A model generated the notes under the pieces. That model worked only from the letters and a program-made list of their open reading frames with translations, was not told where the DNA came from and did not search any database. Below are positions 1 to 60,959 of a stretch of 60,959 nt of DNA, in pieces. Source of the stretch: a virus. Lineage: Duplodnaviria > Caudoviricetes. The stretch lies in the IMG/VR virus record IMGVR_UViG_3300021960_000075, positions 1 to 60,959 of that record; one strand, written 5' to 3'. Positions within the stretch are counted from its first letter, which is position 1, and the number at the start of each line of letters is the position of its first letter. Both the position numbers and the translations under genes were made by a program.

Positions 1-110
1 TGCTTTTTTTTCAATCTTATGATACAATTAAGAATTACTTTCACGAGTACTAAACTAAGGAAATAAGGGCATCCTGCGAGGTGCCTTTTCCTTTTAATAC
101 AGGAGATACG

Positions 111-509
111 ATGAAATTACAACAGGTGCTTAGGCATTTAGAAAATAAATATAAAAAATTGCCTAAATTTAATATTTGCGAAGACCAATTCTGTTCTTGT
201 GATGCTGAAAGTCTATCATATGTACTGGAATACAAGTCTAGAGGAGCAGATTATCCCGATATTATGATAGAAGGGCTTAAATTACAGAAAAATCTGCGTA
301 AAGCACAGCAAACAAATAGAGAATTTATCTATGTTAGTGAATTTAACGGAATAATTCGTTCTTGGAACCTATCTAAGCTGGTAAATAGTGGCGTAACTTT
401 TAAATGGGAAGTCAAATGGTTGCCAGTAAACACAGAAATTACTGAAGATGACGAACATATGTGGAAAATTGTAGCTTATTTGCCAGTAGAATTAGCAGCT
501 GAACATTAA
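111..509 (+). CDS. Hypothetical protein, possible PD-(D/E)XK nuclease fold
   Basis: AGGAGA precedes ATG at 111 (track starts at 81); D...E-Y-K spacing in CDAESLSYVLEYKSR. Confidence 0.5.
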   Translation: MKLQQVLRHLENKYKKLPKFNICEDQFCSCDAESLSYVLEYKSRGADYPDIMIEGLKLQKNLRKAQQTNREFIYVSEFNGIIRSWNLSKLVNSGVTFKWEVKWLPVNTEITEDDEHMWKIVAYLPVELAAEH

Positions 510-511
510 AT

Positions 512-540
512 TTGCTTTTTTTAACAAGATATGATATAAT
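512..540 (+). promoter_or_regulatory. Sigma70-type promoter with leaderless start
   Basis: TTGCTT-17 nt-TATAAT with extended TG; ATG 547 lies 6 nt downstream. Confidence 0.75.
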
Positions 541-546
541 AGGCGT

Positions 547-816
547 ATGGATAAAGAAAAAAGATTAGAACAACCAGCAAAGTCTAGTGACTTAACTGTG
601 TTTGCTGATATGCAAATGTTTTTACTTGCATTACAACAAGCAGGTGTTAGTTACGAAAACCTTTACTGGTGTTGTCTTAACTATAAGAATAAGAAGTTGT
701 ACTCAACTTATTGCACTTGGCACTTCGCAGGTAGACCTTACGAGGGCGATGAGCGATGGGATGAATTTGCAAATTTAGATTTTTCTTTTATAGGCGACAT
801 AACATTCGATTTATGA
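547..816 (+). CDS. Hypothetical protein
   Basis: 89-aa ORF directly after a promoter and followed by a terminator. Confidence 0.7.
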   Translation: MDKEKRLEQPAKSSDLTVFADMQMFLLALQQAGVSYENLYWCCLNYKNKKLYSTYCTWHFAGRPYEGDERWDEFANLDFSFIGDITFDL

Positions 817-861
817 TATAATCAATTACACTTGTTAAAAGTGTTTGCTCATATGTGGTAG

Positions 862-886
862 AAAGCCGGTGTTTCATCGGCTTTTT
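862..886 (+). terminator. Intrinsic terminator
   Basis: AAAGCCGGTG-TTT-CATCGGCTTT hairpin running into a T tract. Confidence 0.7.
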
Positions 887-941
887 GCTTCTTTAAGCTT
901 TTATGATATAGTAGTATAACAATAGTAGACAGGAGAATACA

Positions 942-1700
942 ATGGATGAGAATAGTCCTTACGAAGAAGACCTAACACCAGTTCAAGCAGTGCTAGGCGA
1001 AATTAAAGAACCAAAAGATTTATCAGAACTTAAAACTTTAGAAGAGTTAGTTGAGTCCGGACAAATAGGAATTAACTGGAACGAATGGCTTGAGTGTGTT
1101 CAATGGTTAAGTGTTAGATACACAAGCGGCGATAATATACCGGCTAACTGGACTGATGTAGAAATATCTGCAATGTATCAAGACTTACAAGAATACTCTT
1201 ACAAAGATGTGCAGACTGCAATTATTAAATTACATTCAGAAGGTAGAACTTGGGCACCTAACTCATCTCAGATTATTGGGATGCTAAACAAGTTAGGTTG
1301 CAATGTTGTTATCAGTCAAAGAAAACTTAAACAGTTTCAGAGCGGTCAAGCTACAGAATGTAAAGCTGGTGGAGAACACGAATGGTTTGAACTAGGTTGG
1401 CTTCATAATGAATATGGCGACCCTGAATTTATAGAGTCTTGCGGTAAAAGAATAAGTATTCAGACTGCAGCCTGCGGTGCCGAACGAGCAGTACCTTGTC
1501 CTGATTATCATTTATTTGCAAAACCTGAGCCTATGTGGGTTGAGAAGTTTGTAGAGACAGCACAAAAGATTGGTTTGCCTGACCATAAGATTGATTGGAT
1601 TTTGTCTAATGCTAGACCTAACCTAATGACTTATGCACAGTATCTCAAGAAGTATAATCCTACTAGTAAGGAACCAGTAGTAGAAGGTGAGATTGTATGA
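942..1700 (+). CDS. Hypothetical protein, possibly helicase loader/inhibitor (G39P-like) with Cys/His C-terminal part
   Basis: AGGAGA RBS; segment DLQEYSYKDVQTAIIKL...WAPNSSQII resembles phage helicase loader-inhibitor proteins. Confidence 0.45.
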   Translation: MDENSPYEEDLTPVQAVLGEIKEPKDLSELKTLEELVESGQIGINWNEWLECVQWLSVRYTSGDNIPANWTDVEISAMYQDLQEYSYKDVQTAIIKLHSEGRTWAPNSSQIIGMLNKLGCNVVISQRKLKQFQSGQATECKAGGEHEWFELGWLHNEYGDPEFIESCGKRISIQTAACGAERAVPCPDYHLFAKPEPMWVEKFVETAQKIGLPDHKIDWILSNARPNLMTYAQYLKKYNPTSKEPVVEGEIV

Positions 1701-1861
1701 TAGCGAGATGTGATTTTTGCGGAAGCGAAGATATAGAAATAGAAACTTGGAACAATAACAGATTGTATTGTGCTCTTTGTGGAGAGAATACTATGTTTTC
1801 AGAAGAAGAAGTTGTTGTGTTTCAAGGAAAAGAAATATTAATGAAATTGGAGGAAGAATGA
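1697..1861 (+). CDS. Small zinc-ribbon protein (54 aa, not in ORF track)
   Basis: MIARCDFCGS...YCALCGE; ATGA overlaps with both neighbours. Confidence 0.7.
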   Translation: MIARCDFCGSEDIEIETWNNNRLYCALCGENTMFSEEEVVVFQGKEILMKLEEE

Positions 1862-2595
1862 GCAAAGCTTATAAACAGGCTTTTATTGATAAGTACTATG
1901 AAAAATCAGCAGAACCTTTAGCAGACACTATGGGTTTTTACTGGGCTATGAGAGCTAGAGACTTTATACCAGTAATAGCAAAAACTTTTAAAAGTTATTT
2001 GTGGATGTTGCAAGAGCCTACTGAAAGTGGAGAATTTTTAAATTCTAAGAAAGACACTAGTGTAACTTGTTTTCAAGATTTTCAAGAGTGGTTAGATGTT
2101 TGTTCTACTAAGTCAACTCTTGTAATGTATGAAAAGTTTCAAGCAAATAGAAAAGTTGACCCAATGACTACGAAGCAAATATTTTTTATGAATGCAAAAC
2201 TTCTCGGTGGAACTGAAAATTTTGATGCTTGGTCTGCAGAAAGAAAAAAAGCTTACATTAAAGATTCTCTTTGGAATTTTGAAGATGAGATGGAAGCTTT
2301 TGGAACTGCAGTAAAAGAATTTGCTGGGGTACTTTTACATAAATGTTTTTTTGAAAGGGATGAAGATGAACATAATCATCATATGGGTCTAGAACATATA
2401 GAACTGAATTGGGATTGGACAGTTCAAGAACTATGTGAACTAATCGATGACTTTGTAAAAGTTAACGAAGGTCTTCCAACTAGGAATGAAGAAGCAGGTC
2501 CTCATTCTGAAGAAAGTTTAGATATTATTACTGGAGCTATAGCTTCTGAAAATTTTTTGGACTTTGTAGTTGATTATATTTTAAAGTCTAAGTAA
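1858..2595 (+). CDS. Hypothetical protein
   Basis: GGAGG RBS before ATG 1858 (track starts at 1768). Confidence 0.75.
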   Translation: MSKAYKQAFIDKYYEKSAEPLADTMGFYWAMRARDFIPVIAKTFKSYLWMLQEPTESGEFLNSKKDTSVTCFQDFQEWLDVCSTKSTLVMYEKFQANRKVDPMTTKQIFFMNAKLLGGTENFDAWSAERKKAYIKDSLWNFEDEMEAFGTAVKEFAGVLLHKCFFERDEDEHNHHMGLEHIELNWDWTVQELCELIDDFVKVNEGLPTRNEEAGPHSEESLDIITGAIASENFLDFVVDYILKSK

Positions 2596-2629
2596 AATAA
2601 ATTTACTGCGAATGGACACCGCAGTAACA

Positions 2630-2740
2630 GGAATAAGTCCAAAGAAAGTAGAGTCTTATAAGATAATACTGGAGGGGACAGACATAGTCTTTCATTACAG
2701 TTGCGGGACAGTGTTGGGGGTTCAAATCCCCCTTATTCCA
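2630..2740 (+). ncRNA. tRNA-like RNA with canonical acceptor stem and T-arm but enlarged D and anticodon-position arms
   Basis: GGAATAA/TTATTCC 7-bp stem, GGGGG-TTCAAAT-CCCCC T-arm, discriminator A; 111 nt; no clean 7-nt anticodon loop. Confidence 0.65.
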
Positions 2741-2746
2741 CGAAAA

Positions 2747-2980
2747 GGTAGAACGGAAATTATATAGCTAAAAGTTGTGTGTTGGTAAGTAATAAAGTTC
2801 TACCAAATTTTACGCTCTTCTTAGGAAAGTCCTAGGTCGTATAGATTATCAACTAGTTAACTTACACACAGCGTAAACGATGAGTAAATGAGAGGGTATA
2901 ATTAAATAGTCGGCAGTAGTCTCGCAAGAGATTACAAATTGTCCGATACCCTCCCATCGTCGACTCTCTTCGGAGAGTCG
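2747..2980 (+). ncRNA. Structured intergenic RNA(s) downstream of the tRNA-like element
   Basis: Stems GGTAGAAC/GTTCTACC, TTTACGCT/AGCGTAAA, GAGGGTA/TACCCTC; GCAA and TTCG tetraloop hairpins; no ORF in the track. Confidence 0.55.
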
Positions 2981-3005
2981 TATCCAAAATAATTTTTAAA
3001 TTGAT

Positions 3006-3034
3006 TTGCATTATTTTTCATTATGTGGTATAAT
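3006..3034 (+). promoter_or_regulatory. Sigma70-type promoter
   Basis: TTGCAT-17 nt-TATAAT with extended TG. Confidence 0.75.
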
Positions 3035-3062
3035 AGATTATTAACCAAACGAAAGGATTAAA

Positions 3063-3311
3063 ATGAATACAACATTCATTTATGAAATTATAAAAATGAC
3101 TAGAGGATTAGAAAAGCATCCTTATCACGATTTAGAAGTGGTAGGTGTTGATTCTATAGAATTAAATACTTATGGATTTAATAATCCTGTAGAAATATTT
3201 TCTGAATGGGCTAGCAAAGCTCAGAAGGAATATTCTAAATTACATAAAACAGATGCTAGAGATAGTTACTTCTTTAGGTATCCTGTTATTGCAACAACGG
3301 AGGAGGAATAA
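3063..3311 (+). CDS. Hypothetical protein
   Basis: AAGGA RBS; TAATG coupling to next gene. Confidence 0.7.
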   Translation: MNTTFIYEIIKMTRGLEKHPYHDLEVVGVDSIELNTYGFNNPVEIFSEWASKAQKEYSKLHKTDARDSYFFRYPVIATTEEE

Positions 3312-3568
3312 TGGCTAGACCAAAATGTAGCGTTGGTTGGTGTACCAACGAAGGCAAAATGTATTATCGTGGCGATAGAGTCACTAAGCGTGGACAAGAT
3401 AACCATAAAAAAGGTTACAATGTCGGTGCTGAACAATTTTACAAAAGCTATTACTGGGTTTGTAATATGCATCGCAATGATGGTACTTACGACAAAGCTT
3501 GGGATAAGTTTCAAGAGCAGAGTAGAATTGCTCGTGAAATTTATCGTGCAAACTGGGGAGATTATTAA
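3311..3568 (+). CDS. Hypothetical protein, possible Zn-binding (CxxxxC...CxxH)
   Basis: GGAGG RBS, translational coupling. Confidence 0.7.
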   Translation: MARPKCSVGWCTNEGKMYYRGDRVTKRGQDNHKKGYNVGAEQFYKSYYWVCNMHRNDGTYDKAWDKFQEQSRIAREIYRANWGDY

Positions 3569-3578
3569 TCCCCAGTAC

Positions 3579-3607
3579 TTGCTTTTATTTGCAATGTATG
3601 ATATAAT
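3579..3607 (+). promoter_or_regulatory. Sigma70-type promoter with leaderless start
   Basis: TTGCTT-17 nt-TATAAT; ATG 3614 lies 6 nt downstream. Confidence 0.75.
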
Positions 3608-3613
3608 GGTAAT

Positions 3614-3802
3614 ATGATAAAGGAGACTATGATAACAATATATAAAATATGTTTAAATGTATTAGAAAAGCTAGATGCTAGAGATACATTTATAAAAAGA
3701 CTAGGTTATAAAATTGCTAGAAAAGTTTTTGACAGAGCTTTCGTGTATATTTATAACGATAGTCCTTATAATTACAATAGGTGGTATTCAGATGATATTT
3801 AA
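3614..3802 (+). CDS. Hypothetical protein
   Basis: Leaderless position after promoter. Confidence 0.6.
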   Translation: MIKETMITIYKICLNVLEKLDARDTFIKRLGYKIARKVFDRAFVYIYNDSPYNYNRWYSDDI

Positions 3803-4184
3803 ATTTATTTGTAGGTTGTTTAGTGGTAAATACTGGTTTTCAGACAGTTATTTCCCATATTCTTTTTGGGTCATTATAAATGGCAAAAAAGAATACTACT
3901 CATTTAGATTTCAGTGGATGAAAAAACTTATGTGGTTTTGGGCTACCAAATCTAAAAAGATACAACGTGGTGGTAAATCTATAACTTACTCTAATAAAGT
4001 TTGGAGAGCTTGGAAGCTAAGACATAACATTCTTTATAGATTGCACTACAAGTGGGATAGACCTTACGGTATGGGTATTCACGCAGAGATACCTTACAGA
4101 TGGACTATTAATCTTAAGTTTAAAGATAAGATTACTTACAAAAGAGAAGAAGCTGTTAACAATGCTGTAGGATGGTTTGTATGA
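3792..4184 (+). CDS. Hypothetical basic, aromatic-rich protein
   Basis: AGGTGG before ATG 3792 (track starts at 3714). Confidence 0.6.
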   Translation: MIFKFICRLFSGKYWFSDSYFPYSFWVIINGKKEYYSFRFQWMKKLMWFWATKSKKIQRGGKSITYSNKVWRAWKLRHNILYRLHYKWDRPYGMGIHAEIPYRWTINLKFKDKITYKREEAVNNAVGWFV

Positions 4185-4540
4185 CATACGATAACGCAAC
4201 GTGCGGTAGATGTGGAACTGCAGAGAACATTGTACATTCAGGTGTAGATGGTCTTTGGTTCGGTTTGTTAGATGAGCTACATAATGTTTGCTATGATTGT
4301 GGTAATAAGCATTTAGATAAATCTTTACAGGAAGATAAAATGGATATTAGACAAGTAGTAGCAAACTTTACAATAGCTGATGAAGTTAAATTAGAATTAG
4401 CTGATGATAAAGATTTGACAAATGAAGAAGCAGATGATATAATTGTAAAGTACATTGATGATAAATTAAAAGCTGAGGGTATAAAAGCTTTTAATATTCA
4501 AATGACTGTTAGAGCGAAAGTGATTGAAAAAAGTGAGTGA
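4181..4540 (+). CDS. Hypothetical protein with N-terminal Zn finger
   Basis: CGRC...CYDC; ATGA overlap at 4181. Confidence 0.65.
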   Translation: MTYDNATCGRCGTAENIVHSGVDGLWFGLLDELHNVCYDCGNKHLDKSLQEDKMDIRQVVANFTIADEVKLELADDKDLTNEEADDIIVKYIDDKLKAEGIKAFNIQMTVRAKVIEKSE

Positions 4541-4775
4541 ATCAGAATTTGCTGAAGGTTTTAAAGAATGGAACGACAAGCTCCAAAATACTGGAGAAGG
4601 TCTTAAAAGATTTGAAATACCTTTAGAAGGTAAAGTGACTGTTATAGCATTTGATATGCTAGATGCTATGAAAGGTTTAGAAACTAAATTGAGTGTAGTT
4701 CCTACGCATCAATATAATTTAAAGCCGCTGTTAGGACAAGTTAAAATAACCAACTTATCTAACGAAGAAGAGTAA
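4524..4775 (+). CDS. Hypothetical protein
   Basis: ORF fills the gap before a terminator; start uncertain (4524 or 4533). Confidence 0.6.
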   Translation: MKKVSESEFAEGFKEWNDKLQNTGEGLKRFEIPLEGKVTVIAFDMLDAMKGLETKLSVVPTHQYNLKPLLGQVKITNLSNEEE

Positions 4776-4780
4776 AAATT

Positions 4781-4806
4781 TAGTCAGTAACAAACTGACT
4801 ATTTTT
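4781..4806 (+). terminator. Probable intrinsic terminator
   Basis: TAGTCAGT-AACAA-ACTGACTA followed by TTTTT. Confidence 0.55.
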
Positions 4807-4841
4807 GATGAAGTATAAATCGATTAAAAGGCGGTATTGTT

Positions 4842-5549
4842 ATGTCTGAAATTTCAGAACTACAAAAAAAATTATATTACCAATGTGCTAAATGTGGTCT
4901 AGATATGGCTGCTAACAATCAAGGTGGTTTAGACCTTACTGTTAGTGGTGGTTATGGCGACTTCACTGATTCTTATCGTGAAGAAGTCCCTACATTTAGG
5001 TTGTGTCATAGACACGCTCATAAGTTCGCTAACTGGTTAAATAACCAAGAAGTTCTTGGTATGTACTGGGGTCATAGCCACGCAGGTTATGAACCGGGCT
5101 TTTGGTACGGTCATCCAAGCTGGGAACAGCAAACTTGGTTGTCTCATTTAGTTTTATTCTTTCATAGTTTTTGGAAGCTAGGTTGGAAGGAAGCTAAATT
5201 CTATTTAGTAGAAGGTATCCGTTCACACATTAATTGGTCTCGTGTCGATATTAACGACAGGGAATCTAAATTCTTGTGGGGAAGGTTTATTGCTAGACTT
5301 TTCTTCTTAGATAATCATAGTAAAGGTTTCTTTTACGGAACTTATCGTAAGTTAAAAGGTAAACTTTACGATTTTTCTAAAAAGTATTATCGTAGTCAAA
5401 CTTCGTTGTATAACGAAATTTGGCATAAAGCTTTAAACGATGGCTTTTCTGAATCAGAAAAAGCATATCTTAAAGATTTAGGTCTTGCTCTTGCCGAAGC
5501 TGAAGCTTTAGAAAAAGCTGAAGCCGCTGCACAAGCTGAAGAAGAATAA
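4842..5549 (+). CDS. Hypothetical protein with CxxC...CxxH motif
   Basis: 235-aa ORF bounded by terminators. Confidence 0.7.
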   Translation: MSEISELQKKLYYQCAKCGLDMAANNQGGLDLTVSGGYGDFTDSYREEVPTFRLCHRHAHKFANWLNNQEVLGMYWGHSHAGYEPGFWYGHPSWEQQTWLSHLVLFFHSFWKLGWKEAKFYLVEGIRSHINWSRVDINDRESKFLWGRFIARLFFLDNHSKGFFYGTYRKLKGKLYDFSKKYYRSQTSLYNEIWHKALNDGFSESEKAYLKDLGLALAEAEALEKAEAAAQAEEE

Positions 5550-5570
5550 TATTCTTCTTGGTAGAAAGGC

Positions 5571-5597
5571 AAAAACCCCTCTTCGGAGGGGTTTTTT
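5571..5597. terminator. Intrinsic terminator, possibly bidirectional
   Basis: AAAAACCCCTC-TTCG-GAGGGGTTTTTT. Confidence 0.85.
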
Positions 5598-5674
5598 GTA
5601 TAGTAGTTGTTAAATACAGGAGATTTGTACTAAGTACCAATATCCACAGTTAAGTATAGTACAATTAATAAATA

Positions 5675-6934
5675 ATGGGAAGTCGAGACTATTTAGAGAG
5701 TAACGCCGAAGAGCAAAAACAAATTGTAGAAATAAAATTTCCCGATTTACATCCTGCACAACAAGAAGTTAAAGATTCTCCTGCACGTTGGAAAATACTA
5801 TGTGCTGGTAGAAGATTTGGTAAATCAAGACTTGGTGTTCAGTTATGTATGCAAAAAGCTCTAGATGGCGGTCGTGTTTGGTGGGTAGCACCTACTTTTG
5901 CTATCGCTCGTGTTGGTTGGCGTGATGTTGTAGCCGCAGCTCAAAGTTTTCCTAAATCAGTAGGAGTTGAAGTAAAAGTCGGCGATATGACTGTAAATTT
6001 TCCTAATGGTGGTTCTATTGCTGTTAAATCTGCTGATAACCCTCAAAGATTAAGAGGTGAAGGTTTACATTTCTTGGTTATGGATGAAGCTGCATTCGTT
6101 AGAGAAGAAACTTGGACAGAAGTACTTCGACCTACCTTAACTGAAAATAAAGGTTCTGCATTATTTATATCTACCCCAATTGGAATGGATAATTGGTTTT
6201 ATAAGCTATGGGAAAGAGCTTTAGTCGCAGATGATTGGGCTAGATTTCAATTTCCTACTACTGCAAATCCTATGATTGACCCAGCAGAAGTAGAATCAGC
6301 AAGACTAGACTTAGGAGAATTAGTATTTGCTCAAGAGTATCTTGCTGAATTTATTTCTGAAGGTGCTCAAATCTTCAAACCTACTTGGTTTAATTACTAC
6401 AAAGAAGGCGTTGGAAAAGTTATAGCTGATGGAAAAACTTACGATTTGAATGATTTAGTTAAGTTTGCAACAGTTGACTTAGCCGTTTCTATGAGAGAAT
6501 CAGCTGACTACACAGTTATTGGTGTGTTTGGACATCACATTGAAGATGACAAATTATTTATGTTGGATATGTTTAGAGACAGAATAGAAGCACCTGATAT
6601 TATTCCACAAATTAAAAGAATGGTAGGAATACATAATCTCGAATGGGTTGGAATTGAGCGAGCTGGTTATCAGTTAGCACTAGTACAGTTTGCAAGGAGA
6701 GAAGGTCTGAAAATCAAAGAATTAAGAGCTGACAAAGACAAGCGTTCACGGGCACTACCTTTATCTGCTAAGATGGAGAGAGGACAAGTATACTTTCCTA
6801 CAGACGTAGACTGGGTTGCAGACACAGAGCGTGAGCTTTTGACTTTCCCAGTAGGTGAGCACGACGACATCGTCGATGTTCTAGCGTATGCTTGTTTAAG
6901 TAGTGCTAGAAAGAGAAAATGGGAAGCTTATTAA
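5675..6934 (+). CDS. terL: Terminase large subunit
   Basis: Walker A GRRFGKS, Walker B LVMDEA, STP coupling motif, nuclease VDLA...DYT...HDDIVD. Confidence 0.95.
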   Translation: MGSRDYLESNAEEQKQIVEIKFPDLHPAQQEVKDSPARWKILCAGRRFGKSRLGVQLCMQKALDGGRVWWVAPTFAIARVGWRDVVAAAQSFPKSVGVEVKVGDMTVNFPNGGSIAVKSADNPQRLRGEGLHFLVMDEAAFVREETWTEVLRPTLTENKGSALFISTPIGMDNWFYKLWERALVADDWARFQFPTTANPMIDPAEVESARLDLGELVFAQEYLAEFISEGAQIFKPTWFNYYKEGVGKVIADGKTYDLNDLVKFATVDLAVSMRESADYTVIGVFGHHIEDDKLFMLDMFRDRIEAPDIIPQIKRMVGIHNLEWVGIERAGYQLALVQFARREGLKIKELRADKDKRSRALPLSAKMERGQVYFPTDVDWVADTERELLTFPVGEHDDIVDVLAYACLSSARKRKWEAY

Positions 6935-9481
6935 ATGGCTGAAAATAAAAGTTTTTATAGAAGAGCAGTAGAATACCTCCAAGCTCCACCACAAAGAGTG
7001 AATAATACTTCAGGTGTAAAAAGAGGTTCATTAGATAAGTACGAACAAGTACAAAATTCTGTTTGGGGTTACAATACACAATCTGGTTACTTTCCACAAA
7101 AATTAATTGATGAACTTGGAGATGGCTTAGGTAATTCTGCTGTAGTCGCTTGTTTGAATGTGTTGGCAACTTCCTTTGCTGAGCCAATGCTTAAAGTTTA
7201 TAAAAAACAAGAAGGTGGAAAACTAGAACAAGATGCTCATCCACTTGAAGTCTTAATGCAAAGACCAAATGAATTTATTTCAGGCGGTGTTCTTTCTCAC
7301 TATATTGTTACTTCCTTATCAGCACACGGAGATGCTTTTTTACTAAAAGTTAAAAATAACAAAAATCAAGTTGTCCAATTAATTCCATTGATGCCTTCCT
7401 ATGTAAAAGTTAGAGGAAATGAAAAAGAATTAATTACACATTATGAATATCACGCTGTTCAAAGAAGAAATGATTTAAATCCTAACTTTATAGAGATACC
7501 TAGAGAAAATATGGTTCACATCCGTCAAGGTATGGACCCTGATGACCACAGAAGAGGTTTTTCGCCACTACGTTCTGTAATGAGAGAGCTAGCTGGTGAC
7601 GAAGCAGCAGGACAATTCGCTGTTGCTTTGTTACACAATATGGCAGTTCCGGGAGTTATTTTATCTCCTAAAGACGACACTATGGGTGGACCAAGTAGAG
7701 AAGAAGCAGAAGCTATAGCACAGTCTTTTAAATCTAAATTTTCAGGAGCTAACAGAGGTGCTCCAATGATTATGACAGGTGCTATGGATATTCAAGTTGT
7801 ATCGTTTACACCTGAGCAGTTAGACCTTAAAGGTTTAAGAAGATTGCCTGAAGAGAGAGTTTCTTCAGTTTTAGGTGTGCCCGCAATTCTCGCCGGACTC
7901 GGGGCTGGATTGGAAGCGGCAACCTACAACAACACTCGTGAATTAAGAGAGTTTTTTACGGAGCAAAAAATGATTCCTATGTGGTCTGCTGTAGCAGCTG
8001 AATTAACACATCAATTATTACATAGAGACTTTGTAAATAACGATTATGAATATTTTTGTGCTTATGACTTAGACCAAGTTAGAGCATTATCAGGTGACCG
8101 ACAAGAGCAAGTTAAAACTATGAACTCAGGAGTTCAGGGTGGATTTGTAACAATAGGAGAAGCGAGAAGGGCATTAGGACTAGACACTGATGAATCACAC
8201 GACGTATATTTACGACCATTGAATATGGTGGCTGTGCCAGAGGGTGAAACAGGAGTTGTGACCTTACCAAAGGAGCCTGACACCCCAGCACAACCATCAG
8301 ATGTTTCTGATGATAATAATGATGAAGAACAACCAATGGAAATTACTATTGATGAAAACGGCAAAGCTACATTAAATAGCGATAGTTTTAAACCTGAAAC
8401 TAACAGAAGTAAAAGAGTTGTTAGAAGAAAGAAAGAAGTTTCTATTGATTTAACAATGGAGTTTAAAGCTTCTGAAGGAGATTATCTCATAGATGATAAA
8501 GCACCAGCTATTTCAGCTCAAGTTAAAAAAGTTTTAGAAAAGAAAGTTAAAGACCACAATGCTTCTAATCCTAAATACAAAGCTAGTTATGGTATGTTAG
8601 CTACAGTATTTAAACGAGGTGTAGGTGCTTATCGTACAAATCCTTCATCAGTTAGAGGAAATGTTACAAGTGCTACTCAATGGGGTATTGCTAGAGTAAA
8701 TGCATTCTTAAAAGGACTTAAAGGTTCTTTCCCTAGAAAACCATTTGACCAAGATTTATTACCAAGTGGTCATCCATTAAGTTCAAAAAAAGGTATGAAG
8801 TTAGCTAGTGTAAAAGTTGGACAAACAGTTAGTTGGTCAATTAATAAAGACCCTGACCCACCTTCAATAGTTCACGGTGTAGTTGTTTCTGTTAATTCAG
8901 AGAAAAAAGAAGCAACTATGAATGTTTGGGCAATTATGGAAGATGGTTCTCATAAAAAAACAGATAGAAACGTAACAATGCCTTTTAGTAAACTAAAAGC
9001 TATTAAAGACTGGCGTGATGAAACTAAAGCTGCAAAAGATAAAATTACGAACTTTCCTTCATCAGGAGATAATCAAAAGATTAGTTTAAGTAATTCTAAG
9101 TTTAAACAATTTCCTGACCACGCTTATGTTAAAGATTTGAAAGAAAATTATCCAAGAATATGGAGAAGAGCTGGTACCGGTGGTAACCCTCCAACTTCTT
9201 TTACTGGAAATGATGCTTTCAGAAATTGGGCAAAATATAAATCAGGAGACAGAAGCCCAGCAGTTCTTGCTTGGGTAAAAAGAAGAGAAAGCTTTATGGC
9301 TCGACACGAAGGTAACACTCGTCTTAACGGTATTATTGCTGTTATGAAATGGGGAGGCGTTACTAAGTCAGGTGTTAGTGCTATGAAAAAAATCGTCAAT
9401 GAGCAAAAACAAAAAGAGCGAGATAGAGCAAAAAAAGCTAACGATATGATTAGCCCTGACAGTGACGATTTGACAGGTTAA
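6935..9481 (+). CDS. HK97-type portal protein with ~400-aa C-terminal accessory domains
   Basis: HPL..L..RPN, GFSPL, TIGEAR motifs in the first ~440 aa; follows terL. Confidence 0.9.
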   Translation: MAENKSFYRRAVEYLQAPPQRVNNTSGVKRGSLDKYEQVQNSVWGYNTQSGYFPQKLIDELGDGLGNSAVVACLNVLATSFAEPMLKVYKKQEGGKLEQDAHPLEVLMQRPNEFISGGVLSHYIVTSLSAHGDAFLLKVKNNKNQVVQLIPLMPSYVKVRGNEKELITHYEYHAVQRRNDLNPNFIEIPRENMVHIRQGMDPDDHRRGFSPLRSVMRELAGDEAAGQFAVALLHNMAVPGVILSPKDDTMGGPSREEAEAIAQSFKSKFSGANRGAPMIMTGAMDIQVVSFTPEQLDLKGLRRLPEERVSSVLGVPAILAGLGAGLEAATYNNTRELREFFTEQKMIPMWSAVAAELTHQLLHRDFVNNDYEYFCAYDLDQVRALSGDRQEQVKTMNSGVQGGFVTIGEARRALGLDTDESHDVYLRPLNMVAVPEGETGVVTLPKEPDTPAQPSDVSDDNNDEEQPMEITIDENGKATLNSDSFKPETNRSKRVVRRKKEVSIDLTMEFKASEGDYLIDDKAPAISAQVKKVLEKKVKDHNASNPKYKASYGMLATVFKRGVGAYRTNPSSVRGNVTSATQWGIARVNAFLKGLKGSFPRKPFDQDLLPSGHPLSSKKGMKLASVKVGQTVSWSINKDPDPPSIVHGVVVSVNSEKKEATMNVWAIMEDGSHKKTDRNVTMPFSKLKAIKDWRDETKAAKDKITNFPSSGDNQKISLSNSKFKQFPDHAYVKDLKENYPRIWRRAGTGGNPPTSFTGNDAFRNWAKYKSGDRSPAVLAWVKRRESFMARHEGNTRLNGIIAVMKWGGVTKSGVSAMKKIVNEQKQKERDRAKKANDMISPDSDDLTG

Positions 9482-9528
9482 AATAGTATATTATATAAGA
9501 AAGGTAATTTTTTTATAAGGCGAGTAAT

Positions 9529-10851
9529 ATGGATAAATTTAAAAAACAAATAGAATTTAAAACTGTAGACGACGAAAAAGGAAAAGTAGAAGCAGTTTTT
9601 TCAGTTTTCAACAATGTCGATACCGACGGTGATGTTGTTCTTCCGGGTTCAATAAAATCTGGATTCAAAGACAATCAAGTACCTATGGTGTTTGCTCACA
9701 AATGGGACCAACCAATTGGAAAAGGCGTTATACATTCAGATAACGAGAAAGCTACATTTAAAGGAAGTTTCTTTATGGAAACTGAGGCTGGTCGTGAAGC
9801 ATACCTATTAGCAAAAGAAATGGGTGACCTACAAGAATGGTCATTTGGTTTTAGAATCAATGATTATGAGTCCGGTAAGTTTAAAAAAGACGGAACCGAA
9901 GATGAAATTGATGTAAGATACCTAAAAGATTTAGAAGTCTATGAAGTTTCACCAGTACTCGTGGGTGCAAACAGAGAGACTTATACACTAGCTATTAAAT
10001 CAGGTGAAGATGCAATTTACGAAGCCTCAAATGTAGAAGAAAAAGCTGAAGTTCTTCCTGAAGTGTTTGACACAATTGAAGAAGCTGAAGCTAGAGCAAA
10101 AGAGTTAGGCTGTGAGGGACATCACAGTTACGAGCAAGACGGTAAAACTCTTTATATGCCTTGCAAATCACACGAAGATTTTGAAGAAGCTATGGGTAAA
10201 GAAGAGAATCAAGATAAAGATTCTAAATCTTCTGACCCAGAATGTGGATGCAATTGTGATTGTGGCTCTAAAGAAGAGTCAAAATCACAACACTGTTCTT
10301 ATGGCGATGACGGGAAATGTGCCAAAGAAATGGATGATGAAAAAAGTTTAGAGATTTCTGAAAAAGAATCCAGCTTGCAGGGAGTTCGATTTTCAGACGA
10401 GGTGAAGGATGTGCTTGCTGCATTAGAGAGCCTCATCGTAAGAGCGAAAGCAATTTCAATCTTACGTGAAAAAGATGGAAGGACAATATCGGAGAATGCT
10501 AGTTCTGCTCTTAGAGCAGTACAAGAGGATTTGAATGATGCTTGGAATGAGATAGATTCAATCCTTAGCGGTGATTCACCAGAGGAAGAGCCAGAAGAAG
10601 ATACTGAAGAAGTTCCAGTTGATGAAGCACCTGTTGAAGAAATTCAAGAGGAAGCAGAAATCGCTGAAGCTGAAGTTGAAGTTTCTGAGGAATCCGAAGT
10701 TGAAGTTATCGAAGAGGAAGAAGTAGAGGAAGTTGAAGAGGAAGAAGTCAATCTCGAAGAGGTAGACGCTGAATTTGAAGCTTTATTTGCTGACGCTCAA
10801 GAAAATATCGCTGAATCCTTAGTACTTGAACTAGACGACGAAGAAGTATAA
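9529..10851 (+). CDS. HK97-family prohead protease with inserts and acidic scaffold-like tail
   Basis: DTDGDVV.PG, H.W.QPIG, WSFGF, EVSPV.VGAN. Confidence 0.9.
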   Translation: MDKFKKQIEFKTVDDEKGKVEAVFSVFNNVDTDGDVVLPGSIKSGFKDNQVPMVFAHKWDQPIGKGVIHSDNEKATFKGSFFMETEAGREAYLLAKEMGDLQEWSFGFRINDYESGKFKKDGTEDEIDVRYLKDLEVYEVSPVLVGANRETYTLAIKSGEDAIYEASNVEEKAEVLPEVFDTIEEAEARAKELGCEGHHSYEQDGKTLYMPCKSHEDFEEAMGKEENQDKDSKSSDPECGCNCDCGSKEESKSQHCSYGDDGKCAKEMDDEKSLEISEKESSLQGVRFSDEVKDVLAALESLIVRAKAISILREKDGRTISENASSALRAVQEDLNDAWNEIDSILSGDSPEEEPEEDTEEVPVDEAPVEEIQEEAEIAEAEVEVSEESEVEVIEEEEVEEVEEEEVNLEEVDAEFEALFADAQENIAESLVLELDDEEV

Positions 10852-10884
10852 GCAAAAAAATATCTATATTGGAGATAAAAAATA

Positions 10885-12093
10885 ATGGCAAATTATAAAG
10901 AAGAAATTTCCAAGGTTAGAGCTCAGTTGAAAGAAGCTTTTGACTCTCAAGTAGATGGTAAATATACACCTGAAGCTAAAGAGAAAATCAAAGGTTTAAA
11001 TACTGAATTAGCAGGACTTATCGATAGCCAAAACTTAGAGAATTCAAAGTCTAAGAATGAAAAAGCTATGGAACAAGAAGTCTATGCATCTGAAACATCA
11101 CAAGCTGGACCAAAATCTGTTGGTCAAATGTTTGTTGAATCTGACGCCTACAAAGGCTACAGAGACAATGGTGTTAAAGGTGTAGATTCTGAAGTAGCTT
11201 TTAAAGCAACTTTAGGTGCTGGAACAACTGAACAATTTCCACCGGAAGTTCTAAGACAACCGGGAATCTTAGAGTACGCTCTTAGAGACCCAGACTCTGT
11301 CATTGGGCTTTTTGACCAAATTGATACAAACCAAAACTCATTTGCATATATGGAAGAAACAACCTTCACTAACGCTGCTGCAGAGCAAGCAGAAGAGGCA
11401 ACAACTGCTGAAGCTACATTAGACTTCACAGAACAAACTGCACCAATTAGAAAAGTTGGTGTCTTCTTGCCTGTTACTGAAGAACTTCTTGCTGATGTAT
11501 CTGGAATTCAAGGTTATGTCAATTCAAGATTAGCTGCAATGATGAAACTACGTTTGGACAGTCAATTACTTTCCGGAAACGGAACTGCACCAAACTTAGA
11601 AGGCGTATTAACAAAATCAGGAATCAATGCATTCGACTATACTGGCGGCCCTTATGGTGGCGAGTTAGGAAAAATTGGTCAAATCTATCAAGCAATCACT
11701 GAAATCAGAAAAGATGCTTTCGTAGAACCTGATGCAATTGTTATGCACCCATCAGACTGGTATGACATCGTTACATCCGTAACTGACATTACAACAAGTG
11801 GTTCTAAGAACCCATTGTTCGTAGTTGCAGGTGGATTCGGTGCTGATGCTGCTCCAAGAATTTGGGGACTCCCAGTCGTAGCTTCTACTGCAATTTCCGC
11901 AGGTACTGTACTTGTTGGTAAATTCGGTGGTGGCGAAGCTGCACACGTTGTAATGAGACAAGGTGTTGACTTAGCTGTATCTGACTCTCATAGTGACTTT
12001 TTCCTTAAAGGAAAATTAGCTATCAGAGCAACAATGAGACTTGGTCTTGTTGTTTACAGACAAGCTGCATTCTGTAAGATTACAAATATGTAA
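10885..12093 (+). CDS. Major capsid protein (HK97 fold)
   Basis: Position after protease; LLSGNGT.PNLEG, IVMHPSDW, RIWGLPVV, C-terminal R.G..V.R..AF. Confidence 0.92.
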   Translation: MANYKEEISKVRAQLKEAFDSQVDGKYTPEAKEKIKGLNTELAGLIDSQNLENSKSKNEKAMEQEVYASETSQAGPKSVGQMFVESDAYKGYRDNGVKGVDSEVAFKATLGAGTTEQFPPEVLRQPGILEYALRDPDSVIGLFDQIDTNQNSFAYMEETTFTNAAAEQAEEATTAEATLDFTEQTAPIRKVGVFLPVTEELLADVSGIQGYVNSRLAAMMKLRLDSQLLSGNGTAPNLEGVLTKSGINAFDYTGGPYGGELGKIGQIYQAITEIRKDAFVEPDAIVMHPSDWYDIVTSVTDITTSGSKNPLFVVAGGFGADAAPRIWGLPVVASTAISAGTVLVGKFGGGEAAHVVMRQGVDLAVSDSHSDFFLKGKLAIRATMRLGLVVYRQAAFCKITNM

Positions 12094-12104
12094 TTAAGTT
12101 CATT

Positions 12105-12132
12105 TATGTGGGGTAGGTAACTGCCCCACATA
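12105..12132 (+). terminator. Strong hairpin after capsid gene (terminator or mRNA-stabilising)
   Basis: TATGTGGGGTAG-GTAA-CTGCCCCACATA; no immediate U tract. Confidence 0.6.
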
Positions 12133-12163
12133 GAACTAAAAAAATTTTTTTAAAAGGAATAAA

Positions 12164-12412
12164 ATGGAATTTATAAAAGTAGAAACAGATATATGGCAAC
12201 TAGCTGACGGCAGCCTTTATGAAGGTGATGTTTCAGGCGTTAATGGTCAAGCTTCTAAAATTGCAAAAAAAGGTCACGAGTATAGTTCTGAGTATTTAGC
12301 AAAATATGGTTGGGGTGTTAAAAAAGAAGAAGCTGCTCCTAAGAAAAAAGCTGTTAAAAAAGACGCTGTAGAAGATAAAGCTGTTAAATCTGAAGACATA
12401 GAAGACAAGTAG
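12164..12412 (+). CDS. Small head-associated hypothetical protein
   Basis: Position after capsid gene; EDKA/EDK C-terminal repeats. Confidence 0.7.
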   Translation: MEFIKVETDIWQLADGSLYEGDVSGVNGQASKIAKKGHEYSSEYLAKYGWGVKKEEAAPKKKAVKKDAVEDKAVKSEDIEDK

Positions 12413-12421
12413 AGGTAGCCA

Positions 12422-13108
12422 ATGGCACTTTCAACTGTTTCTGATGTTCAATCTGCCATTGGAATAGATGTTTCTTCAGCTGATGAAACTTCTATAACAA
12501 ATATATTTATACCGGCAGCAGACGCAGCTATCAAAAATTATATTGGTTATGATTTAGAATACTCTGCTTCAATAACTGATACCTTTGATGGCAACAATGA
12601 AGAAGAACTATTTACTTCTGTTGCACCGATAGTAGCCATATCTTCTTTAACAGAAGATGAAGTTGCTTTAACAGAGGGTAATCAAGAACATTATGTAGCT
12701 TATAAAAAGCTAGGTAGATTAAGAAAAGTAAATAACAAAAGATGGTCTGATATAAGGTATCAAAACATCTCAGTTACTTATTCTGCTGGATATTCTGACT
12801 CCGAGTCAGGTGTAGAAGATGTTCCAAAAGATTTAAAACTTATTAGTGCTAGGGCTGCTGGTAGATTATTTGTTGCCGCTGCTGCACTATCATCTCAACA
12901 ATCAACTGGAGAAGTTAGCACTCATAGTGCTGATAATTCAACAGATTCTCAATTTCAATTAGTTACAGAAGAATCAATTGGAGATTATAAAGCTAAATAC
13001 GAGTCTGTAGTTGATTTAATGAATCAAGAAATACTAACAAAAGCCGATAAATCAATACTTTCTAAATACAAACGACAATACTTTACATCGGCTTCTATTC
13101 TCGACTAG
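12422..13108 (+). CDS. Head-tail adaptor (gp6/gp15-like)
   Basis: MAL.T..DV start, VTYSAGY...VP.DL, ESIGDY, L.KY.R end. Confidence 0.8.
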   Translation: MALSTVSDVQSAIGIDVSSADETSITNIFIPAADAAIKNYIGYDLEYSASITDTFDGNNEEELFTSVAPIVAISSLTEDEVALTEGNQEHYVAYKKLGRLRKVNNKRWSDIRYQNISVTYSAGYSDSESGVEDVPKDLKLISARAAGRLFVAAAALSSQQSTGEVSTHSADNSTDSQFQLVTEESIGDYKAKYESVVDLMNQEILTKADKSILSKYKRQYFTSASILD

Positions 13109-13117
13109 AATATAACT

Positions 13118-13312
13118 ATGGATGAGAATGAAATTAAATTTAATAAGGCACAACGCCAAGCGTATTTAAGGTCTATTGACTTAGATGCTTTAATTGAAGC
13201 AGTTTTAGAACAAATGAATTCTTTAAGAATGCAAAAAGTTAATTTAGTCAATGATATGGATGTTCTAGTTAACGATTATCTTAAGGTTTGTAAAAAACAC
13301 CCAATTAAGTAA
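13118..13312 (+). CDS. Hypothetical protein
   Basis: TAGAAT-6 nt-ATG leaderless start; coupled to next gene. Confidence 0.65.
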   Translation: MDENEIKFNKAQRQAYLRSIDLDALIEAVLEQMNSLRMQKVNLVNDMDVLVNDYLKVCKKHPIK

Positions 13313-13551
13313 TGGCTAGATACGACTACAAATGTTCCAAATGTGAACATATATTTGAAGTTCAACATTCTATTAATGAAGACCCAAAGGTAAAATGTGA
13401 AAAATGTAAAGCAATATCTATTAGACAAATTAGCGGTAGGGTTAATTTATATGGAACTGTTGGTATTGATTGGAATACTGACCCTAGCAAAGTTTCTCAA
13501 TCTATGAGAGACAAAGCTAAGGCAGCATCCAAACGTAAAGTTCAATTTTAA
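13312..13551 (+). CDS. FmdB-family zinc-ribbon protein
   Basis: M.RYDYKC.KC.H.FE...S..EDP...C.KC....R.IS. Confidence 0.85.
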   Translation: MARYDYKCSKCEHIFEVQHSINEDPKVKCEKCKAISIRQISGRVNLYGTVGIDWNTDPSKVSQSMRDKAKAASKRKVQF

Positions 13552-13835
13552 GGATTAAAGTAACCTAAAATCCCGTAACCACAAGTTCCTGCTTCAATAC
13601 CTGCAACTGTGCAGTCTTCAGGAATAATACTGTCATCGTGTTCATCGACTATTTCTCCGTTATACCAAAATATAACATCTGTAAATACTTCTCTGTGAAC
13701 ACAATTAGCAGGTGGTGTTGTTGGGTCTAAATCTTCACAGTAAATTTCTGTGTAGTTATCCCAATAGTAATTAGGCATAGAGCCAACATTGTTACCCCCA
13801 CCTAAAATCATTAATGCTACAACAAAGTGAAACAT
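13548..13835 (-). CDS. Hypothetical exported/membrane-anchored protein
   Basis: Hydrophobic N-terminus, four Cys; coupled to upstream gene. Confidence 0.6.
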   Translation of the reverse strand: MFHFVVALMILGGGNNVGSMPNYYWDNYTEIYCEDLDPTTPPANCVHREVFTDVIFWYNGEIVDEHDDSIIPEDCTVAGIEAGTCGYGILGYFNP

Positions 13836-14017
13836 TAGTATCCTTTCTCTCGTAATTTTGCTTGGTACTCAGGGTTACAGTTAGCACAAGTATCTATATC
13901 CCACATATCTTCTTCTGTCTGAAATGTTTCCATAAATCTTCCACCGCACATACCGCAGTCGAACCAAGACCACATTTCTTTTTTAGTCTTATATATCCTG
14001 TATAGGCTTCTTTCCAT
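13835..14017 (-). CDS. Small zinc-finger protein
   Basis: CGMC...CANC; start moved to the ATG at 14017 after GAGGG. Confidence 0.6.
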   Translation of the reverse strand: MERSLYRIYKTKKEMWSWFDCGMCGGRFMETFQTEEDMWDIDTCANCNPEYQAKLREKGY

Positions 14018-14174
14018 TTTCCCTCTCATCTAATTGTTGAATCTGTTCATCAGAAAGAAACCATTCAGGCGGAAAGCCTTCTCTTTTTTTCTCTCTTTCC
14101 CACTTCCAAAGTTCTAATTGATACATAGCTCTTTCAATAAATGTATCAAGTAGGTTATTTAACTTACTAAGCAT
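13989..14174 (-). CDS. Hypothetical protein
   Basis: AGGAG before ATG 14174 (track starts at 14291). Confidence 0.6.
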   Translation of the reverse strand: MLSKLNNLLDTFIERAMYQLELWKWEREKKREGFPPEWFLSDEQIQQLDERENGKKPIQDI

Positions 14175-14724
14175 TTTGCTCCTTTCTGTATTTGGAAATA
14201 TATTTCCAGTCTTTTTCCCAACACCATTTACTAGAGTTCCAATCACGCCATTGTGAACGACCGTAAATATCTTGAGATAGTAAATATCCAAACATAATGT
14301 TGTAATATTCGCTGTGTTGAACTTTTACAAATTCCATATTATATAAATCAATTGGTGTATCTTTAGGATGTCCATCGTAAGGATAACCTCTATAAGTCAT
14401 TACCCAAGTATCCCATCTAGGTAAGTCATACTCTTCTGCAATCCAATTCCAAGTCCAACTCACAAATTGAAATAAACCGGAGTCATTATTGCCTTCAGCA
14501 GTTCTTACTGCATCAGTATTACCTCTTGATTCACACCATATAACTTTTACTGCAGTAGATAGTTGCTTAGGGTCATCAAAGAAATATATTAAATGGTCAG
14601 CGTGTTCTCTTACATCACGAGATATAATAGAATCACACCATTTGTATTCTTCTAGATAATTTTGAGTTAGCAAAGCCTTTTGGGGTAAAGCTGTCGCTAG
14701 GAATATCAAACATTCAGCTATCAT
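14167..14724 (-). CDS. Lytic transglycosylase (SLT/lysozyme-like), probably exported
   Basis: VIWCESRG catalytic Glu, SGLFQF..TW motif, hydrophobic N-terminus. Confidence 0.85.
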   Translation of the reverse strand: MIAECLIFLATALPQKALLTQNYLEEYKWCDSIISRDVREHADHLIYFFDDPKQLSTAVKVIWCESRGNTDAVRTAEGNNDSGLFQFVSWTWNWIAEEYDLPRWDTWVMTYRGYPYDGHPKDTPIDLYNMEFVKVQHSEYYNIMFGYLLSQDIYGRSQWRDWNSSKWCWEKDWKYISKYRKEQNA

Positions 14725-14786
14725 ATAAACCTATCCTTTTCTTCATATAACTATTATATCATAGTTGATATGAATTTGCAAGGATT

Positions 14787-15002
14787 TTATATATTAATTG
14801 CTTCCTGTATTACTTTTTCTTCTGAAGAACCTGTTACCGAAGTGATATATTCGTTAACAAATTCACCGTATTTGTTCTGCATTTTCTTATAAATAGCTGC
14901 TTCGTAGCAGTTTGCTATAGTACTCCAGCTAACAATTACAGTTTTTTCGCCATATTTAAGCATTTTTTGATGCTCATCTGACGCAATTAACTCGGGTTTC
15001 AA
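14787..15002 (-). CDS. Hypothetical protein
   Basis: AGGAGG before TTG start; upstream TATAAT. Confidence 0.65.
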   Translation of the reverse strand: MKPELIASDEHQKMLKYGEKTVIVSWSTIANCYEAAIYKKMQNKYGEFVNEYITSVTGSSEEKVIQEAINI

Positions 15003-15085
15003 TTAAAAACCTCCTACTATTTGCTACTCTAATTATACTACATATTTCTGTATAGTGTGTAAAAAATAAAAAAAGTGATAAAATT

Positions 15086-15114
15086 TTGCATTATTTTACA
15101 ATGTGTGGTAAAAT
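15086..15114 (+). promoter_or_regulatory. Sigma70-type promoter with leaderless start, divergent from minus-strand cassette
   Basis: TTGCAT-17 nt-TAAAAT; ATG 15121 lies 6 nt downstream. Confidence 0.7.
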
Positions 15115-15120
15115 GGGTAT

Positions 15121-15864
15121 ATGAATAATGATACATTTAAACCGACTTTGGAACAAGCCGAGTTTTTATTCAAGAAGTTTCCTAATAAGACACTTCGCCA
15201 ATGGGCAGACGAATGGGATATGTCTCACGAAAATGTTCGTTTAATGAAGAAAAAACTAGGTCTTGCTACAAGAGGTAAAGTAGTGCCAACTGAGCAGGCA
15301 GACGAAATAATTGCTTACATTAAAGATGGTAAGGGAACTGTTAACACAGCTAGAACTTTTTCTAAATATAGTTTTGGTAAACAACGTTTTCTTAACTGGT
15401 TGGATGAAAATCCTGATTATAAAGCCAAAGTAGAAGAAGCTGAAGCTTTTGCTTATGATAAGAAACTTAATCCAACTCACAAAAGATGCATAGCTACTGG
15501 TGAATGGTTACCTATTTCTGAATTCTATAAAGACAGCCAAACATTAGATGGCTATTCTCGTAGAAGCAAGAAAGCTGTTAAAGCATCTGTGGCTAAATAC
15601 TATTATGGTAGAAATAATACTGAACCATTAGTTGATAAAAAAACTTGTTCAGCATTACCTGAATTAGGTGAATTACCAGCAAAGTATTTTCACAGAAATA
15701 GAAGACTAGCTTCAGGATTACAACAGTATTCTATTGCTTTTCAAACACCATACTCTAAATTTTTAAATTCAGAGGATGAGTCTGAAAGAAGCAATGCTTA
15801 CAACTTAGCTAAGCAAGAAGCTTTGGATTATTTTGCAAAAGAAGGATTTGTTCCTATAATATAA
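15121..15864 (+). CDS. Putative DNA-binding protein: N-terminal HTH plus two degenerate endonuclease-associated Zn-finger-like repeats
   Basis: TLRQWADEWDMSHENVRL (HTH); KRC..TGEWLP.SEFYK....DG and KTC...GELP..YF.....SG. Confidence 0.6.
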   Translation: MNNDTFKPTLEQAEFLFKKFPNKTLRQWADEWDMSHENVRLMKKKLGLATRGKVVPTEQADEIIAYIKDGKGTVNTARTFSKYSFGKQRFLNWLDENPDYKAKVEEAEAFAYDKKLNPTHKRCIATGEWLPISEFYKDSQTLDGYSRRSKKAVKASVAKYYYGRNNTEPLVDKKTCSALPELGELPAKYFHRNRRLASGLQQYSIAFQTPYSKFLNSEDESERSNAYNLAKQEALDYFAKEGFVPII

Positions 15865-15885
15865 TTGCAAAGGAAACCTTATCTT

Positions 15886-15914
15886 AAACCCCTCACCAAG
15901 TGAGGGGTTTTTTT
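15886..15914 (+). terminator. Intrinsic terminator
   Basis: AAACCCCTCAC-CAA-GTGAGGGGTTTTTTT. Confidence 0.85.
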
Positions 15915-15931
15915 ATTGGTATAATTAATTT

Positions 15932-16273
15932 ATGCCAAGAATACCAACATCCGTACTAAACGAATCAATAACGATTCAAAGACTATCAGGTTCTTCTGTA
16001 GATGACAGAGGACTATCAACTGCTACATTCTCAGATAATGAAACATCTGTTCAATGTAGAATCGTACACGAAAATGGAAATGAAACCGATTCAGAAGGTA
16101 GATTAGAAGTAAATGATATATTCCTAGTAACAGTTAGACCTGAAATTGATATAACTACCCAAGATAGAATTGTTTGGGATAGCCAATACTACGATGTAAA
16201 AATTATTAAAAATATTAAAGATAGATTTGGTAATATTTTTTACAAAGAAATTGAAATGCATAAAGGTTTCTAA
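15932..16273 (+). CDS. Head closure protein (SPP1 gp16-like)
   Basis: ITIQR...DDRG, DIT..DRI.W....Y.V pattern; size and position. Confidence 0.75.
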   Translation: MPRIPTSVLNESITIQRLSGSSVDDRGLSTATFSDNETSVQCRIVHENGNETDSEGRLEVNDIFLVTVRPEIDITTQDRIVWDSQYYDVKIIKNIKDRFGNIFYKEIEMHKGF

Positions 16274-17238
16274 TGAGTAGAAGAAGTGTATTAAAAACTA
16301 ATAGGTCTTTAAGGACATTAAGAAGAATTAAATCAGACCCAAAACGATTTAAGTTTGGGAAAATATCAAGTATGCAAGATTTAAGGTCGTTCTTTTATGA
16401 GTACTCATTATTTATTGGTGATATTCAATCTCTTCCGGGAATGCCAAACTTAAGTACTTTAGGAACTCTAAGACACTATGGTCTTGTTGGCGGAAGAATT
16501 ATGGGTGACGTTAACTCTATTATGGGTACTTTTAAAAAATTAACAACTGGAAGTTATGATGTTGAAGGTGCTGGTGAGCGTATAGTAAGACGTGCTGGTG
16601 GTAGATTAACTGGTAAAGTCCTTCAAGCAGTTCCGGGAAGCAATATGTTTTCTCGTGCAGCTCGTTCAGTAATTGGTGCTAATACTCAAAAAGCTTTCGA
16701 TAAGCAAATGAAAAAATGGTTTAGAAGTAATGTTCCTGACAAACCTGTTGTCCACGTTGTTGGTGGATTTGATGCACAAGCGGTAGCCGATAGTGTTGAA
16801 GATGCTATTGCTATGGTAACAGAAGAAGTTGCTAGACAGACTTATCCTTTCGTACCTGTAAGAACTGGAACACTAAGAGGAACATTAAGAACAGAATTCG
16901 GTAGAAATAAAGCAAAAGGTGGTTCTATGCCTGCAGGTAAAGTTATTATAGGAAATCATTTGACTAAAGACTATACAGCTATTATTGAGTTTGGTTCAGG
17001 AAAATTGTTTAACCAAGGAGCAAAACACTTAGATAGATATTTTCCAATTCCTGAATCTATAAAAGCTTTAAAATCTTCCTCAAGAAATAGAGCTGCTGTT
17101 AACAGCAAGAATGGTAAAGGGGCTATGTTAAGAAGAGGTGCTAGAAATGCAATGGCTAGATACAACCAAGGAACAGCTACTAACATTAAAGTTACTACCC
17201 CTAATCTTGAATTAGAAGCAAAAAAATTAAGGAGTTAA
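16273..17238 (+). CDS. HK97 gp10-like neck protein with long basic N-terminal extension
   Basis: VPVRTGTLR and Y...IEFG motifs in the C-terminal half. Confidence 0.7.
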   Translation: MSRRSVLKTNRSLRTLRRIKSDPKRFKFGKISSMQDLRSFFYEYSLFIGDIQSLPGMPNLSTLGTLRHYGLVGGRIMGDVNSIMGTFKKLTTGSYDVEGAGERIVRRAGGRLTGKVLQAVPGSNMFSRAARSVIGANTQKAFDKQMKKWFRSNVPDKPVVHVVGGFDAQAVADSVEDAIAMVTEEVARQTYPFVPVRTGTLRGTLRTEFGRNKAKGGSMPAGKVIIGNHLTKDYTAIIEFGSGKLFNQGAKHLDRYFPIPESIKALKSSSRNRAAVNSKNGKGAMLRRGARNAMARYNQGTATNIKVTTPNLELEAKKLRS

Positions 17239-17239
17239 A

Positions 17240-17692
17240 ATGGCACAAAATTTACCTGATGGAGAAATATTAGCAAGAACTTGGGCTTTAAGTAAAAGCA
17301 GTATTACTGATGTCATTGGAGAAAGAGTAGCAACTAGATTACCTTCAGGAGCTACTATGCCTTTTGTAGTTATACAAATGCTAGGTGGAGGTCCACTAGG
17401 TGGTGAATCTTTAATTTATGAAGCACAACTTGTAGTTGATTTTTATGCTGGTAAGTATGCAACAAATAGCACAAAAGGTCATCCTGATTATGCAGCTGCT
17501 TTTCAAATTGGAAATATTTTTGTTAGAGAAGCTTTTGACCACGCACCTACAAAACTAACAAGTACTGGTGGAGAAGTCGGAATGGTACACGGATTCGATT
17601 CTATATCAGGTCTAGGAAGAGTAGATGAAACCGAGCTCGGTTTAGCACGCTATACTTGTGATATGGTAATGATTTATGGAGCAATATCGTGA
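17240..17692 (+). CDS. Tail terminator protein
   Basis: RV...LP.....PFVV pattern; position before major tail protein. Confidence 0.7.
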   Translation: MAQNLPDGEILARTWALSKSSITDVIGERVATRLPSGATMPFVVIQMLGGGPLGGESLIYEAQLVVDFYAGKYATNSTKGHPDYAAAFQIGNIFVREAFDHAPTKLTSTGGEVGMVHGFDSISGLGRVDETELGLARYTCDMVMIYGAIS

Positions 17693-17979
17693 AATATATA
17701 AAGGTTAACCCTTATATAAGGGTGTTTGACGCAATACGAGATGAAAAGCTCGATATTATCTTTGACCAAAAAGAATGGGTTGAAGTTAAAGATTCTGACT
17801 GGAAAAGACTCTCTGAGTCTGAAACTAAACAAGGTAATGTAATATTACCAACTTTTGTTGAAAAGTCAGATGGTATGGGGGAAATTAAGAATTTTACTGC
17901 TGCTGAAAAAGTAGAAGAAAATTCTAGCGATGATGAGTGGTATGAGGAACCTGCTGACGCAGAAGTAGAAGAGGAATAA
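17689..17979 (+). CDS. Hypothetical protein
   Basis: GTGA overlap, GGAG RBS. Confidence 0.7.
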   Translation: MKYIKVNPYIRVFDAIRDEKLDIIFDQKEWVEVKDSDWKRLSESETKQGNVILPTFVEKSDGMGEIKNFTAAEKVEENSSDDEWYEEPADAEVEEE

Positions 17980-18012
17980 CGAAAAGTTATTCATAGAATA
18001 AGTAGGTAAGTA

Positions 18013-18618
18013 ATGGCACAAAGCATAAGCGAAGTAATTTTAGGAACTGGTAACTTATACACTGCTTTGGAATCTGATGTTAATGGTTCATCACCAAATG
18101 CAACATTTCCAGCAGACCCAAGTGAAGCTCCTAGTTCAAGTTACTGGACTAATATAGGATACTCAGAGGGTGGATTCTCTCTAGAGTATGACAAAACTTT
18201 TGAAGACATTATGGTTGCAGAGGAAATTGACCCTATTAAGACCATAAAGACAGCTCAAGAGGTAAGAATTACAGGTGAATTAGCACAGGCATCATTAGCA
18301 AACTTAAAACTTGCTATGGCTGGTGGAACTGAGACAAGTTCAACTCCTTCAGCAGGATATACCCAATTAACTCCTCCATCAACAGACTCTTTCTTAGAGT
18401 ATGCGTTGATTTTAAGAGTTAATGCACCGGGTGCATCTGAAGGTGGAACTCAGAAAGTTAGAGACATTTATGCTCCTAGAGCAGTAAACGTTGGAGCTTT
18501 CTCAATGGTTCACGCTAAGGCACCACAAAAAGTAACAATCACTGTTGAATACAAATTGTTAAAACCAAATAGTGATGCTCCGTTCAGTAACTTGTTTAAA
18601 GTTATAGACGAAGTTTAA
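18013..18618 (+). CDS. Major tail tube protein
   Basis: W..IGY.EGG motif, ~200 aa, directly before chaperones and tape measure. Confidence 0.85.
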   Translation: MAQSISEVILGTGNLYTALESDVNGSSPNATFPADPSEAPSSSYWTNIGYSEGGFSLEYDKTFEDIMVAEEIDPIKTIKTAQEVRITGELAQASLANLKLAMAGGTETSSTPSAGYTQLTPPSTDSFLEYALILRVNAPGASEGGTQKVRDIYAPRAVNVGAFSMVHAKAPQKVTITVEYKLLKPNSDAPFSNLFKVIDEV

Positions 18619-18635
18619 AACCTGTAGGAGGGTAA

Positions 18636-18986
18636 ATGGCAAATTTTAAAGACTTTGATGAAGCCATCAAAGAAGATAATGCGACAAAATTTACTTTCAA
18701 GGTAGCTGGAGAGACTTTCGAGAGTCCAGCCCAGCTACCAGCGAAAGTAGTACTAATGCAATTAAAAATGCAAAACGAGCAAGGCGGCATAGACCAAAAA
18801 GATATTGGTGAATGGCTAAGGTCGATTATTGGAGAAGATACCTTCGATAAGCTTTTGGAACTAAACATATCTTGGAGCACTCTAGAAAAACTTTTAGGGT
18901 GGCTTTTAGTGCAATATGGAATAGTTAAATCAGAAGACGAAATAAACGCTGATGCTGAAGGGGGAGAGGAAGAAGCCCCAAAATAA
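18636..18986 (+). CDS. Tail assembly chaperone (G-like)
   Basis: Position; ends in slippery C CCA AAA TAA. Confidence 0.8.
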   Translation: MANFKDFDEAIKEDNATKFTFKVAGETFESPAQLPAKVVLMQLKMQNEQGGIDQKDIGEWLRSIIGEDTFDKLLELNISWSTLEKLLGWLLVQYGIVKSEDEINADAEGGEEEAPK

Positions 18987-19282
18987 ACATCACAATTGAT
19001 GATATTTTGGAAAGATGGGCTGCCGTTGAAGCGGACTTTCAACGGTTTTACGGACTTCATCCCTTCGACTTATCGTGGAGAAGGTTCAGAACTTTAATAT
19101 TCAGTCTTGTATCATCAGAATCTGCATTCTATGCACCTTACTTGAAAGAATATGTTGAGGAAGCTAAAGAAAGAGTGGATAGTAGAAGAGACAATCCAAA
19201 TAGGATAAAAGTCAATCTTGATACAGCTCTAGATGAACTTGGTGGAATTAAAGAAAATATATCATTTAATAATGAAGGATAA
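18977..19282 (+). CDS. Tail assembly chaperone frameshift extension (T-like)
   Basis: -1 frame is open from the CCCAAAA heptamer into W.AVEADFQRFYG. Confidence 0.8.
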   Translation, partial: PKINITIDDILERWAAVEADFQRFYGLHPFDLSWRRFRTLIFSLVSSESAFYAPYLKEYVEEAKERVDSRRDNPNRIKVNLDTALDELGGIKENISFNNEG

Positions 19283-19285
19283 GCA

Positions 19286-22200
19286 GTGGCACAACAAATA
19301 GGTTCTTTAGAAGTAGGAATAGAAGGTAATACCTCTGGTTTAAATAATTCTATTGGTGCTGTCCAAATGAAAGCTACAAATGCTTTCAAGAAAATTGGTT
19401 CTGTAGCTAATGGTATGATAACTGGTGCTCTAGTTGCAGGAGTGGCTGCTGTAGCTGTAGGTTTAGCTGCAGGTGTAAAAGCAGCTATTGACTTTGAAGC
19501 AGCATTCGCCGGTGTTAGAAAAACATTAAGTGGTTCAGATGCAGAATTAAAAGCTGTATCAGATGAATTAATCAATATGGCAAGGTTCTTGCCTCAAACA
19601 GCAGCTGAGCTAGCAGCTATCGCTCAAGTCGGTGGTCAATTAGGTATTGCTGCTAAAGATATTGCTCAATTCACAGAAGTTATTGCAAAATTAGGTGGGG
19701 CAACAGACTTAGCAGGTGAGCAAGGTGCCACATCAATGGCTAGGTTTATGAAAGTTATTGGTGAATCTGTAGGACAAACTGGAGTATATGCAAACATATT
19801 GGTTGCTTTAGGTAACAATATGGCAACTACTGAATCTGAAATAATAAACTTAGCTCTTAACTTTGGTGCATTAGGAAAGCAAGTAGGATTAAGCGGTCCT
19901 GAAATATTAGCCTTTTCTGCAGCTATGAGGGAAATGGGTCAGCCAGCCGCAGCTGGTGCTACAGCTCTTAATAAATTATTTACTCAATTAAATAGAGCTA
20001 TGTTAGGAGAAGGTGGATTAGCTGAGTTTGCTGATATAGCTGGAATGTCTATGTTTGAGTTCCAAGCACTTATGGAAACAAGTATGGCTGCTGCAGCAGA
20101 AGCAGTTCTTAATGGTCTTAATGCTATGGGTGAAGCACAAAAAGACCAAATATCAGCATTAGATAGTGTTGGTTTAGCTAGAGACAGAGTTTCTCGTGCC
20201 TTAATATCAATGGCAACAAATGAAGAAGGTCTAGCTAAAGCAAGACGTATTGCTAACGAAGAATTATTTAGACAAGCTGCTTTAAATGAAGAGTTTAAAA
20301 AGAAACAAGATACAGTAGCTGGTCAGATGGATATTTTAAAATCAAAAGTAAATTCATTTGCAATACGAATGGGTGAAGCTTTACTTCCAGCAATTAAAGC
20401 AGTTGTTAAATTTATAGGAAGATTTTTTGATGGTTTATATTACTTAGTAAATGCTTTCAAAAATACAAGTGCACAAGCTGAAAAATTTCAGAAAAAAGTT
20501 ATGGGTAGTGCTTTTGTATTAATGATTATAAAAGTTGTTACTTGGATTGCAAAACTAGTTAAAAACCTTAAGGGAATGGGTGATGAGATAGCAAAAGTTA
20601 CTACAAAATTTGGTAAATTTGGTAAATTCTTGGGTAAATTTACTAAATTCTTTACTGGAGCAGCAGCTGGAGCAGCTTTATTTGTTTATGAAGTTGCTAA
20701 GTTCGGTGACTTACAAGCAATAATAGATAACTTTTCACAAAGCGTAGATAAATTAACAGTTAGTTTTACTTTCTTAAAACAAAATGGTATAGGTGGATTA
20801 GACCAACTTACTACTGATGTACTTCAAGCGATGGTTGATGGTATGGAAGATGACAACCCATTAAAAGCAGTTTTGAAAGAAATGTTAGAAGGCGGAAAAT
20901 TAGATGCTGATGTAGCTAAAGATTTAGCTTCAACAGGTTCAGCAATATCCGAGGAATTATTAACTTCTATACAAGATGGATTTGGTGTTGGTGCAGCCGG
21001 CGGTGATATGAAATTAGATTTTCGTTGGCTTGAAAGTATAAAAAAAGCACTTGCTGAAGAAGGATTAGGAGATAGTCAACTTTTTAAAGATATACAAGCT
21101 TTACAGGATGCAATAAGAGGTGATGCAGATAAAGAAACTTTAAATAATTTAGCACAACAAGTTATTGCAAAATTAGCTATAGTCGAAGCAGGAAAAGATT
21201 CCTTAACCGTTGAAGAAAGTTTAAGAAAACTTATTACGGATAATGTAGTAGCATTATCTACAGCTTCAGGTAAGTCAGTAGATGACATTAAAAAAATAAT
21301 ATCGACAGAGCAGGGTCTCAAAACATTTGTTCAAGAATTTGGTATGGCTATAGAAGGTGTACCAGCACTTTATGATATTTTATTCCCACCTGAAAAAGAC
21401 CCAGTTCAAGAAGCTTTACAGCAATTAAAAGAAGATGCTTCAGCATTCAAACAGATGGTTGCTGATATATTTGCTCCAACTGAACTGCAATTCAAGTTAG
21501 ATTTTGCTGAAATGGATTTGGCAGATGCTCATAAAGACCACGCTGACCTCCATAAAGAACTTGGTGATTTACACGAAGAAGATGCTAAGTTACAACAGGA
21601 TTTAATAGATATACAGCAACAAGAGTTATTGACTCACGAAGAAATACTGAAAATTCAAGAGCTTGAATTAGAAAATCAAGAATTAAAGATTAAGCACGCT
21701 CAAGAAGCTGCTATGACATTTGAAGAGCAAGTAGATTATCAAGATAAAATTAATGAAGCTTTAGAAATAGAACAAAGATTAAGAGATGGTTTAGCTCTTT
21801 CTGCAAATGACCAATTACGTAGAGAGAAACTTAGAAAAGATAGAAGAAGAGTTGAGTTAGCAGCACAACAGGGTTCTTTGGAATTTGCTGATTTAGAACT
21901 TAAAGCTATTGATGAAAATATTAAAGCTATAGAAGATAAAGCTGTTACTCAAACTGATGCTACTTTGGCTAGAAGAGAAGCACAGGAGATTCTAGATAGA
22001 GCTGAGGAGAGAAGGCTTAAGGAAAAAGAAAAGATTGCTGATAATATTGCTAAAATCCAAGAGATTAATTTAGAATCTGTTGCTCGCCGTAATGAAGAGA
22101 TTATTGAAATTGAAAAGCGTCGTGCTGATATTGAAGAACGACTAAAAGAGATTCCTAGAGAGATTAAAGAAGCTCATTGGGATATTCACAAAGCTCAAAA

Positions 22201-22765
22201 AGCTGTTTACGATGCTACAGCTGATATTCAAATAGGTTTTATGGACTTGAGAGCTGTTGGTGAAGAAGAGATGAAAGAACTAGCAAAGGCTATTGGTATG
22301 CCATATGAGATGTTAGATGGTCTTATGACTCTATTAAACCACGCAAGAGTTGAATCAGGACCAATTTTTGATGAAATTATTACCAGAGCTACAGATACAA
22401 AACATACATTTGCTCAAGACCCATTCACTGGTGGACCATCAGTTTCAGATGTTCAAAGAAAAAATTATGGTTTCTTACAACAGGGAACAGGAATTGTAGA
22501 TTTCCTAAGACACGGCGGTGGTGGATTCAAGACTGGAAATAAATTTATTGCTGGTGAATATGGTCCTGAATTAATAAAAACATTCCCGGGTGGTGGAATG
22601 GTTACTCCATTAGGTACTGGTGGTGGCACTACAATGCAAAATACTATAAATCTAAATATTACTGGATTACCAACTGACCCTATAGCTGCTAGAAGGATAG
22701 CACAAAATATTCAAAGAGAACTTGTTAAACTAGAAAGAGAAGGTAGAAGCGGTGTCGTCAGGTAG
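19286..22765 (+). CDS. Tape measure protein
   Basis: 1159 aa, Ala/Gly-rich N-terminal core (AIDFEAAFAGVRKT), coiled coil, C-terminal GE.GPEL. Confidence 0.92.
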   Translation: MAQQIGSLEVGIEGNTSGLNNSIGAVQMKATNAFKKIGSVANGMITGALVAGVAAVAVGLAAGVKAAIDFEAAFAGVRKTLSGSDAELKAVSDELINMARFLPQTAAELAAIAQVGGQLGIAAKDIAQFTEVIAKLGGATDLAGEQGATSMARFMKVIGESVGQTGVYANILVALGNNMATTESEIINLALNFGALGKQVGLSGPEILAFSAAMREMGQPAAAGATALNKLFTQLNRAMLGEGGLAEFADIAGMSMFEFQALMETSMAAAAEAVLNGLNAMGEAQKDQISALDSVGLARDRVSRALISMATNEEGLAKARRIANEELFRQAALNEEFKKKQDTVAGQMDILKSKVNSFAIRMGEALLPAIKAVVKFIGRFFDGLYYLVNAFKNTSAQAEKFQKKVMGSAFVLMIIKVVTWIAKLVKNLKGMGDEIAKVTTKFGKFGKFLGKFTKFFTGAAAGAALFVYEVAKFGDLQAIIDNFSQSVDKLTVSFTFLKQNGIGGLDQLTTDVLQAMVDGMEDDNPLKAVLKEMLEGGKLDADVAKDLASTGSAISEELLTSIQDGFGVGAAGGDMKLDFRWLESIKKALAEEGLGDSQLFKDIQALQDAIRGDADKETLNNLAQQVIAKLAIVEAGKDSLTVEESLRKLITDNVVALSTASGKSVDDIKKIISTEQGLKTFVQEFGMAIEGVPALYDILFPPEKDPVQEALQQLKEDASAFKQMVADIFAPTELQFKLDFAEMDLADAHKDHADLHKELGDLHEEDAKLQQDLIDIQQQELLTHEEILKIQELELENQELKIKHAQEAAMTFEEQVDYQDKINEALEIEQRLRDGLALSANDQLRREKLRKDRRRVELAAQQGSLEFADLELKAIDENIKAIEDKAVTQTDATLARREAQEILDRAEERRLKEKEKIADNIAKIQEINLESVARRNEEIIEIEKRRADIEERLKEIPREIKEAHWDIHKAQKAVYDATADIQIGFMDLRAVGEEEMKELAKAIGMPYEMLDGLMTLLNHARVESGPIFDEIITRATDTKHTFAQDPFTGGPSVSDVQRKNYGFLQQGTGIVDFLRHGGGGFKTGNKFIAGEYGPELIKTFPGGGMVTPLGTGGGTTMQNTINLNITGLPTDPIAARRIAQNIQRELVKLEREGRSGVVR

Positions 22766-22913
22766 TTACAGAGCTTATCACATAGCAACACACGATAATG
22801 ATTATGTCGATAATATGATTCCTTGTAAAGAAGAAAGTTGCTCTTATTATTTTTATGATATTGATGGGAAATATAGATATTGCGAAACTTGTCGTAGTAA
22901 GGATATGTGCTAA
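22752..22913 (+). CDS. Small Cys-rich protein (53 aa, not in ORF track)
   Basis: GTG start; ...IPCKEESC...YCETCRSKDMC; TAATG coupling to next gene. Confidence 0.6.
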   Translation: MSSGSYRAYHIATHDNDYVDNMIPCKEESCSYYFYDIDGKYRYCETCRSKDMC

Positions 22914-24169
22914 TGGCTAACACAATAACAATTGGAAGAATGACTTTTACGTCTCCACAAACTATAACTATCGCTCCTATGCCTGATAACTCTAGAAACT
23001 CTGTTGAAAGAACAATATCTATAGGTGGTAAATTTGCAGTTGATTCCATATCTGCTGCAAAAGTACTAAGAGATGAACTTGTATCAATGGGAAACTCAAG
23101 CTTAGTCTATCCCTTTACTTGGGAAGGAGATGAATTAATAGAAGGTTTTGCTAAATTATCAGGAGTTAGTGTTGATTCCTCAAAATTATCTTCAGGACTT
23201 TTTAGCTATAGTGTTACTTTAGATGTTAAAGGAAGAGTATCAGAAGTTATATTTGAATCTAACCTTACTGGTTCTTTATTAACTAATTCACACAGTATTA
23301 CATCTACTACTTATTCTCCTTGGCACGCATTACCAGTTAATGCATACAATTATTTTCACGAAGAAGCTCCTGTAGATGGTACAAGAGCTAGTTCAGAAGG
23401 AAATATAGCTTTTTACTATGATACAAACTTAAGAAGCAAGGCTGCTCAATGGATTGTTAACCCAGCAGATTTTTATAAAGGTGCTTGCAGAATAAGTATC
23501 GATAACACAACAATGACTGGGTATTTAACAAAAAACGCTCCAACAGGGGTGACGATTTCAAATGGTATAATAAGAATAACATCAGGTTCAACTACTGATG
23601 AATCAAGATTTACTGTAGAGTTTTACGATAATGGCGTTTGGGGTAGTGAAAGGGAAATATCTTTCAACTCAGGTGCTTCAAAATCAGAATGGAATTTATG
23701 GAAAACTGTTCAAATTATAAGAAACGAGCCTCACGAATGTGTTGTGCGTTTCACTACTTATTCTGACAGTAATGGAGATGGGCGACTCGTTGTAGATGTT
23801 ACGCTAAGACGAGGAGCTCATCACATAAACTTGGTCGCCAACCAAGGACCTACTTCTGATAGAGCAGCAAACTCTAGAATAAATTTGCAAGTGACAAGTA
23901 ATCACGATACTTTCACAGACGATACTGGGTATATGATAGAAGATAGTGCTGATAGCGATGGACAAAAATTTATTGTGGGAAGCCCACAAGGATACACTGC
24001 TGATGTAACTGATGGAGAAGACTTGATATATATAACAAATAATCAATTTAAAACATTCGTAGGTTATGTTTACAATGCTGTTAGTCCAAATACAATTGAT
24101 AGTGCAGATGCTGTTAGAGACCAGTATTTAGAAGGTACATACGAGAATGTAAGATTAGTGAGGGCTTAA
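22913..24169 (+). CDS. Minor tail protein (distal-tail position)
   Basis: First large gene after tape measure; beta-rich composition. Confidence 0.7.
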   Translation: MANTITIGRMTFTSPQTITIAPMPDNSRNSVERTISIGGKFAVDSISAAKVLRDELVSMGNSSLVYPFTWEGDELIEGFAKLSGVSVDSSKLSSGLFSYSVTLDVKGRVSEVIFESNLTGSLLTNSHSITSTTYSPWHALPVNAYNYFHEEAPVDGTRASSEGNIAFYYDTNLRSKAAQWIVNPADFYKGACRISIDNTTMTGYLTKNAPTGVTISNGIIRITSGSTTDESRFTVEFYDNGVWGSEREISFNSGASKSEWNLWKTVQIIRNEPHECVVRFTTYSDSNGDGRLVVDVTLRRGAHHINLVANQGPTSDRAANSRINLQVTSNHDTFTDDTGYMIEDSADSDGQKFIVGSPQGYTADVTDGEDLIYITNNQFKTFVGYVYNAVSPNTIDSADAVRDQYLEGTYENVRLVRA

Positions 24170-27100
24170 GTGGCAGTAACAGAAAAGTTAATGGGTGCTG
24201 GTACCTTCTCAATAAATTTTAGTCAAGAATATACACCAACAGCAATAATTGAATCAATAAAAGAATGGGGTCATATTGTTATTACTCCACAATCAGTTGA
24301 TATAAACAGTCTTTCTGATTCCGATATATTAAGTTCCGCTAGATATACAGGAATAATTTTAAATAGAACTTTAGAAGAAGGAATTGTATCTATTAATGGT
24401 CAAGGTCTTGAACTGTATATGGGAGATGGTTCAGGAAAAGGAATGGTCATTGCTGAGTCTAATAATATTGGAAAAGTTAGAATATTTGATGGTGTTACTT
24501 TAGCAGAAGCTTTATTCAACTCAGTTACAAGCACTGGAAAACCTTATGGAATTATGAGGGATGAAACAGGTGCTTTGCAAGCTATTCAACAAGGTTCTAT
24601 ATATCAACCAACAGATACTGAAGGTGAAAATGTACTTTATTCAGGTCAGCATTTCGTTGAAACTGCTTTATCGGCTTTAAAGTTTATATGTGAAATTGTA
24701 AATGCAGAATACAGAGTAAACCCTAATGGAACATTAGATGCAGGTCCAGCAGCTAACTTATTTGTTGGTGTTGGAAGTAACGAACCAACTTCTGTAGTAG
24801 TTAAAACTGCTTATGGTGAAGACCCTGAATATCAAGGTGTAACACCACAAGGTTTAAGAAGTGAATTTGATGCTACTGACTGGGTTTCAAGAGTTGACTT
24901 TACTGGAGAAGTTGGATATTTTGATATTGCAACAGATGTTGCAGGTGAAGCTAACTTATCATCTAATCCTTATAAAGATTTACACGGGAATGCACTTAAA
25001 CGTGTTGGCTTAGTACAAGAACCTGATGTACCTGAAGAACATTTGAACTCAAGAGCTCAAGCGATGCTTAATGAATTATCTAGAGTTAAAAAAATACTTA
25101 ATCTTGATTTAACACAGTATGAAGTATCGGGAGATATGAAAGTTGGAGATTATGTATATGCTTTTGACCCTGATGTAGGATTCGTTGACACAGATGCTGA
25201 TGCCGCTGCAGAAAGCAGAGATAAATACGAAGTAACCTTTAGAGGTCAAACTATAACACCAGCAAAGGTAAGAATTATAGGTTTAACTTTCCCAATTATT
25301 GATGGAATGGGTGTTTACTTCAGAGACAAAGATGGAAACTATACAGACTTAACTCAATATATAAACTATGAAAGTGGTTCTACTCAAGTTGAATTAGGAG
25401 ATTCAATTAGAAGCTTGAAAGATGATTTAAGATTCAGTGAATTTTCATTATCTAGAGAAGTAGCGGGTGCTTTTTCTATACCAGATTTACCAAGCACACC
25501 AACTTTACAATCTGGAACATATTTAGATTCAACTGGAGAATCTAAAGGATTTATAAGAATCACAGTAAGCAAGCCAACTAATATAGATGGTTCACAAATT
25601 ACAGATGGTGAATCATACAAAGTAAGATATAAAAAATTAACAGATAACGAATACTCTTATATGAGCTTTCCTTTTACAGGCGTAAGTTCAGAAACCTTGT
25701 TATTACAAGATTTAACTGTTGGTGCAACTTATCAAATAGGTGTTGCAGTAGTAGATAAATCAGGTTTCAAGAAAATGTCAGCTTATGATGGCACAGGAGA
25801 AAATTTATATACAGATAGCTCAAGTATTAATCCTAGTTATACAACAAATGCAAGAATAGAAATTGAAAAAGATGGACAAGCACCATCACAGCCTAAACAA
25901 GCAACTATAGCTACTGGACCATTAAGAGTTCAAATTACACATTATTTAGGAAAAGCAGGAACTGATAGCGGCGGTAATGCTTATGGAGATTTCACTTTAG
26001 AAGGTGACTTAGACCACTTAGATATTCACGCTGTGACTCAAGATGGTAATACCGAAACATTTACTGTTGCAAGTAGCAATAAAATTGGTGAAGTAAAAGT
26101 TAACTCAGGAAACTTATTACAAGAAATACCTGTAGTCGCCAACTTAGAACTTCCTGACTCAGAGGATTATTACTTTAGAATTGTTGCTGTTGATAAATCC
26201 GGAAACGCATCTGACCCATCAGCAGGTCAAGCAGGAAATGCAACGCTTATGGAACAAGCCTATATTGGCGATGCTGCTATTACTACAGCAAAAATTGGAG
26301 AAGCTGCTATTACAGATGCAAAGATAGCTACTGCAACTATTACTTCAGCAAAAATAAGTGACGTATCAGCAGACAAACTAACTTCCGGAACAATTACAGG
26401 TGGAGAGATTACCGTTGGTGGTGTTTCTAATACTGCAGGATACATTCAGTCTTACAACTATGTAGCCGACACTTCAGGTTGGAGTATTTTTTCAGATGGA
26501 ACTGCAGAGTTTCAAGATGTTAAGATTCGTGGTGAATTAAACGCATCAGATATTGTAACCGGAACTTTGGATGCTTCTAACTTAACTGTTACAAATCTAA
26601 ACGCAGATAGTATTACTGCAGGAACCTTAGATGTAGATAGACTACCTACTATTACAACTTCACAAATAAACTTTGATGCTGGAGATATTGGTGGTGCTGA
26701 TAGTTCAAACATTGTTGCTACTATAAATACTTCATCAGAAGGACTTACTATTAATGCAGCTAAGTTGAATTTATCAGGTGTATTGTCTGTTACAAATCCA
26801 AGTATTACTTCCGGAAATATTGGTGGAATAACTATTAGTAGTGACTATATTCAATCAGATAATTATGGAACTTCTAGTGGTGCTGATGGATTTAGAATAC
26901 AGTCAGATGGAAATGCATTCTTTAAGGATGTAACAATAAGTGGAGTATTGAACGGTGTAACTGCTAACCAACCAGTAACACTAGACCTACCTAGTGGTGG
27001 TAAAATCAGAACTGCTTCTTCGGGAGCTAGAGTTGAATTACATCAAGCTGGTAGTTTCCCTTCTGTAAATTTTTACAGCAGTGGTGGAACAACAACTTCA

Positions 27101-28114
27101 TTATATGATGACAACTCAGCATCTTTTGTTATTAGCACAACCAGAGAAATAACTTTATCTGGTACTGGTGGAATACATTTAGCTGATAATACTTTACACA
27201 TAGGCAGTAAACAAGGTAGTTTTTCATCTGCCATATATATTGATGGGGATATAGGTGGTTCTACAGATGTACTAAGAAGTTCAGGCACTTACGCTTACTG
27301 GGGTTCTCCACCAGCTACTGCTGGTGTTACTGCTTTAGCTGGACAAGGAACTATAAGCGTAGGACCGGGAAATACTGGTTCTTTAATTATTAGTAATAAT
27401 CATAGTCACGATGCACATAATCACTCTGGAACTGTTTTTACAAGCGATAATCATCATAACAACAATAGTTTTATTAACAGTTCTGATGTAACAAATAACA
27501 GTACTGTTCAAACTGGTTATAACCACGCAAACTCTGCTCACGTTGCTAATAATACAATCAATTATGCTATACAAGTGCACGCAATGGATGCTAGTGCACA
27601 CCATAGTGCAAATACTGTTCCTCAACACGATAACAATGAACACAGCGAAGATTATACACCTTTAAGTTCTTACAATAATCACTTGAATAACTTACACTTT
27701 TCAGACGCAAGATTAAAAAATGATGTAACAGATACAAGTTTTGGTTTAGATTTCGTTAATAGATTAAGACCAGTAGATTACACTTGGGACCAATTATATT
27801 TAGACACTTATTATGGTGATGGTCATTTCGATGGATTAAAAGCTTTATTAACCAATCAGCAAACTGGTTTTCTTGCACAGGAAGTTAAAACTGCTGTTTA
27901 TGAAACAAACGGAAGCAATATTGATTTTGGTGGATTTATAGAAGTAGAGTTAACAGACGAAGATAGAGCTGTTAAAGAAGCTACTGGAACAACAGATGAT
28001 ATACACAAATTGGATTACCAACAATTTATACCACCACTTGTAAAAGCTGTACAAGAACTTTCAGCTAAAATAGATGTATTAGAAGCAAGAATAGATGAGT
28101 TAGAAGGAGCGTAA
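24170..28114 (+). CDS. Tail hub/central fibre with FN3-like domains and C-terminal intramolecular chaperone (peptidase S74)
   Basis: YYFRIVAVDKSGN.S, ITxAKI repeats, FSDARLK...LRPVDY.W...GFLAQE...LVKAVQEL. Confidence 0.88.
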   Translation: MAVTEKLMGAGTFSINFSQEYTPTAIIESIKEWGHIVITPQSVDINSLSDSDILSSARYTGIILNRTLEEGIVSINGQGLELYMGDGSGKGMVIAESNNIGKVRIFDGVTLAEALFNSVTSTGKPYGIMRDETGALQAIQQGSIYQPTDTEGENVLYSGQHFVETALSALKFICEIVNAEYRVNPNGTLDAGPAANLFVGVGSNEPTSVVVKTAYGEDPEYQGVTPQGLRSEFDATDWVSRVDFTGEVGYFDIATDVAGEANLSSNPYKDLHGNALKRVGLVQEPDVPEEHLNSRAQAMLNELSRVKKILNLDLTQYEVSGDMKVGDYVYAFDPDVGFVDTDADAAAESRDKYEVTFRGQTITPAKVRIIGLTFPIIDGMGVYFRDKDGNYTDLTQYINYESGSTQVELGDSIRSLKDDLRFSEFSLSREVAGAFSIPDLPSTPTLQSGTYLDSTGESKGFIRITVSKPTNIDGSQITDGESYKVRYKKLTDNEYSYMSFPFTGVSSETLLLQDLTVGATYQIGVAVVDKSGFKKMSAYDGTGENLYTDSSSINPSYTTNARIEIEKDGQAPSQPKQATIATGPLRVQITHYLGKAGTDSGGNAYGDFTLEGDLDHLDIHAVTQDGNTETFTVASSNKIGEVKVNSGNLLQEIPVVANLELPDSEDYYFRIVAVDKSGNASDPSAGQAGNATLMEQAYIGDAAITTAKIGEAAITDAKIATATITSAKISDVSADKLTSGTITGGEITVGGVSNTAGYIQSYNYVADTSGWSIFSDGTAEFQDVKIRGELNASDIVTGTLDASNLTVTNLNADSITAGTLDVDRLPTITTSQINFDAGDIGGADSSNIVATINTSSEGLTINAAKLNLSGVLSVTNPSITSGNIGGITISSDYIQSDNYGTSSGADGFRIQSDGNAFFKDVTISGVLNGVTANQPVTLDLPSGGKIRTASSGARVELHQAGSFPSVNFYSSGGTTTSLYDDNSASFVISTTREITLSGTGGIHLADNTLHIGSKQGSFSSAIYIDGDIGGSTDVLRSSGTYAYWGSPPATAGVTALAGQGTISVGPGNTGSLIISNNHSHDAHNHSGTVFTSDNHHNNNSFINSSDVTNNSTVQTGYNHANSAHVANNTINYAIQVHAMDASAHHSANTVPQHDNNEHSEDYTPLSSYNNHLNNLHFSDARLKNDVTDTSFGLDFVNRLRPVDYTWDQLYLDTYYGDGHFDGLKALLTNQQTGFLAQEVKTAVYETNGSNIDFGGFIEVELTDEDRAVKEATGTTDDIHKLDYQQFIPPLVKAVQELSAKIDVLEARIDELEGA

Positions 28115-28326
28115 TGGCTATAGAAGATTTTAAATTTTCTGGAAAAGAAAAAACTATACAACAAGAACTTATAGAACTTATGTCTCTTATTGAATTTTTA
28201 GAAGATAAATATATAGAAGAAACAGCAAAAGAAGAGCCTATTACAGAAATAGTATCTCAACTAGAAACAGAGATTATTTCAAAAAGACAAGAGTATGAAA
28301 ATTTAGGTGGAACATATGACACATAA
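28114..28326 (+). CDS. Hypothetical acidic helical protein
   Basis: TAATG coupling, AGGAG RBS. Confidence 0.7.
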   Translation: MAIEDFKFSGKEKTIQQELIELMSLIEFLEDKYIEETAKEEPITEIVSQLETEIISKRQEYENLGGTYDT

Positions 28327-28534
28327 TAATCTTTTTTATAATCCCGATGAAGAACAAGAATTAAATGACAAGATTTCTTTTAGTATGGACAAAATAAGAA
28401 ATATGGAGGAATTATTATCTGTTGCTATATCTGAAAATGTTGAACAAGAAACAATTGATGGAATTCAAGCTAATATAGATGCGGAAATAATAATATATAA
28501 TGCTTTAATTGCAGAAAGAGATGAAACACCTTGA
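28316..28534 (+). CDS. Hypothetical acidic helical protein
   Basis: AGGTGG before ATG 28316. Confidence 0.65.
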   Translation: MTHNNLFYNPDEEQELNDKISFSMDKIRNMEELLSVAISENVEQETIDGIQANIDAEIIIYNALIAERDETP

Positions 28535-29304
28535 AATTTTCTTTGGGGGGTAAACAATTTATAGAATTTAAAACTGATGTAAAAGGTTTACAAGATATAG
28601 CACCTATACAAAAATCATCATCTTTTATACCTAGATGGTTTAAAGATATAAAAGATTACATTGAAATACCTGCTGTACACGAAAGAAACAAAAGACACTA
28701 TTTTGGTAAAAAAGGTTCAACTGCTAAACAACATACTGCTGGAACAGTAAAAAGATGTCCAGCGATAATAGACTTACTTACTGAAGGTTTTATTATTCCA
28801 ATGTGGACAGATTTTTTAATACAAAGAGACTTAGAAGTACTTGAATGGGACAATAGAAGTTTTGCTTATGGTATTGAATTTCATAGTAAAGAACAAATAA
28901 AAGGTTGGAATTTAAAAAAAACAGATTTTCCAGAAGCAGTAAAGTTTGTAAATCCTTGGAGAATATACACACCACCGGGTTATTCAGTATTATTTATGGC
29001 TCCTATATACCAATTTGAAAATAGATTTACAGTACTTCCGGGAATAGTTGAAACTGACTCATATCATCATATTAATTTTCCTTCTATTTGGCACACGACT
29101 AAGGATGCTATAATAGAAAGAGGTACACCGTTTATTCAAGTGATTCCATTCAAAAGAGAAAACTGGGATATTGATGTATCACAGATGACAGAAACTGACA
29201 TAGAGAACGATGCTAGGGAAAAAGTAGAGCTTAATACTAAGTTCAAAAATAGTTATAGAAATATCGTAAGGCGTTTAAATGGCAGACATAATAAACGAAG
29301 GTGA
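28531..29304 (+). CDS. DUF6065-like protein (dUTPase-like fold), paralogue 1
   Basis: KRCP...GFIIP.W, KF.NPW...TPPG.S, PGIVETDS.H, RG.P..Q.IPFKR shared with 44935 and 47132. Confidence 0.7.
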   Translation: MKFSLGGKQFIEFKTDVKGLQDIAPIQKSSSFIPRWFKDIKDYIEIPAVHERNKRHYFGKKGSTAKQHTAGTVKRCPAIIDLLTEGFIIPMWTDFLIQRDLEVLEWDNRSFAYGIEFHSKEQIKGWNLKKTDFPEAVKFVNPWRIYTPPGYSVLFMAPIYQFENRFTVLPGIVETDSYHHINFPSIWHTTKDAIIERGTPFIQVIPFKRENWDIDVSQMTETDIENDAREKVELNTKFKNSYRNIVRRLNGRHNKRR

Positions 29305-30514
29305 TTCCAAGTTAGAGGTAGTTGATTCCTCTATAGATTCTCTTGCTAAAATTATTGCCGAAATTAATGGCGTAGAAAGAATAAATCAGTCTTCAACTTT
29401 ATTAACATTCACTAATCCTGACAACCAAATGGAAACAGGTGATGAAACCGATGACCAAAATGGTGCTGCCTCTACTTTTAATGGTTTTCAAGTTGATGAT
29501 GGAGTTATAAAAGTAGTATCAGGAGATGGTTCTACAATTCCACAATCAAATCTTTATATTGATGGTAAATCAATTATCTCAGATAAAACTCTTGCTATTG
29601 GTACTACTGGTCAAAAAGAATTACATTTTGGAACCAATGGAACTAAATGGGTAAAGATAACTGAAGGTGGTTTCCTAGACTTTGCTAAGATGACCATAAA
29701 TGGTTCTCAAGGAACTGCAGGTCAATATATTAAAAATGCAGGAAATGGAACTATTGAATGGGCTACTTTAGACAGTAGAAACGCCTTTGGTTCAATAAGT
29801 GTAGGCGGAAGCACTATAAGTGCTGGTTCTGTAGCTGATACATTAACAATTACTGCTGGAGATAATGTAGTTCTAAGTGTTGACGGAAGTGAATTAACGA
29901 TAAATGCAACTCAACCTAATGTTTTTAAAACAATTCAAGTTTCAGGTCAAAATGATATAGTAGGGGATTCAACCACAGATACATTGACATTTGTAGCTGG
30001 TAGTGGAATAACAATAACTACTGATTCTGCTTCAGATACGATAACAATCGCTAATTCAAGCTCAGGTGGTGGAACTACTGAAGATGTATTTAAAACAATA
30101 TCTGTTTCAGGTCAACAAGATATTGTTGCTGATAGTTCAACTGATACTTTAACGCTTATTGCAGGTCGTGGTATAGAAATAACAACAGTAGATACTGATG
30201 ATTCTATAACATTTAAAGAAACTAAAAGTAGATTATTATCACCTCTTGGGTATTTAACTTATACCATAGATGGTGGTTCAACTACAGAATTACCACTAAA
30301 AAACTTTTTTATAAATACCACAACAAGTATTGGGGTAAATGGAGGTGGTTCTCAAGTAGGTATGACCACACGAGCTTTACGTCTGCTAGAATCAGATGGT
30401 AGTACTTATAAGTTTATGATTATGCCAGCTACAAGTGATGGGGAATCTCTTGTATTTACATTCACTGAATCAGATGGCACTACTCAGACTAAGAATATAA
30501 CAATGGCTGCGTAA
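29279..30514 (+). CDS. Tail fibre-like structural protein
   Basis: Three copies of a F..I.V.G....A.S..DTLT..AG repeat. Confidence 0.7.
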   Translation: MADIINEGDSKLEVVDSSIDSLAKIIAEINGVERINQSSTLLTFTNPDNQMETGDETDDQNGAASTFNGFQVDDGVIKVVSGDGSTIPQSNLYIDGKSIISDKTLAIGTTGQKELHFGTNGTKWVKITEGGFLDFAKMTINGSQGTAGQYIKNAGNGTIEWATLDSRNAFGSISVGGSTISAGSVADTLTITAGDNVVLSVDGSELTINATQPNVFKTIQVSGQNDIVGDSTTDTLTFVAGSGITITTDSASDTITIANSSSGGGTTEDVFKTISVSGQQDIVADSSTDTLTLIAGRGIEITTVDTDDSITFKETKSRLLSPLGYLTYTIDGGSTTELPLKNFFINTTTSIGVNGGGSQVGMTTRALRLLESDGSTYKFMIMPATSDGESLVFTFTESDGTTQTKNITMAA

Positions 30515-30523
30515 AGGGAATAA

Positions 30524-33500
30524 ATGGCACAAAAAAATCCAATAAGAGGTGATTTTAACGAATCTAGTGAACTAGTTGGTTTAGCCGAATTTCAAGCTTC
30601 TGACTTTATTGGTATAGAAGATGGTGGTACTGGTGCTATTACAGCTTCAGGTGCTAGAACTAATTTAGGTCTAGAAATTGGAACAGATGTCCAATCTTGG
30701 GATGCACAATTAGATGATATTGCAGGTTTAACACCTAGCGATGGTTATTTTATTGTTGGTGATGGTTCTAATTTTGTTACAGAATCAGGAAATACAGCTA
30801 GAGCATCTTTAGGTTTAAGCACTTCTGACTCTCCAACATTTAATAATTTAACAGTATCAGGTAACTTAACTGTTTCAGGTACTCAAACCATATTAGAAAC
30901 TGAAACTTTAACAGTAGATGATAATACTATTGTCCTTAATTCAAATGCTACAGGTTCAGCTTCTGAAGACGCAGGTATAGAAATAGAAAGAGGAGACGAT
31001 ACAAATGTCACTCTTATTTGGGATGAGTCAAATGATAGATGGACTGTAGGCTCAGAATCGTTTGTTGCTGCAACATTTATTGGTAATCTTACCGGTAATG
31101 TTACAGGAACAGTATCAGATATAAGTAATTTTGATACTGATGATTTATCAGAGGGCTCTACTAATTTATACTACACCGACACAAGGGTTGGAACTTACCT
31201 GACAACAAACAGTTATGCTACTGAAAGCTATGTAGATAGTGCAGTAGCTTCTGAAAATGAATTAAGTGAGATGAACGATGTTACTCTTACTAGCCCTGCT
31301 AATGGTGACTTTTTAAGATACAATGGTTCTGTATGGATTAATGACCCTGTCAATTTATCAACAGATACTATTGGTGATTATGTACAAAGTATTACTGGTG
31401 GAACAGGAATATCTATTGATGTTACTTCTGGTGAAGGACAAACACCTACATTAGCAATTGACTTTACAGAATTTGATACTGGAAGTATAACAGAAGGAAG
31501 TAACTTATATTTTACAGAAGAAAGAGTTGACGATAGAGTTGCTGCATTATTAGTAGATTCAGTAACTTCTGGAATAGACATTAGTTATGATGACGTAAAC
31601 AATCAATTAACAATTAGTTCTGACCTTTCTGAAATAGTCGAAGCATTACAAGATAACGTACAAGGATTATTTAGTGGTGGTACTGGAATAACAACAAACT
31701 ATGATGATGGTTCTAATACATTAAGTTTATCAATAGATTTTACTGAATTTACTTCTGATGACATAGTAGAAGGTTCTACAAATTTATTTGTTACTGATGA
31801 AAGAATAGACGATAGAATTAATGCTTTACTTGTTGATAGCACAACATCTGGTATTGATATATCTTATGATGATGTAGCAAATTCATTAACACTTAGTGTA
31901 GATTTATCAGAAATTGTTGAAGCACTCCAAGACAATGTAGAAGGTTTATTCTCTGGTGGAACAGGTATCACAACAAGTTATGATGACGCAGCAAATACCC
32001 TTTCTCTTTCAATTGATTTTACAGAATTTGATACAGACAATGTAGTAGAAGGAACAACAAACTTATTCTTTACTACAGCTAGAGTTGATAGTCATTTAAG
32101 TGGTGGAACAGGAATTAGCTACACTACTGGTGCAATAGCAATTGACTTTAGTGAGTTTGATACTGGAAGCATTACAGAAGGAAGCAACTTATATTACACA
32201 GATACTAGAGCAGATGGAAGAATTGCAGCAGCTAGTATTGGAGATTTATCAGATGTAACTCTAACTTCTACAGCTACAGGTGACATACTTAGATACAATG
32301 GTTCAGCATTTGTAAATGAACCACTTAACTTAGGTACTGATACTGAAGGTGACTATGTAGCAAGTCTTGTAGCAGGAACAGGTATAACTCTAACTAATAA
32401 TAGTGGAGAAACTTCAACACCTACTGTTGCAGTAGATATGACTGCTTTTGATACAGATGATTTATCTGAGGGCAGTACAAATCTTTACTATACCGATACA
32501 AGAGTAGGTAGCTACTTAACAACTAATAGTTATGCTACACAAACTTATGTAGATAACGCTGTAGCAAGTGAAAACGAATTAAGTGAAATGAATGATGTCA
32601 CATTGACATCAGCTACTACTGGAGATTTTTTACAATACAATGGAAGCGTTTGGGTTAACATTGCACCTGATACTGATGACATTGCTGAGGGTACTAATCT
32701 TTACTTTACAACTTCTAGAGTAGATACAGAGATAGATAGTTATGTTACTGGAGGAACTGGCGTAACAGTATCTTCCGGTCAAATAAGTATTGGTCAAGCA
32801 GTATCAACAACTTCTAACGTAACATTTGCAGATGTAACTGTTAATGGAGATTTAACATCAGGTGGTCAAGTTCTTATAGGAACAAATACTATTACATTGA
32901 ACTATGATGTTCAAAGCACAGATAACACACTTGATATTGATATAGAGTTTTGGAGAGGTAATTTAGCCCATAAACACTTTAGTTGGGATGAACAAAATGA
33001 TAGATTTACTGTTAACGGAGAAGATTTTGTAGCTGGTACTGTGATAGCAGCTTTAACTGGTAATGTTACTGGTAACGTTGCTGGTAATGTTACTGGAGAC
33101 TTAACAGGAGATGTTACTGGAGATGTAACAGGTAACCTAACAGGTAATGTTACTGGAAATGTAACTGGTAACGTTACAGGAAATGTTGTTGGAAATGTAA
33201 CAGGAGATGTTACTGGTACGGTTTCTAGTTTATCTAATCACGATACAGATGATTTAACTGAAGGCGTAACTAATCTTTACTACACAGACACTAGAGCAAG
33301 GGCTGCTATAAATTATAATGACGCAGGTGGAGACGGCTCATTAACATATGACAACTCAACTGGAGTTATAACTTACACTGGACCATCAGCTTCAGAAGTT
33401 AGAGCACATTTTACTGCCGGTACAGGTGTTGCAATATCTTCAGGTGAAATATCTATAGGACAAGCTGTAGCTACTACTGATAATGTAACATTTGCAACTG

Positions 33501-36500
33501 TAGAAACTTCTGGAAATGTAACTGTTGGTGGTAACTTAACCGTATCAGGTACAACTACAACAATAAATACTGAGACATTAGTAGTTGATGACAACATTAT
33601 TATCCTTAATAGCAACGCAACTGGAAGCCCAACTGAAAATGCAGGTTTTGAAATTGAAAGAGGAGATTCTGCTAATAAATCTTTCTTATGGAATGAAACA
33701 GATGACAAGTGGACATTAGGTTCAGATACATTAGTTGCAGGAACTGTTGAAGCAAATCTAACAGGTAATGTAACAGGAACTGTTTCTTCCTTATCAAATC
33801 ACGACACAGACGACTTAACTGAAGGTACTACAAACTTATACTACACAGATGCAAGAGTAGATGCTTATCATACAGGTGGAACTGGAATTAGCTATGCTTC
33901 AGGAACAATAGCTGTTGATTTTACAGAATTTGATACCGATAGTATCACAGAAGGTTCTTCAAATGTTTATTACACTACTGCACGTGCTAGAAGTGCTGTC
34001 TCAGGTGGAACAGGATTAGATTACAATAGCTCAACAGGTGTATTTGATATTGATAGCACAGTAGCTACATTATCAGGAACTCAAACTCTTACCAATAAAA
34101 CAATAAACTTTGAAGATAATACTGCAATAGTTGAGTTTGCAGTAACAGTAGCTGATGTTAGTGGTAATAAATATCATTTAGATGGTGAAACAGCTGCAAG
34201 TATTCAGCTTGTTCCGGGAATTACATATAGATTTGACCAGAGTGATAGCACAAACTCTGGGCATCCATTAGTATTTTCAACAACTCAGGATGGAACTCAC
34301 AACTCAGGTTCTGCTTATACAACAGGCGTAACTACAAATGGAACTCCGGGTTCTTCAGGAGCATATACACAAATAGTTGTCAATGCTGCAACTGCTGATA
34401 CTTTATACTATTATTGTTCTTCTCACTCAGGAATGGGTGGAAGTTCTGTTGTTTCAGTAGCAGGTTCTAGTTTAACTGCAAGCACAACTGATAACTTAAC
34501 AGAAGGCAGTTCTAACCTTTACTTTACAGACGCAAGGGCTAGAAGTGCAATATCTGTTACTGATAGTGGTGGAGATGGTTCTCTATCCTATAACTCAAGC
34601 ACAGGCGTAATTACTTATACAGGTCCTAGTGCAAGTGAAGTTCAAGCACATTTTTCAGCAGGTACAGGTGTAACTTATTCAGCAGGACAATTTAGTATTG
34701 GACAATCAGTTGGAACTACAGATAGTGTAACATTCAGTACTGTTACAGCAAACTTAACTGGAAATGTGACAGGAAACGTAACTGGAAATGTAACTGGAAC
34801 TGTATCATCATTATCAAACCACGATACTGGAGATTTAACTGAAGGTAGTAACCTTTATTATACAGATACAAGAGCAAGAGGTTCAATAAGTGTTACTGAT
34901 GCAGGTGGAGACGGAAGTCTAAGTTACAACAATACAACAGGTGTTATTACTTATACTGGACCAAGTGCAGCAGAGGTTAGAGCTCACTTCACAGCAGGAA
35001 CTGGTGTTTCTATTACTTCCGGTGAAGTTGCAATTGGTCAGTCTGTTGGAACTACAGATAACGTAACATTTAACGATTTAACAGTTTCAGGAAACTTAAC
35101 AGTTAGTGGAACAACAACCACAGTTAATACTGAAACTATAAACCTTGCAGATAACATAATTGTCTTTAATTCAAATGCAACAGGAAGTGCTTCTGAAAAT
35201 GCAGGAATTGAAATAGAGCGTGGAGATGACGCTAATAAAACTTTAATTTGGGATGAAACCAATGATAGATGGACAGTAGGAAGTGAAACTTTTGTAGCTT
35301 CTACATTTATTGGAAACCTAACAGGAAACGTAACAGGAAATGTTACCGGACAAGTTTCTGATATTTCTAATCACGACGCTGCTGACTTGTCTTATGACCC
35401 ATCAGATTCAGAAAACCTTACTGCAACAAATGTTAAAGGTGCTTTAGATGAATTAGATTTAGCAAAAGTAAATAAGAGTGCTTTAGGTACTACATTAATC
35501 TACTACCCTACTGATACAGCTGACCCATCAATTAGTGGTTACTACAGAATGGTTACTTCTATATCTGATACTGATTACGATACAACTGCTGTAAATATAT
35601 CAACAGGTTCTATTACTGCTAATAACCAACAAGTAGGTGCAGTTATTGGTGACGCAGGAATATTTCAAGGAAATCCGGGTTATATAGAAATTCACGTAAC
35701 AGGTTCAATAAGAAATGTATCCGGTGGTAGTGCTGGTTTCTATTTTAAGGTATATCATAGAAATTCAAGTGGCACAGAAACTCTTATGGGAACTTCTAAT
35801 GCTACACCTAATGTAACAAACACTTCATATCAAGAATTTCACGCAGACGCAATATTAACTAGTCCACAAGACTTTACTGCAACAGATAGAGTTGTATTTA
35901 AATGGTTTGCAGCGAATTTATCAGGTTCTGCAACTTATGATTTTCAATACGGCGGTACTTCTCCTATAAGAGCTACTTTCCCTGTTCAGACAGCATTAAT
36001 ACTTCACGACCAAGAAGCTGATGATGTCCAAACAAACACTACTGCTTTCAACGGAATATTAAGTACTTCTGAAACTACTGTACAAGCAGCACTCAATGTT
36101 ATTGATGACATTACAACTACTGATGTTCCAGAAGGTACAAATCTTTATTACACAACAGCTAGAGCTAATACAGACTTTGATACTAAGTTAGCTGCTGCTG
36201 ACACTGATGACTTATCAGAAGGTACTACAAACCTATATTTTACTAATGCTAGAGCAGACGCAAGAATTGCAGCTGCAAACATAGAAGATTTAAACAATAT
36301 AGGATTTACTGCACCGGGTGCATCTGATGATGCAAAAGTTATTAGTTGGGATAATACAGCAGGTAGCTTTGCTTTATCATCACTATCAGGATTATCAGGT
36401 TCCGGTGAAGTAAACACAGCTTCTAATATTGGTACTGCTGGTGTAGGTGTCTTTGATGGAAAAGTTGGAGAAGACTTACAATTTAAAAATATTAATGCTG

Positions 36501-37975
36501 GTTCTGCAAAGATTACAATTACAGATGATACTGGTAATAATGAAATAGATATAGATTTTGGAACAGTATCAATTGACGACTTATCAGATGTTGATACCAC
36601 TTCTACTGCTCCTACATCAGGACAAGCTCTTAAATGGTCAGGTTCTGCTTGGATTCCGGGAGATGCTAGTTCTCAAGTAGCTAACTTAACAGATGTTACC
36701 CTAACATCCTTAGCAAGTGGTGACTTGCTTAAATACAATGGAACTGCTTGGGTAAACACAACATTAGATACTGACGAAGTAGCAGAAGGTTCAACTAATC
36801 TTTACTATACATCTGCTAGAGCAAACTCAGATTTTGATACAAAAATAGCAGCTGCTGATACTGACGACCTTAGTGAAGGTCTAACAAATGTTTATTACAC
36901 CGATACTAGAGCTAGAGGTGCAATTAGCGTAACAGATTCAGGTGGAGATGGTTCATTAGCTTACAACTCTACAACCGGTGTAATAACTTACACAGGTCCA
37001 AGTGCTTCTGAAGTTAGAGCTCACTTTACTGCAGGAACAGGTGTAGCTATATCATCAGGAGAAGTAAGTATAGGTCAGGCAGTCGCTACAACTTCTGATG
37101 TAAACTTTGCAACTGTTACAACAACAGGAAATGTAACTGTAGGTGGAAACTTAACTGTTTCCGGAACAACTACAACTATCAATACAGAAACAATCAACTT
37201 AGCTGATAATACAATCGTTCTTAATTCCAATGCTACTGGTTCAGCCAGTGAAAATGGTGGTATTGAAATTGAGAGAGGTGATGATACTAATAAAACACTT
37301 CTTTGGGATGAAACTAATGATAAGTGGACTGTTGGTTCAGAAACATTTGTCGCTGCAACTTTTGAAGGAAATTTAACTGGAAATGTTACAGGTAACTTAA
37401 GTGGTAATGCTAGCAATATAGACGCTACAGCAATAACAGATTTAACAGAAGATAGTTCTCCTGCTGAAGGCGACTTCTTAATAACTTATGATGTAAGTGC
37501 TAGTGCTTTGAAGAAAGTTCAAAAATCAAATATAGCAGCAGCAGTTAGCTTTAGTGTAAATGATGAAATGCCTCTAACACTTGCAGACGCAAGTTCAGAC
37601 CCAATACAATTTACAAATGTTGGTACATCAGCTACAGACATAGACTTAGTTCTTGCTGATGGTACTAGCGACCCAATAAATATTGTCGGAACTTCTAATT
37701 CTGCAACTTCATTTAGAGATAATGACAATGATACAAAGATTAACCTAGAAGAAACTGCTGATGAAGATACTATACATATGTATACAGCAGGTACAGAAAG
37801 AGTTACTATCGACTCTTCTGCGATTGCAATGGCTTTACCAGTACAATTACCAAGCTACACAACTACAGAAAGAGACGCATTATCCCCTTCTGCTGGTTGG
37901 TTGATACTAAATACAACAACAGGAAAGTTAAACTTTTATACAGGTTCAGCTTGGGAAGCAATAACGAGCTCATAA
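30524..37975 (+). CDS. Giant repetitive tail fibre/adhesin (2483 aa)
   Basis: Many TDDL.EG.TNLYYT..R, GNVTG, L.DVTLTS...GD.L.YNG..W and AGIEIERG repeats; internal cupredoxin-like domain. Confidence 0.85.
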   Translation: MAQKNPIRGDFNESSELVGLAEFQASDFIGIEDGGTGAITASGARTNLGLEIGTDVQSWDAQLDDIAGLTPSDGYFIVGDGSNFVTESGNTARASLGLSTSDSPTFNNLTVSGNLTVSGTQTILETETLTVDDNTIVLNSNATGSASEDAGIEIERGDDTNVTLIWDESNDRWTVGSESFVAATFIGNLTGNVTGTVSDISNFDTDDLSEGSTNLYYTDTRVGTYLTTNSYATESYVDSAVASENELSEMNDVTLTSPANGDFLRYNGSVWINDPVNLSTDTIGDYVQSITGGTGISIDVTSGEGQTPTLAIDFTEFDTGSITEGSNLYFTEERVDDRVAALLVDSVTSGIDISYDDVNNQLTISSDLSEIVEALQDNVQGLFSGGTGITTNYDDGSNTLSLSIDFTEFTSDDIVEGSTNLFVTDERIDDRINALLVDSTTSGIDISYDDVANSLTLSVDLSEIVEALQDNVEGLFSGGTGITTSYDDAANTLSLSIDFTEFDTDNVVEGTTNLFFTTARVDSHLSGGTGISYTTGAIAIDFSEFDTGSITEGSNLYYTDTRADGRIAAASIGDLSDVTLTSTATGDILRYNGSAFVNEPLNLGTDTEGDYVASLVAGTGITLTNNSGETSTPTVAVDMTAFDTDDLSEGSTNLYYTDTRVGSYLTTNSYATQTYVDNAVASENELSEMNDVTLTSATTGDFLQYNGSVWVNIAPDTDDIAEGTNLYFTTSRVDTEIDSYVTGGTGVTVSSGQISIGQAVSTTSNVTFADVTVNGDLTSGGQVLIGTNTITLNYDVQSTDNTLDIDIEFWRGNLAHKHFSWDEQNDRFTVNGEDFVAGTVIAALTGNVTGNVAGNVTGDLTGDVTGDVTGNLTGNVTGNVTGNVTGNVVGNVTGDVTGTVSSLSNHDTDDLTEGVTNLYYTDTRARAAINYNDAGGDGSLTYDNSTGVITYTGPSASEVRAHFTAGTGVAISSGEISIGQAVATTDNVTFATVETSGNVTVGGNLTVSGTTTTINTETLVVDDNIIILNSNATGSPTENAGFEIERGDSANKSFLWNETDDKWTLGSDTLVAGTVEANLTGNVTGTVSSLSNHDTDDLTEGTTNLYYTDARVDAYHTGGTGISYASGTIAVDFTEFDTDSITEGSSNVYYTTARARSAVSGGTGLDYNSSTGVFDIDSTVATLSGTQTLTNKTINFEDNTAIVEFAVTVADVSGNKYHLDGETAASIQLVPGITYRFDQSDSTNSGHPLVFSTTQDGTHNSGSAYTTGVTTNGTPGSSGAYTQIVVNAATADTLYYYCSSHSGMGGSSVVSVAGSSLTASTTDNLTEGSSNLYFTDARARSAISVTDSGGDGSLSYNSSTGVITYTGPSASEVQAHFSAGTGVTYSAGQFSIGQSVGTTDSVTFSTVTANLTGNVTGNVTGNVTGTVSSLSNHDTGDLTEGSNLYYTDTRARGSISVTDAGGDGSLSYNNTTGVITYTGPSAAEVRAHFTAGTGVSITSGEVAIGQSVGTTDNVTFNDLTVSGNLTVSGTTTTVNTETINLADNIIVFNSNATGSASENAGIEIERGDDANKTLIWDETNDRWTVGSETFVASTFIGNLTGNVTGNVTGQVSDISNHDAADLSYDPSDSENLTATNVKGALDELDLAKVNKSALGTTLIYYPTDTADPSISGYYRMVTSISDTDYDTTAVNISTGSITANNQQVGAVIGDAGIFQGNPGYIEIHVTGSIRNVSGGSAGFYFKVYHRNSSGTETLMGTSNATPNVTNTSYQEFHADAILTSPQDFTATDRVVFKWFAANLSGSATYDFQYGGTSPIRATFPVQTALILHDQEADDVQTNTTAFNGILSTSETTVQAALNVIDDITTTDVPEGTNLYYTTARANTDFDTKLAAADTDDLSEGTTNLYFTNARADARIAAANIEDLNNIGFTAPGASDDAKVISWDNTAGSFALSSLSGLSGSGEVNTASNIGTAGVGVFDGKVGEDLQFKNINAGSAKITITDDTGNNEIDIDFGTVSIDDLSDVDTTSTAPTSGQALKWSGSAWIPGDASSQVANLTDVTLTSLASGDLLKYNGTAWVNTTLDTDEVAEGSTNLYYTSARANSDFDTKIAAADTDDLSEGLTNVYYTDTRARGAISVTDSGGDGSLAYNSTTGVITYTGPSASEVRAHFTAGTGVAISSGEVSIGQAVATTSDVNFATVTTTGNVTVGGNLTVSGTTTTINTETINLADNTIVLNSNATGSASENGGIEIERGDDTNKTLLWDETNDKWTVGSETFVAATFEGNLTGNVTGNLSGNASNIDATAITDLTEDSSPAEGDFLITYDVSASALKKVQKSNIAAAVSFSVNDEMPLTLADASSDPIQFTNVGTSATDIDLVLADGTSDPINIVGTSNSATSFRDNDNDTKINLEETADEDTIHMYTAGTERVTIDSSAIAMALPVQLPSYTTTERDALSPSAGWLILNTTTGKLNFYTGSAWEAITSS
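33050..33220 (+). repeat. Imperfect 12-bp tandem repeat encoding (G-N/D-V/L-T)n
   Basis: About 13 consecutive units such as ggtaatgttact, ggagatgtaaca. Confidence 0.85.
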
Positions 37976-38088
37976 TGGAAGTATTTGTAACATTTTTGGC
38001 AGGTTTCGGTATAGGTTGGGTTAGTGTATGGTTTATTTTTTGTATGAAAGAAATTAAAGAAATAGAGGAGAATAATAATGTTAATTAA
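37975..38088 (+). CDS. Small single-pass membrane protein
   Basis: TAATG coupling; MEVFVTFLAGFGIGWVSVWFIF. Confidence 0.55.
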   Translation: MEVFVTFLAGFGIGWVSVWFIFCMKEIKEIEENNNVN

Positions 38089-38130
38089 AGTTGCTATAAT
38101 TAAAGTGATAAATAATCTAAAGGAATTACG

Positions 38131-38589
38131 ATGGCAGTAAGACAACATCTTATTCGTGTAGCAACCACAGCTGGTGGTGATAGTAATGGTTTAGCTGAAT
38201 TTGCAGCTGGTTCTGCAGATGGTGGACCATTAATTCCAGCATATACAACAACTGAAAGAAATGCGATAACTAGCCCTTCTGCCGGTATGGTTATATATAA
38301 CAGCTCAGATAGCCGACTTCAAGTGTATACAGGCTCTAGCTGGCAAGTTTTAGAACAAGGTGACGTTACTGGTGTTACTACTGGTGCTACTTCAGGTTTA
38401 TCCGGTGGTGCTGATAGTGGTGCTGTTGATTTATCTGTAGATGCTACAGCACTTACAGATGGTTCATCAATTGATGTTGATGAAGACAACGACTTAGTAA
38501 TGTTATATGATAATTCCGCTGGTGCTATGGTAAAAGTGAAAGCTCATCAGCTTCACACAACCGAAGCAATACAGTGGATGGGATTATAG
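38131..38589 (+). CDS. Virion structural protein sharing modules with the giant fibre
   Basis: GLAEF, P.YTTTER.A...SAG...N......YTGS.W, YD.SA....KV. Confidence 0.75.
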   Translation: MAVRQHLIRVATTAGGDSNGLAEFAAGSADGGPLIPAYTTTERNAITSPSAGMVIYNSSDSRLQVYTGSSWQVLEQGDVTGVTTGATSGLSGGADSGAVDLSVDATALTDGSSIDVDEDNDLVMLYDNSAGAMVKVKAHQLHTTEAIQWMGL

Positions 38590-38598
38590 GAGAAAAAT

Positions 38599-38928
38599 AT
38601 GGCGGTATATACAGCAGCAGAACTTGCAGAAGTAACTGCACTTACAACATCTGAAACACAAATTTTCAGTAATTCTAATAAGTGCATTATTAAGCAAATA
38701 TTGTTAGCGAACTATACAGCAACTGATAGAACAGTAGAAATAAAAGTTATTCCTTCAGGGGATACAACTGGTGACCAACACATTATTTTTGGTGACACAA
38801 CTGTTCCAGCAAACACAACCACAGTTATTGATGTAGCTATGGTTATACCTGCTAATGCTTCAGTAGCTGCATTATGTTCAGCAGCAGATTCTGTGAATAT
38901 ACACGTATCAGGCGTAGAGGTTAGCTAG
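38599..38928 (+). CDS. Small beta-sandwich structural protein
   Basis: IIKQI.LAN...SG.E pattern seen in phage virion proteins; AGGAG RBS. Confidence 0.65.
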   Translation: MAVYTAAELAEVTALTTSETQIFSNSNKCIIKQILLANYTATDRTVEIKVIPSGDTTGDQHIIFGDTTVPANTTTVIDVAMVIPANASVAALCSAADSVNIHVSGVEVS

Positions 38929-40262
38929 TGGCTGAAATAACGATACCGGAACCCCTGTTATTAGAAAGACTAGGGGGCGATGAGGTTTATGGTTATGGAC
39001 AAGATGGTAATGTAACCATAACAGCAGATACTTCTCTTTCTAGAGATATGTATTATAACGACCTTACAATCAACTCTAATTGCACTTTAGATAGCAATGG
39101 CTATCGTATTTTTGTGCGAGGGACATTAACATTTACTGATTCAACTTCAAAAATAGGTAGATTTTCAAATAAAACAACAGCAGGAACTCTCAAAGGTGGT
39201 TTTGCTAAGGGTGTAGACGCAACAGATACTCTTGGTGGAGCTTCAGGTGAGCAAGGTGGAACTCACGGTTCAGGTAATGAATTTTTTAAAGGTGATAACG
39301 AAATGTTTAACCTTACAGTTGCTTTATTAGGAAAGAAATTTGACCCATCAGATGGAACTACTAAATTTATTGGTGGTGGTTCAGGTGGGGCTGATGGTTC
39401 TGTTACAGCAGAACCGGGAGTAGGTGCTGATGGTGCAGATTCCAATTGGTCAGATTATCAAGTAGTAGGTGCAGCGGGTGGTAAAGGTGCTACAGGAAAT
39501 TCAGCTACACCGGGAACAGGTGCTGTTGGTGGTGGAGTAGTTTTAGTTGTAGCAAAAACAATTTCAGGTGATGGAACAATAAGAGCTGACGGAGATAACT
39601 CTACAGCAAATACACCGGGAACAGCAGGAGCTCCTGCTCCTGATGCTTCTACACCGGGAAATACTAATCCTACAACTAGCGGAACAAACCCAACTAACTA
39701 CGGAACTAACCCAACTAACTACGGAACTAACCCAACAAACTATGGTGCTAATCCGGGAAACCCTTATTCTTATCCGGGAAGCCAATATTCTTATTCAGGA
39801 AGCAACCCTCATACACATTATCATTGGCATCCATCCCCGCCAATTAACAATGTAGCACAAGGTTTTTATCATTATCATTATGCACACTCACATCCATATA
39901 CTAACTATGGAACTAATGCAACTAATTATGGAAGCAATAACCCAAGCCCATACTCATATCCGGGAAGTGGTTATTCATATCCGGGAAGTGGTTACTCATA
40001 TCCGGGAAACAACTATTCATATCCCGGAAATACTAACCCAACTGTTTATCACACAGGTGGAGCAGGTGGTTCTGCCGGAACAGCTTCAGATGGTTACAAT
40101 GCAGGTGGAGGAACAGTAGTTTTAATATCAGGAACAAAGCCACTACCATCAGGTTTAACTTTGGCTGCGGCTGCAGGAACAGGTGGTTCAGGTTCTGCTA
40201 GTGCAGGCTCGGTAATTACAGTGTATAATATAAATGCAGACGATACTGACCCATCAGCTTAG
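38928..40262 (+). CDS. Gly-rich structural protein with heptad-repeat, His-rich insert
   Basis: YG.G.DGNVTI...T.L.RDMYYN.LT start, GGG.V motifs. Confidence 0.8.
   Translation: MAEITIPEPLLLERLGGDEVYGYGQDGNVTITADTSLSRDMYYNDLTINSNCTLDSNGYRIFVRGTLTFTDSTSKIGRFSNKTTAGTLKGGFAKGVDATDTLGGASGEQGGTHGSGNEFFKGDNEMFNLTVALLGKKFDPSDGTTKFIGGGSGGADGSVTAEPGVGADGADSNWSDYQVVGAAGGKGATGNSATPGTGAVGGGVVLVVAKTISGDGTIRADGDNSTANTPGTAGAPAPDASTPGNTNPTTSGTNPTNYGTNPTNYGTNPTNYGANPGNPYSYPGSQYSYSGSNPHTHYHWHPSPPINNVAQGFYHYHYAHSHPYTNYGTNATNYGSNNPSPYSYPGSGYSYPGSGYSYPGNNYSYPGNTNPTVYHTGGAGGSAGTASDGYNAGGGTVVLISGTKPLPSGLTLAAAAGTGGSGSASAGSVITVYNINADDTDPSA
39650..40040 (+). repeat. Two families of 21-bp coding repeats (TNYGTNP and YSYPGSG)
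   Basis: aacccaactaactacggaact and tattcatatccgggaagtggt tandem copies. Confidence 0.9.
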
Positions 40263-40270
40263 GAGATAAT

Positions 40271-40936
40271 ATGCCAATAATTAAATACGGAAATGCAGGA
40301 AATCCTACTGATTACGAACAATTTGATGTTATCCCAGATTCAATATACGGTTCTGGTATGGATGGAAATGTAACTATCTCTGCTAACACAACTCTTACAA
40401 GGGATATGTTTTACAACAACCTTACGGTCAATGCTGGTTACACACTAGATACAGCAGGTTATAAAGTTTTTGTAAGAAATACACTTGTTATGGCACCAAC
40501 ATCTGCAAACCAAGCAGATACTATTATCGGTAGAGTTGGAGGTGTTTCTACTGCAGGAACATTAGCTGCAGGTGGAATTGGGAATATAACAGATTCTTTA
40601 GGTGGTAATGGAAATGGATACACAGCAACAGAGCCAACTGAAGGAGATGAGTATTTTAATCATCCTGATATTGCAGTATCTGCAATCATTCAACACGGTG
40701 GCTCTACTACAGCAACAGCATTAAATGGTGGAGCTGGAGATTCAGTAAATTATGGTGGAGGAGTTGTAGTTTTATGTGCAAGAAAAATGCAAGGATATGG
40801 AACAATAGAAGCTAGCGGTGAAACAACCACTGGTGGTGGGGTTATATTTATAGTTTCACAGGATATACCGTTAACAGGTATCTTAACTGATGTTACTGGA
40901 TATGCGAGTGGGACAGTAAAGACATTTAAGGTGTAA
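40271..40936 (+). CDS. Gly-rich structural protein, shorter paralogue of 38928-40262
   Basis: Same YG.G.DGNVTI...RDM.YN.LT and GGGVV motifs, without the repeat insert. Confidence 0.8.
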   Translation: MPIIKYGNAGNPTDYEQFDVIPDSIYGSGMDGNVTISANTTLTRDMFYNNLTVNAGYTLDTAGYKVFVRNTLVMAPTSANQADTIIGRVGGVSTAGTLAAGGIGNITDSLGGNGNGYTATEPTEGDEYFNHPDIAVSAIIQHGGSTTATALNGGAGDSVNYGGGVVVLCARKMQGYGTIEASGETTTGGGVIFIVSQDIPLTGILTDVTGYASGTVKTFKV

Positions 40937-40938
40937 CA

Positions 40939-41835
40939 ATGGCTACACCTAGTTATATAAGAGTCTACTTAGACAGATTCGGTTCAGATACAGAAAATTA
41001 CGAAGTTCATTATTATTTAGGTATTTACAAACCTGATTTAAGTAATCCTTTATTTCCTGATATAGAAACAGATGTTGTAATTGCTAATTACCCAAGAAAA
41101 AAAATTGCTTTTAATAAAGACAAATATGTTGATATTGCAATGAATCAATCAGATGTTGTAAGTTTTTCTATCAAAAGGAAAGATGGTTATTATATTTATA
41201 ACGATGAATTAGAAGGAACTGAAGGATTAAAAACAGGACCATTAGACCCTTTCAAATATGAATCAGGATATATTTGGACTATTGATACAAATGTAAACCC
41301 TCAAGGAACTTATTACATAAAAGAAGGTAAGCCTTATGTTTACAAAGATAATACTTTTAATACAATTCTAGCTTTTGGTGTATCAGCTATACCATCTGAA
41401 GGTGATTTAGATGCTGATGAAACAGAAGAAGAAAAAACTACTGCTGATAAATACCGAATATTTTACACTTTTAAAGACTACTTTGATGTGACTAAACCTG
41501 AAGAAGCATATTTCAACTTATGGGAAGATGGTGATGAACCATCAGAGTTTGAGATGCTATACTTGAGGGGTAAGTCTTTTAATGATATAGGAGAAGAAAA
41601 TATGCAATTATCATTGAGTGCGGAAGCATTACAAGCCCAAAAAGATGATGCTAAGAATATGCTAGAAAGTGGCATAGCTAATAGTTTATTTAAAATGGGT
41701 GAATCTATTGCTGATTTTGATGAAGATGCATTCTTAGCTGATGTCGATGGTTATAAAGCTGGAAAAGATGCTTCTTTTCATCAAACTATTGACTATATGA
41801 AAGTATGTATTGATAATCTTAAAGCTTTAGAATAG
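40939..41835 (+). CDS. Hypothetical protein
   Basis: 298-aa acidic ORF in the operon. Confidence 0.75.
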   Translation: MATPSYIRVYLDRFGSDTENYEVHYYLGIYKPDLSNPLFPDIETDVVIANYPRKKIAFNKDKYVDIAMNQSDVVSFSIKRKDGYYIYNDELEGTEGLKTGPLDPFKYESGYIWTIDTNVNPQGTYYIKEGKPYVYKDNTFNTILAFGVSAIPSEGDLDADETEEEKTTADKYRIFYTFKDYFDVTKPEEAYFNLWEDGDEPSEFEMLYLRGKSFNDIGEENMQLSLSAEALQAQKDDAKNMLESGIANSLFKMGESIADFDEDAFLADVDGYKAGKDASFHQTIDYMKVCIDNLKALE

Positions 41836-41854
41836 TTTTAAACTTGGAGGGTTT

Positions 41855-42328
41855 ATGCGTAAAATATTTTATGTTCCTGCTAATAAGGACATAGAAGAAT
41901 ATAGAAGTCAATGGGACAAAATCGTAACTGAAGTTGTTCACGGTGTTTCTGAAAATATAAAAAATTATATTGATAACGAAGACGTAGGTCAATTAGTTTA
42001 TATACCTGAATACAGAGTATTAGATACACCTAGAAACATTTCTAACGCTACTTATTTTCAAATTATCTACTTTGATGATTTTGAATCTATAAAAGAAGAA
42101 AAACCTGAAGTAATTTGTGAAATTTGGAAAAAAAATTTAGATAACCCATCTGAAGCCGAAGTAAAGCATACACAATATCCATTACACTTTGTTGTAGGTA
42201 AAAGAAATTGGGTTTCTGACCACTTAAAACTACCTATTGGATGGTTTGATTTCGTTATAAAAGTTGATGGTGTAGAAGTTGAATCTTCTGAATGTGCTGT
42301 CTATGAATACAATTTAGAAGAAGAATGA
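41855..42328 (+). CDS. Hypothetical protein
   Basis: GGAGG RBS. Confidence 0.75.
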   Translation: MRKIFYVPANKDIEEYRSQWDKIVTEVVHGVSENIKNYIDNEDVGQLVYIPEYRVLDTPRNISNATYFQIIYFDDFESIKEEKPEVICEIWKKNLDNPSEAEVKHTQYPLHFVVGKRNWVSDHLKLPIGWFDFVIKVDGVEVESSECAVYEYNLEEE

Positions 42329-43020
42329 AACAAAATCTTTGGAGAAAAGTTCAACCTAAAGAAATCGTCACAGGAGTTTGGTCTTGGGAAAATTGTATTG
42401 ATGTCCCTGAAGGCATATTGCCTATTATGAATTCTGAAGTAGACTTGTGGGCTAAAACTAAGCAAAAAAAAGATAGTCAAGGTTATGGAACTAATAATGG
42501 ACCAATTAGATTTGACCCTGAATATGATTTTCATAGAGAAGAATCTTTAGCATATTTTAAGCAAGTTCAAAGAAACGCTTTAGACAAAGCTGCAGATTAT
42601 ATGATGATATATCCTGATGTAGAGTTAGAAGTCAATTGGATGGAAACTTGGCAGTATATATCTTATAGACCACCAAAACATATGGATTACCATAGTGATA
42701 ATCATTCAGTAAGAGACCCAAAAACTAATAAACATCATTTAGCTCCTTACCTAAGAAGATTTACTATACTAACATATATGAACGATAATTTTATTGGTGG
42801 AGCTTTAAGTTTCAGGTACTTTCCTGAAGTTGCACCATATAAACCGCCTGCAGGAAGTGTTGTTATAATGCCCAGTGCTTATATATGGTCACACGCTACG
42901 ACACCTTTATTAAATGGTAGAAAAACAGCATTTTTAGTTTCTATGAGTAGCCATTATGACGAAGCAGGAGAGCAAAATGGGACACCTATAGAAGATTTAA
43001 AAAGGAGAGAATTAAGATGA
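42325..43020 (+). CDS. 2OG-Fe(II) oxygenase, prolyl 4-hydroxylase-like
   Basis: HSD...YMNDNF.GG.L.F...KP.AGS.V..PS...SH...P...GRK. Confidence 0.9.
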   Translation: MKQNLWRKVQPKEIVTGVWSWENCIDVPEGILPIMNSEVDLWAKTKQKKDSQGYGTNNGPIRFDPEYDFHREESLAYFKQVQRNALDKAADYMMIYPDVELEVNWMETWQYISYRPPKHMDYHSDNHSVRDPKTNKHHLAPYLRRFTILTYMNDNFIGGALSFRYFPEVAPYKPPAGSVVIMPSAYIWSHATTPLLNGRKTAFLVSMSSHYDEAGEQNGTPIEDLKRRELR

Positions 43021-43688
43021 TAAAGACGATGGGTTGTGTAGAAATTTATGATGACTTCCTTTCAGTGGAAAAAGCGAACTTAATAATTGAAACAACTGAA
43101 AAAATTGATAAAGACCAAGATGTTTCAATGGGTTATGTTTCTGCAAAAGTAGGTAAAGGTCACGAAGGTGGCAATATTAGAAGTAATAAAACATTTGAAT
43201 TAAGTTCATATGTTTATACCGATGAAATGAGTAGGGAATACAGAGAAGCTGTTAAATCAGGAAAAGATATTTACTATCAAGAACTAAGACAAATAAATGA
43301 CTTGATTTCACAAAAATTACAAAGTTATGTAAATGAATATACCAAAAAATATGAATTTCCAATTATGTTTGATGAGGGATATACAATGTTAAGATACCAA
43401 GGTGGTCAAGAGTATCAATCACATTGTGATTATGCTCCACATATTCCTAGATATTTATCAGCATTAATCCTTTTAAATCCTGCTGATTACGAAGGTGGTG
43501 GAACATACTTTGAACATTTTGATGAAATTGTAAAACCTGAAAAACCTTCATTAGTTTTATTTCCAAGCAACTATGCGTATGCTCATAGAGCTATGCCGGT
43601 TATTCAAGGAAGTAAATATGCAATTGTAACTTGGCTAGGTCATAGATTAGATTTTGATGGTATGCCTCCAATGTATATGGGTAATTAA
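43017..43688 (+). CDS. 2OG-Fe(II) oxygenase, prolyl 4-hydroxylase-like
   Basis: LRY..GQ.Y..HCD...LN..DYEGG.T.F...LFPS....H...PV..G.KY...TW. Confidence 0.92.
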   Translation: MIKTMGCVEIYDDFLSVEKANLIIETTEKIDKDQDVSMGYVSAKVGKGHEGGNIRSNKTFELSSYVYTDEMSREYREAVKSGKDIYYQELRQINDLISQKLQSYVNEYTKKYEFPIMFDEGYTMLRYQGGQEYQSHCDYAPHIPRYLSALILLNPADYEGGGTYFEHFDEIVKPEKPSLVLFPSNYAYAHRAMPVIQGSKYAIVTWLGHRLDFDGMPPMYMGN

Positions 43689-43689
43689 T

Positions 43690-44238
43690 ATGGAAGCTGT
43701 AAAGATTTTAGATTTATTTAAAGGTAATCAATTAGAAGAAATTAAATATTGGTTAGATAACGAATCTCCTTTTGTTGACCCTGATAATTGGAATATAAAT
43801 GTAAATCACTATGAAAAAAAATGTTCTGAATTAGATACTTTACATATATCAACAACAGATAAAGCAAGAGAAATATTTGCAGTTCATAACTTACTACCGA
43901 CATTCTCAAGAATAATGTGGTATGACAAATCTCCTGAAGGTGAAGAACACATTGACACAGGAGCAACAGAATTTACAGTATTATATAATTACTACTCTGA
44001 AGACCCTGTAATTTTTTATTATGATAGTGTTGAGATACAGTTAGAAAATGAAGAAGCTATTGCTTATTGTGGAAAAAATAGAATCCACAATAGAAATAAA
44101 TCAGATGGCGTATCTATTTGTTTGGGTTTTAATTATGCAACTCCAAGCAATCCCCACTTTGTTTTAGCAGAGTATAATGGTAATAGGTTTCAATATAAAT
44201 CAAATAGAGATAAGGTAGATGTAGATTGGCTATTGTAA
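43690..44238 (+). CDS. Divergent 2OG-Fe(II) oxygenase-like protein
   Basis: HID...EAIAY.G....H.R; similar to 46606-47139. Confidence 0.65.
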   Translation: MEAVKILDLFKGNQLEEIKYWLDNESPFVDPDNWNINVNHYEKKCSELDTLHISTTDKAREIFAVHNLLPTFSRIMWYDKSPEGEEHIDTGATEFTVLYNYYSEDPVIFYYDSVEIQLENEEAIAYCGKNRIHNRNKSDGVSICLGFNYATPSNPHFVLAEYNGNRFQYKSNRDKVDVDWLL

Positions 44239-44933
44239 GTAAAACATTCAGATGTGGACCAACACTTCAGTATGATGATTCAGACTGGTATGAATCAAGA
44301 GTTGAGGAATTAGGTCATATAAATCCATCATTAGAATTTTGGCTAAAAGAAAATGCTTCTAATTTTTCTACAGCCATAGTAATAGGTGCAGGATTTGGTT
44401 TATCTTCTAAACAGCTTATTGATGCAGGTGCAGAAGTAACTTCTTTAGAGCCTACTAATTCTAGATTTGCATTGTTAGAGACTAACATACCTGATGGTAA
44501 TAATATCAATAAAGCTGCTGGAAGTTTAGCCGGACAACAAATACTATATTCAAATGAAAATAATAAATCAGGAGCAAGAGTAGGTAAAGAAATTGGTTTG
44601 CAAACTCAAATAGTAGATGTAATTACTATTGATAGTTTAAATATTAATCCTGATTTAATATTGATTTATGCAAACGGAAATGAATTAGATGTATTAGATG
44701 GTGCAAGTGCTACTCTTGCAAGCAACCCAAATTGTAAAGTAGTTTTAAAATGGGTTCCTGATTTATTAGATGATGTAGATGAAGCTGTAACTAAATTACA
44801 AACTTATAATAAATCTATAAAAATAATTCACTGGGAAGAAGATGATTCTATTAGTTATAAAGAGCAATTAACAGGAGTATTGCCTAACGATAACTTGAAA
44901 GCGGTTGTATCAGCGGACCTACTATTGGAGTAA
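44226..44933 (+). CDS. FkbM-like SAM methyltransferase, motifs degenerate
   Basis: IGAGFG, V.SLEP, N.A.G, TIDSL....DLI.I...G.EL.VL.GA. Confidence 0.7.
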   Translation: MAIVSKTFRCGPTLQYDDSDWYESRVEELGHINPSLEFWLKENASNFSTAIVIGAGFGLSSKQLIDAGAEVTSLEPTNSRFALLETNIPDGNNINKAAGSLAGQQILYSNENNKSGARVGKEIGLQTQIVDVITIDSLNINPDLILIYANGNELDVLDGASATLASNPNCKVVLKWVPDLLDDVDEAVTKLQTYNKSIKIIHWEEDDSISYKEQLTGVLPNDNLKAVVSADLLLE

Positions 44934-44934
44934 T

Positions 44935-45786
44935 ATGAAAAAACGATGGTGGGAACGAAAAAAATACAGCAGAATTCTAGAAGAAAAAACACATATTCTT
45001 GGAGAAGAAAACGAAATACTTTTTCTAGTTAAGCCTGAACACGCTCATTATAATGATTTAGCACCTGTTCGACCTGCAAAAGATTTTATGCCTGCTTGGT
45101 ATAAAAATCTACAGCGTGAATGGACTGAGATGCGTGATGGTCAACACGAACACGGCTATGACGAAACTTGGAATGGTGTTCCTTATAAAGATAACTCAAT
45201 TAAAAAATGTCCTACTGTAAAAGACATAATGTTTAGTGGATACATTATTCCCCTGTGGCTAGATTTAAAAATAAATTTTACAGTAGAAACAGGATTTGAT
45301 TGGTATAACAAACACGCTTTTGAAGAAACTATTACTTATCACAGTCCTAATTCAATAGGAGCAATGCCTATTAATGAAGGGTCTTTTTCTTCCGCAATGA
45401 AGTTTACGAACCCTTGGGATATTGTTACTCCTCCGGGATGGTCAGTATTAATTACTACTCCTTGGTATCACAGACATTGGGAGATAGAAATAATGCCTAG
45501 TATCGTAGAAACAGATAGTTACCATCAAATGAATATTCCCTTTTTATATCACGGTCAAGGAGAAAGAACTTTTAGACAAGGTATGCCTTTGATTCAGGTA
45601 ATACCTTTTAAAAGAAGTGGATTTGATACTCTTAAAGGTTATCAGTCAAGAATGATGGATAATTTAGAAAGAGTTTATTATGATAAGACAAGGGCTGCTG
45701 AAAGAACCAAGCAAAATGGTTGGTATAGATGGCTTACCCAACAGAATAGAAAAATATGGAAAAGAGATGGAATTATAGATGAATAA
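44935..45786 (+). CDS. DUF6065-like protein (dUTPase-like fold), paralogue 2
   Basis: IKKCP...GYIIPLW, KFTNPW...TPPGWS, IVETDSYH, G.PLIQVIPFKR. Confidence 0.7.
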   Translation: MKKRWWERKKYSRILEEKTHILGEENEILFLVKPEHAHYNDLAPVRPAKDFMPAWYKNLQREWTEMRDGQHEHGYDETWNGVPYKDNSIKKCPTVKDIMFSGYIIPLWLDLKINFTVETGFDWYNKHAFEETITYHSPNSIGAMPINEGSFSSAMKFTNPWDIVTPPGWSVLITTPWYHRHWEIEIMPSIVETDSYHQMNIPFLYHGQGERTFRQGMPLIQVIPFKRSGFDTLKGYQSRMMDNLERVYYDKTRAAERTKQNGWYRWLTQQNRKIWKRDGIIDE

Positions 45787-46621
45787 ATGTCCTGTGCCTA
45801 AACACGGCTACAAAATACCTAAGCTAACAGATATATGGTCTAAAAAATTAAGCACTATAAATAAGGATATGCCTACTGTTGCTTTTACTTTACCTCGTAA
45901 AAATTTAGAATGGGGTCAATTAGAAAATAAAGAAACTCAGAGTGAACACCCGCCAATAAACTTTAATACACCAAGTAAATTTATCAAGGCACCTAATGGT
46001 TGTGTATCTACACAGTTTATGCGTAATAGAATGTATGAATGCTATTTTCCTTGGTCATATGTAAAAGTAAAGATGTCTAAGAATAAATTTGCTGATGAAG
46101 TAAATAGATTTGATGGTTGGGATATGACAGCAAACTTTTATGGGAATGTTAAACACCACGGACCATTTAGAGATATTATTTTAGAAGAAAAAGAAGCTTG
46201 GGGAGATAGAGAGCGTCCTGTATTACAAATAACAATGCCAATTATGTTATTTACTGATGACCCTGAAGTCTGGATGGATGTAATACCTAGTGATAGAAAT
46301 GCAGGTAAGAACCTTCCAATATCTACAATTCCGGGATTTATGCCTATATACGGATGGTCTAGAGGATTATCTTGGGCTTTTGAATGGACAGATATGAACA
46401 ATTTAGAACTAAATCTAAACCACGATGTAGTTATGTTTAATTTATTATTTAGCAAACCTGTAAAGCTTGAGTATGTTGAATGGAATGAAACATTGAGTAA
46501 GCAATGGAATCAGATAGTAGGTTCTAGTGTTAATAGAAGGGATACAAATATGTTATATCCTTTAGCACTAGAAAGAAGACCTAAAAATGTATTAAAGAAA
46601 GATAAATGGTGGAAGCGTTAA
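45779..46621 (+). CDS. Hypothetical protein, possibly a distant member of the same dUTPase-like group
   Basis: Weak echo: C...., IPGFM.IYGW.R..SWAFEW, VMFNL.F. Confidence 0.6.
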   Translation: MNKCPVPKHGYKIPKLTDIWSKKLSTINKDMPTVAFTLPRKNLEWGQLENKETQSEHPPINFNTPSKFIKAPNGCVSTQFMRNRMYECYFPWSYVKVKMSKNKFADEVNRFDGWDMTANFYGNVKHHGPFRDIILEEKEAWGDRERPVLQITMPIMLFTDDPEVWMDVIPSDRNAGKNLPISTIPGFMPIYGWSRGLSWAFEWTDMNNLELNLNHDVVMFNLLFSKPVKLEYVEWNETLSKQWNQIVGSSVNRRDTNMLYPLALERRPKNVLKKDKWWKR

Positions 46622-47139
46622 TTTTAAAAGATGTTTACCCAAAAAATATTTTTGATAGATTAATTACAGTTGCAAAAAGACAGGTTAATCATTTAACATA
46701 CAATGATTCTTTTGGAAGATATGGAGTAACTTATGGTAATAAAGAAAAAAATGAAGGACTTCATAGCCAATGGTTATCTAACTTTATTAATGTTTTAACA
46801 CCTTTAGCTAAAGAAGTATTTAATTCTTCAACTTTAGAACCTTCATACTCTATGTTTGCTGAATATAGAAAAGTAGGAGATACAATTCCTAATTTACCTC
46901 ATCATAAAGATAATAACGCTTGCACATACACAATAGATGTATGCCTTTATCAAGATACACCTTGGGCTATATGGATAGAAGGAAAAGAATATTATTTAGA
47001 GCCTAACCAAGCAATTGTAATTTATGGAGAAGACCAAGAACACTGGAGAGAAGAATTTCCTGACCCTGAAAATAATGTAGTAGGAATGATGTTTAATCAT
47101 TATGTTGAACCTGACCATTGGTGGAATAAAAATGTTTAG
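46606..47139 (+). CDS. 2OG-Fe(II) oxygenase-like protein
   Basis: L..HKD..AC.YT...W.IW.EG....L....A....G....HWR...F.HY. Confidence 0.8.
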   Translation: MVEALILKDVYPKNIFDRLITVAKRQVNHLTYNDSFGRYGVTYGNKEKNEGLHSQWLSNFINVLTPLAKEVFNSSTLEPSYSMFAEYRKVGDTIPNLPHHKDNNACTYTIDVCLYQDTPWAIWIEGKEYYLEPNQAIVIYGEDQEHWREEFPDPENNVVGMMFNHYVEPDHWWNKNV

Positions 47140-47881
47140 CATAAAGGGAAACAATATAACTTTTAAAACACAGCAACCTGCATTGGTTGAACTAGAACCT
47201 GTGATACCTGCTGCTCAGGCTATACCTGAGTGGTTTCAAAATCTACATATGGATTTACCAAGACCTGAACATAAACCTTTTCCTATCATAGGCAACATTT
47301 TAAAATCTTGGAATTCACATACAATTAAAAAATGTCCTGCTGTTGTAGATTACTTTGCAGAAGGATACATAATTCCTATGTGGGCAGACATATTAGTTCA
47401 AAGATATGGTCAAGAATTTCATTTTGAAACAAATGGGATACAAGATGGCATAGGAAGCGTAATAGAATTTCACGATGAAGCACAATTTAAGACATATCCA
47501 TTTAAAAGAAATGATTATAGAAGAGCAGTAAAGTTTACTAGCCCTTGGTTCTTTTATACTCCACCGGGTTGGTCTACATTATTTATACAACCACAGTTAC
47601 ATCCACAAGAAAACTTTACATTATTTCCGGGAATTGTAGAAACAGATAGCTTTCATCAAGTTAACTTTCCAAGTATTTGGCACAGTGAAGGAGACAGAAT
47701 ACTTAAAAGAGGCTATCCTTTTATGCACTGTATTCCTTTTAAGAGAAGTAAAACTAAATTAATTGTTGAAGAATTTGGTCCAATGGATTACAGAAATAAT
47801 AATATGGAATCCTATAACCTTAGAAGTAAAATGACTGCAGGATACAGAGAAATCACACGACGTAATAGAAAGCTACAATAG
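47132..47881 (+). CDS. DUF6065-like protein (dUTPase-like fold), paralogue 3
   Basis: IKKCPA...GYIIPMW, KFTSPW...TPPGWS, PGIVETDSFH, RG.P....IPFKR. Confidence 0.7.
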   Translation: MFSIKGNNITFKTQQPALVELEPVIPAAQAIPEWFQNLHMDLPRPEHKPFPIIGNILKSWNSHTIKKCPAVVDYFAEGYIIPMWADILVQRYGQEFHFETNGIQDGIGSVIEFHDEAQFKTYPFKRNDYRRAVKFTSPWFFYTPPGWSTLFIQPQLHPQENFTLFPGIVETDSFHQVNFPSIWHSEGDRILKRGYPFMHCIPFKRSKTKLIVEEFGPMDYRNNNMESYNLRSKMTAGYREITRRNRKLQ

Positions 47882-47885
47882 ACAT

Positions 47886-48131
47886 ATGAAAGTATGGATT
47901 GACCAAGATTTATGCACAGGAGATGGTTTATGTGCCGAGATATGTCCTGAAGTATTTGTAATGAAAAATGATGGTCTTGCTTATGTTCAAGACTATGAAA
48001 GAGTCTATAGTGCTATTGACGGAAACCCTCAAGGTGCTGATGGTAAAGCCATTGTTCCTATAAACAAAATAGAGCTTGTCAAAGAAGCTGCTGAAGAGTG
48101 TCCCGGAGAGTGTATATTTATCGAGCTATAA
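47886..48131 (+). CDS. fdx: Single-cluster ferredoxin ([3Fe-4S]/[4Fe-4S])
   Basis: MKVWIDQDLCTGDGLC...ECPGECI; CxxDxxC plus distal CP. Confidence 0.93.
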   Translation: MKVWIDQDLCTGDGLCAEICPEVFVMKNDGLAYVQDYERVYSAIDGNPQGADGKAIVPINKIELVKEAAEECPGECIFIEL

Positions 48132-48138
48132 TAATAGT

Positions 48139-48309
48139 ATGGTAAATAATTACAATTTAGAATGGGAACTGCTCAAAAAAAGCAAAGTAACTAATCGTGC
48201 ACCATCTTCCATCACTTCTGATATAAAAAATCATATAGATGATTTAGAGAATTGCCAATGTGGATGTAAGATTGTAAACACCTATTACAACAAAGAAACA
48301 AAAAAATAA
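48139..48309 (+). CDS. Hypothetical protein
   Basis: TATAAT-6 nt-ATG leaderless start. Confidence 0.5.
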   Translation: MVNNYNLEWELLKKSKVTNRAPSSITSDIKNHIDDLENCQCGCKIVNTYYNKETKK

Positions 48310-48381
48310 AAAAATACTTTGAAATGACATAAAATGTCATTTCACTCTGCTATAATTATCTTGTCGAATAATAGGAGAATA

Positions 48382-48609
48382 ATGGCAGAACAGCAAAAAA
48401 TTGAAGTTGAAGACTTAGTCAAAGCTTTTAATAATCAAGTTAGTGAAATTGCTAAACTCAAGAAGATGATAGACAAGATGGCTATGAATGAAGCTAGACA
48501 TACTGTCGAAATCGCTGAAAGAGATGTAGTTATTGATAACTTAAAAGCTCTACTTCAACAATCTAGTGTTCATACACACGAAGATTTAAGTGTTTCTGAG
48601 GAAGAATAG
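48382..48609 (+). CDS. Hypothetical coiled-coil protein
   Basis: AGGAG before ATG 48382. Confidence 0.7.
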   Translation: MAEQQKIEVEDLVKAFNNQVSEIAKLKKMIDKMAMNEARHTVEIAERDVVIDNLKALLQQSSVHTHEDLSVSEEE

Positions 48610-48869
48610 TGCTAGATAAAATCGACGAACTATTTGAATCAGTTCACAGAGAACGCTCTCAAAAGCTAAAAGTAGATAAAATTCTTAATACTTTAGCTAA
48701 CGGAGATGACATAGAACAACAGGCAGCAGTAAAATTAGAATCACACTTAAAGAACCCAATGTACCCCGATGAAACTATCGTCATAGTGTTTAAAAAATTG
48801 GATTTCACGGTTTCTTTATCAGCAGTGAGAAACTGGAGAATCCAAAATAATGTCAAAACAGCAGGATAA
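48609..48869 (+). CDS. Hypothetical protein, possible HTH
   Basis: C-terminal VSLSAVRNWR; upstream of phosphoesterase. Confidence 0.65.
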   Translation: MLDKIDELFESVHRERSQKLKVDKILNTLANGDDIEQQAAVKLESHLKNPMYPDETIVIVFKKLDFTVSLSAVRNWRIQNNVKTAG

Positions 48870-50127
48870 AAACCGAAAAGAAAAAGAATTAAAGTTCAAG
48901 GATGCTTTAGATTTTCCTGAAGTTGAACAAGCTAAAATAGATGATTTCCCTGTACCCCCTAAAGGTTATGAAGATTATTTTGAGTTTGATGAAAAGAGTG
49001 GAACTGGAACTTTAGCACAAAATAAAAAAGAATCTGAAGGTTCACCAGCAAAAAACTGGGACCAATGGCTTTTAGACAATGGAATTGACCCAAATTATTT
49101 TTGTGTTTTAGATGACACAATGAAATTTAGAACTTGGACAGGTGCCGGTGGAGAAAAGATGGTTCATTGGTCTTGTACTATAGTAAGAAAAAGTAGACAA
49201 CTTTTAGATGAAAAAGGTATTAAAGAATTAGTTGATAGAGCTAAAAAAGCTAAATTCAAAGCACCTAAAGTTTCTAAAGGTGATGCTAGCTTCGTAGTTC
49301 TTTTTTCAGACTGGCAGGTCGGAAAAAATGAAGGAGGCGGAACTAAATCTTTAATCAATAGAATTGAAGTAGGTGTTGCAGAAACAATACAAAGATTCAA
49401 AAATCTTCAAACTATTGGATATAATTTTGATGAAATAATTATAGGATGCCTCGGGGACATCGTCGAAGGGTGTTCAGGCTTTTACGATATGCAAGAATTC
49501 TCAGTCGAGCTCGATGACCGTGCTCAAAAAACTGTCGCTAGAAATCTTATGTTTACAGCTATAGATGCTTTTGCACAATTAGGCGTAAAAGTAACTGTTG
49601 TAAGTGTTCCCGGAAATCACGGAGAGAACAGAAGAGGCGGAAAAGCGTACACAAGCTTTATGGATAATAAAGATTTAGAAGTCGCAGACATATTAGAATT
49701 TTCAATGAAACAAAATCCTGAATCTTATAGTCACGTAAAGTACATACATCCAAAAAATAAAGATGATGCTACTTCTGTTGTTTATAAGTCTCACGGAAAA
49801 ATATTAGGATTTGTTCACGGTCACCAATTTCGTTCCGGGGGCGGTTCTTTTGTTCCAGCTAAAGCACAAGCTTGGCATAAAAATCAAAAGTATGGTGGAT
49901 ATAGTATCGGTTATGCAGATATTTTAAACTTTGGTCACTTCCATCACTTTACTTTTGTAGAAGACCCAATGCAATTAATTGGAGCACCTGCACTTGATGG
50001 TGGTTCTAAATGGATAGAACAAACACACGGTAAGCTAACTAGACCGGGTATGTTAAGCTATACAGTTGATAAATACGGTGTTGGTAATATCTTTAAAGCT
50101 CAGAAAAAATCAAAAAAAGAGTTATAG
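48850..50127 (+). CDS. Metallophosphoesterase (calcineurin-like)
   Basis: SDWQ.G, LGD.VEG, PGNHG, HGH, GHFHH. Confidence 0.9.
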   Translation: MSKQQDKNRKEKELKFKDALDFPEVEQAKIDDFPVPPKGYEDYFEFDEKSGTGTLAQNKKESEGSPAKNWDQWLLDNGIDPNYFCVLDDTMKFRTWTGAGGEKMVHWSCTIVRKSRQLLDEKGIKELVDRAKKAKFKAPKVSKGDASFVVLFSDWQVGKNEGGGTKSLINRIEVGVAETIQRFKNLQTIGYNFDEIIIGCLGDIVEGCSGFYDMQEFSVELDDRAQKTVARNLMFTAIDAFAQLGVKVTVVSVPGNHGENRRGGKAYTSFMDNKDLEVADILEFSMKQNPESYSHVKYIHPKNKDDATSVVYKSHGKILGFVHGHQFRSGGGSFVPAKAQAWHKNQKYGGYSIGYADILNFGHFHHFTFVEDPMQLIGAPALDGGSKWIEQTHGKLTRPGMLSYTVDKYGVGNIFKAQKKSKKEL

Positions 50128-50170
50128 AATAAGTACAGTATCTTAAAATATATATAGTAATATATATATT

Positions 50171-50959
50171 ATGGGATATTATTATTTATTAGATAACGAA
50201 AATCCATATGCCAAGATAAGAGAGAATAACAAAAGAGGAAACTACTATCCTTCAAGAAGTAGAGATATACAAGGAATAGTGGTTCATACTGCTGAAGGCG
50301 GTACTGAAGCTGAGCTTATAGCTAAGTATCTATCTACAACTAATAGAACAGCATCTGCTCACTGTGTAATTGATAACAAAAGTATTGTAAATCTACTTCC
50401 TGATGACTTTACAGCTTTTCACGTTAGAGGACACAACAGTAAATCTTTAGGTTTAGAAATAGCTTATTATGCTTCTCAATGGGGTAACAATAAAGAATAC
50501 GAAAATGAAGTAATTGCTATGAGTGCTAAATGGGCTGCAGAAAAAGTAAAAGTATATGACATACCTGTAAGAAGATTAACCATTGATGAATGGTTAAAGG
50601 GTCAGAAAGGATTTATATCACACGCTGAATTAGACCCTACAAGAAGAAGTGACCCCGGAATGAATTTTCCTTGGGAGCAATTTTTTACTTTAATTAAAGG
50701 CAAAGCCTTTAGAAAAGCTAAGCGACAAGCACCAAATTGGAATGGTAGAATATTTGTAGTGAGTGCACCATACGTAAAGGGAGATGACGTAGCTCAGTGG
50801 CAAGATGCTGCTGGTGGATTAACTGCAGATGGAGTTTATGGCAGAAAATCAGAAACAAGGTGTAAAGAAATTCAAAAAATAGCTGGATTAATTCCTGATG
50901 GCATAGTTGGTCCACAGACTTGGTATGCAACATTTGGATTACCAGAGATAGAGGAATAA
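50171..50959 (+). CDS. Endolysin: N-acetylmuramoyl-L-alanine amidase with peptidoglycan-binding domain
   Basis: IVVHTAE, SAH, AFH, SLGLE, SHAE...DPG..FPW; DG.YG and DGIVGPQTW. Confidence 0.92.
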   Translation: MGYYYLLDNENPYAKIRENNKRGNYYPSRSRDIQGIVVHTAEGGTEAELIAKYLSTTNRTASAHCVIDNKSIVNLLPDDFTAFHVRGHNSKSLGLEIAYYASQWGNNKEYENEVIAMSAKWAAEKVKVYDIPVRRLTIDEWLKGQKGFISHAELDPTRRSDPGMNFPWEQFFTLIKGKAFRKAKRQAPNWNGRIFVVSAPYVKGDDVAQWQDAAGGLTADGVYGRKSETRCKEIQKIAGLIPDGIVGPQTWYATFGLPEIEE

Positions 50960-51504
50960 TGCAATTAGAAGTATTAAGAATCAGTTCTCAAGAAGATTCT
51001 ACAAATGGAATTTTATTTGATATAACTGATGGCGTAAGAAAATTCTTATGCTACACAATAGAAGACGAATTTCGTGCTACTAAAGTAATGCACGAAACCC
51101 GAATTCCTGAAGGAACATATAACTTAACTCTAAGGTCAGAAGGTGGTTTCCACTCAAAGTATCTTAGTAAGTATGGTGCTGATTGGCACAAAGGTATGAT
51201 TTGGGTAAAAAATGTTCCGGGATTCGAGTTCATACTTTGGCATACCGGGAACACGGATGAGTCGACCTCGGGGTGTCTCATTTTGGGCTCAAGTCAAAAT
51301 GAAAATATAACTAAAAAAGACGGGTTCGTCGGAGCGTCTGTTGAGGCGTATAAACGAGTTTATCCAATTGTGCGAGATGCAATTTTATTGGATGAAGATG
51401 TCACAGTCACATATGTTGATTATGACTACAGAGAAGGTGGGAGATTTCTGTTACCATTACCTAGAATAGTTAGTGGTGGCGGGTCAGTAAAGAAGATACT
51501 TTAG
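50959..51504 (+). CDS. DUF5675-like protein (His/Cys, L,D-transpeptidase-like motif)
   Basis: T.G.L...CYT.ED, ETRIP.G.Y, ILWH.GN....T.GCL.LG. Confidence 0.8.
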   Translation: MQLEVLRISSQEDSTNGILFDITDGVRKFLCYTIEDEFRATKVMHETRIPEGTYNLTLRSEGGFHSKYLSKYGADWHKGMIWVKNVPGFEFILWHTGNTDESTSGCLILGSSQNENITKKDGFVGASVEAYKRVYPIVRDAILLDEDVTVTYVDYDYREGGRFLLPLPRIVSGGGSVKKIL

Positions 51505-51514
51505 GAGGTATTAA

Positions 51515-51727
51515 ATGCCTGATTATTGGAGAACAGCACTTATTAGAGCAGCTAGAACAGCAGCTCAGACATTTGTAGCTGTACTAATGGCAAATCAAGC
51601 AGGAATGTTTGAAGCTGATGTTGTAATGGCTGCTTCTGTAGCCGGAGCATCTGCTCTAGTTTCTGCTATACAAAATGCGTTGGAAGACGCACCATTTCCA
51701 TTTATGTCTAAAATTCCTAAAGGATAG
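51515..51727 (+). CDS. Holin (r1t-like)
   Basis: W......RA.RT.AQ motif, two hydrophobic segments, lysis cassette. Confidence 0.8.
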   Translation: MPDYWRTALIRAARTAAQTFVAVLMANQAGMFEADVVMAASVAGASALVSAIQNALEDAPFPFMSKIPKG

Positions 51728-51751
51728 TCAAGATATAATCGGTTATAATAG

Positions 51752-51785
51752 ATAGAGATGGTCGGGGAAACCCGACCTTTTCTAT
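51752..51785 (+). terminator. Hairpin/terminator between the two holin-like genes
   Basis: GGTCGGG-GAAA-CCCGACC-TTTT. Confidence 0.65.
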
Positions 51786-51797
51786 TTAGGAGACAAA

Positions 51798-52058
51798 ATG
51801 GTACAGAAAGTAATGAGCGGTGGTCAGCTCTATTTAAATATCATCAAAAGAATTATTGCAGTATTTGTTGCTCAAGCATTGTCAATATTAGGTGCAGGTT
51901 CTTTGGTCGGTATAGATGTCTACCAGTCTGCTTTATTAGCTGGAATTATGGGGGTTGCTCACGTTGTTGAGATGTTAGCAAGAAAATACATAGATGATGG
52001 AAAATTAACGCTTGATGAGGTAAACGAAGTATTTAACGCAGTTCCTACTAGAAAGTAG
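51798..52058 (+). CDS. Holin-like membrane protein
   Basis: Two TM segments, C-terminal DDGKLT..E.N..F; AGGAG RBS. Confidence 0.65.
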   Translation: MVQKVMSGGQLYLNIIKRIIAVFVAQALSILGAGSLVGIDVYQSALLAGIMGVAHVVEMLARKYIDDGKLTLDEVNEVFNAVPTRK

Positions 52059-52061
52059 GAT

Positions 52062-54239
52062 ATGTTTAAAAAAATAAACACGGCTTTACGCCTATTAATT
52101 GTAGGTTTGCTTATTTATCCTATGCCTCTTGTGGGTGCAACAGAAGTAACTGTTAATGAAGGCTTTGCAGATAGCACTTACGAAGCAGGTTTAACTGTTA
52201 GTGGTGGAACTATTTATTGTGATGAACAAAATCAATATGGAACTACAGGTTGTTCTTTATTGTTAAGTAATGGAACTTATACTTTTACATTTTCTAGTGA
52301 TATTTATGTTTACGAAGTTGGATTTATTGTTGGTGCTGTAAATAATGCTTATTCAGTTAAATATTATTATTCTGATGGAACAGATGAAACTATTAATAAG
52401 TCTGGTCAAGACATTAGTAACTTTTCAACTATGTATGATGATTTTTATAAATCATTTACTGATTACAACAATTCAAATGAAATCAGTTCAGAAATATATA
52501 TAACAAAGTTTGATGTTGTTATATCTGATGCTTCTTTATTTGACACTTTATATTGGCAATATGATGACGCAGACGCTACAGGAAGTTTTGGTACCACTAC
52601 GACTACGACTTCTACAACGACTACGACTACTACAATTCCTAGAACTATAGGAACACCTACAAATGCTTCTGTTAAATTTGACACAGTAAATAATAATGAT
52701 GGTTTTTTAGTTTCTTGGTCAGCACCAACAGATGGTGGCTATAGTCCAGAACGATACGCAATATTTTTTGGCGAAGGGGAATGTTGTCAATGGGGAGTAG
52801 CCACAGGAAATGTAGGAGACGCAAATGCTTTAAATACTTACTACTTCTTTTCAATGAATTACTTAACTGCTATATTTGGTAGTCAATATGGAGATTTTTA
52901 TTGGAAAGTAAGGTCAGACAATGATACAGAAGCATTATATTCTGGTTGGTCTGCAACAGTTCATATGAACTCTACTGCACCTACAACGACTACTACAACG
53001 ACTACTACTACTACTACTACTACTACGACTTTACCTCCTCCAGCACCAGAACCAGAACCAGAGCCAGAAAAGATTGTAGTTATTATGGATGATGGTACTA
53101 AAGCAGAATATACAGAAGCTCAAATAGCTGATGGTACTTCCGATAGAGATAAAGAGCGTAACGCTAACGAAGATAAGTGGGGTTGTTATGTAACTAATGC
53201 TGCTTTAGAGCGTGGCGATTGTGAAGCATATAACAAAGCTCTATATGAATCTACCACGACTACCACTATTCCTGATAAAATAGAAGAAGAGATTAAAGAT
53301 GAAGAAATTATTGATACTAAGCCTGATATTGTTGACGAAGAAATTGTCGAAGATGGACTTGAACAGATTGAGACCGACCCACTTCCTAGTGAGGAGGGAG
53401 ATAAAGAGATACAATCAGAGGAACCCGTAGATGAAAAAGATGAAGTTAAGATTACAACTACTACAACAGTTCCTAAAATTACTACTACTACAACCGAACC
53501 GATTAAAGAAGATTTTGTTGATGAAAATATCGTTGAGGAAGAGATTTTGGATATTGAAGTTGTTATTAGCGAAGAACTTACAGAAGAAGAAGTCGAAGTC
53601 TTAGTTAAAGAAACTGAAGCTAAGGTTAAAGAAGTTGTTGTTATTGAAATTGTTGAAGATGAACCTATTGAGGAATTTGAAGCTAAAGTAGAACAAGCTG
53701 TTAAAGAACTTCCTAAAGAAAAGAAAGTCGAAGTTGTTAAAGAGGTAGCTAAAGTATCTGTACAAAATCTAGCTACTGCTGATAATACTACTAAGGCAGT
53801 AGTTAAAGCTGTTGTTAAAGAAGTAACTAAAACAGAAACTGTAGCTCAATTATCTGAAGAAGAAAAGAAAGATGTTGGTAAGGTTTTAGGTTTCCAAGAT
53901 GAAACTGCTGCTGATGATGTTGAGATAATTGCAGTACAAGCCGAAAAAGAACCTGCTATAGCCGAAGCTGTTGCTGAATATGTAGATAGAGCTATAGAAA
54001 ATAAAGATGTAGAAAACTATACCCTTGCTGATGTTGTTACAGAAGTCCAAATAGAAGCGTTTATAGCGGACCCAATAGGTGCTATAATGGATATAGATTT
54101 AGGTAACGTTGACTTTTCGACACTTGGTGATGATATGACATCTGACCAACGTCAAAAAGCAAAAGAAGTTGTAGTCCCTGTGATTATTGCTTCCCAAATA
54201 ATTGCACAAGCAGGTGCATTGATTAGGAGACCATTTTGA
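52062..54239 (+). CDS. Large secreted/surface protein with poly-Thr linkers, FN3-like domain and acidic stalk
   Basis: Signal-peptide-like N-terminus, Thr runs, PEPEP, hydrophobic C-terminus. Confidence 0.8.
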   Translation: MFKKINTALRLLIVGLLIYPMPLVGATEVTVNEGFADSTYEAGLTVSGGTIYCDEQNQYGTTGCSLLLSNGTYTFTFSSDIYVYEVGFIVGAVNNAYSVKYYYSDGTDETINKSGQDISNFSTMYDDFYKSFTDYNNSNEISSEIYITKFDVVISDASLFDTLYWQYDDADATGSFGTTTTTTSTTTTTTTIPRTIGTPTNASVKFDTVNNNDGFLVSWSAPTDGGYSPERYAIFFGEGECCQWGVATGNVGDANALNTYYFFSMNYLTAIFGSQYGDFYWKVRSDNDTEALYSGWSATVHMNSTAPTTTTTTTTTTTTTTTTLPPPAPEPEPEPEKIVVIMDDGTKAEYTEAQIADGTSDRDKERNANEDKWGCYVTNAALERGDCEAYNKALYESTTTTTIPDKIEEEIKDEEIIDTKPDIVDEEIVEDGLEQIETDPLPSEEGDKEIQSEEPVDEKDEVKITTTTTVPKITTTTTEPIKEDFVDENIVEEEILDIEVVISEELTEEEVEVLVKETEAKVKEVVVIEIVEDEPIEEFEAKVEQAVKELPKEKKVEVVKEVAKVSVQNLATADNTTKAVVKAVVKEVTKTETVAQLSEEEKKDVGKVLGFQDETAADDVEIIAVQAEKEPAIAEAVAEYVDRAIENKDVENYTLADVVTEVQIEAFIADPIGAIMDIDLGNVDFSTLGDDMTSDQRQKAKEVVVPVIIASQIIAQAGALIRRPF
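52983..53030 (+). repeat. ACN trinucleotide tract (poly-Thr)
   Basis: acaacgactactacaacgactactactact...; a second tract near 52594-52635. Confidence 0.85.
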
Positions 54240-54439
54240 AAAAGTTAAGCAAAATGGTGGGGGGAGACATATTTATATGGCTATGGGATGTTATTAAAGA
54301 ATCCATAGCTCAAATATTTACTCTATTAGGATTTTTTATTGCTTGGTTTACATTAACCGGCACAGCACAAGATATAGTAGGCATTGCAATAGTTATATCA
54401 ACTATTGTTTGGCTAGTAACAATTAGATTGAGAGATTAA
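54236..54439 (+). CDS. Small two-TM membrane protein
   Basis: QIFTLLGFFIAW.TLTG.A..IVG. Confidence 0.7.
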   Translation: MKKLSKMVGGDIFIWLWDVIKESIAQIFTLLGFFIAWFTLTGTAQDIVGIAIVISTIVWLVTIRLRD

Positions 54440-54673
54440 ATGAAAAGTTTATTAAAAGATAGAACTGTAATGGTTATGACAAGTGGATTATTGTTTCTAC
54501 TTGCTGTAATTGTAGTTGGAGATTTTTATATATCACTAAGAGAAGGTAAGGGACCTGATGATAGTGTTATAGAACTACTACAAATGTCTATAACAGGTAT
54601 GGTGGGCATTATCGCAGGTTATATTTCTGGAGAAAAGAAAAAAGACTGCGACAAGGATTGCTGTAAGGTATAA
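54440..54673 (+). CDS. Small two-TM membrane protein
   Basis: Two hydrophobic segments, G.VG..AGY. Confidence 0.7.
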   Translation: MKSLLKDRTVMVMTSGLLFLLAVIVVGDFYISLREGKGPDDSVIELLQMSITGMVGIIAGYISGEKKKDCDKDCCKV

Positions 54674-54680
54674 TAATATT

Positions 54681-54776
54681 ATGTGTAGTAAATATATAAA
54701 TGATAAAGGTACAATGGTTCAAATATGTAATCACCCAAATGGTTCAGAATTTTGTGATGAGTGGAAAGAAATCTAA
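54681..54776 (+). CDS. 31-aa Cys-containing peptide (not in track)
   Basis: TATAAT-6 nt-ATG; TAATG coupling to next gene. Confidence 0.5.
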   Translation: MCSKYINDKGTMVQICNHPNGSEFCDEWKEI

Positions 54777-54970
54777 TGTCTAATTCAGATTATAGTAACG
54801 GTTTATCACAGAAAGAATTAATAATAATGGTTTTAGAGGGACAGGATAAAATTAACGAGCGTATCGACCAGCTCCACGAAAAGGTCAACACAAAAATGTC
54901 TAGACAGGAGTTTAGCGGCTACTTTGTGGCAATCTCAGCCTTAGTAGTCCTTGTCAATCAATTAATGTAG
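54776..54970 (+). CDS. Small coiled-coil protein with C-terminal TM
   Basis: INERIDQLHEKVN followed by hydrophobic tail. Confidence 0.65.
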   Translation: MSNSDYSNGLSQKELIIMVLEGQDKINERIDQLHEKVNTKMSRQEFSGYFVAISALVVLVNQLM

Positions 54971-54993
54971 TCAATTACCCAAGGGGGTGTTCA

Positions 54994-55134
54994 ATGACGG
55001 AAATTATATTAGCCTTAGCAGTATCAATCATATCTATGGGTATGTTTGTATTTATAGGTTTTCAAATAAATAAGTTTTTAAAGTTTTTTATACCAATAAT
55101 GAAGGAGATTTTAGATGAGCGAAAACAAAACTAA
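54994..55134 (+). CDS. 46-aa membrane peptide (not in track)
   Basis: AGGGGG RBS; MTEIILALAVSIISMGMFVFIG. Confidence 0.55.
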   Translation: MTEIILALAVSIISMGMFVFIGFQINKFLKFFIPIMKEILDERKQN

Positions 55135-55288
55135 GAAACACAGAAGGCGTATTAGTCGTTGTGTTGAGTGTAAAGAGCCACTCAAACATATAGCTAATAA
55201 CCAATGGATGTGCGACCAATCCCCAACTGTGTGCGTAATGTCTACAAAAGTAATATGGTTAAGTAATCCTACTGAAGAAGAGGAATGA
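55115..55288 (+). CDS. 57-aa zinc-ribbon protein (not in track)
   Basis: AGGAG RBS; RCVECKEPL...WMCDQSPTVC. Confidence 0.6.
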   Translation: MSENKTKKHRRRISRCVECKEPLKHIANNQWMCDQSPTVCVMSTKVIWLSNPTEEEE

Positions 55289-55360
55289 TATGGTTTTCAA
55301 TATTGGGATTGCTCTTTTTTTATTATGTTGTTTTTATTATATGGCGAAAGAGTTGAAAAA

Positions 55361-55489
55361 TTGAACCCTGATTGTCCTGTATGTAATTCTTTATTATTAG
55401 AAATAAAAGCAGGACTTTATTGCTATAATGAATCTTGTCCGCAATATAAGCAAAAAGTAGTTGCTTGTTGCGAGGGAGGATTTTGTTAG
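55361..55489 (+). CDS. 42-aa Cys-rich peptide (not in track)
   Basis: TTG start; DCPVC...YCYNESC...ACCEGGFC. Confidence 0.5.
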   Translation: MNPDCPVCNSLLLEIKAGLYCYNESCPQYKQKVVACCEGGFC

Positions 55490-56346
55490 AATCAATATTT
55501 ATAAAAGTACCATCTTTAGACGACAACGAATTAGTTCCTACACTACTAGACGCAATAGAAAAAGCAAATAACCCATACAGATTACACTTTGGCGTATCAC
55601 TTATGTGGTCAGATGAAAAATATCCTAAAGATTTAATTAAATTTGTTAGAAGCGTTAAGTGGATGACGTCAAATTTTAAGATAGTAACACAAAAATATAA
55701 CAAAAATATGCTTGGTGTTGGTAAACAGCGAAAAATTGTTGGCGATATGTACAATGGAGAAGATTATATACTTCAAATTGACTCTCATACTTGGTTTACT
55801 GAGGACTGGGACACTAAGTTAGTAGATTTACACAAAGAATGTCACTATCCTAATGCAATTTTGACTGCTTATGCTGGTAGATACCAGTATATTGACGGCA
55901 AAAGAACCCCAATTGAAGGTGGTTTGCTTAGGTATCCTTGGATACATAAGGGAGAAAGACAGTATTGTGGCTTTACTGATAACTGGGAAGACCTTCCATA
56001 TGAAGGAGAAGCTAAATATGTGCCTGTAAAGTTCTGTGCAAACTTTGCTTTTGGAGCAAAAGAGTGGGGAATCAAAACAGGTTTAGCTGCAGATTCAGTA
56101 TTTTTTAGCGAAGAACCATTACAAACAGAGTATTTAAAGATTAATGGATTTAATTTAGTCTTTCCTAATATAGATTATCCACTTATATGTCATTTATATC
56201 ACCAACATATGACAGAGCAAAGCGAAAGAAAAGCTTTTACAGATTATTTAACTGATGATGAAGCTGATTATTTAATGAATATTCAAGATAAAGAAGTTTA
56301 CGAAAACCATATGGCTAGGATAGAACACTTTAAACATATCACTTAA
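55483..56346 (+). CDS. GT60-like polypeptide GlcNAc transferase (Skp1 Gnt1 family)
   Basis: IF....S..D.EL.PTL.DA..KA.NP.RL.FGV; R......Y.GEDY.LQIDSH..F..DWD..L; ILTAY; F.EE; HLY. Confidence 0.82.
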   Translation: MLESIFIKVPSLDDNELVPTLLDAIEKANNPYRLHFGVSLMWSDEKYPKDLIKFVRSVKWMTSNFKIVTQKYNKNMLGVGKQRKIVGDMYNGEDYILQIDSHTWFTEDWDTKLVDLHKECHYPNAILTAYAGRYQYIDGKRTPIEGGLLRYPWIHKGERQYCGFTDNWEDLPYEGEAKYVPVKFCANFAFGAKEWGIKTGLAADSVFFSEEPLQTEYLKINGFNLVFPNIDYPLICHLYHQHMTEQSERKAFTDYLTDDEADYLMNIQDKEVYENHMARIEHFKHIT

Positions 56347-56348
56347 AA

Positions 56349-56379
56349 TACAGAGCCACCCATTTAGGTGGCTCCTGTA
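56349..56379. terminator. GC-rich hairpin, U tract on the minus strand
   Basis: GAGCCACC-CATTTA-GGTGGCTC with TACAG/CTGTA extension. Confidence 0.6.
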
Positions 56380-56450
56380 AGGAGTATTCGTTACTATGAC
56401 TACTCCGTAGTGATTACAATACCAATATATCACAATGCTAGAATTATTAT

Positions 56451-56795
56451 ATGTTTTACTACAAAATAGAGTTATTAAAGATAGTAGATGGGGATACAAT
56501 AGATGTTAGAATTGATTTGGGTTTTAATGTGTGGCATAAATGTCGTGTTCGACTTATGGGCATTAACGCTCCTGAATCTAGAACCTCAGATAAGTCAGAG
56601 AAAGTCAAAGGGTTGGCTGCGAAAGCTTGGCTAACTAATGTATTGGAATCTTTTCAAGATGATATAGAAATGCAATCACACGGTGAAGGTAAATACGGTA
56701 GAGTTCTTGGAACTTTGTTTATCAACGGTATGAATGTAAATGAGCTAATGGTCAAAGAGGGACACGCTGTTTATTACGATGGCGGTAAGCGTTAA
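56451..56795 (+). CDS. Thermonuclease (SNase-like) family protein
   Basis: IVDGDTID..IDLGF, RL.GINAPE, GKYGR.LG, VN.LMV.EG.A..YDG. Confidence 0.9.
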   Translation: MFYYKIELLKIVDGDTIDVRIDLGFNVWHKCRVRLMGINAPESRTSDKSEKVKGLAAKAWLTNVLESFQDDIEMQSHGEGKYGRVLGTLFINGMNVNELMVKEGHAVYYDGGKR

Positions 56796-56800
56796 AAATC

Positions 56801-57056
56801 GGGGTGGCGTACTAGTTTAAGGTATTGCCTCAGCATTTCTGCACTCTAGCTTTGTCGGCTAGAAGGCTCATTTTCCTTGCCCACTATGTCCGTCTATGAC
56901 GGGGAACTTATCTGATGTGATGATAATAATAAGCAACACACCCCCTTGCAGTTACTAAGCAAATAAATATCACTAAGTAACCACTTGTAGTTTCTCTCTA
57001 CCCAGTATAGCTACCGAGGAAAATGTTATACCCCACGAAAGGAGGCACACCACCCC
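56801..57056 (-). ncRNA. 256-nt multibranched structured RNA, unrecognised family
   Basis: 10-bp terminal stem, nested long-range stems, GAAA-capped hairpin, possible pseudoknot; G-U pairs favour the minus strand. Confidence 0.7.
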
Positions 57057-57061
57057 AAATA

Positions 57062-57457
57062 TTAAAATAAGTCGTCTTCTCTTTCTGCAATTAACATTTG
57101 AGCCATAGTTATTCTTCTACTACCTAGTTTAGCAATTTCTTTAATCATTTCAATAAAAACATTAAGTTGACCAGTTCTAAACTTATAAATAGGATGTTTT
57201 GTTTTTCCAATATCTATACCGCTTTCAAATTTTTTGCAGTACATTTCTATTTCTTTAGCTCTTGCATAGTAAGCAACAGATAATTCATATAAAGAAAAAA
57301 CACCATTTTTTACTGGTTGTTCTTTTCTACCAAACAATGTATCCATATAGTCTTCTAGTTCTACTTCAAACCTTCTAACCATTTCCATAGAATTGCCGTG
57401 ATGTTCAATTCCATCAAAGGCAACTTCTAGTAGCTTGTGATTTTCTCTAGCTAACAT
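57062..57457 (-). CDS. Hypothetical helical phage protein
   Basis: AGGAG RBS; AYYARA.EI...YKFRTG.L..FIE.......LGSRR.T. Confidence 0.75.
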   Translation of the reverse strand: MLARENHKLLEVAFDGIEHHGNSMEMVRRFEVELEDYMDTLFGRKEQPVKNGVFSLYELSVAYYARAKEIEMYCKKFESGIDIGKTKHPIYKFRTGQLNVFIEMIKEIAKLGSRRITMAQMLIAEREDDLF

Positions 57458-57458
57458 T

Positions 57459-57605
57459 TTATTTCTCCTTTTCTACGTCGATAATGTATGAGTATAGCAA
57501 ATTGATATATTGATTTCTTTTTTCTACAGGAATCCAAGAATTAATAATCACTGCTACAAACATTAATAATTTATTAATTTTTCTATGTGCCGCTTCTTCA
57601 GGCAT
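57459..57605 (-). CDS. 48-aa hypothetical protein (not in track)
   Basis: GGAG RBS; fills the gap between neighbours; MPEEAAHRKINKLL. Confidence 0.55.
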   Translation of the reverse strand: MPEEAAHRKINKLLMFVAVIINSWIPVEKRNQYINLLYSYIIDVEKEK

Positions 57606-57834
57606 TGTCTCTCCAGTCTTTATATAATCTGTCTAACTTTTCTATTGCTCTTTTGTTAAACTTTATATTATAGTCAATCATACTGAGAGTATTTTGCCAC
57701 ACTATAGCTAAAGCATCGTTCTTTGGCATACCAGCTAAAAGTATTTCTCTTTTAAATACATTAGCTTCTTCAATAGCTGATTTATATTCCTCTATTGCAT
57801 CCAGCACTTCAAATATGTTATTGTATTCATCCAT
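57598..57834 (-). CDS. Hypothetical protein
   Basis: 78-aa helical ORF in the minus-strand block. Confidence 0.65.
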   Translation of the reverse strand: MDEYNNIFEVLDAIEEYKSAIEEANVFKREILLAGMPKNDALAIVWQNTLSMIDYNIKFNKRAIEKLDRLYKDWRDNA

Positions 57835-58038
57835 AATAAAAATTGTAGAGAGTGTTCAACGAAAGGTAAGAACTAGACATAATTAGAAAATATGACAGTC
57901 TAAAAAAACCCTGTTGCAGATTCTCTCTGCACTCTATTCTCTCTACAGTATCTATCTTACCACAAACGTTAAATGATGGAAGTAACAGTATGCATACAGT
58001 AAGCGTCAACAGGGGTTGTAATATCTAGTACTACATAC

Positions 58039-59577
58039 TCACTTCTGCACACTGTTAGCCTCCAATTCATAATCTTTAATAACTAGTCCATTTTCTAATT
58101 TACCAATTGTTACTGGTTTTCTATAAACAGACTTAACATACTTACCGAAAAGCAAACCTTTACCATTAATACCATAATGAGCAAAGTGTCCTCTTCTAGT
58201 ATGTTGTGCTAGCTCTCTAGGATTAAGCTTACGCTCGGTTCCATCAGCTTCTACTACATATAAAGATGGTTTAACTTTTAAAGTCTTAATAGTTACAGTA
58301 GGACCATCATCATTAGTGTTCTGACCCATTGCTGAACGCTTAATTCTTTTACGCTCGTGTCGGTCTATTGGTGTATCTTCTTTAACAAAGACATCTCCAT
58401 TATCTCCATTTAGCCATTGAGTAACTCTAAATAACCCACCTATAACTGCGTGAGTAATAATAGAAGTACTTAAGTATAAATGAACAGCTTCAGCTTCTGC
58501 ATTATTCTTAGTACGTTTCCATTCTTCTATATACTCGTAACCTTTAACTGTATCTTCTATGCCTTCAAAACAAGCTTCAGAAGTGCTAAACATTTTATGG
58601 GAACCAACGCTCATACTTGTTTGATTTGAAACATATTGATTATCATAAATATTTATTTCATCATCAGCTTGTCTAACATCGTGATAACTAACCATTGAGT
58701 ATGGTCTTCCATAATTGTCTAAACAAATTTGCACATTGTTAATCCAAGTAATTGCTCCATTAGCATTGCATCTAGAGTCATCACAACAAAATCTTCTACC
58801 AAATATATCTACAAATTGTACATACTTAGGTTTAACATCATCTGCTATATAGGGCATAGAAGGCATATCTAATACGAAACCTTTATAATCAATTTCATTA
58901 TTATCATAATTAGGATGATTTAATAATTCTCTAGGCGGTACATTTTTAAATGCAGGGTCATTTGCTAAATTATCTTTAACAACCCACCATCTATGTTGGT
59001 CATTTTCAATAGGTTCATCTAAATCAAATTGACGAACAATAACTGATATATCTTTAAATTTAGGTACACCACTATCTTCTCTAGTTTCATCATTGATTAA
59101 TAGTTTGATTACCTCATCTAACTTTTCATCAGCATCTAGCATATAAAAGTTATCAGCGTATGGTTGTGTTAAGAAAATGTTATTTTCATTGTATAGCTCT
59201 GAACATAGTTCAAGTAATTCATATACAGTATTTTCACCAGCACCTTGTGCGATAACCCTTTCTTTAAGATTTTCCATTTCCATTTCAAATACTTCTGTAG
59301 CATTGAACATATAAGGAACTTTCCCAAGCTTAAGATTTTGAGCAATTTGTGAATCAGTGTACTTAATACTCTCTTCTACATTTCTAAGCATATTTTCTGT
59401 ACTATCAACCCAAGCCTCAAGTGTGGTGTTGTTCTTTTTAAGATGTTCTTTAAATTCAGGTTTATCTTTTAAAGTATCAATATATGCAAAAAGCATACTG
59501 TGTGCTTTAGGAAACCAAAAGTTTCCATATGTAGTAACGGCTATTTTTCTACTTAATAGCTCTGATAGGTTTAACAT
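58039..59577 (-). CDS. Hypothetical protein with C-terminal HxRRGH motif
   Basis: 512 aa; QHTRRGHF...P..IG; AAGGA RBS and upstream TTGACT-17-TATAAT promoter. Confidence 0.8.
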   Translation of the reverse strand: MLNLSELLSRKIAVTTYGNFWFPKAHSMLFAYIDTLKDKPEFKEHLKKNNTTLEAWVDSTENMLRNVEESIKYTDSQIAQNLKLGKVPYMFNATEVFEMEMENLKERVIAQGAGENTVYELLELCSELYNENNIFLTQPYADNFYMLDADEKLDEVIKLLINDETREDSGVPKFKDISVIVRQFDLDEPIENDQHRWWVVKDNLANDPAFKNVPPRELLNHPNYDNNEIDYKGFVLDMPSMPYIADDVKPKYVQFVDIFGRRFCCDDSRCNANGAITWINNVQICLDNYGRPYSMVSYHDVRQADDEINIYDNQYVSNQTSMSVGSHKMFSTSEACFEGIEDTVKGYEYIEEWKRTKNNAEAEAVHLYLSTSIITHAVIGGLFRVTQWLNGDNGDVFVKEDTPIDRHERKRIKRSAMGQNTNDDGPTVTIKTLKVKPSLYVVEADGTERKLNPRELAQHTRRGHFAHYGINGKGLLFGKYVKSVYRKPVTIGKLENGLVIKDYELEANSVQK

Positions 59578-59637
59578 AGCTTTATCCTTTTTTCGTGTAA
59601 TTTAATTATACTATAGTTTGCTGAAAAAGTCAAGAAC

Positions 59638-60036
59638 CTAAAAAGGTGCTTGACTTTCATTTTCATCAGCTACTTCTTTTCTAGTCTTTTTAACAACTTT
59701 GAAATCGCCGTTGCTAAAGTCAAAGACAGTAGAGCCTACTTCATCTCCACCTTCATTGTATAACTTAAAAAGTAGTGAGTTAATGGTATACATCAATTCT
59801 CCTACTTCTTCTAGCCAGTCGTGATACATTTCATTTTGCATTTCAGCATTATGAGAATAGCGGCTATAGTTACCAGTCTCATTTTCTTTACGCATAATAA
59901 GTGTATTTTCACTTTGCCAGTGCTTGATGAGTGCTTCATAATCTTGTAAGTCTCTATACATAGAATGTAAGTTATCTTTACTTAGACTAGATTTATCTAA
60001 TAAGTCCGATGGACTATTGTATTTCAATATGCTCAT
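59638..60036 (-). CDS. Hypothetical protein
   Basis: AGGAG RBS; upstream TTGCTT...TG-A-TACAAT promoter. Confidence 0.7.
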   Translation of the reverse strand: MSILKYNSPSDLLDKSSLSKDNLHSMYRDLQDYEALIKHWQSENTLIMRKENETGNYSRYSHNAEMQNEMYHDWLEEVGELMYTINSLLFKLYNEGGDEVGSTVFDFSNGDFKVVKKTRKEVADENESQAPF

Positions 60037-60093
60037 TGATTCTCCTAATTTATCGAATATTTTATTGTATCATATAACCTTTAAAAAAGCAAA

Positions 60094-60959
60094 TCAGTAT
60101 ATAGTATTTCTTGGTGGTCTAATAATTTCGCTTGGTGCATATTCTTTTCTCCTAAGAACTTCAAAATTATTTATACTATCTTTAGCCCATACTCTTAAGT
60201 AATTAGATATTGGAATATCTACAGCTGCTTTTTTAGCTATGGTCTGCATAATATCAAAAGACATCTTGCTTAAGTCTTGAATGCTCCTATGCCTATGCAC
60301 TCTAGTTCCCATATTGACTTGAGCAAACTTCCTATGTCCAAAAGTTTCTTTATTGTGTATATCAATTAAGTGTGATACTTCTACGCTATAGCCTGTCGGG
60401 TATTCAATAGCTTCTAGAACTTCTCTTCTTGCGGCATATTCGCCTGCAAGTGGCTGATAGAATTCTTGTAGCTTAGGAAAGAACATTGCAAGCATAGGTC
60501 TAGCTACAAGCTCTGTAACTCTTCCCATATCTCCTCTATCGTAGAATGCTTTAACATACTGAACTTCATCATTGATTATTAGTGGACCAACTAGCCCACG
60601 AATAAATCTATCATCAAAATTTTCAATATCTGCATCAATATAAACTACAAGATTAGATTTAGTTACAAATAATCCTTTCCAAAGGTTTTCGCCTTTCCCA
60701 GAAGCTTTAGGTAAATCTGGTTCTATATCTTTTGCATAGAAAAATGGAACGCCGCAACTTTCTACTTCTTGTTTAGTGTTATCAGTTGAACCGCTATCAA
60801 TAACTACTGCTTCATCTATCCAACTAGGAAGACTTTGTAAAATTTTGGCTATAGTTTTATCCTCGTTTAAAGTTGGTATAATTACTGAGACTGTGTTTGT
60901 AGATTTATGGCTCAGAATATAATCAGTTGGAAAATCTTCTTCAGCGTAAGTGAAGGGTT
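60094..60959 (-). CDS. gpgS: Glucosyl-3-phosphoglycerate synthase-like glycosyltransferase, 5' end outside window
   Basis: Frame is open to the window edge: VSVIIPTLNE, IDSGSTD, GKGENLW, IDAD, VKAFYDR, GRVTELVARP, QPLAGEYA.RR, GY.VE. Confidence 0.85.
   Translation of the reverse strand, partial: PFTYAEEDFPTDYILSHKSTNTVSVIIPTLNEDKTIAKILQSLPSWIDEAVVIDSGSTDNTKQEVESCGVPFFYAKDIEPDLPKASGKGENLWKGLFVTKSNLVVYIDADIENFDDRFIRGLVGPLIINDEVQYVKAFYDRGDMGRVTELVARPMLAMFFPKLQEFYQPLAGEYAARREVLEAIEYPTGYSVEVSHLIDIHNKETFGHRKFAQVNMGTRVHRHRSIQDLSKMSFDIMQTIAKKAAVDIPISNYLRVWAKDSINNFEVLRRKEYAPSEIIRPPRNTIY

Follow-up and report, generated by a model that had tools for sequence, protein, structure and literature searches.

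A conserved tRNA-shaped cloverleaf, not called as a tRNA, as the predicted head of a larger non-coding RNA in uncultured marine phages

A 60,959-nucleotide stretch of viral DNA (IMG/VR record IMGVR_UViG_3300021960_000075, positions 1 to 60,959; Duplodnaviria, Caudoviricetes), referred to below as the window, contains in an intergenic gap a sequence of 111 nt having the outline of a tRNA, with enlarged arms and no proper anticodon loop. Is this a tRNA, a mimic of one, or part of something else? In the original prediction, it was taken to be a tRNA mimic, rather than a decoding tRNA, which could be processed by RNase P and RNase Z and act as a decoy for anticodon nucleases or other tRNA-binding proteins. 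The observation on which this prediction was based is confirmed here, since every feature listed was found in the sequence. The interpretation is only partly supported: the element is tRNA-shaped and is not a decoding tRNA, but it is not a free-standing gene, and the anticodon-nuclease decoy has no specific support. The coordinates of the elements identified are given in Table 1.

Table 1. Elements of the predicted RNA and its surroundings (window coordinates)
Position	Strand	Element	Details
2570-2598	+	Predicted sigma-70-type promoter of the RNA	-35 TTGATT in the last codons of the upstream gene; 17 nt; -10 TAAAAT, overlapping the stop codon TAA 2593-2595; predicted start at about 2605
about 2605-2985	+	Whole non-coding RNA, about 385 nt	Four domains and a closing hairpin
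2603-2627	+	5' leader hairpin	Perfect 8 bp, TTACTGCG/CGCAGTAA; 9-nt loop AATGGACAC; ends 2 nt before G2630
2630-2740	+	Domain 1, cloverleaf (type-A head)	111 nt, four arms
2630-2636/2733-2739	+	Acceptor stem	GGAATAA/TTATTCC, perfect 7 bp; pair 3-70 is A-U
2637-2640/2676-2679	+	D-like arm	GTCC/GGAC, enclosing AGTA/TACT and the TCT-TATA-AGA hairpin; inserted hairpin at 2647-2670
2681-2715	+	Long anticodon-like arm	GACAT-A-GTCTT and GGGAC-A-GTGTT
2692-2704	+	Anticodon-like loop	13 nt, TCATTACAGTTGC, holding the conserved ACAGTTGC
2716-2732	+	T arm	GGGGG 2716-2720, TTCAAAT, CCCCC 2728-2732
2740	+	Discriminator	A, followed by CGA; no CCA encoded
2747-2804	+	Domain 2	Closed by GGTAGAAC/GTTCTACC and followed by a T run
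2809-2877	+	Domain 3	Closed by TTTACGCT/AGCGTAAA; hairpin CTTAGG-AAAGT-CCTAGG at 2820-2836
2879-2961	+	Domain 4, 3' core	GATGA/TCGTC; GAGGGT/ACCCTC; GTCGG/CCGAT; 8-bp hairpin 2916-2935 with GNRA loop GCAA; 11-nt bulge with -10-like TATAAT at 2897-2902
2944-2983	+	Near-invariant 40-nt block	CGATACCCTCCCATCGTCG-N-CTCTCT-NN-GGAGAG-N-CGTAT; contains the anti-Shine-Dalgarno-like CCCTCCC
2961-2980	+	3' hairpin	CGACTCTC-TTCG-GAGAGTCG; no T run follows directly
3005-3034	+	Separate strong promoter	TTTGCA, 18 nt, TATAAT with TG; for the next gene, 3063-3311, and the genes that follow

The minimum-free-energy fold of 2630-2740 alone is exactly the cloverleaf, at -36.7 kcal/mol. A fold shifted by one base (2631-2741) gave z = -2.79, 1 of 200 shuffles being as stable, while the whole intergenic stretch 2595-2990 gave z = -5.44, none of 100 shuffles being as stable. 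A covariance model (R1) built from 8 sequences recovered the domain full-length in 17 places across 25 sources, in every type-A relative, and only once in the window (91.5 bits). The places recovered include sequences which were not used to build the model, namely those of L001, L012 and the L035/L041 group (L numbers denote homologous loci in relatives). In the resulting alignment (13 distinct rows, 28 pairs), 91.9% of the cells pair, as compared with 77.7% in shuffles (0 of 500 shuffles reach this value) and 38-49% when the partner is slid by 1-3 columns; 17 pairs show changes on both sides, and the acceptor and T stems are 100% paired. Although this alignment was fitted to the model, single-sequence folds gave the same four-arm shape in 9 of 10 homologues. 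The population variants found in four runs, all of which were DNA contigs, keep pair 7-66: 2636 A>G gives G.U, and 2733 T>A goes with a GGAATAT 5' strand.

No tRNA or tmRNA model accepts this domain. ARAGORN found no tRNA or tmRNA gene in the window, and neither at default settings nor with introns allowed did it find any in the window or in 21 homologous loci. At thresholds lowered to 70-80%, it called a tRNA-Cys (aca) at about 2660-2741, but the boundaries and anticodons assigned differ between homologues (aca, att, atc, tat or none). The Rfam tRNA model gave no hit at E up to 10 over 2400-3100, and the tmRNA model (RF00023) matched only the 17-nt T arm, at 15.1 bits against a gathering score of 47. 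The anticodon-like loop is 12-16 nt long in relatives and only ACAGTTGC is conserved in it, instead of a 7-nt loop with a conserved anticodon. The alanine identity pair G3.U70 of tmRNA is absent from the window; across the 13 distinct type-A rows, the pair is AU in 11, GC in 1 and GU in 1, and L001 has G3.U70 with discriminator A. The homologues do not show the random decay which had been named beforehand as an outcome that would point to a pseudo-tRNA, since their arms covary. The textbook T loop is particular to the window: relatives have TTCGTC, GTCACT(C), TTCATT, TTCAGT and TTCACG, and the D region carries an insertion of 7-50 nt. Features that RNase P and RNase Z read are kept, however: a 7-bp acceptor stem and a 5-bp T stem, an unpaired base at -1 and a discriminator followed by a single-stranded trailer (CGA or CUA) without CCA. 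In all 10 type-A sequences listed, G is at +1 and A both at -1 and at the discriminator; since the two A's cannot pair, the acceptor stem stays at 7 bp.

The cloverleaf is domain 1 of a conserved structured RNA. The 250 nt flanking it are also conserved and structured: RNAalifold on 10 homologues gave 67 consensus pairs, 13 of which show changes on both sides. The closing helix of domain 2 has 7 pairs, one with changes on both sides in 4 sequences; this domain is shorter in the window than in relatives, which also carry an inner TTGTAT-NNNN-ATACAA hairpin and two ACTAAATGT repeats. In domain 3, RNAalifold pairs 107-114 with 194-202 and 118-124 with 128-134 show changes on both sides, and by eye the closing helix also changes on both strands between head types (ACGCC/GGCGT, CCTCAC/GTGGGG, GCTCAC/GTGAGC). 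Domain 4 is present in every family member. It was aligned in 17 homologues, and a covariance model of the core (R2) scored 132.5 bits on the window, 99.7-133.1 bits on 22 full-length true hits and 94.8 bits on one hit cut at its 5' end. Its pairs are 94.7% formed, as compared with 84.7% in shuffles, and six of the 8 pairs of the GNRA hairpin change on both sides, whereas GAGGGT/ACCCTC shows no change on both sides and hence has no covariation support. The model-fitted alignments (A6 and A9) share the caveat mentioned above, and A9 also contains one spurious minus-strand row. In the 40-nt block, 36 of 40 positions are identical in 17 of 17 aligned homologues, and its 18-nt core is exact in 37 IMG/VR contigs. 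Pair A2963-T2978 of the 3' hairpin is G-C in 5 and A-U in 13 of 19 distinct rows, and a terminator scan did not call this hairpin on the + strand. The G.U pairs fit the + strand only. No conserved ORF was found: the window's 51-codon ORF is absent from the other 9 type-A homologues.

The promoter predicted over the upstream stop codon has 9 of 12 consensus matches, and an equivalent promoter scores at least 8 of 12 in 15 of 20 heads examined, including 5 of 5 type-D heads at 10-11 of 12. The separate promoter of the next gene has 10 of 12 matches and is conserved in all the aligned homologues. The leader loop motif TGGACA(C) recurs upstream of the cloverleaf in L002, L003, L008, L012, L014, L017, L035 and L041, and is absent in L001, L009 and L013; in type-D relatives, the same motif sits inside the cloverleaf instead. 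No run recorded as RNA was found to contain positions 2300-3400 of the window, so that the promoter, the transcript ends and any cleavage are predictions from sequence.

The 5' head is a swappable module. Among the window plus 37 IMG/VR contigs, 8 records carry a type-A head, 4 a type-A head plus a tmRNA-like one, 9 a type-B head, 8 a type-D head, 4 a plain hairpin and 4 another head or none, and 1 is cut. A cloverleaf head is therefore present, in three unrelated versions, in 29 of the 37 assessable records (the window plus 36 contigs). Types B and D also fold as cloverleaves, and their acceptor and T stems differ between members in a compensating way, as seen by eye; also judged by eye, these stems are 6 + 6 bp in type B and 7 + 5 bp in type D, apart from two type-D members with 8 + 5. 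The second head of L041 and L035 matches the Rfam tmRNA model end to end with the inner ~280-294 model positions deleted, at 42.1 and 33 bits, both below the gathering score. That whole different cloverleaf versions occupy the same slot argues for recognition by overall shape, not mimicry of one tRNA species.

In every locus inspected the RNA lies in an intergenic gap, and where the flanks were annotated (the window and L068), this gap is upstream of the terminase, portal and capsid genes. The carriers are related uncultured marine and estuarine siphovirus-like contigs. A blastn search of 2500-3100 against the phage records gave no match, and nothing in Rfam 15 or in the 50,697 phage records searched matches the RNA. 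By tblastn, the capsid is at most 38% and the terminase at most 29% identical to any deposited phage. The neighbouring proteins have no Pfam or PHROG family, and a search of the Atlas with the upstream protein gave nothing above chance; since the gene upstream in type-C loci is unrelated (hhalign probability 0.14%), no protein is constantly linked on that side. A downstream gene of 82-86 aa was found by tblastn in 26 of 38 records. Literature searches found no description of this RNA, although a catalogue of 8,495 candidate structured RNAs from IMG/VR (PMC10690425) may list part of it in its supplementary tables.

We are highly confident that the cloverleaf is a genuine, conserved, tRNA-shaped domain of a larger non-coding RNA. 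How it works is a more tentative matter, and the mechanism we favor is somewhat less likely than not to be correct. Only the shape is shared between head versions: an acceptor/T-arm stack of about 12 bp, G at position 1, an unpaired -1 base and a single-stranded 3' side. The head therefore seems to work by tRNA shape, and we infer that it is read by host enzymes recognizing this shape. RNase P would cut at G2630 and remove the leader hairpin, while RNase Z or a similar enzyme would cut after A2740. The products would be a stable tRNA-sized RNA displaying the conserved ACAGUUGC loop and a separate 3' RNA of about 245 nt carrying the invariant core, the head thus being a processing and stabilizing handle for the effector part. 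What the analysis itself shows is the conserved and covarying fold, the absence of tRNA and tmRNA calls at default settings, the structured flanking RNA without a conserved ORF, the strand preference of the G.U pairs, the census and shapes of the heads, the invariant bases around the acceptor stem and the scores of the upstream promoters; cleavage by RNase P and RNase Z is inferred, on the grounds that both enzymes recognize the acceptor/T-arm stack rather than sequence. Several facts do not fit readily. In type B, the predicted -10 element ends only 8-9 nt before G1, in which case transcription would start at or next to the cloverleaf and no 5' processing would be needed. The leader carries a conserved motif (TGGACAC in type A, GCGGGACA in type D) which swaps places with a motif inside the cloverleaf between types, which suggests that the leader is functional and may stay attached. 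The T loops in relatives are 5-7 nt long and often not of the UUCRANY kind, so that the tRNA elbow may not form; the two type-D members with 8 + 5 bp depart from the 12-bp stack; and since eight of 37 assessable members lack a cloverleaf, the core can work without one.

The swapping motifs and the type-B start are also compatible with the possibility, which we consider less likely but do not exclude, that the cloverleaf is not cut out and docks the whole RNA onto a host machine that binds tRNA shape (the ribosome, EF-Tu, SmpB or RNase P itself), or that it is an architectural domain of a large self-assembling RNA, as the tRNA-bearing GOLLD RNAs may be. The extra head of L035/L041, which keeps tmRNA-specific sequence features (G3.U70, UGGAU..GAC and a canonical T arm), the CCCUCCC of the invariant block, which may resemble the 3' end of 16S rRNA, and the parallel with the architecture of GOLLD described below would also fit this view. 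On the other hand, a perfect acceptor/T stack with a free 5' leader is expected to be an RNase P substrate whether or not this is "intended", the unrelated head sequences imply no sequence-specific partner, no Rfam match to GOLLD or ROOL appears at any threshold used, and the RNA is half the size of GOLLD or less. It is rather unlikely, though not excluded, that the excised cloverleaf soaks up a host tRNA-targeting defense nuclease or another tRNA-binding protein. Phages carry tRNAs that counter tRNA-cleaving defenses, the cloverleaf has tRNA shape without decoding ability, and an anti-CRISPR protein-RNA complex built on tRNA and tmRNA fragments (PMC11662646) shows that tRNA-shaped RNA can act in counter-defense. 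However, the loop which would have to mimic an anticodon loop has no conserved anticodon context, heads of entirely different sequence replace one another, neither the 250 nt of conserved RNA attached to the head nor the members without a head are explained, and no defense or counter-defense gene was seen next to it, where the neighbors have no Pfam or PHROG family.

A decoding tRNA with insertions or introns, a tmRNA or a decaying pseudo-tRNA is very improbable and already largely refuted by the results above, despite the 7/5 acceptor/T geometry and the canonical T loop of the window. Short frames ending in the TAA of the TATAAT bulge do exist in some homologues, but since their frame, length and start are not conserved and the window has none, a tmRNA tag was rejected. 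A DNA-level site (an attP core copied from a host tRNA or tmRNA gene, or a cos/pac or operator site) is likewise very improbable. It could account for the near-invariant block, which contains a perfect palindrome, is far more conserved than the flanking proteins and lies upstream of the packaging genes, and whose pairing partner strand changes in L043 without compensation; ssrA fragments left in phages by integration have moreover been described (PMC9004378). But both halves of each cloverleaf are present and covary, which an attP copy of a 3' half would not give, the GNRA-capped hairpin covaries, and many G.U pairs fit one strand only. No integrase turned up among the 30 window ORFs scanned against Pfam and/or PHROGs, which are not all the ORFs, and a pattern scan of 185,579 species genomes for a prophage or host copy gave 5 hits, all false. 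Smaller readings were also rejected. AGGAAAGTCC at 2823-2832 resembles the conserved P4 strand of RNase P RNA, but in relatives it is just a covarying hairpin with loops AAAGA, AAGGT or ATGGT. Pairing of the ACAGTTGC loop with CAACT in domain 3 is not conserved (L012 and L002 lack it). A search of the window for a target of the invariant block returned only its own internal partner, at chance level (4 matches, with as many in 19 of 100 shuffles). A kink-turn in the AAAG/GRAG internal loop and a CsrA sponge based on the GGA motifs, considered by eye only, do not fit consistently.

A bolder hypothesis, which is improbable on present evidence, is that this is a new class of large modular phage RNA in which interchangeable tRNA- or tmRNA-mimicking heads would deliver a universally conserved 3' effector to the host translation machinery (ribosome, EF-Tu or SmpB). 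The effector would be the near-invariant block with its anti-Shine-Dalgarno-like CCCUCCC, held in a helix by an internal Shine-Dalgarno-like strand. The RNA would thereby reprogram or protect translation at the switch to late gene expression, and might act as a self-assembling particle of the GOLLD kind. Large, intricately folded non-coding RNAs are rare, and each new class has taught new biology. The present one is conserved across dozens of uncultured marine and estuarine phage contigs, and it shows modular evolution of a kind we did not find described: three unrelated cloverleaf heads, plus a tmRNA-like domain apparently copied, plugged onto one nearly invariant 3' core. This amounts to a natural experiment on what tRNA shape alone is good for in a bacterial cell (processing, stability or docking), and provides a defined 40-nt sequence whose extreme conservation calls for a partner. 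Standard annotation misses this RNA completely, and it could be mistaken for a pseudo-tRNA or an attP site.

The RNA can be compared with several systems. In bacterial Y RNA YrlA (PMC4201824), as here, a module that mimics tRNA is joined to another functional module in a non-coding RNA; no Rfam Y RNA match was obtained, however, and no Ro60/TROVE family was hit among the 30 window ORFs scanned, which are not all the ORFs. YrlA closes through a long 5'/3' stem that binds Ro, and no such stem is known in the present RNA. Phage T4 RNAC and RNAD are likewise phage-encoded stable small RNAs of unknown role, from the tRNA region (PMC3014915). They are associated with tRNA-type processing. They lie in a cluster of real tRNA genes; the present contig has no tRNA gene at all. 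In MALAT1 mascRNA (RF01684) and the viral 3' tRNA-like structures, a cloverleaf that is not a tRNA is recognized by RNase P and RNase Z to cut a longer transcript into two functional RNAs, but these are eukaryotic or belong to plant RNA viruses, and the Rfam mascRNA match obtained here is at chance level (15.4 bits, E = 3.7).

With the tRNA-like domain of tmRNA, including the phage-encoded tmRNAs of marine phages (PMC9004378), the head shares an acceptor stem and T arm with a reduced or odd D region, a long helix in place of the anticodon arm and an A discriminator. It differs in its 3-70 pair and in the absence of a mRNA-like domain, pseudoknots or tag frame inside the cloverleaf and of an encoded CCA, and the large structured part lies 3' of the closed acceptor stem, not inside it. 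As regards GOLLD and ROOL, no Rfam match was obtained at the gathering threshold, or at E up to 10, 1 or 5 on the window region and 11 homologous loci. The RNA measures 360-440 nt as compared with more than 800 nt for GOLLD, and its embedded modules are not real tRNAs. Like GOLLD, as described in a cryo-EM preprint (bioRxiv 10.1101/2024.12.08.627333), it is a phage-encoded, multi-domain RNA of unknown function, in which a universally conserved 3' region is joined to a variable 5' region, and in which tRNAs (sometimes, in the case of GOLLD) or tRNA-like modules (here) are covalently embedded.

The 60,959-bp virus contig carries a tailed-phage packaging and structural block on the + strand. The element analyzed here lies in a 467-nt gap between a 275-codon gene of unknown family and an 82-codon gene. 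The original prediction, a tRNA-like RNA with enlarged arms preceded by a hairpin, held as an observation, since every feature listed in it was found at its position. These features include a perfect 7-bp acceptor stem, the A3-U70 pair, a D-like stem GTCC/GGAC enclosing a nested hairpin and a long bipartite "anticodon" arm with a 13-nt loop. When folded alone, the stretch from the acceptor stem to the discriminator gives exactly this cloverleaf, at -36.7 kcal/mol, and the whole gap is far more stable than shuffled sequences (z = -5.44).

Coordinates of the features in the window and, in the last two lines, in relatives
Feature	Position	Details
Predicted sigma-70-type promoter	2570-2598	-10 element over the upstream stop codon
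Upstream gene	ends at 2595	275 codons, unknown family
Upstream hairpin	2603-2627	8 bp
Predicted RNA start	near 2605
Cloverleaf	2630-2740
Acceptor stem	2630-2636 with 2733-2739	perfect, 7 bp
T arm		GGGGG-TTCAAAT-CCCCC
Discriminator	A2740	followed by CGA
Domain 2	2747-2804
Domain 2 and following T run	2747-2812
Domain 3	2809-2877
Domain 4	2879-2961
-10-like hexamer	2897-2902	TATAAT or TATACT in core homologues
Near-invariant block	2944-2983	40 nt
Closing hairpin	2961-2980	UUCG loop
Second promoter	3005-3034	strong, conserved
Downstream gene	starts at 3063	82 codons
Large terminase	5675-6934	+ strand
Portal	6935-9481	+ strand
Prohead protease		+ strand
HK97-type capsid	10885-12093	+ strand
Tape measure	19286-22765	+ strand
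2,483-codon ORF	30524-37975	downstream of the tape measure; presumably a giant tail or fibre protein
Auxiliary gene cluster	42325-47881 and 55465-60957
One-mismatch copy of the loop motif	46660-46673	TTAATTACAGTTGC, inside ORF 46606-47139
tmRNA-like second head, locus L041	1029-1111
tmRNA-like second head, locus L035	1031-1111

ARAGORN detected no tRNA or tmRNA in the window, in 21 homologous loci, or when introns were allowed, and Rfam 15 gave no match at gathering thresholds over the window. A permissive Rfam scan of positions 2400-3100 returned only a 17-nt T-arm match to tmRNA (15.1 bits) and chance-level hits. At lowered ARAGORN thresholds, the calls differed in their boundaries and anticodon from one homologue to another.

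The gap is conserved in uncultured viral and metagenome contigs. A protein search with the upstream gene yielded one relative (locus L001), exact and degenerate DNA patterns yielded 7 IMG/VR contigs, and the same pattern yielded 14 metagenome loci, 10 of which are true and 4 of which are GC-rich false hits. Ten distinct sequences carry a cloverleaf at the same place, and nine of them fold into the four-arm shape on their own. A covariance model (R1) built from eight of these sequences recovered all the copies of this head type (type A) full-length, including the non-seed loci L001 (41.7 bits), L012 (56.7 bits) and the L035/L041 group (58-61 bits), and found only one copy in the window. On the resulting alignment, 91.9% of the pairs were formed, as compared with 77.7% in shuffles and 38-49% when the partners were slid, 17 of the 28 pairs showed changes on both sides, and the acceptor and T stems were always paired. 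Since this alignment is fitted to the model, the percentage is inflated, but neither the number of pair types nor the single-sequence folds depend on this fitting. Public DNA contigs differing slightly from the window keep pair 7-66: the substitution 2636 A>G gives G.U, and 2733 T>A goes with a GGAATAT 5' strand. The T-loop sequence, the size of the D-arm insertion (7-50 nt) and most of the big loop apart from ACAGTTGC are not conserved. Two matches to this loop motif were found in the window, where 0.07 are expected by chance.

The 250 nt downstream of the cloverleaf are conserved as well. RNAalifold applied to ten homologues predicted 67 pairs, 13 of which show changes on both sides, and resolved three further domains and a closing hairpin, the cloverleaf being one domain of a larger RNA. 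No ORF is conserved across the region, and the many G.U pairs fit the + strand only. A promoter equivalent to that predicted over the upstream stop codon scores at least 8 of 12 in 15 of the 20 heads examined, and the RNA therefore looks like its own transcription unit. The closing hairpin has no T run directly behind it, so the position of the 3' end is uncertain. The closing stem of domain 2 (GGGAGCC/GGCTCCC in relatives) is followed by a run of 4-9 T, which looks like an intrinsic terminator and could give a short form of the RNA of about 200 nt; part of this T run also pairs with the A run after domain 3.

More distant loci, sharing only domain 4 and the hairpin, were obtained by searching with the downstream protein. 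In an alignment of 17 homologues, the 40-nt block, which includes an anti-Shine-Dalgarno-like CCCTCCC, is identical at 36 positions, whereas the neighbouring upstream and downstream proteins are only about 33-67% identical to those of the window. A covariance model of the core (R2) found 23 true copies in 25 sources. In the counts made on that alignment, which include one spurious weak row, 94.7% of the pairs were formed as compared with 84.7% in shuffles, with strong covariation in the GNRA-capped hairpin, but the helix GAGGGT/ACCCTC has no pair changed on both sides and hence no covariation support. The -10-like hexamer is kept in 17 of 17 core homologues, even in locus L043, where it is shifted by 2 nt and the surrounding helix strand has changed; it could mark an internal promoter for an RNA of about 80 nt, or may be a pause element. 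In some relatives (loci L032, L038, and L044), an extra gene of about 50 codons with two CxxC pairs (zinc-ribbon-like) and its own TTGACA promoter is inserted between the RNA and the 85-codon gene that follows.

The 18-nt heart of the block occurs exactly in 37 IMG/VR contigs. Depending on what precedes the core, the window plus these 37 contigs can be sorted into eight records with a type-A head, as in the window, four with a type-A head plus a second head, nine with a type-B head (a 55-170-nt mini-cloverleaf beginning GCAGUA), eight with a type-D head (an 80-84-nt cloverleaf beginning GCCUGUG), four with a plain hairpin, four with another head or none, and one that is cut by the contig end. 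A cloverleaf head is thus present in 29 of the 37 assessable members. Types B and D fold as cloverleaves, and their acceptor and T stems differ between members in a compensating way, as judged by eye and not from formal counts. The position relative to the packaging genes is kept in a type-D contig. Among the DNA contigs compared over positions 2560-3070, one (from run X5) joins 2713 to 2939; it is a plain-hairpin (type-C-like) relative sharing with the window only the GTTGCGGGACAG motif and the 3' core, and is not a deletion form of this phage.

The second head in L041 and L035 aligns with the Rfam tmRNA model from the first to the last position with the interior deleted, at 42.1 and 33 bits, respectively, below the gathering score of 47. 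This 80-nt element, which sits between the type-A cloverleaf and domain 2, has G3.U70, the UGGAU..GAC motif, a canonical T arm and discriminator A followed by CUA, without any mRNA-like part, and is a copy of the tmRNA tRNA-like domain alone. The same element is present in loci L036, L042, L064, L070, L074, and L088.

No close cultured phage exists, and no copy of the element was found in bacterial genomes with the pattern used. The sequencing runs containing the DNA are labelled marine, estuary, lagoon, aquaculture and outdoor metagenomes. The auxiliary gene cluster includes two 2OG-Fe(II) oxygenases, an FkbM-type methyltransferase hit and two DUF6065 hits, these three being below cut-off, and two or three glycosyltransferases. 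None of the 30 ORFs scanned hit an integrase or DNA polymerase family, so no replication gene was seen among them, and the contig may be a partial genome.

Although the head sequences are unrelated, they share an acceptor/T stack of about 12 bp (7+5, 6+6 in type B, and 8+5 in two type-D members), G at +1, -1 and discriminator bases that cannot pair (A and A in 10 of 10 type-A sequences), and a 3' continuation without CCA. This is the feature set read by RNase P and RNase Z, and we therefore tentatively propose that the head is a shape-recognised handle for tRNA maturation enzymes, which would cut the transcript into a leader, a stable tRNA-sized RNA and the 3' effector RNA. The conserved fold and its covariation are shown by the present analysis, whereas cleavage by these enzymes and any function of the head are inferred. 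This reading is weakened by the fact that the predicted promoter in type B would start transcription at the cloverleaf itself, and that the leader holds a conserved motif which trades places with a motif inside the cloverleaf between types A and D. In addition, the T loops are often non-canonical, and eight members do without a cloverleaf head.

The main rival, which we consider possible but rather doubtful, is that the head might stay attached and dock the whole RNA on a tRNA-binding machine, or help to build a larger RNA architecture. The interpretation given in the original prediction, that of a tRNA mimic that could act as a decoy rather than decoding, was partly supported: the element is not a tRNA or tmRNA, but the decoy role, although not excluded, seems unlikely, since it explains neither the attached 250 nt nor the unrelated head versions, and the loop does not look like an anticodon loop.

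No description of this RNA was found in the literature searches, although a large catalogue of candidate structured RNAs from IMG/VR may list it in its supplements. The element is a tRNA-mimic module on a phage non-coding RNA, which is of clear interest to RNA biologists even if its function is so far only inferred. By ARAGORN and Rfam, the element in the window does not satisfy the defining criteria of the tRNA, tmRNA, GOLLD/ROOL and Y RNA families. The nearest known systems are the tmRNA tRNA-like domain, GOLLD RNA, which has a conserved 3' region, a variable 5' region and embedded tRNAs, YrlA, the T4 RNAC and RNAD species, whose roles are unknown, and tRNA-like processing signals such as mascRNA.

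Follow-up and report, generated by a model that had tools for sequence, protein, structure and literature searches.

A conserved thirteen-helix RNA filling the gap between convergent genes in a group of uncultured tailed phages

Genomic setting of the RNA

The window, by which we mean the whole 60,959-nt stretch of DNA analysed here, is a complete IMG/VR virus record (60,959 bp, ~34% G+C) of a tailed phage, in which genes for terminase, portal, capsid and tape-measure proteins were found. Among cultured phages there was no DNA match either to the RNA described below (blastn) or to positions 50000-60959 (megablast), and no close relative of the phage is present among 50,697 phage records. It represents a phage group without a cultured relative in the INPHARED collection. 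Two of the contig names that bear homologues of the RNA carry the prefix TARA, and on that basis we call these phages most likely marine.

Genes are oriented rightward up to position 56795, and a leftward block extends from the right end of the record down to position 57062. The RNA, which is present as a single copy in the window according to nhmmer, occupies the entire gap, bounded on one side by the last gene of this leftward accessory operon and on the other by a nuclease gene of convergent orientation (Table 1). Its 5' end lies 5 nt past the stop of the 131-aa ORF that closes the operon, and 5 nt separate its 3' end from the stop of the nuclease gene. Both the coordinates and the minus strand assigned to the element in a preliminary description of the locus are correct. 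The nuclease assignment is based on Pfam PF00565 (3e-14) and phrog_452 (9.1e-39).

Table 1. Coordinates of the RNA, its helices and junctions, and the two flanking genes in the window
Feature	Position	Strand	Remarks
Whole structured RNA	56801-57056	-	256 nt here; ~227-269 nt in relatives
P1, 5' strand GGGGUGGUGU	57047-57056	-	pairs with 56801-56810; 7/9 pairs change on both sides
P1, 3' strand ACGCCACCCC, followed by GAUUUUUAA	56801-56810	-	covariation and pairs in the window checked
J1/2, unpaired, GCCUCCUUUCGU	57035-57046	-	between P1 and P2
P2, GGGGUAU/AUACCUU	57028-57034 / 56819-56825	-	7/7 pairs change on both sides; nested
P3, 5' strand CAUUUUCCU	57017-57025 / 56869-56877	-	6/6 pairs covary, 93.7% paired; closes the central multi-helix domain
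Central domain	56883-57011	-	model helices 4-10
P4	57007-57011 / 56883-56887	-	covariation model
P5	57003-57005 / 56890-56892	-	first proposed by RNAalifold
P6 hairpin	56998-57001 / 56987-56990	-	covariation model
P7a and P7, variable hairpin	within 56948-56984	-	covariation model
P8	56942-56945 / 56902-56905	-	covariation model
P8a hairpin	56928-56934 / 56906-56912	-	covariation model
3' three-way junction, P9-P11	56827-56867	-	model helices 11-13
P9, GCCU/AGGC	56864-56867 / 56827-56830	-	100% paired; 3/4 pairs covary
P10 hairpin, A-rich loop of 7 nt	56858-56863 / 56845-56850	-	covariation model
P11 hairpin, GNRA loop	56840-56842 / 56833-56835	-	covariation model
131-aa ORF	57062-57457	-	directly upstream of the RNA, same strand; context, functional link only putative
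SNase-like endonuclease gene	56451-56795	+	convergent, abuts the RNA 3' end; context

Downstream of the RNA, the convergent nuclease gene is found in 41/41 loci, mostly at a distance of 4-17 nt, and the 131-aa ORF lies upstream in 28/41. Among the 13 loci without this ORF, seven offer too little upstream sequence and six (L187, L189, L238, L243, L233 and L190) have other content there, consisting of a terminase-small-subunit-like gene product, judged by eye, and then a conserved non-coding stretch. The distance from the upstream stop codon to the start of the RNA is 2-8 nt in most members. In the deep clades it is preceded by ~580-690 nt devoid of any ORF of at least 60 aa, and no gene ends there. 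The nuclease gene also occurs in 64 loci that lack the RNA, 52 of which have at least 450 nt of downstream sequence. In each of these 52, the nuclease gene and the next sizeable ORF share a strand, indicating that the RNA travels with the convergent leftward block and not with the nuclease.

Within the leftward block, a glycosyltransferase scores as glucosyl-3-phosphoglycerate synthase (294.6 bits, cut-off 262), and there are small ORFs of no family. The ESM-Atlas neighbours of a 512-aa ORF in the same block are labelled AcrVA2-like (score 0.96), which we take as a lead only; this ORF gave no hit in Pfam (the AcrVA2 family is absent from the set used) and no match to a solved chain. The 131-aa ORF belongs to no family in Pfam, PHROG or NCBIfam. 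Its product is predicted to fold into a three-helix bundle (model pLDDT 83) that has no Foldseek match at E <= 0.001, and the label 'barstar', applied by one source to a homologue of this ORF, finds no support in the all-helical predicted fold.

Homologues, fold and coding strand

Viral loci were gathered via the two flanking proteins (11 and 78 loci), and nhmmer detected the RNA in all 11 loci with the 131-aa ORF and in three more. Viral contigs yielded 11 further distinct RNA sequences beside that of the window. A search of metagenome contigs with a three-block pattern returned 66 stretches, 48 of which are real homologues by nhmmer. An exact-pattern scan of prokaryote genomes, one per species, returned 5 stretches, 0/5 of them real by nhmmer, so that no prophage copy was detected at that sensitivity. 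With a looser pattern, 89 stretches were found in viral contigs, and nhmmer recognised among them already-known contigs only. Removal of duplicates left 46 distinct sequences, from which L230 was left out because it is cut by a contig end, and the remaining 45 were aligned. They fall into 14 clusters at 85% identity, with a lowest pairwise identity of 46%. The known range of the RNA is narrow, being that of one group of uncultured phages. The alignment is MAFFT-based, and several of its rows, including that of the window, are 1-2 columns out of register in P1, P2 and P10, which lowers, and does not raise, the paired percentages reported here.

The final model comprises 13 helices with 69 base pairs, all of them nested. 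Across the 45 sequences, standard pairs are found in 88.6% of cells, against 41.0-44.8% when the 3' partners are slid by 1-3 columns. Changes on both sides occur in 55/69 pairs, against 24-31 in the slid controls, and both-side-changed cells number 578 against 96-158. The observed pairing or covariation score was reached by none of 500 shuffles. The same picture emerges when each 85% cluster contributes one representative (14 rows), with 89.9% paired against 41-44% and 50 pairs against 20-24; shared ancestry therefore does not account for the covariation. RNAalifold proposed 43 pairs, 32 with compensatory changes, and its proposal includes two helices absent from the preliminary description. 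As regards extra tertiary or pseudoknot pairs, an all-against-all comparison of column covariation gave clade-level noise only. An 8-nt loop-loop match between P10 and P8a, read by eye, is present in one clade only and was dropped.

Eight of the ten helices claimed in the preliminary description are kept with compensatory changes in the 45 homologues, namely P1, GGGGUAU/AUACCUU, the 9-bp stem, GUAG/CUAC, the long variable hairpin, CUUAU/AUAAG, UCUAGC/GCUAGA and GCA-GAAA-UGC. The other two had to be given up. GCCUC/GAGGC, which had been proposed as P2, has two invariant pairs and one pair broken in 14/45 sequences, and does not covary, while the hairpin CCGUC/GACGG is paired in 45.4% of cells when taken alone; jointly, the two helices form pairs in 66.7% of cells, and shuffles give a mean of 66.9%. 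The GAGG pairs instead with the internal CCU at 56864-56867, which sits just after the 3' strand of P3, and this P9 pairing is present in 45/45 sequences. Likewise, the CGG of the second hairpin pairs with CUG at 57003-57005, after P4, and the fourth pair of the helix shows five standard pair types. Since GAGG pairs elsewhere and the claimed P2 is unsupported, GGGGUAU/AUACCUU, formerly regarded as a pseudoknot, is a real helix of the ordinary nested kind.

The architecture is thus closed and fully nested: P1 joins the two ends, P2 stacks inside it and P3 encloses a five-helix central domain. In the 3' three-way junction, the loop of P11 reads GAAA, GAGA, GUAA, GCAA or GUGA across homologues, all of which are GNRA. 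The invariant junction nucleotides are ACUG, AAGU, GCAAGGG, GUG and CUGAG, and invariant positions cluster in the junctions and in J1/2. With 13 covarying helices in ~250 nt, the RNA is of a size that suits chemical probing and cryo-EM.

The folding energies of the two strands differ. For the minus strand the folding energy is -89.5 kcal/mol (z = -4.04), a stability matched by 0/200 shuffles; the fold of the plus strand is weaker (z = -2.45), and 1/200 shuffles are as stable. The minus strand had been preferred in the preliminary description on the argument that G-U pairs become A-C mismatches on the opposite strand, and the alignment agrees: in paired columns GU and UG together count 367, against 40 for AC and CA. 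This excess identifies the minus strand of the window as the functional one and the molecule as RNA. It also bears on the idea that no RNA gene exists here and that the region is a DNA-level site, such as a packaging site or an origin, or else a small protein-coding gene. Although the region is close to an end of the record and, in the deep clades, is located downstream of the terminase-small-subunit-like gene judged by eye, a strand-specific excess of this kind is not explicable by DNA hairpins, and the compensatory changes keep the pairing, not the sequence. As to coding capacity, the lengths of the hairpins vary by non-multiples of three and no conserved reading frame is shared among the sequences, each of which has a longest stop-free run of 34-68 aa. 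We regard the reading as a DNA site or a coding gene as contradicted and its chance as close to nil.

Comparison with known RNA families

Large RNAs whose complex folds are conserved are seldom found, and the majority of those known have proved to be ribozymes, riboswitches or the cores of RNA-protein machines. In the window, none of the 4227 families of Rfam 15 gave a match at gathering score, and the same result was obtained for ten homologous loci totalling 98,445 nt. At E <= 10 there are seven matches in 56500-57400, which we regard as snoRNA-type noise (best E 2.1) and which include no RNase P or ribozyme model. The models for ROOL, GOLLD, raiA, 6S, tmRNA, pRNA, HEARO and OLE did not match, and full-text searches of the literature turned up no published description of this RNA. 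The preliminary description had viewed the element as an uncatalogued large structured phage ncRNA on the minus strand, and had named an Rfam comparison and a covariation analysis of homologues as the means to check this. Both analyses bear it out, the latter with strong covariation among homologues from both viral contigs and metagenomes. That the minus strand encodes a genuine and new RNA family is in our judgement very probable, and the RNA is rated here as a new family outside every known kind.

In its available text, an IMG/VR survey of structured RNA candidates reports a DNAVirus_N set of unnamed candidates of 29-151 nt (PMC10690425). As far as that text goes, these candidates share with the present RNA the data source and the kind of evidence, namely covariation in phage intergenic regions, and they are shorter (PMC10690425). 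They may include a fragment of this RNA.

There is a general likeness to bacterial RNase P RNA (RF00010/RF00011), which also measures a few hundred nucleotides, has its ends joined by P1, contains several domains with multi-way junctions and carries a GNRA hairpin near its 3' side. The preliminary description went further and recognised an RNase P-like helix order. That order rested on the claimed P2 and on a P4-like pseudoknot, and as both fall away the analogy loses its basis. Unlike RNase P RNA, the present RNA has no P4-type long-range pseudoknot, no nearby tRNA genes and a phage, not a cell, as its carrier; its long-range helices all covary freely and nest, in contrast to the near-invariant P4 core. 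RF00010 gave nothing at E <= 10 in this genome, whereas it matched in 11/14 control genomes. In addition, GAAAGUC, which we take to be the conserved core motif of RNase P RNA, occurs in 0/45 sequences, in keeping with the earlier remark that the RNase P consensus is missing. These data largely refute the notion of a highly divergent but true member of the RNase P family, to which we now give almost no credence.

A tRNA-like element near position 2630 had been put forward as a speculative partner of the RNA, and this suggestion is not supported. ARAGORN finds no tRNA in the window, and the sole Rfam hit for 2603-2740 is a T-arm-like tmRNA fragment of 17 nt. Furthermore, the stretch 2596-2900 has no BLAST-level counterpart in 4/4 RNA-bearing viral records searched, one of which is rated 100% complete.

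Other large RNAs of phages offer partial parallels. ROOL and GOLLD are large ornate RNAs, two to three times longer than the one described here, and phages or prophages are their frequent carriers. Like it, they are phage-associated and have elaborate folds conserved by covariation. According to the available part of a report on them, ROOL and GOLLD form RNA-only multimers (PMC12286853). The pRNA of phi29 (RF00044) is likewise encoded by a phage, has 5' and 3' ends that pair and lies near a genome end. Besides the lack of a model match, it differs from the present RNA in that our alignment revealed no conserved complementary loop pair through which a ring could form, and the phage considered here is a tailed phage that has a tape-measure gene as well as terminase genes.

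The J1/2 strand, transcription and possible roles of the RNA

The segment UCCUUUC in J1/2 is invariant or nearly so across clades, while the sequence surrounding it varies. In most members J1/2 reads CCUCCUUUC, and four deep clades keep UCCUUUC only, with AAUCC, UGUCC or UAUCC replacing CCUCC. No covarying partner of J1/2 was found in the 45-sequence alignment. UCCUUUC resembles the 3' tail of 16S rRNA, and the full nine letters of CCUCCUUUC presumably match the 16S tails of many bacteria. A 4-bp CCUC/GAGG pairing of this tail copy is possible in 31/45 sequences and does not covary, GAGG being engaged in covariation with another partner. Variants of GAGG (GAGA in 5 sequences, GAAG in 2) are compensated in the internal CCU and not in the 5' CCUCC, which argues that CCUCC is kept for a reason other than pairing with GAGG. 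The likeness to the 16S tail concerns a motif of 7-9 nt and could be of chance origin. The invariant J1/2 could equally make an intramolecular tertiary contact with invariant purines (GCAAGGG, GGGAAAG), a contact that would be invisible to covariation.

In this regard, OLE RNA provides a point of comparison, being another large, highly structured ncRNA with a conserved copy of the 16S tail. As reported in the available text on OLE, this copy, CCUCCU, which is quoted as the 16S rRNA 3' tail of H. halodurans, lies in the P6 substructure and binds the ribosomal protein bS21 (PMC12054373). The possible pairing of the tail copy with the internal GAGG recalls the SD/anti-SD duplex of OLE. OLE differs, however, in its length of ~600 nt, in its occurrence in Bacillota and in having the tail copy inside a helix, whereas by covariation the tail copy is unpaired here.

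Building on the observed fold, strand, position and pattern of conservation, we tentatively prefer to see in this RNA a new structured ncRNA family that derives from the 3' end of an operon, is stable and acts in trans via its UCCUUUC strand, a combination that is possible but that we would not call probable as a whole. The RNA would be made as the 3' end of the leftward operon transcript, which would terminate at P1 and the U run, and it would then persist as a discrete stable species. Positioned between P1 and P2, UCCUUUC (in most members CCUCCUUUC) may act in trans by copying the mRNA-docking tail of 16S rRNA, a step in which our confidence is low. The strand would recognise either a purine tract of the Shine-Dalgarno type or a protein whose usual target is the 16S tail, and the phage would bend host translation or decoy a host factor early in infection. 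Shine-Dalgarno-like motifs, detected with a crude regular expression, are present at 26/45 starts of phage genes, so the host probably uses Shine-Dalgarno too. The occurrence of a 16S-tail copy in the sole invariant single strand leads to a testable hypothesis, RNA-based interference with translation initiation, which would stand beside the OLE-bS21 result. Against the trans-acting reading, there is no bS21 gene in this phage, the RNA has no promoter of its own that stands out, and 13 conserved helices are more than plain seed pairing would call for. A bolder proposal, which we find unlikely, is that a rigid scaffold displaying CCUCCUUUC captures either leaders with a Shine-Dalgarno sequence or a protein of the 30S subunit, for instance bS21, so that an RNA would redirect the translation of the host or, alternatively, that the RNA founds a new class of large ribozymes.

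The main rival, in our view a less than likely but serious one, is a cis-acting 3'-end element that ends and protects the transcript of the leftward operon and insulates the convergent units, with no function in trans. The close fit of the RNA between the two stop codons in most members speaks for such an element, as does its absence from all 52 loci in which same-strand genes follow the nuclease. Its own promoter is not evident either, since none stands out among 9 promoter-like sites against 7.5 expected. At the 3' end, the U tract noted in the preliminary description is borne out in part: the GC-rich P1 of 9-10 bp is followed by a run of at least four U in 28/45 sequences, but the run is absent in 17/45 and, in part, is made up of the nuclease gene's final lysine codon and stop codon in reverse complement. 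Moreover, the strands of P1 are ~240 nt apart, unlike those of an intrinsic terminator hairpin, and a scan for the terminator consensus flags only a chance hairpin at 57027-57049. Terminators and stabilisers need no 13 helices with junctions that stay invariant down to 46% identity, and in the deep clades the RNA follows an ORF-free stretch and not the end of a gene. If cis-acting, it would still be an unusually elaborate 3'-end element.

The preliminary description envisaged either a ribozyme or a protein-sequestering mimic, and the RNA may be one or the other. A role as a new ribozyme, either cleaving itself from the operon transcript just past the stop codon or acting on another RNA in trans, which would be the RNase P-like idea taken broadly, appears quite improbable to us. 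The size of the RNA, its closed multi-junction fold, the GNRA hairpin and the invariant unpaired junctions are typical of large ribozymes, and a promoterless RNA needs some way to make its 5' end; a metatranscriptome contig of run X1, considered below, ends within ~10 nt of both predicted ends. Contigs cannot show ends, however, and cleavage is not visible from them. There is, in addition, no match to an Rfam ribozyme even at E <= 10, no pseudoknot is supported, and a scan of 20 loci detected no tRNA gene within 4 kb of the RNA; the only tRNA seen was 4.4 kb distant, in a single locus, and the other 19 loci had none. Very improbable, finally, is a ligand-sensing, riboswitch-like aptamer in which P1 and the U run would gate antisense read-through into the nuclease and late genes. 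Antisense-controlling riboswitches exist at operon ends, and the present RNA does have a big aptamer-type fold closed by a P1 directly before the U run. Against this, a GC-rich P1 of 9-10 bp should form without a ligand, an alternative anti-terminator pairing is not conserved, and the U run is missing in the 17 sequences mentioned. A riboswitch would be expected in the 5' leader of the gene that it controls, and this RNA lies past a stop codon, with a convergent gene opposite it in 41/41 loci and no same-strand gene downstream.

Sequencing runs touch on the locus in two ways. Runs X2-X4 contain the DNA and have no bearing on expression. The metatranscriptome run X1, available as contigs only, covers a small share of the region with six contigs, all in 56812-60959 and none in 53000-56811, where lack of cover is not evidence of silence. 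One of these contigs, of 235 nt, spans 56812-57047 and hence lies inside the RNA at near full length; it lacks one base and carries no substitution. Its depth of 2.6 is no higher than that of the operon contigs (2.5-10.3), and for all of them DNA carry-over is possible and the strand is not shown. With this proviso, the cover from X1 hints at a transcribed leftward block together with a discrete RNA.

Contig ends and a terminator-like hairpin around the RNA

Six independent contigs (L102, L143, L144, L180, L194 and L231) stop 72-266 nt upstream of the 5' end of the conserved structured RNA of about 250 nt, which suggests a recurrent assembly break just upstream of it in some clades. Such a break could reflect a hypervariable region, a repeated region or a physical end. 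On the other side of the RNA, a strong terminator-like hairpin lies between a glycosyltransferase gene (55465-56346) and the SNase-like nuclease gene that converges with the RNA; minus-strand read-through beyond the RNA could be stopped there.

Coordinates of the features discussed
Feature	Location	Strand	Remarks
Terminator-like hairpin	window 56352-56375	-	10 pairs, 6 G-C, then GUAUUUUAAG
131-aa protein gene	window 57062-57457	-	homologues in Gordonia, Brevibacterium phages
512-aa protein gene	window 58039-59577	-	ESM-Atlas neighbours AcrVA2-like
Glucosyl-3-phosphoglycerate synthase-scoring gene	window 60094-60957	-	NCBIfam NF010496
Second non-coding stretch	L238 about 4630-5000; L190 about 6350-6715		coordinates with RNA on +
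Second non-coding stretch	L187 about 1580-1730; also L233		coordinates with RNA on +
tRNA-Arg (CCU) gene, predicted	L241 3817-3897		ARAGORN

Proteins encoded upstream of the RNA

Homologues of the 131-aa protein, annotated as hypothetical proteins, occur in 16 records of Gordonia and Brevibacterium phages at ~40% identity, and the range of this protein is thus much wider than that of the RNA. The 512-aa protein matched no solved chain and no family in PHROG, NCBIfam or a Pfam set from which PF26125 was absent; its nearest ESM-Atlas clusters carry PF26125 (AcrVA2-like; score 0.96, 28 of 30 hits). The final gene of the leftward block, the run of minus-strand genes that ends directly upstream of the RNA, encodes a product that NCBIfam model NF010496 scores as glucosyl-3-phosphoglycerate synthase at 294.6 bits, where the cut-off is 262. 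As its 5' end falls beyond the right edge of the record, the record is cut within a gene, despite its rating as 100% complete.

Other non-coding elements

The preliminary description had named a tRNA-like element (2603-2740) as a speculative partner of the RNA. ARAGORN makes no call there, Rfam returns only a 17-nt match resembling a tmRNA T-arm (2716-2732; E = 0.0012), and four RNA-bearing viral records hold no BLAST-level counterpart. In one relative, the predicted tRNA-Arg gene lies 4.4 kb from the RNA, and Rfam does not report it at the gathering score.

In the deep clades of the RNA, a further conserved non-coding stretch, with nothing similar anywhere in the window, separates the RNA from a gene that by eye reads as terminase-small-subunit-like. 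This stretch spans ~385 nt, of which L187 has ~160 nt, and is 70% identical across these deep clades.
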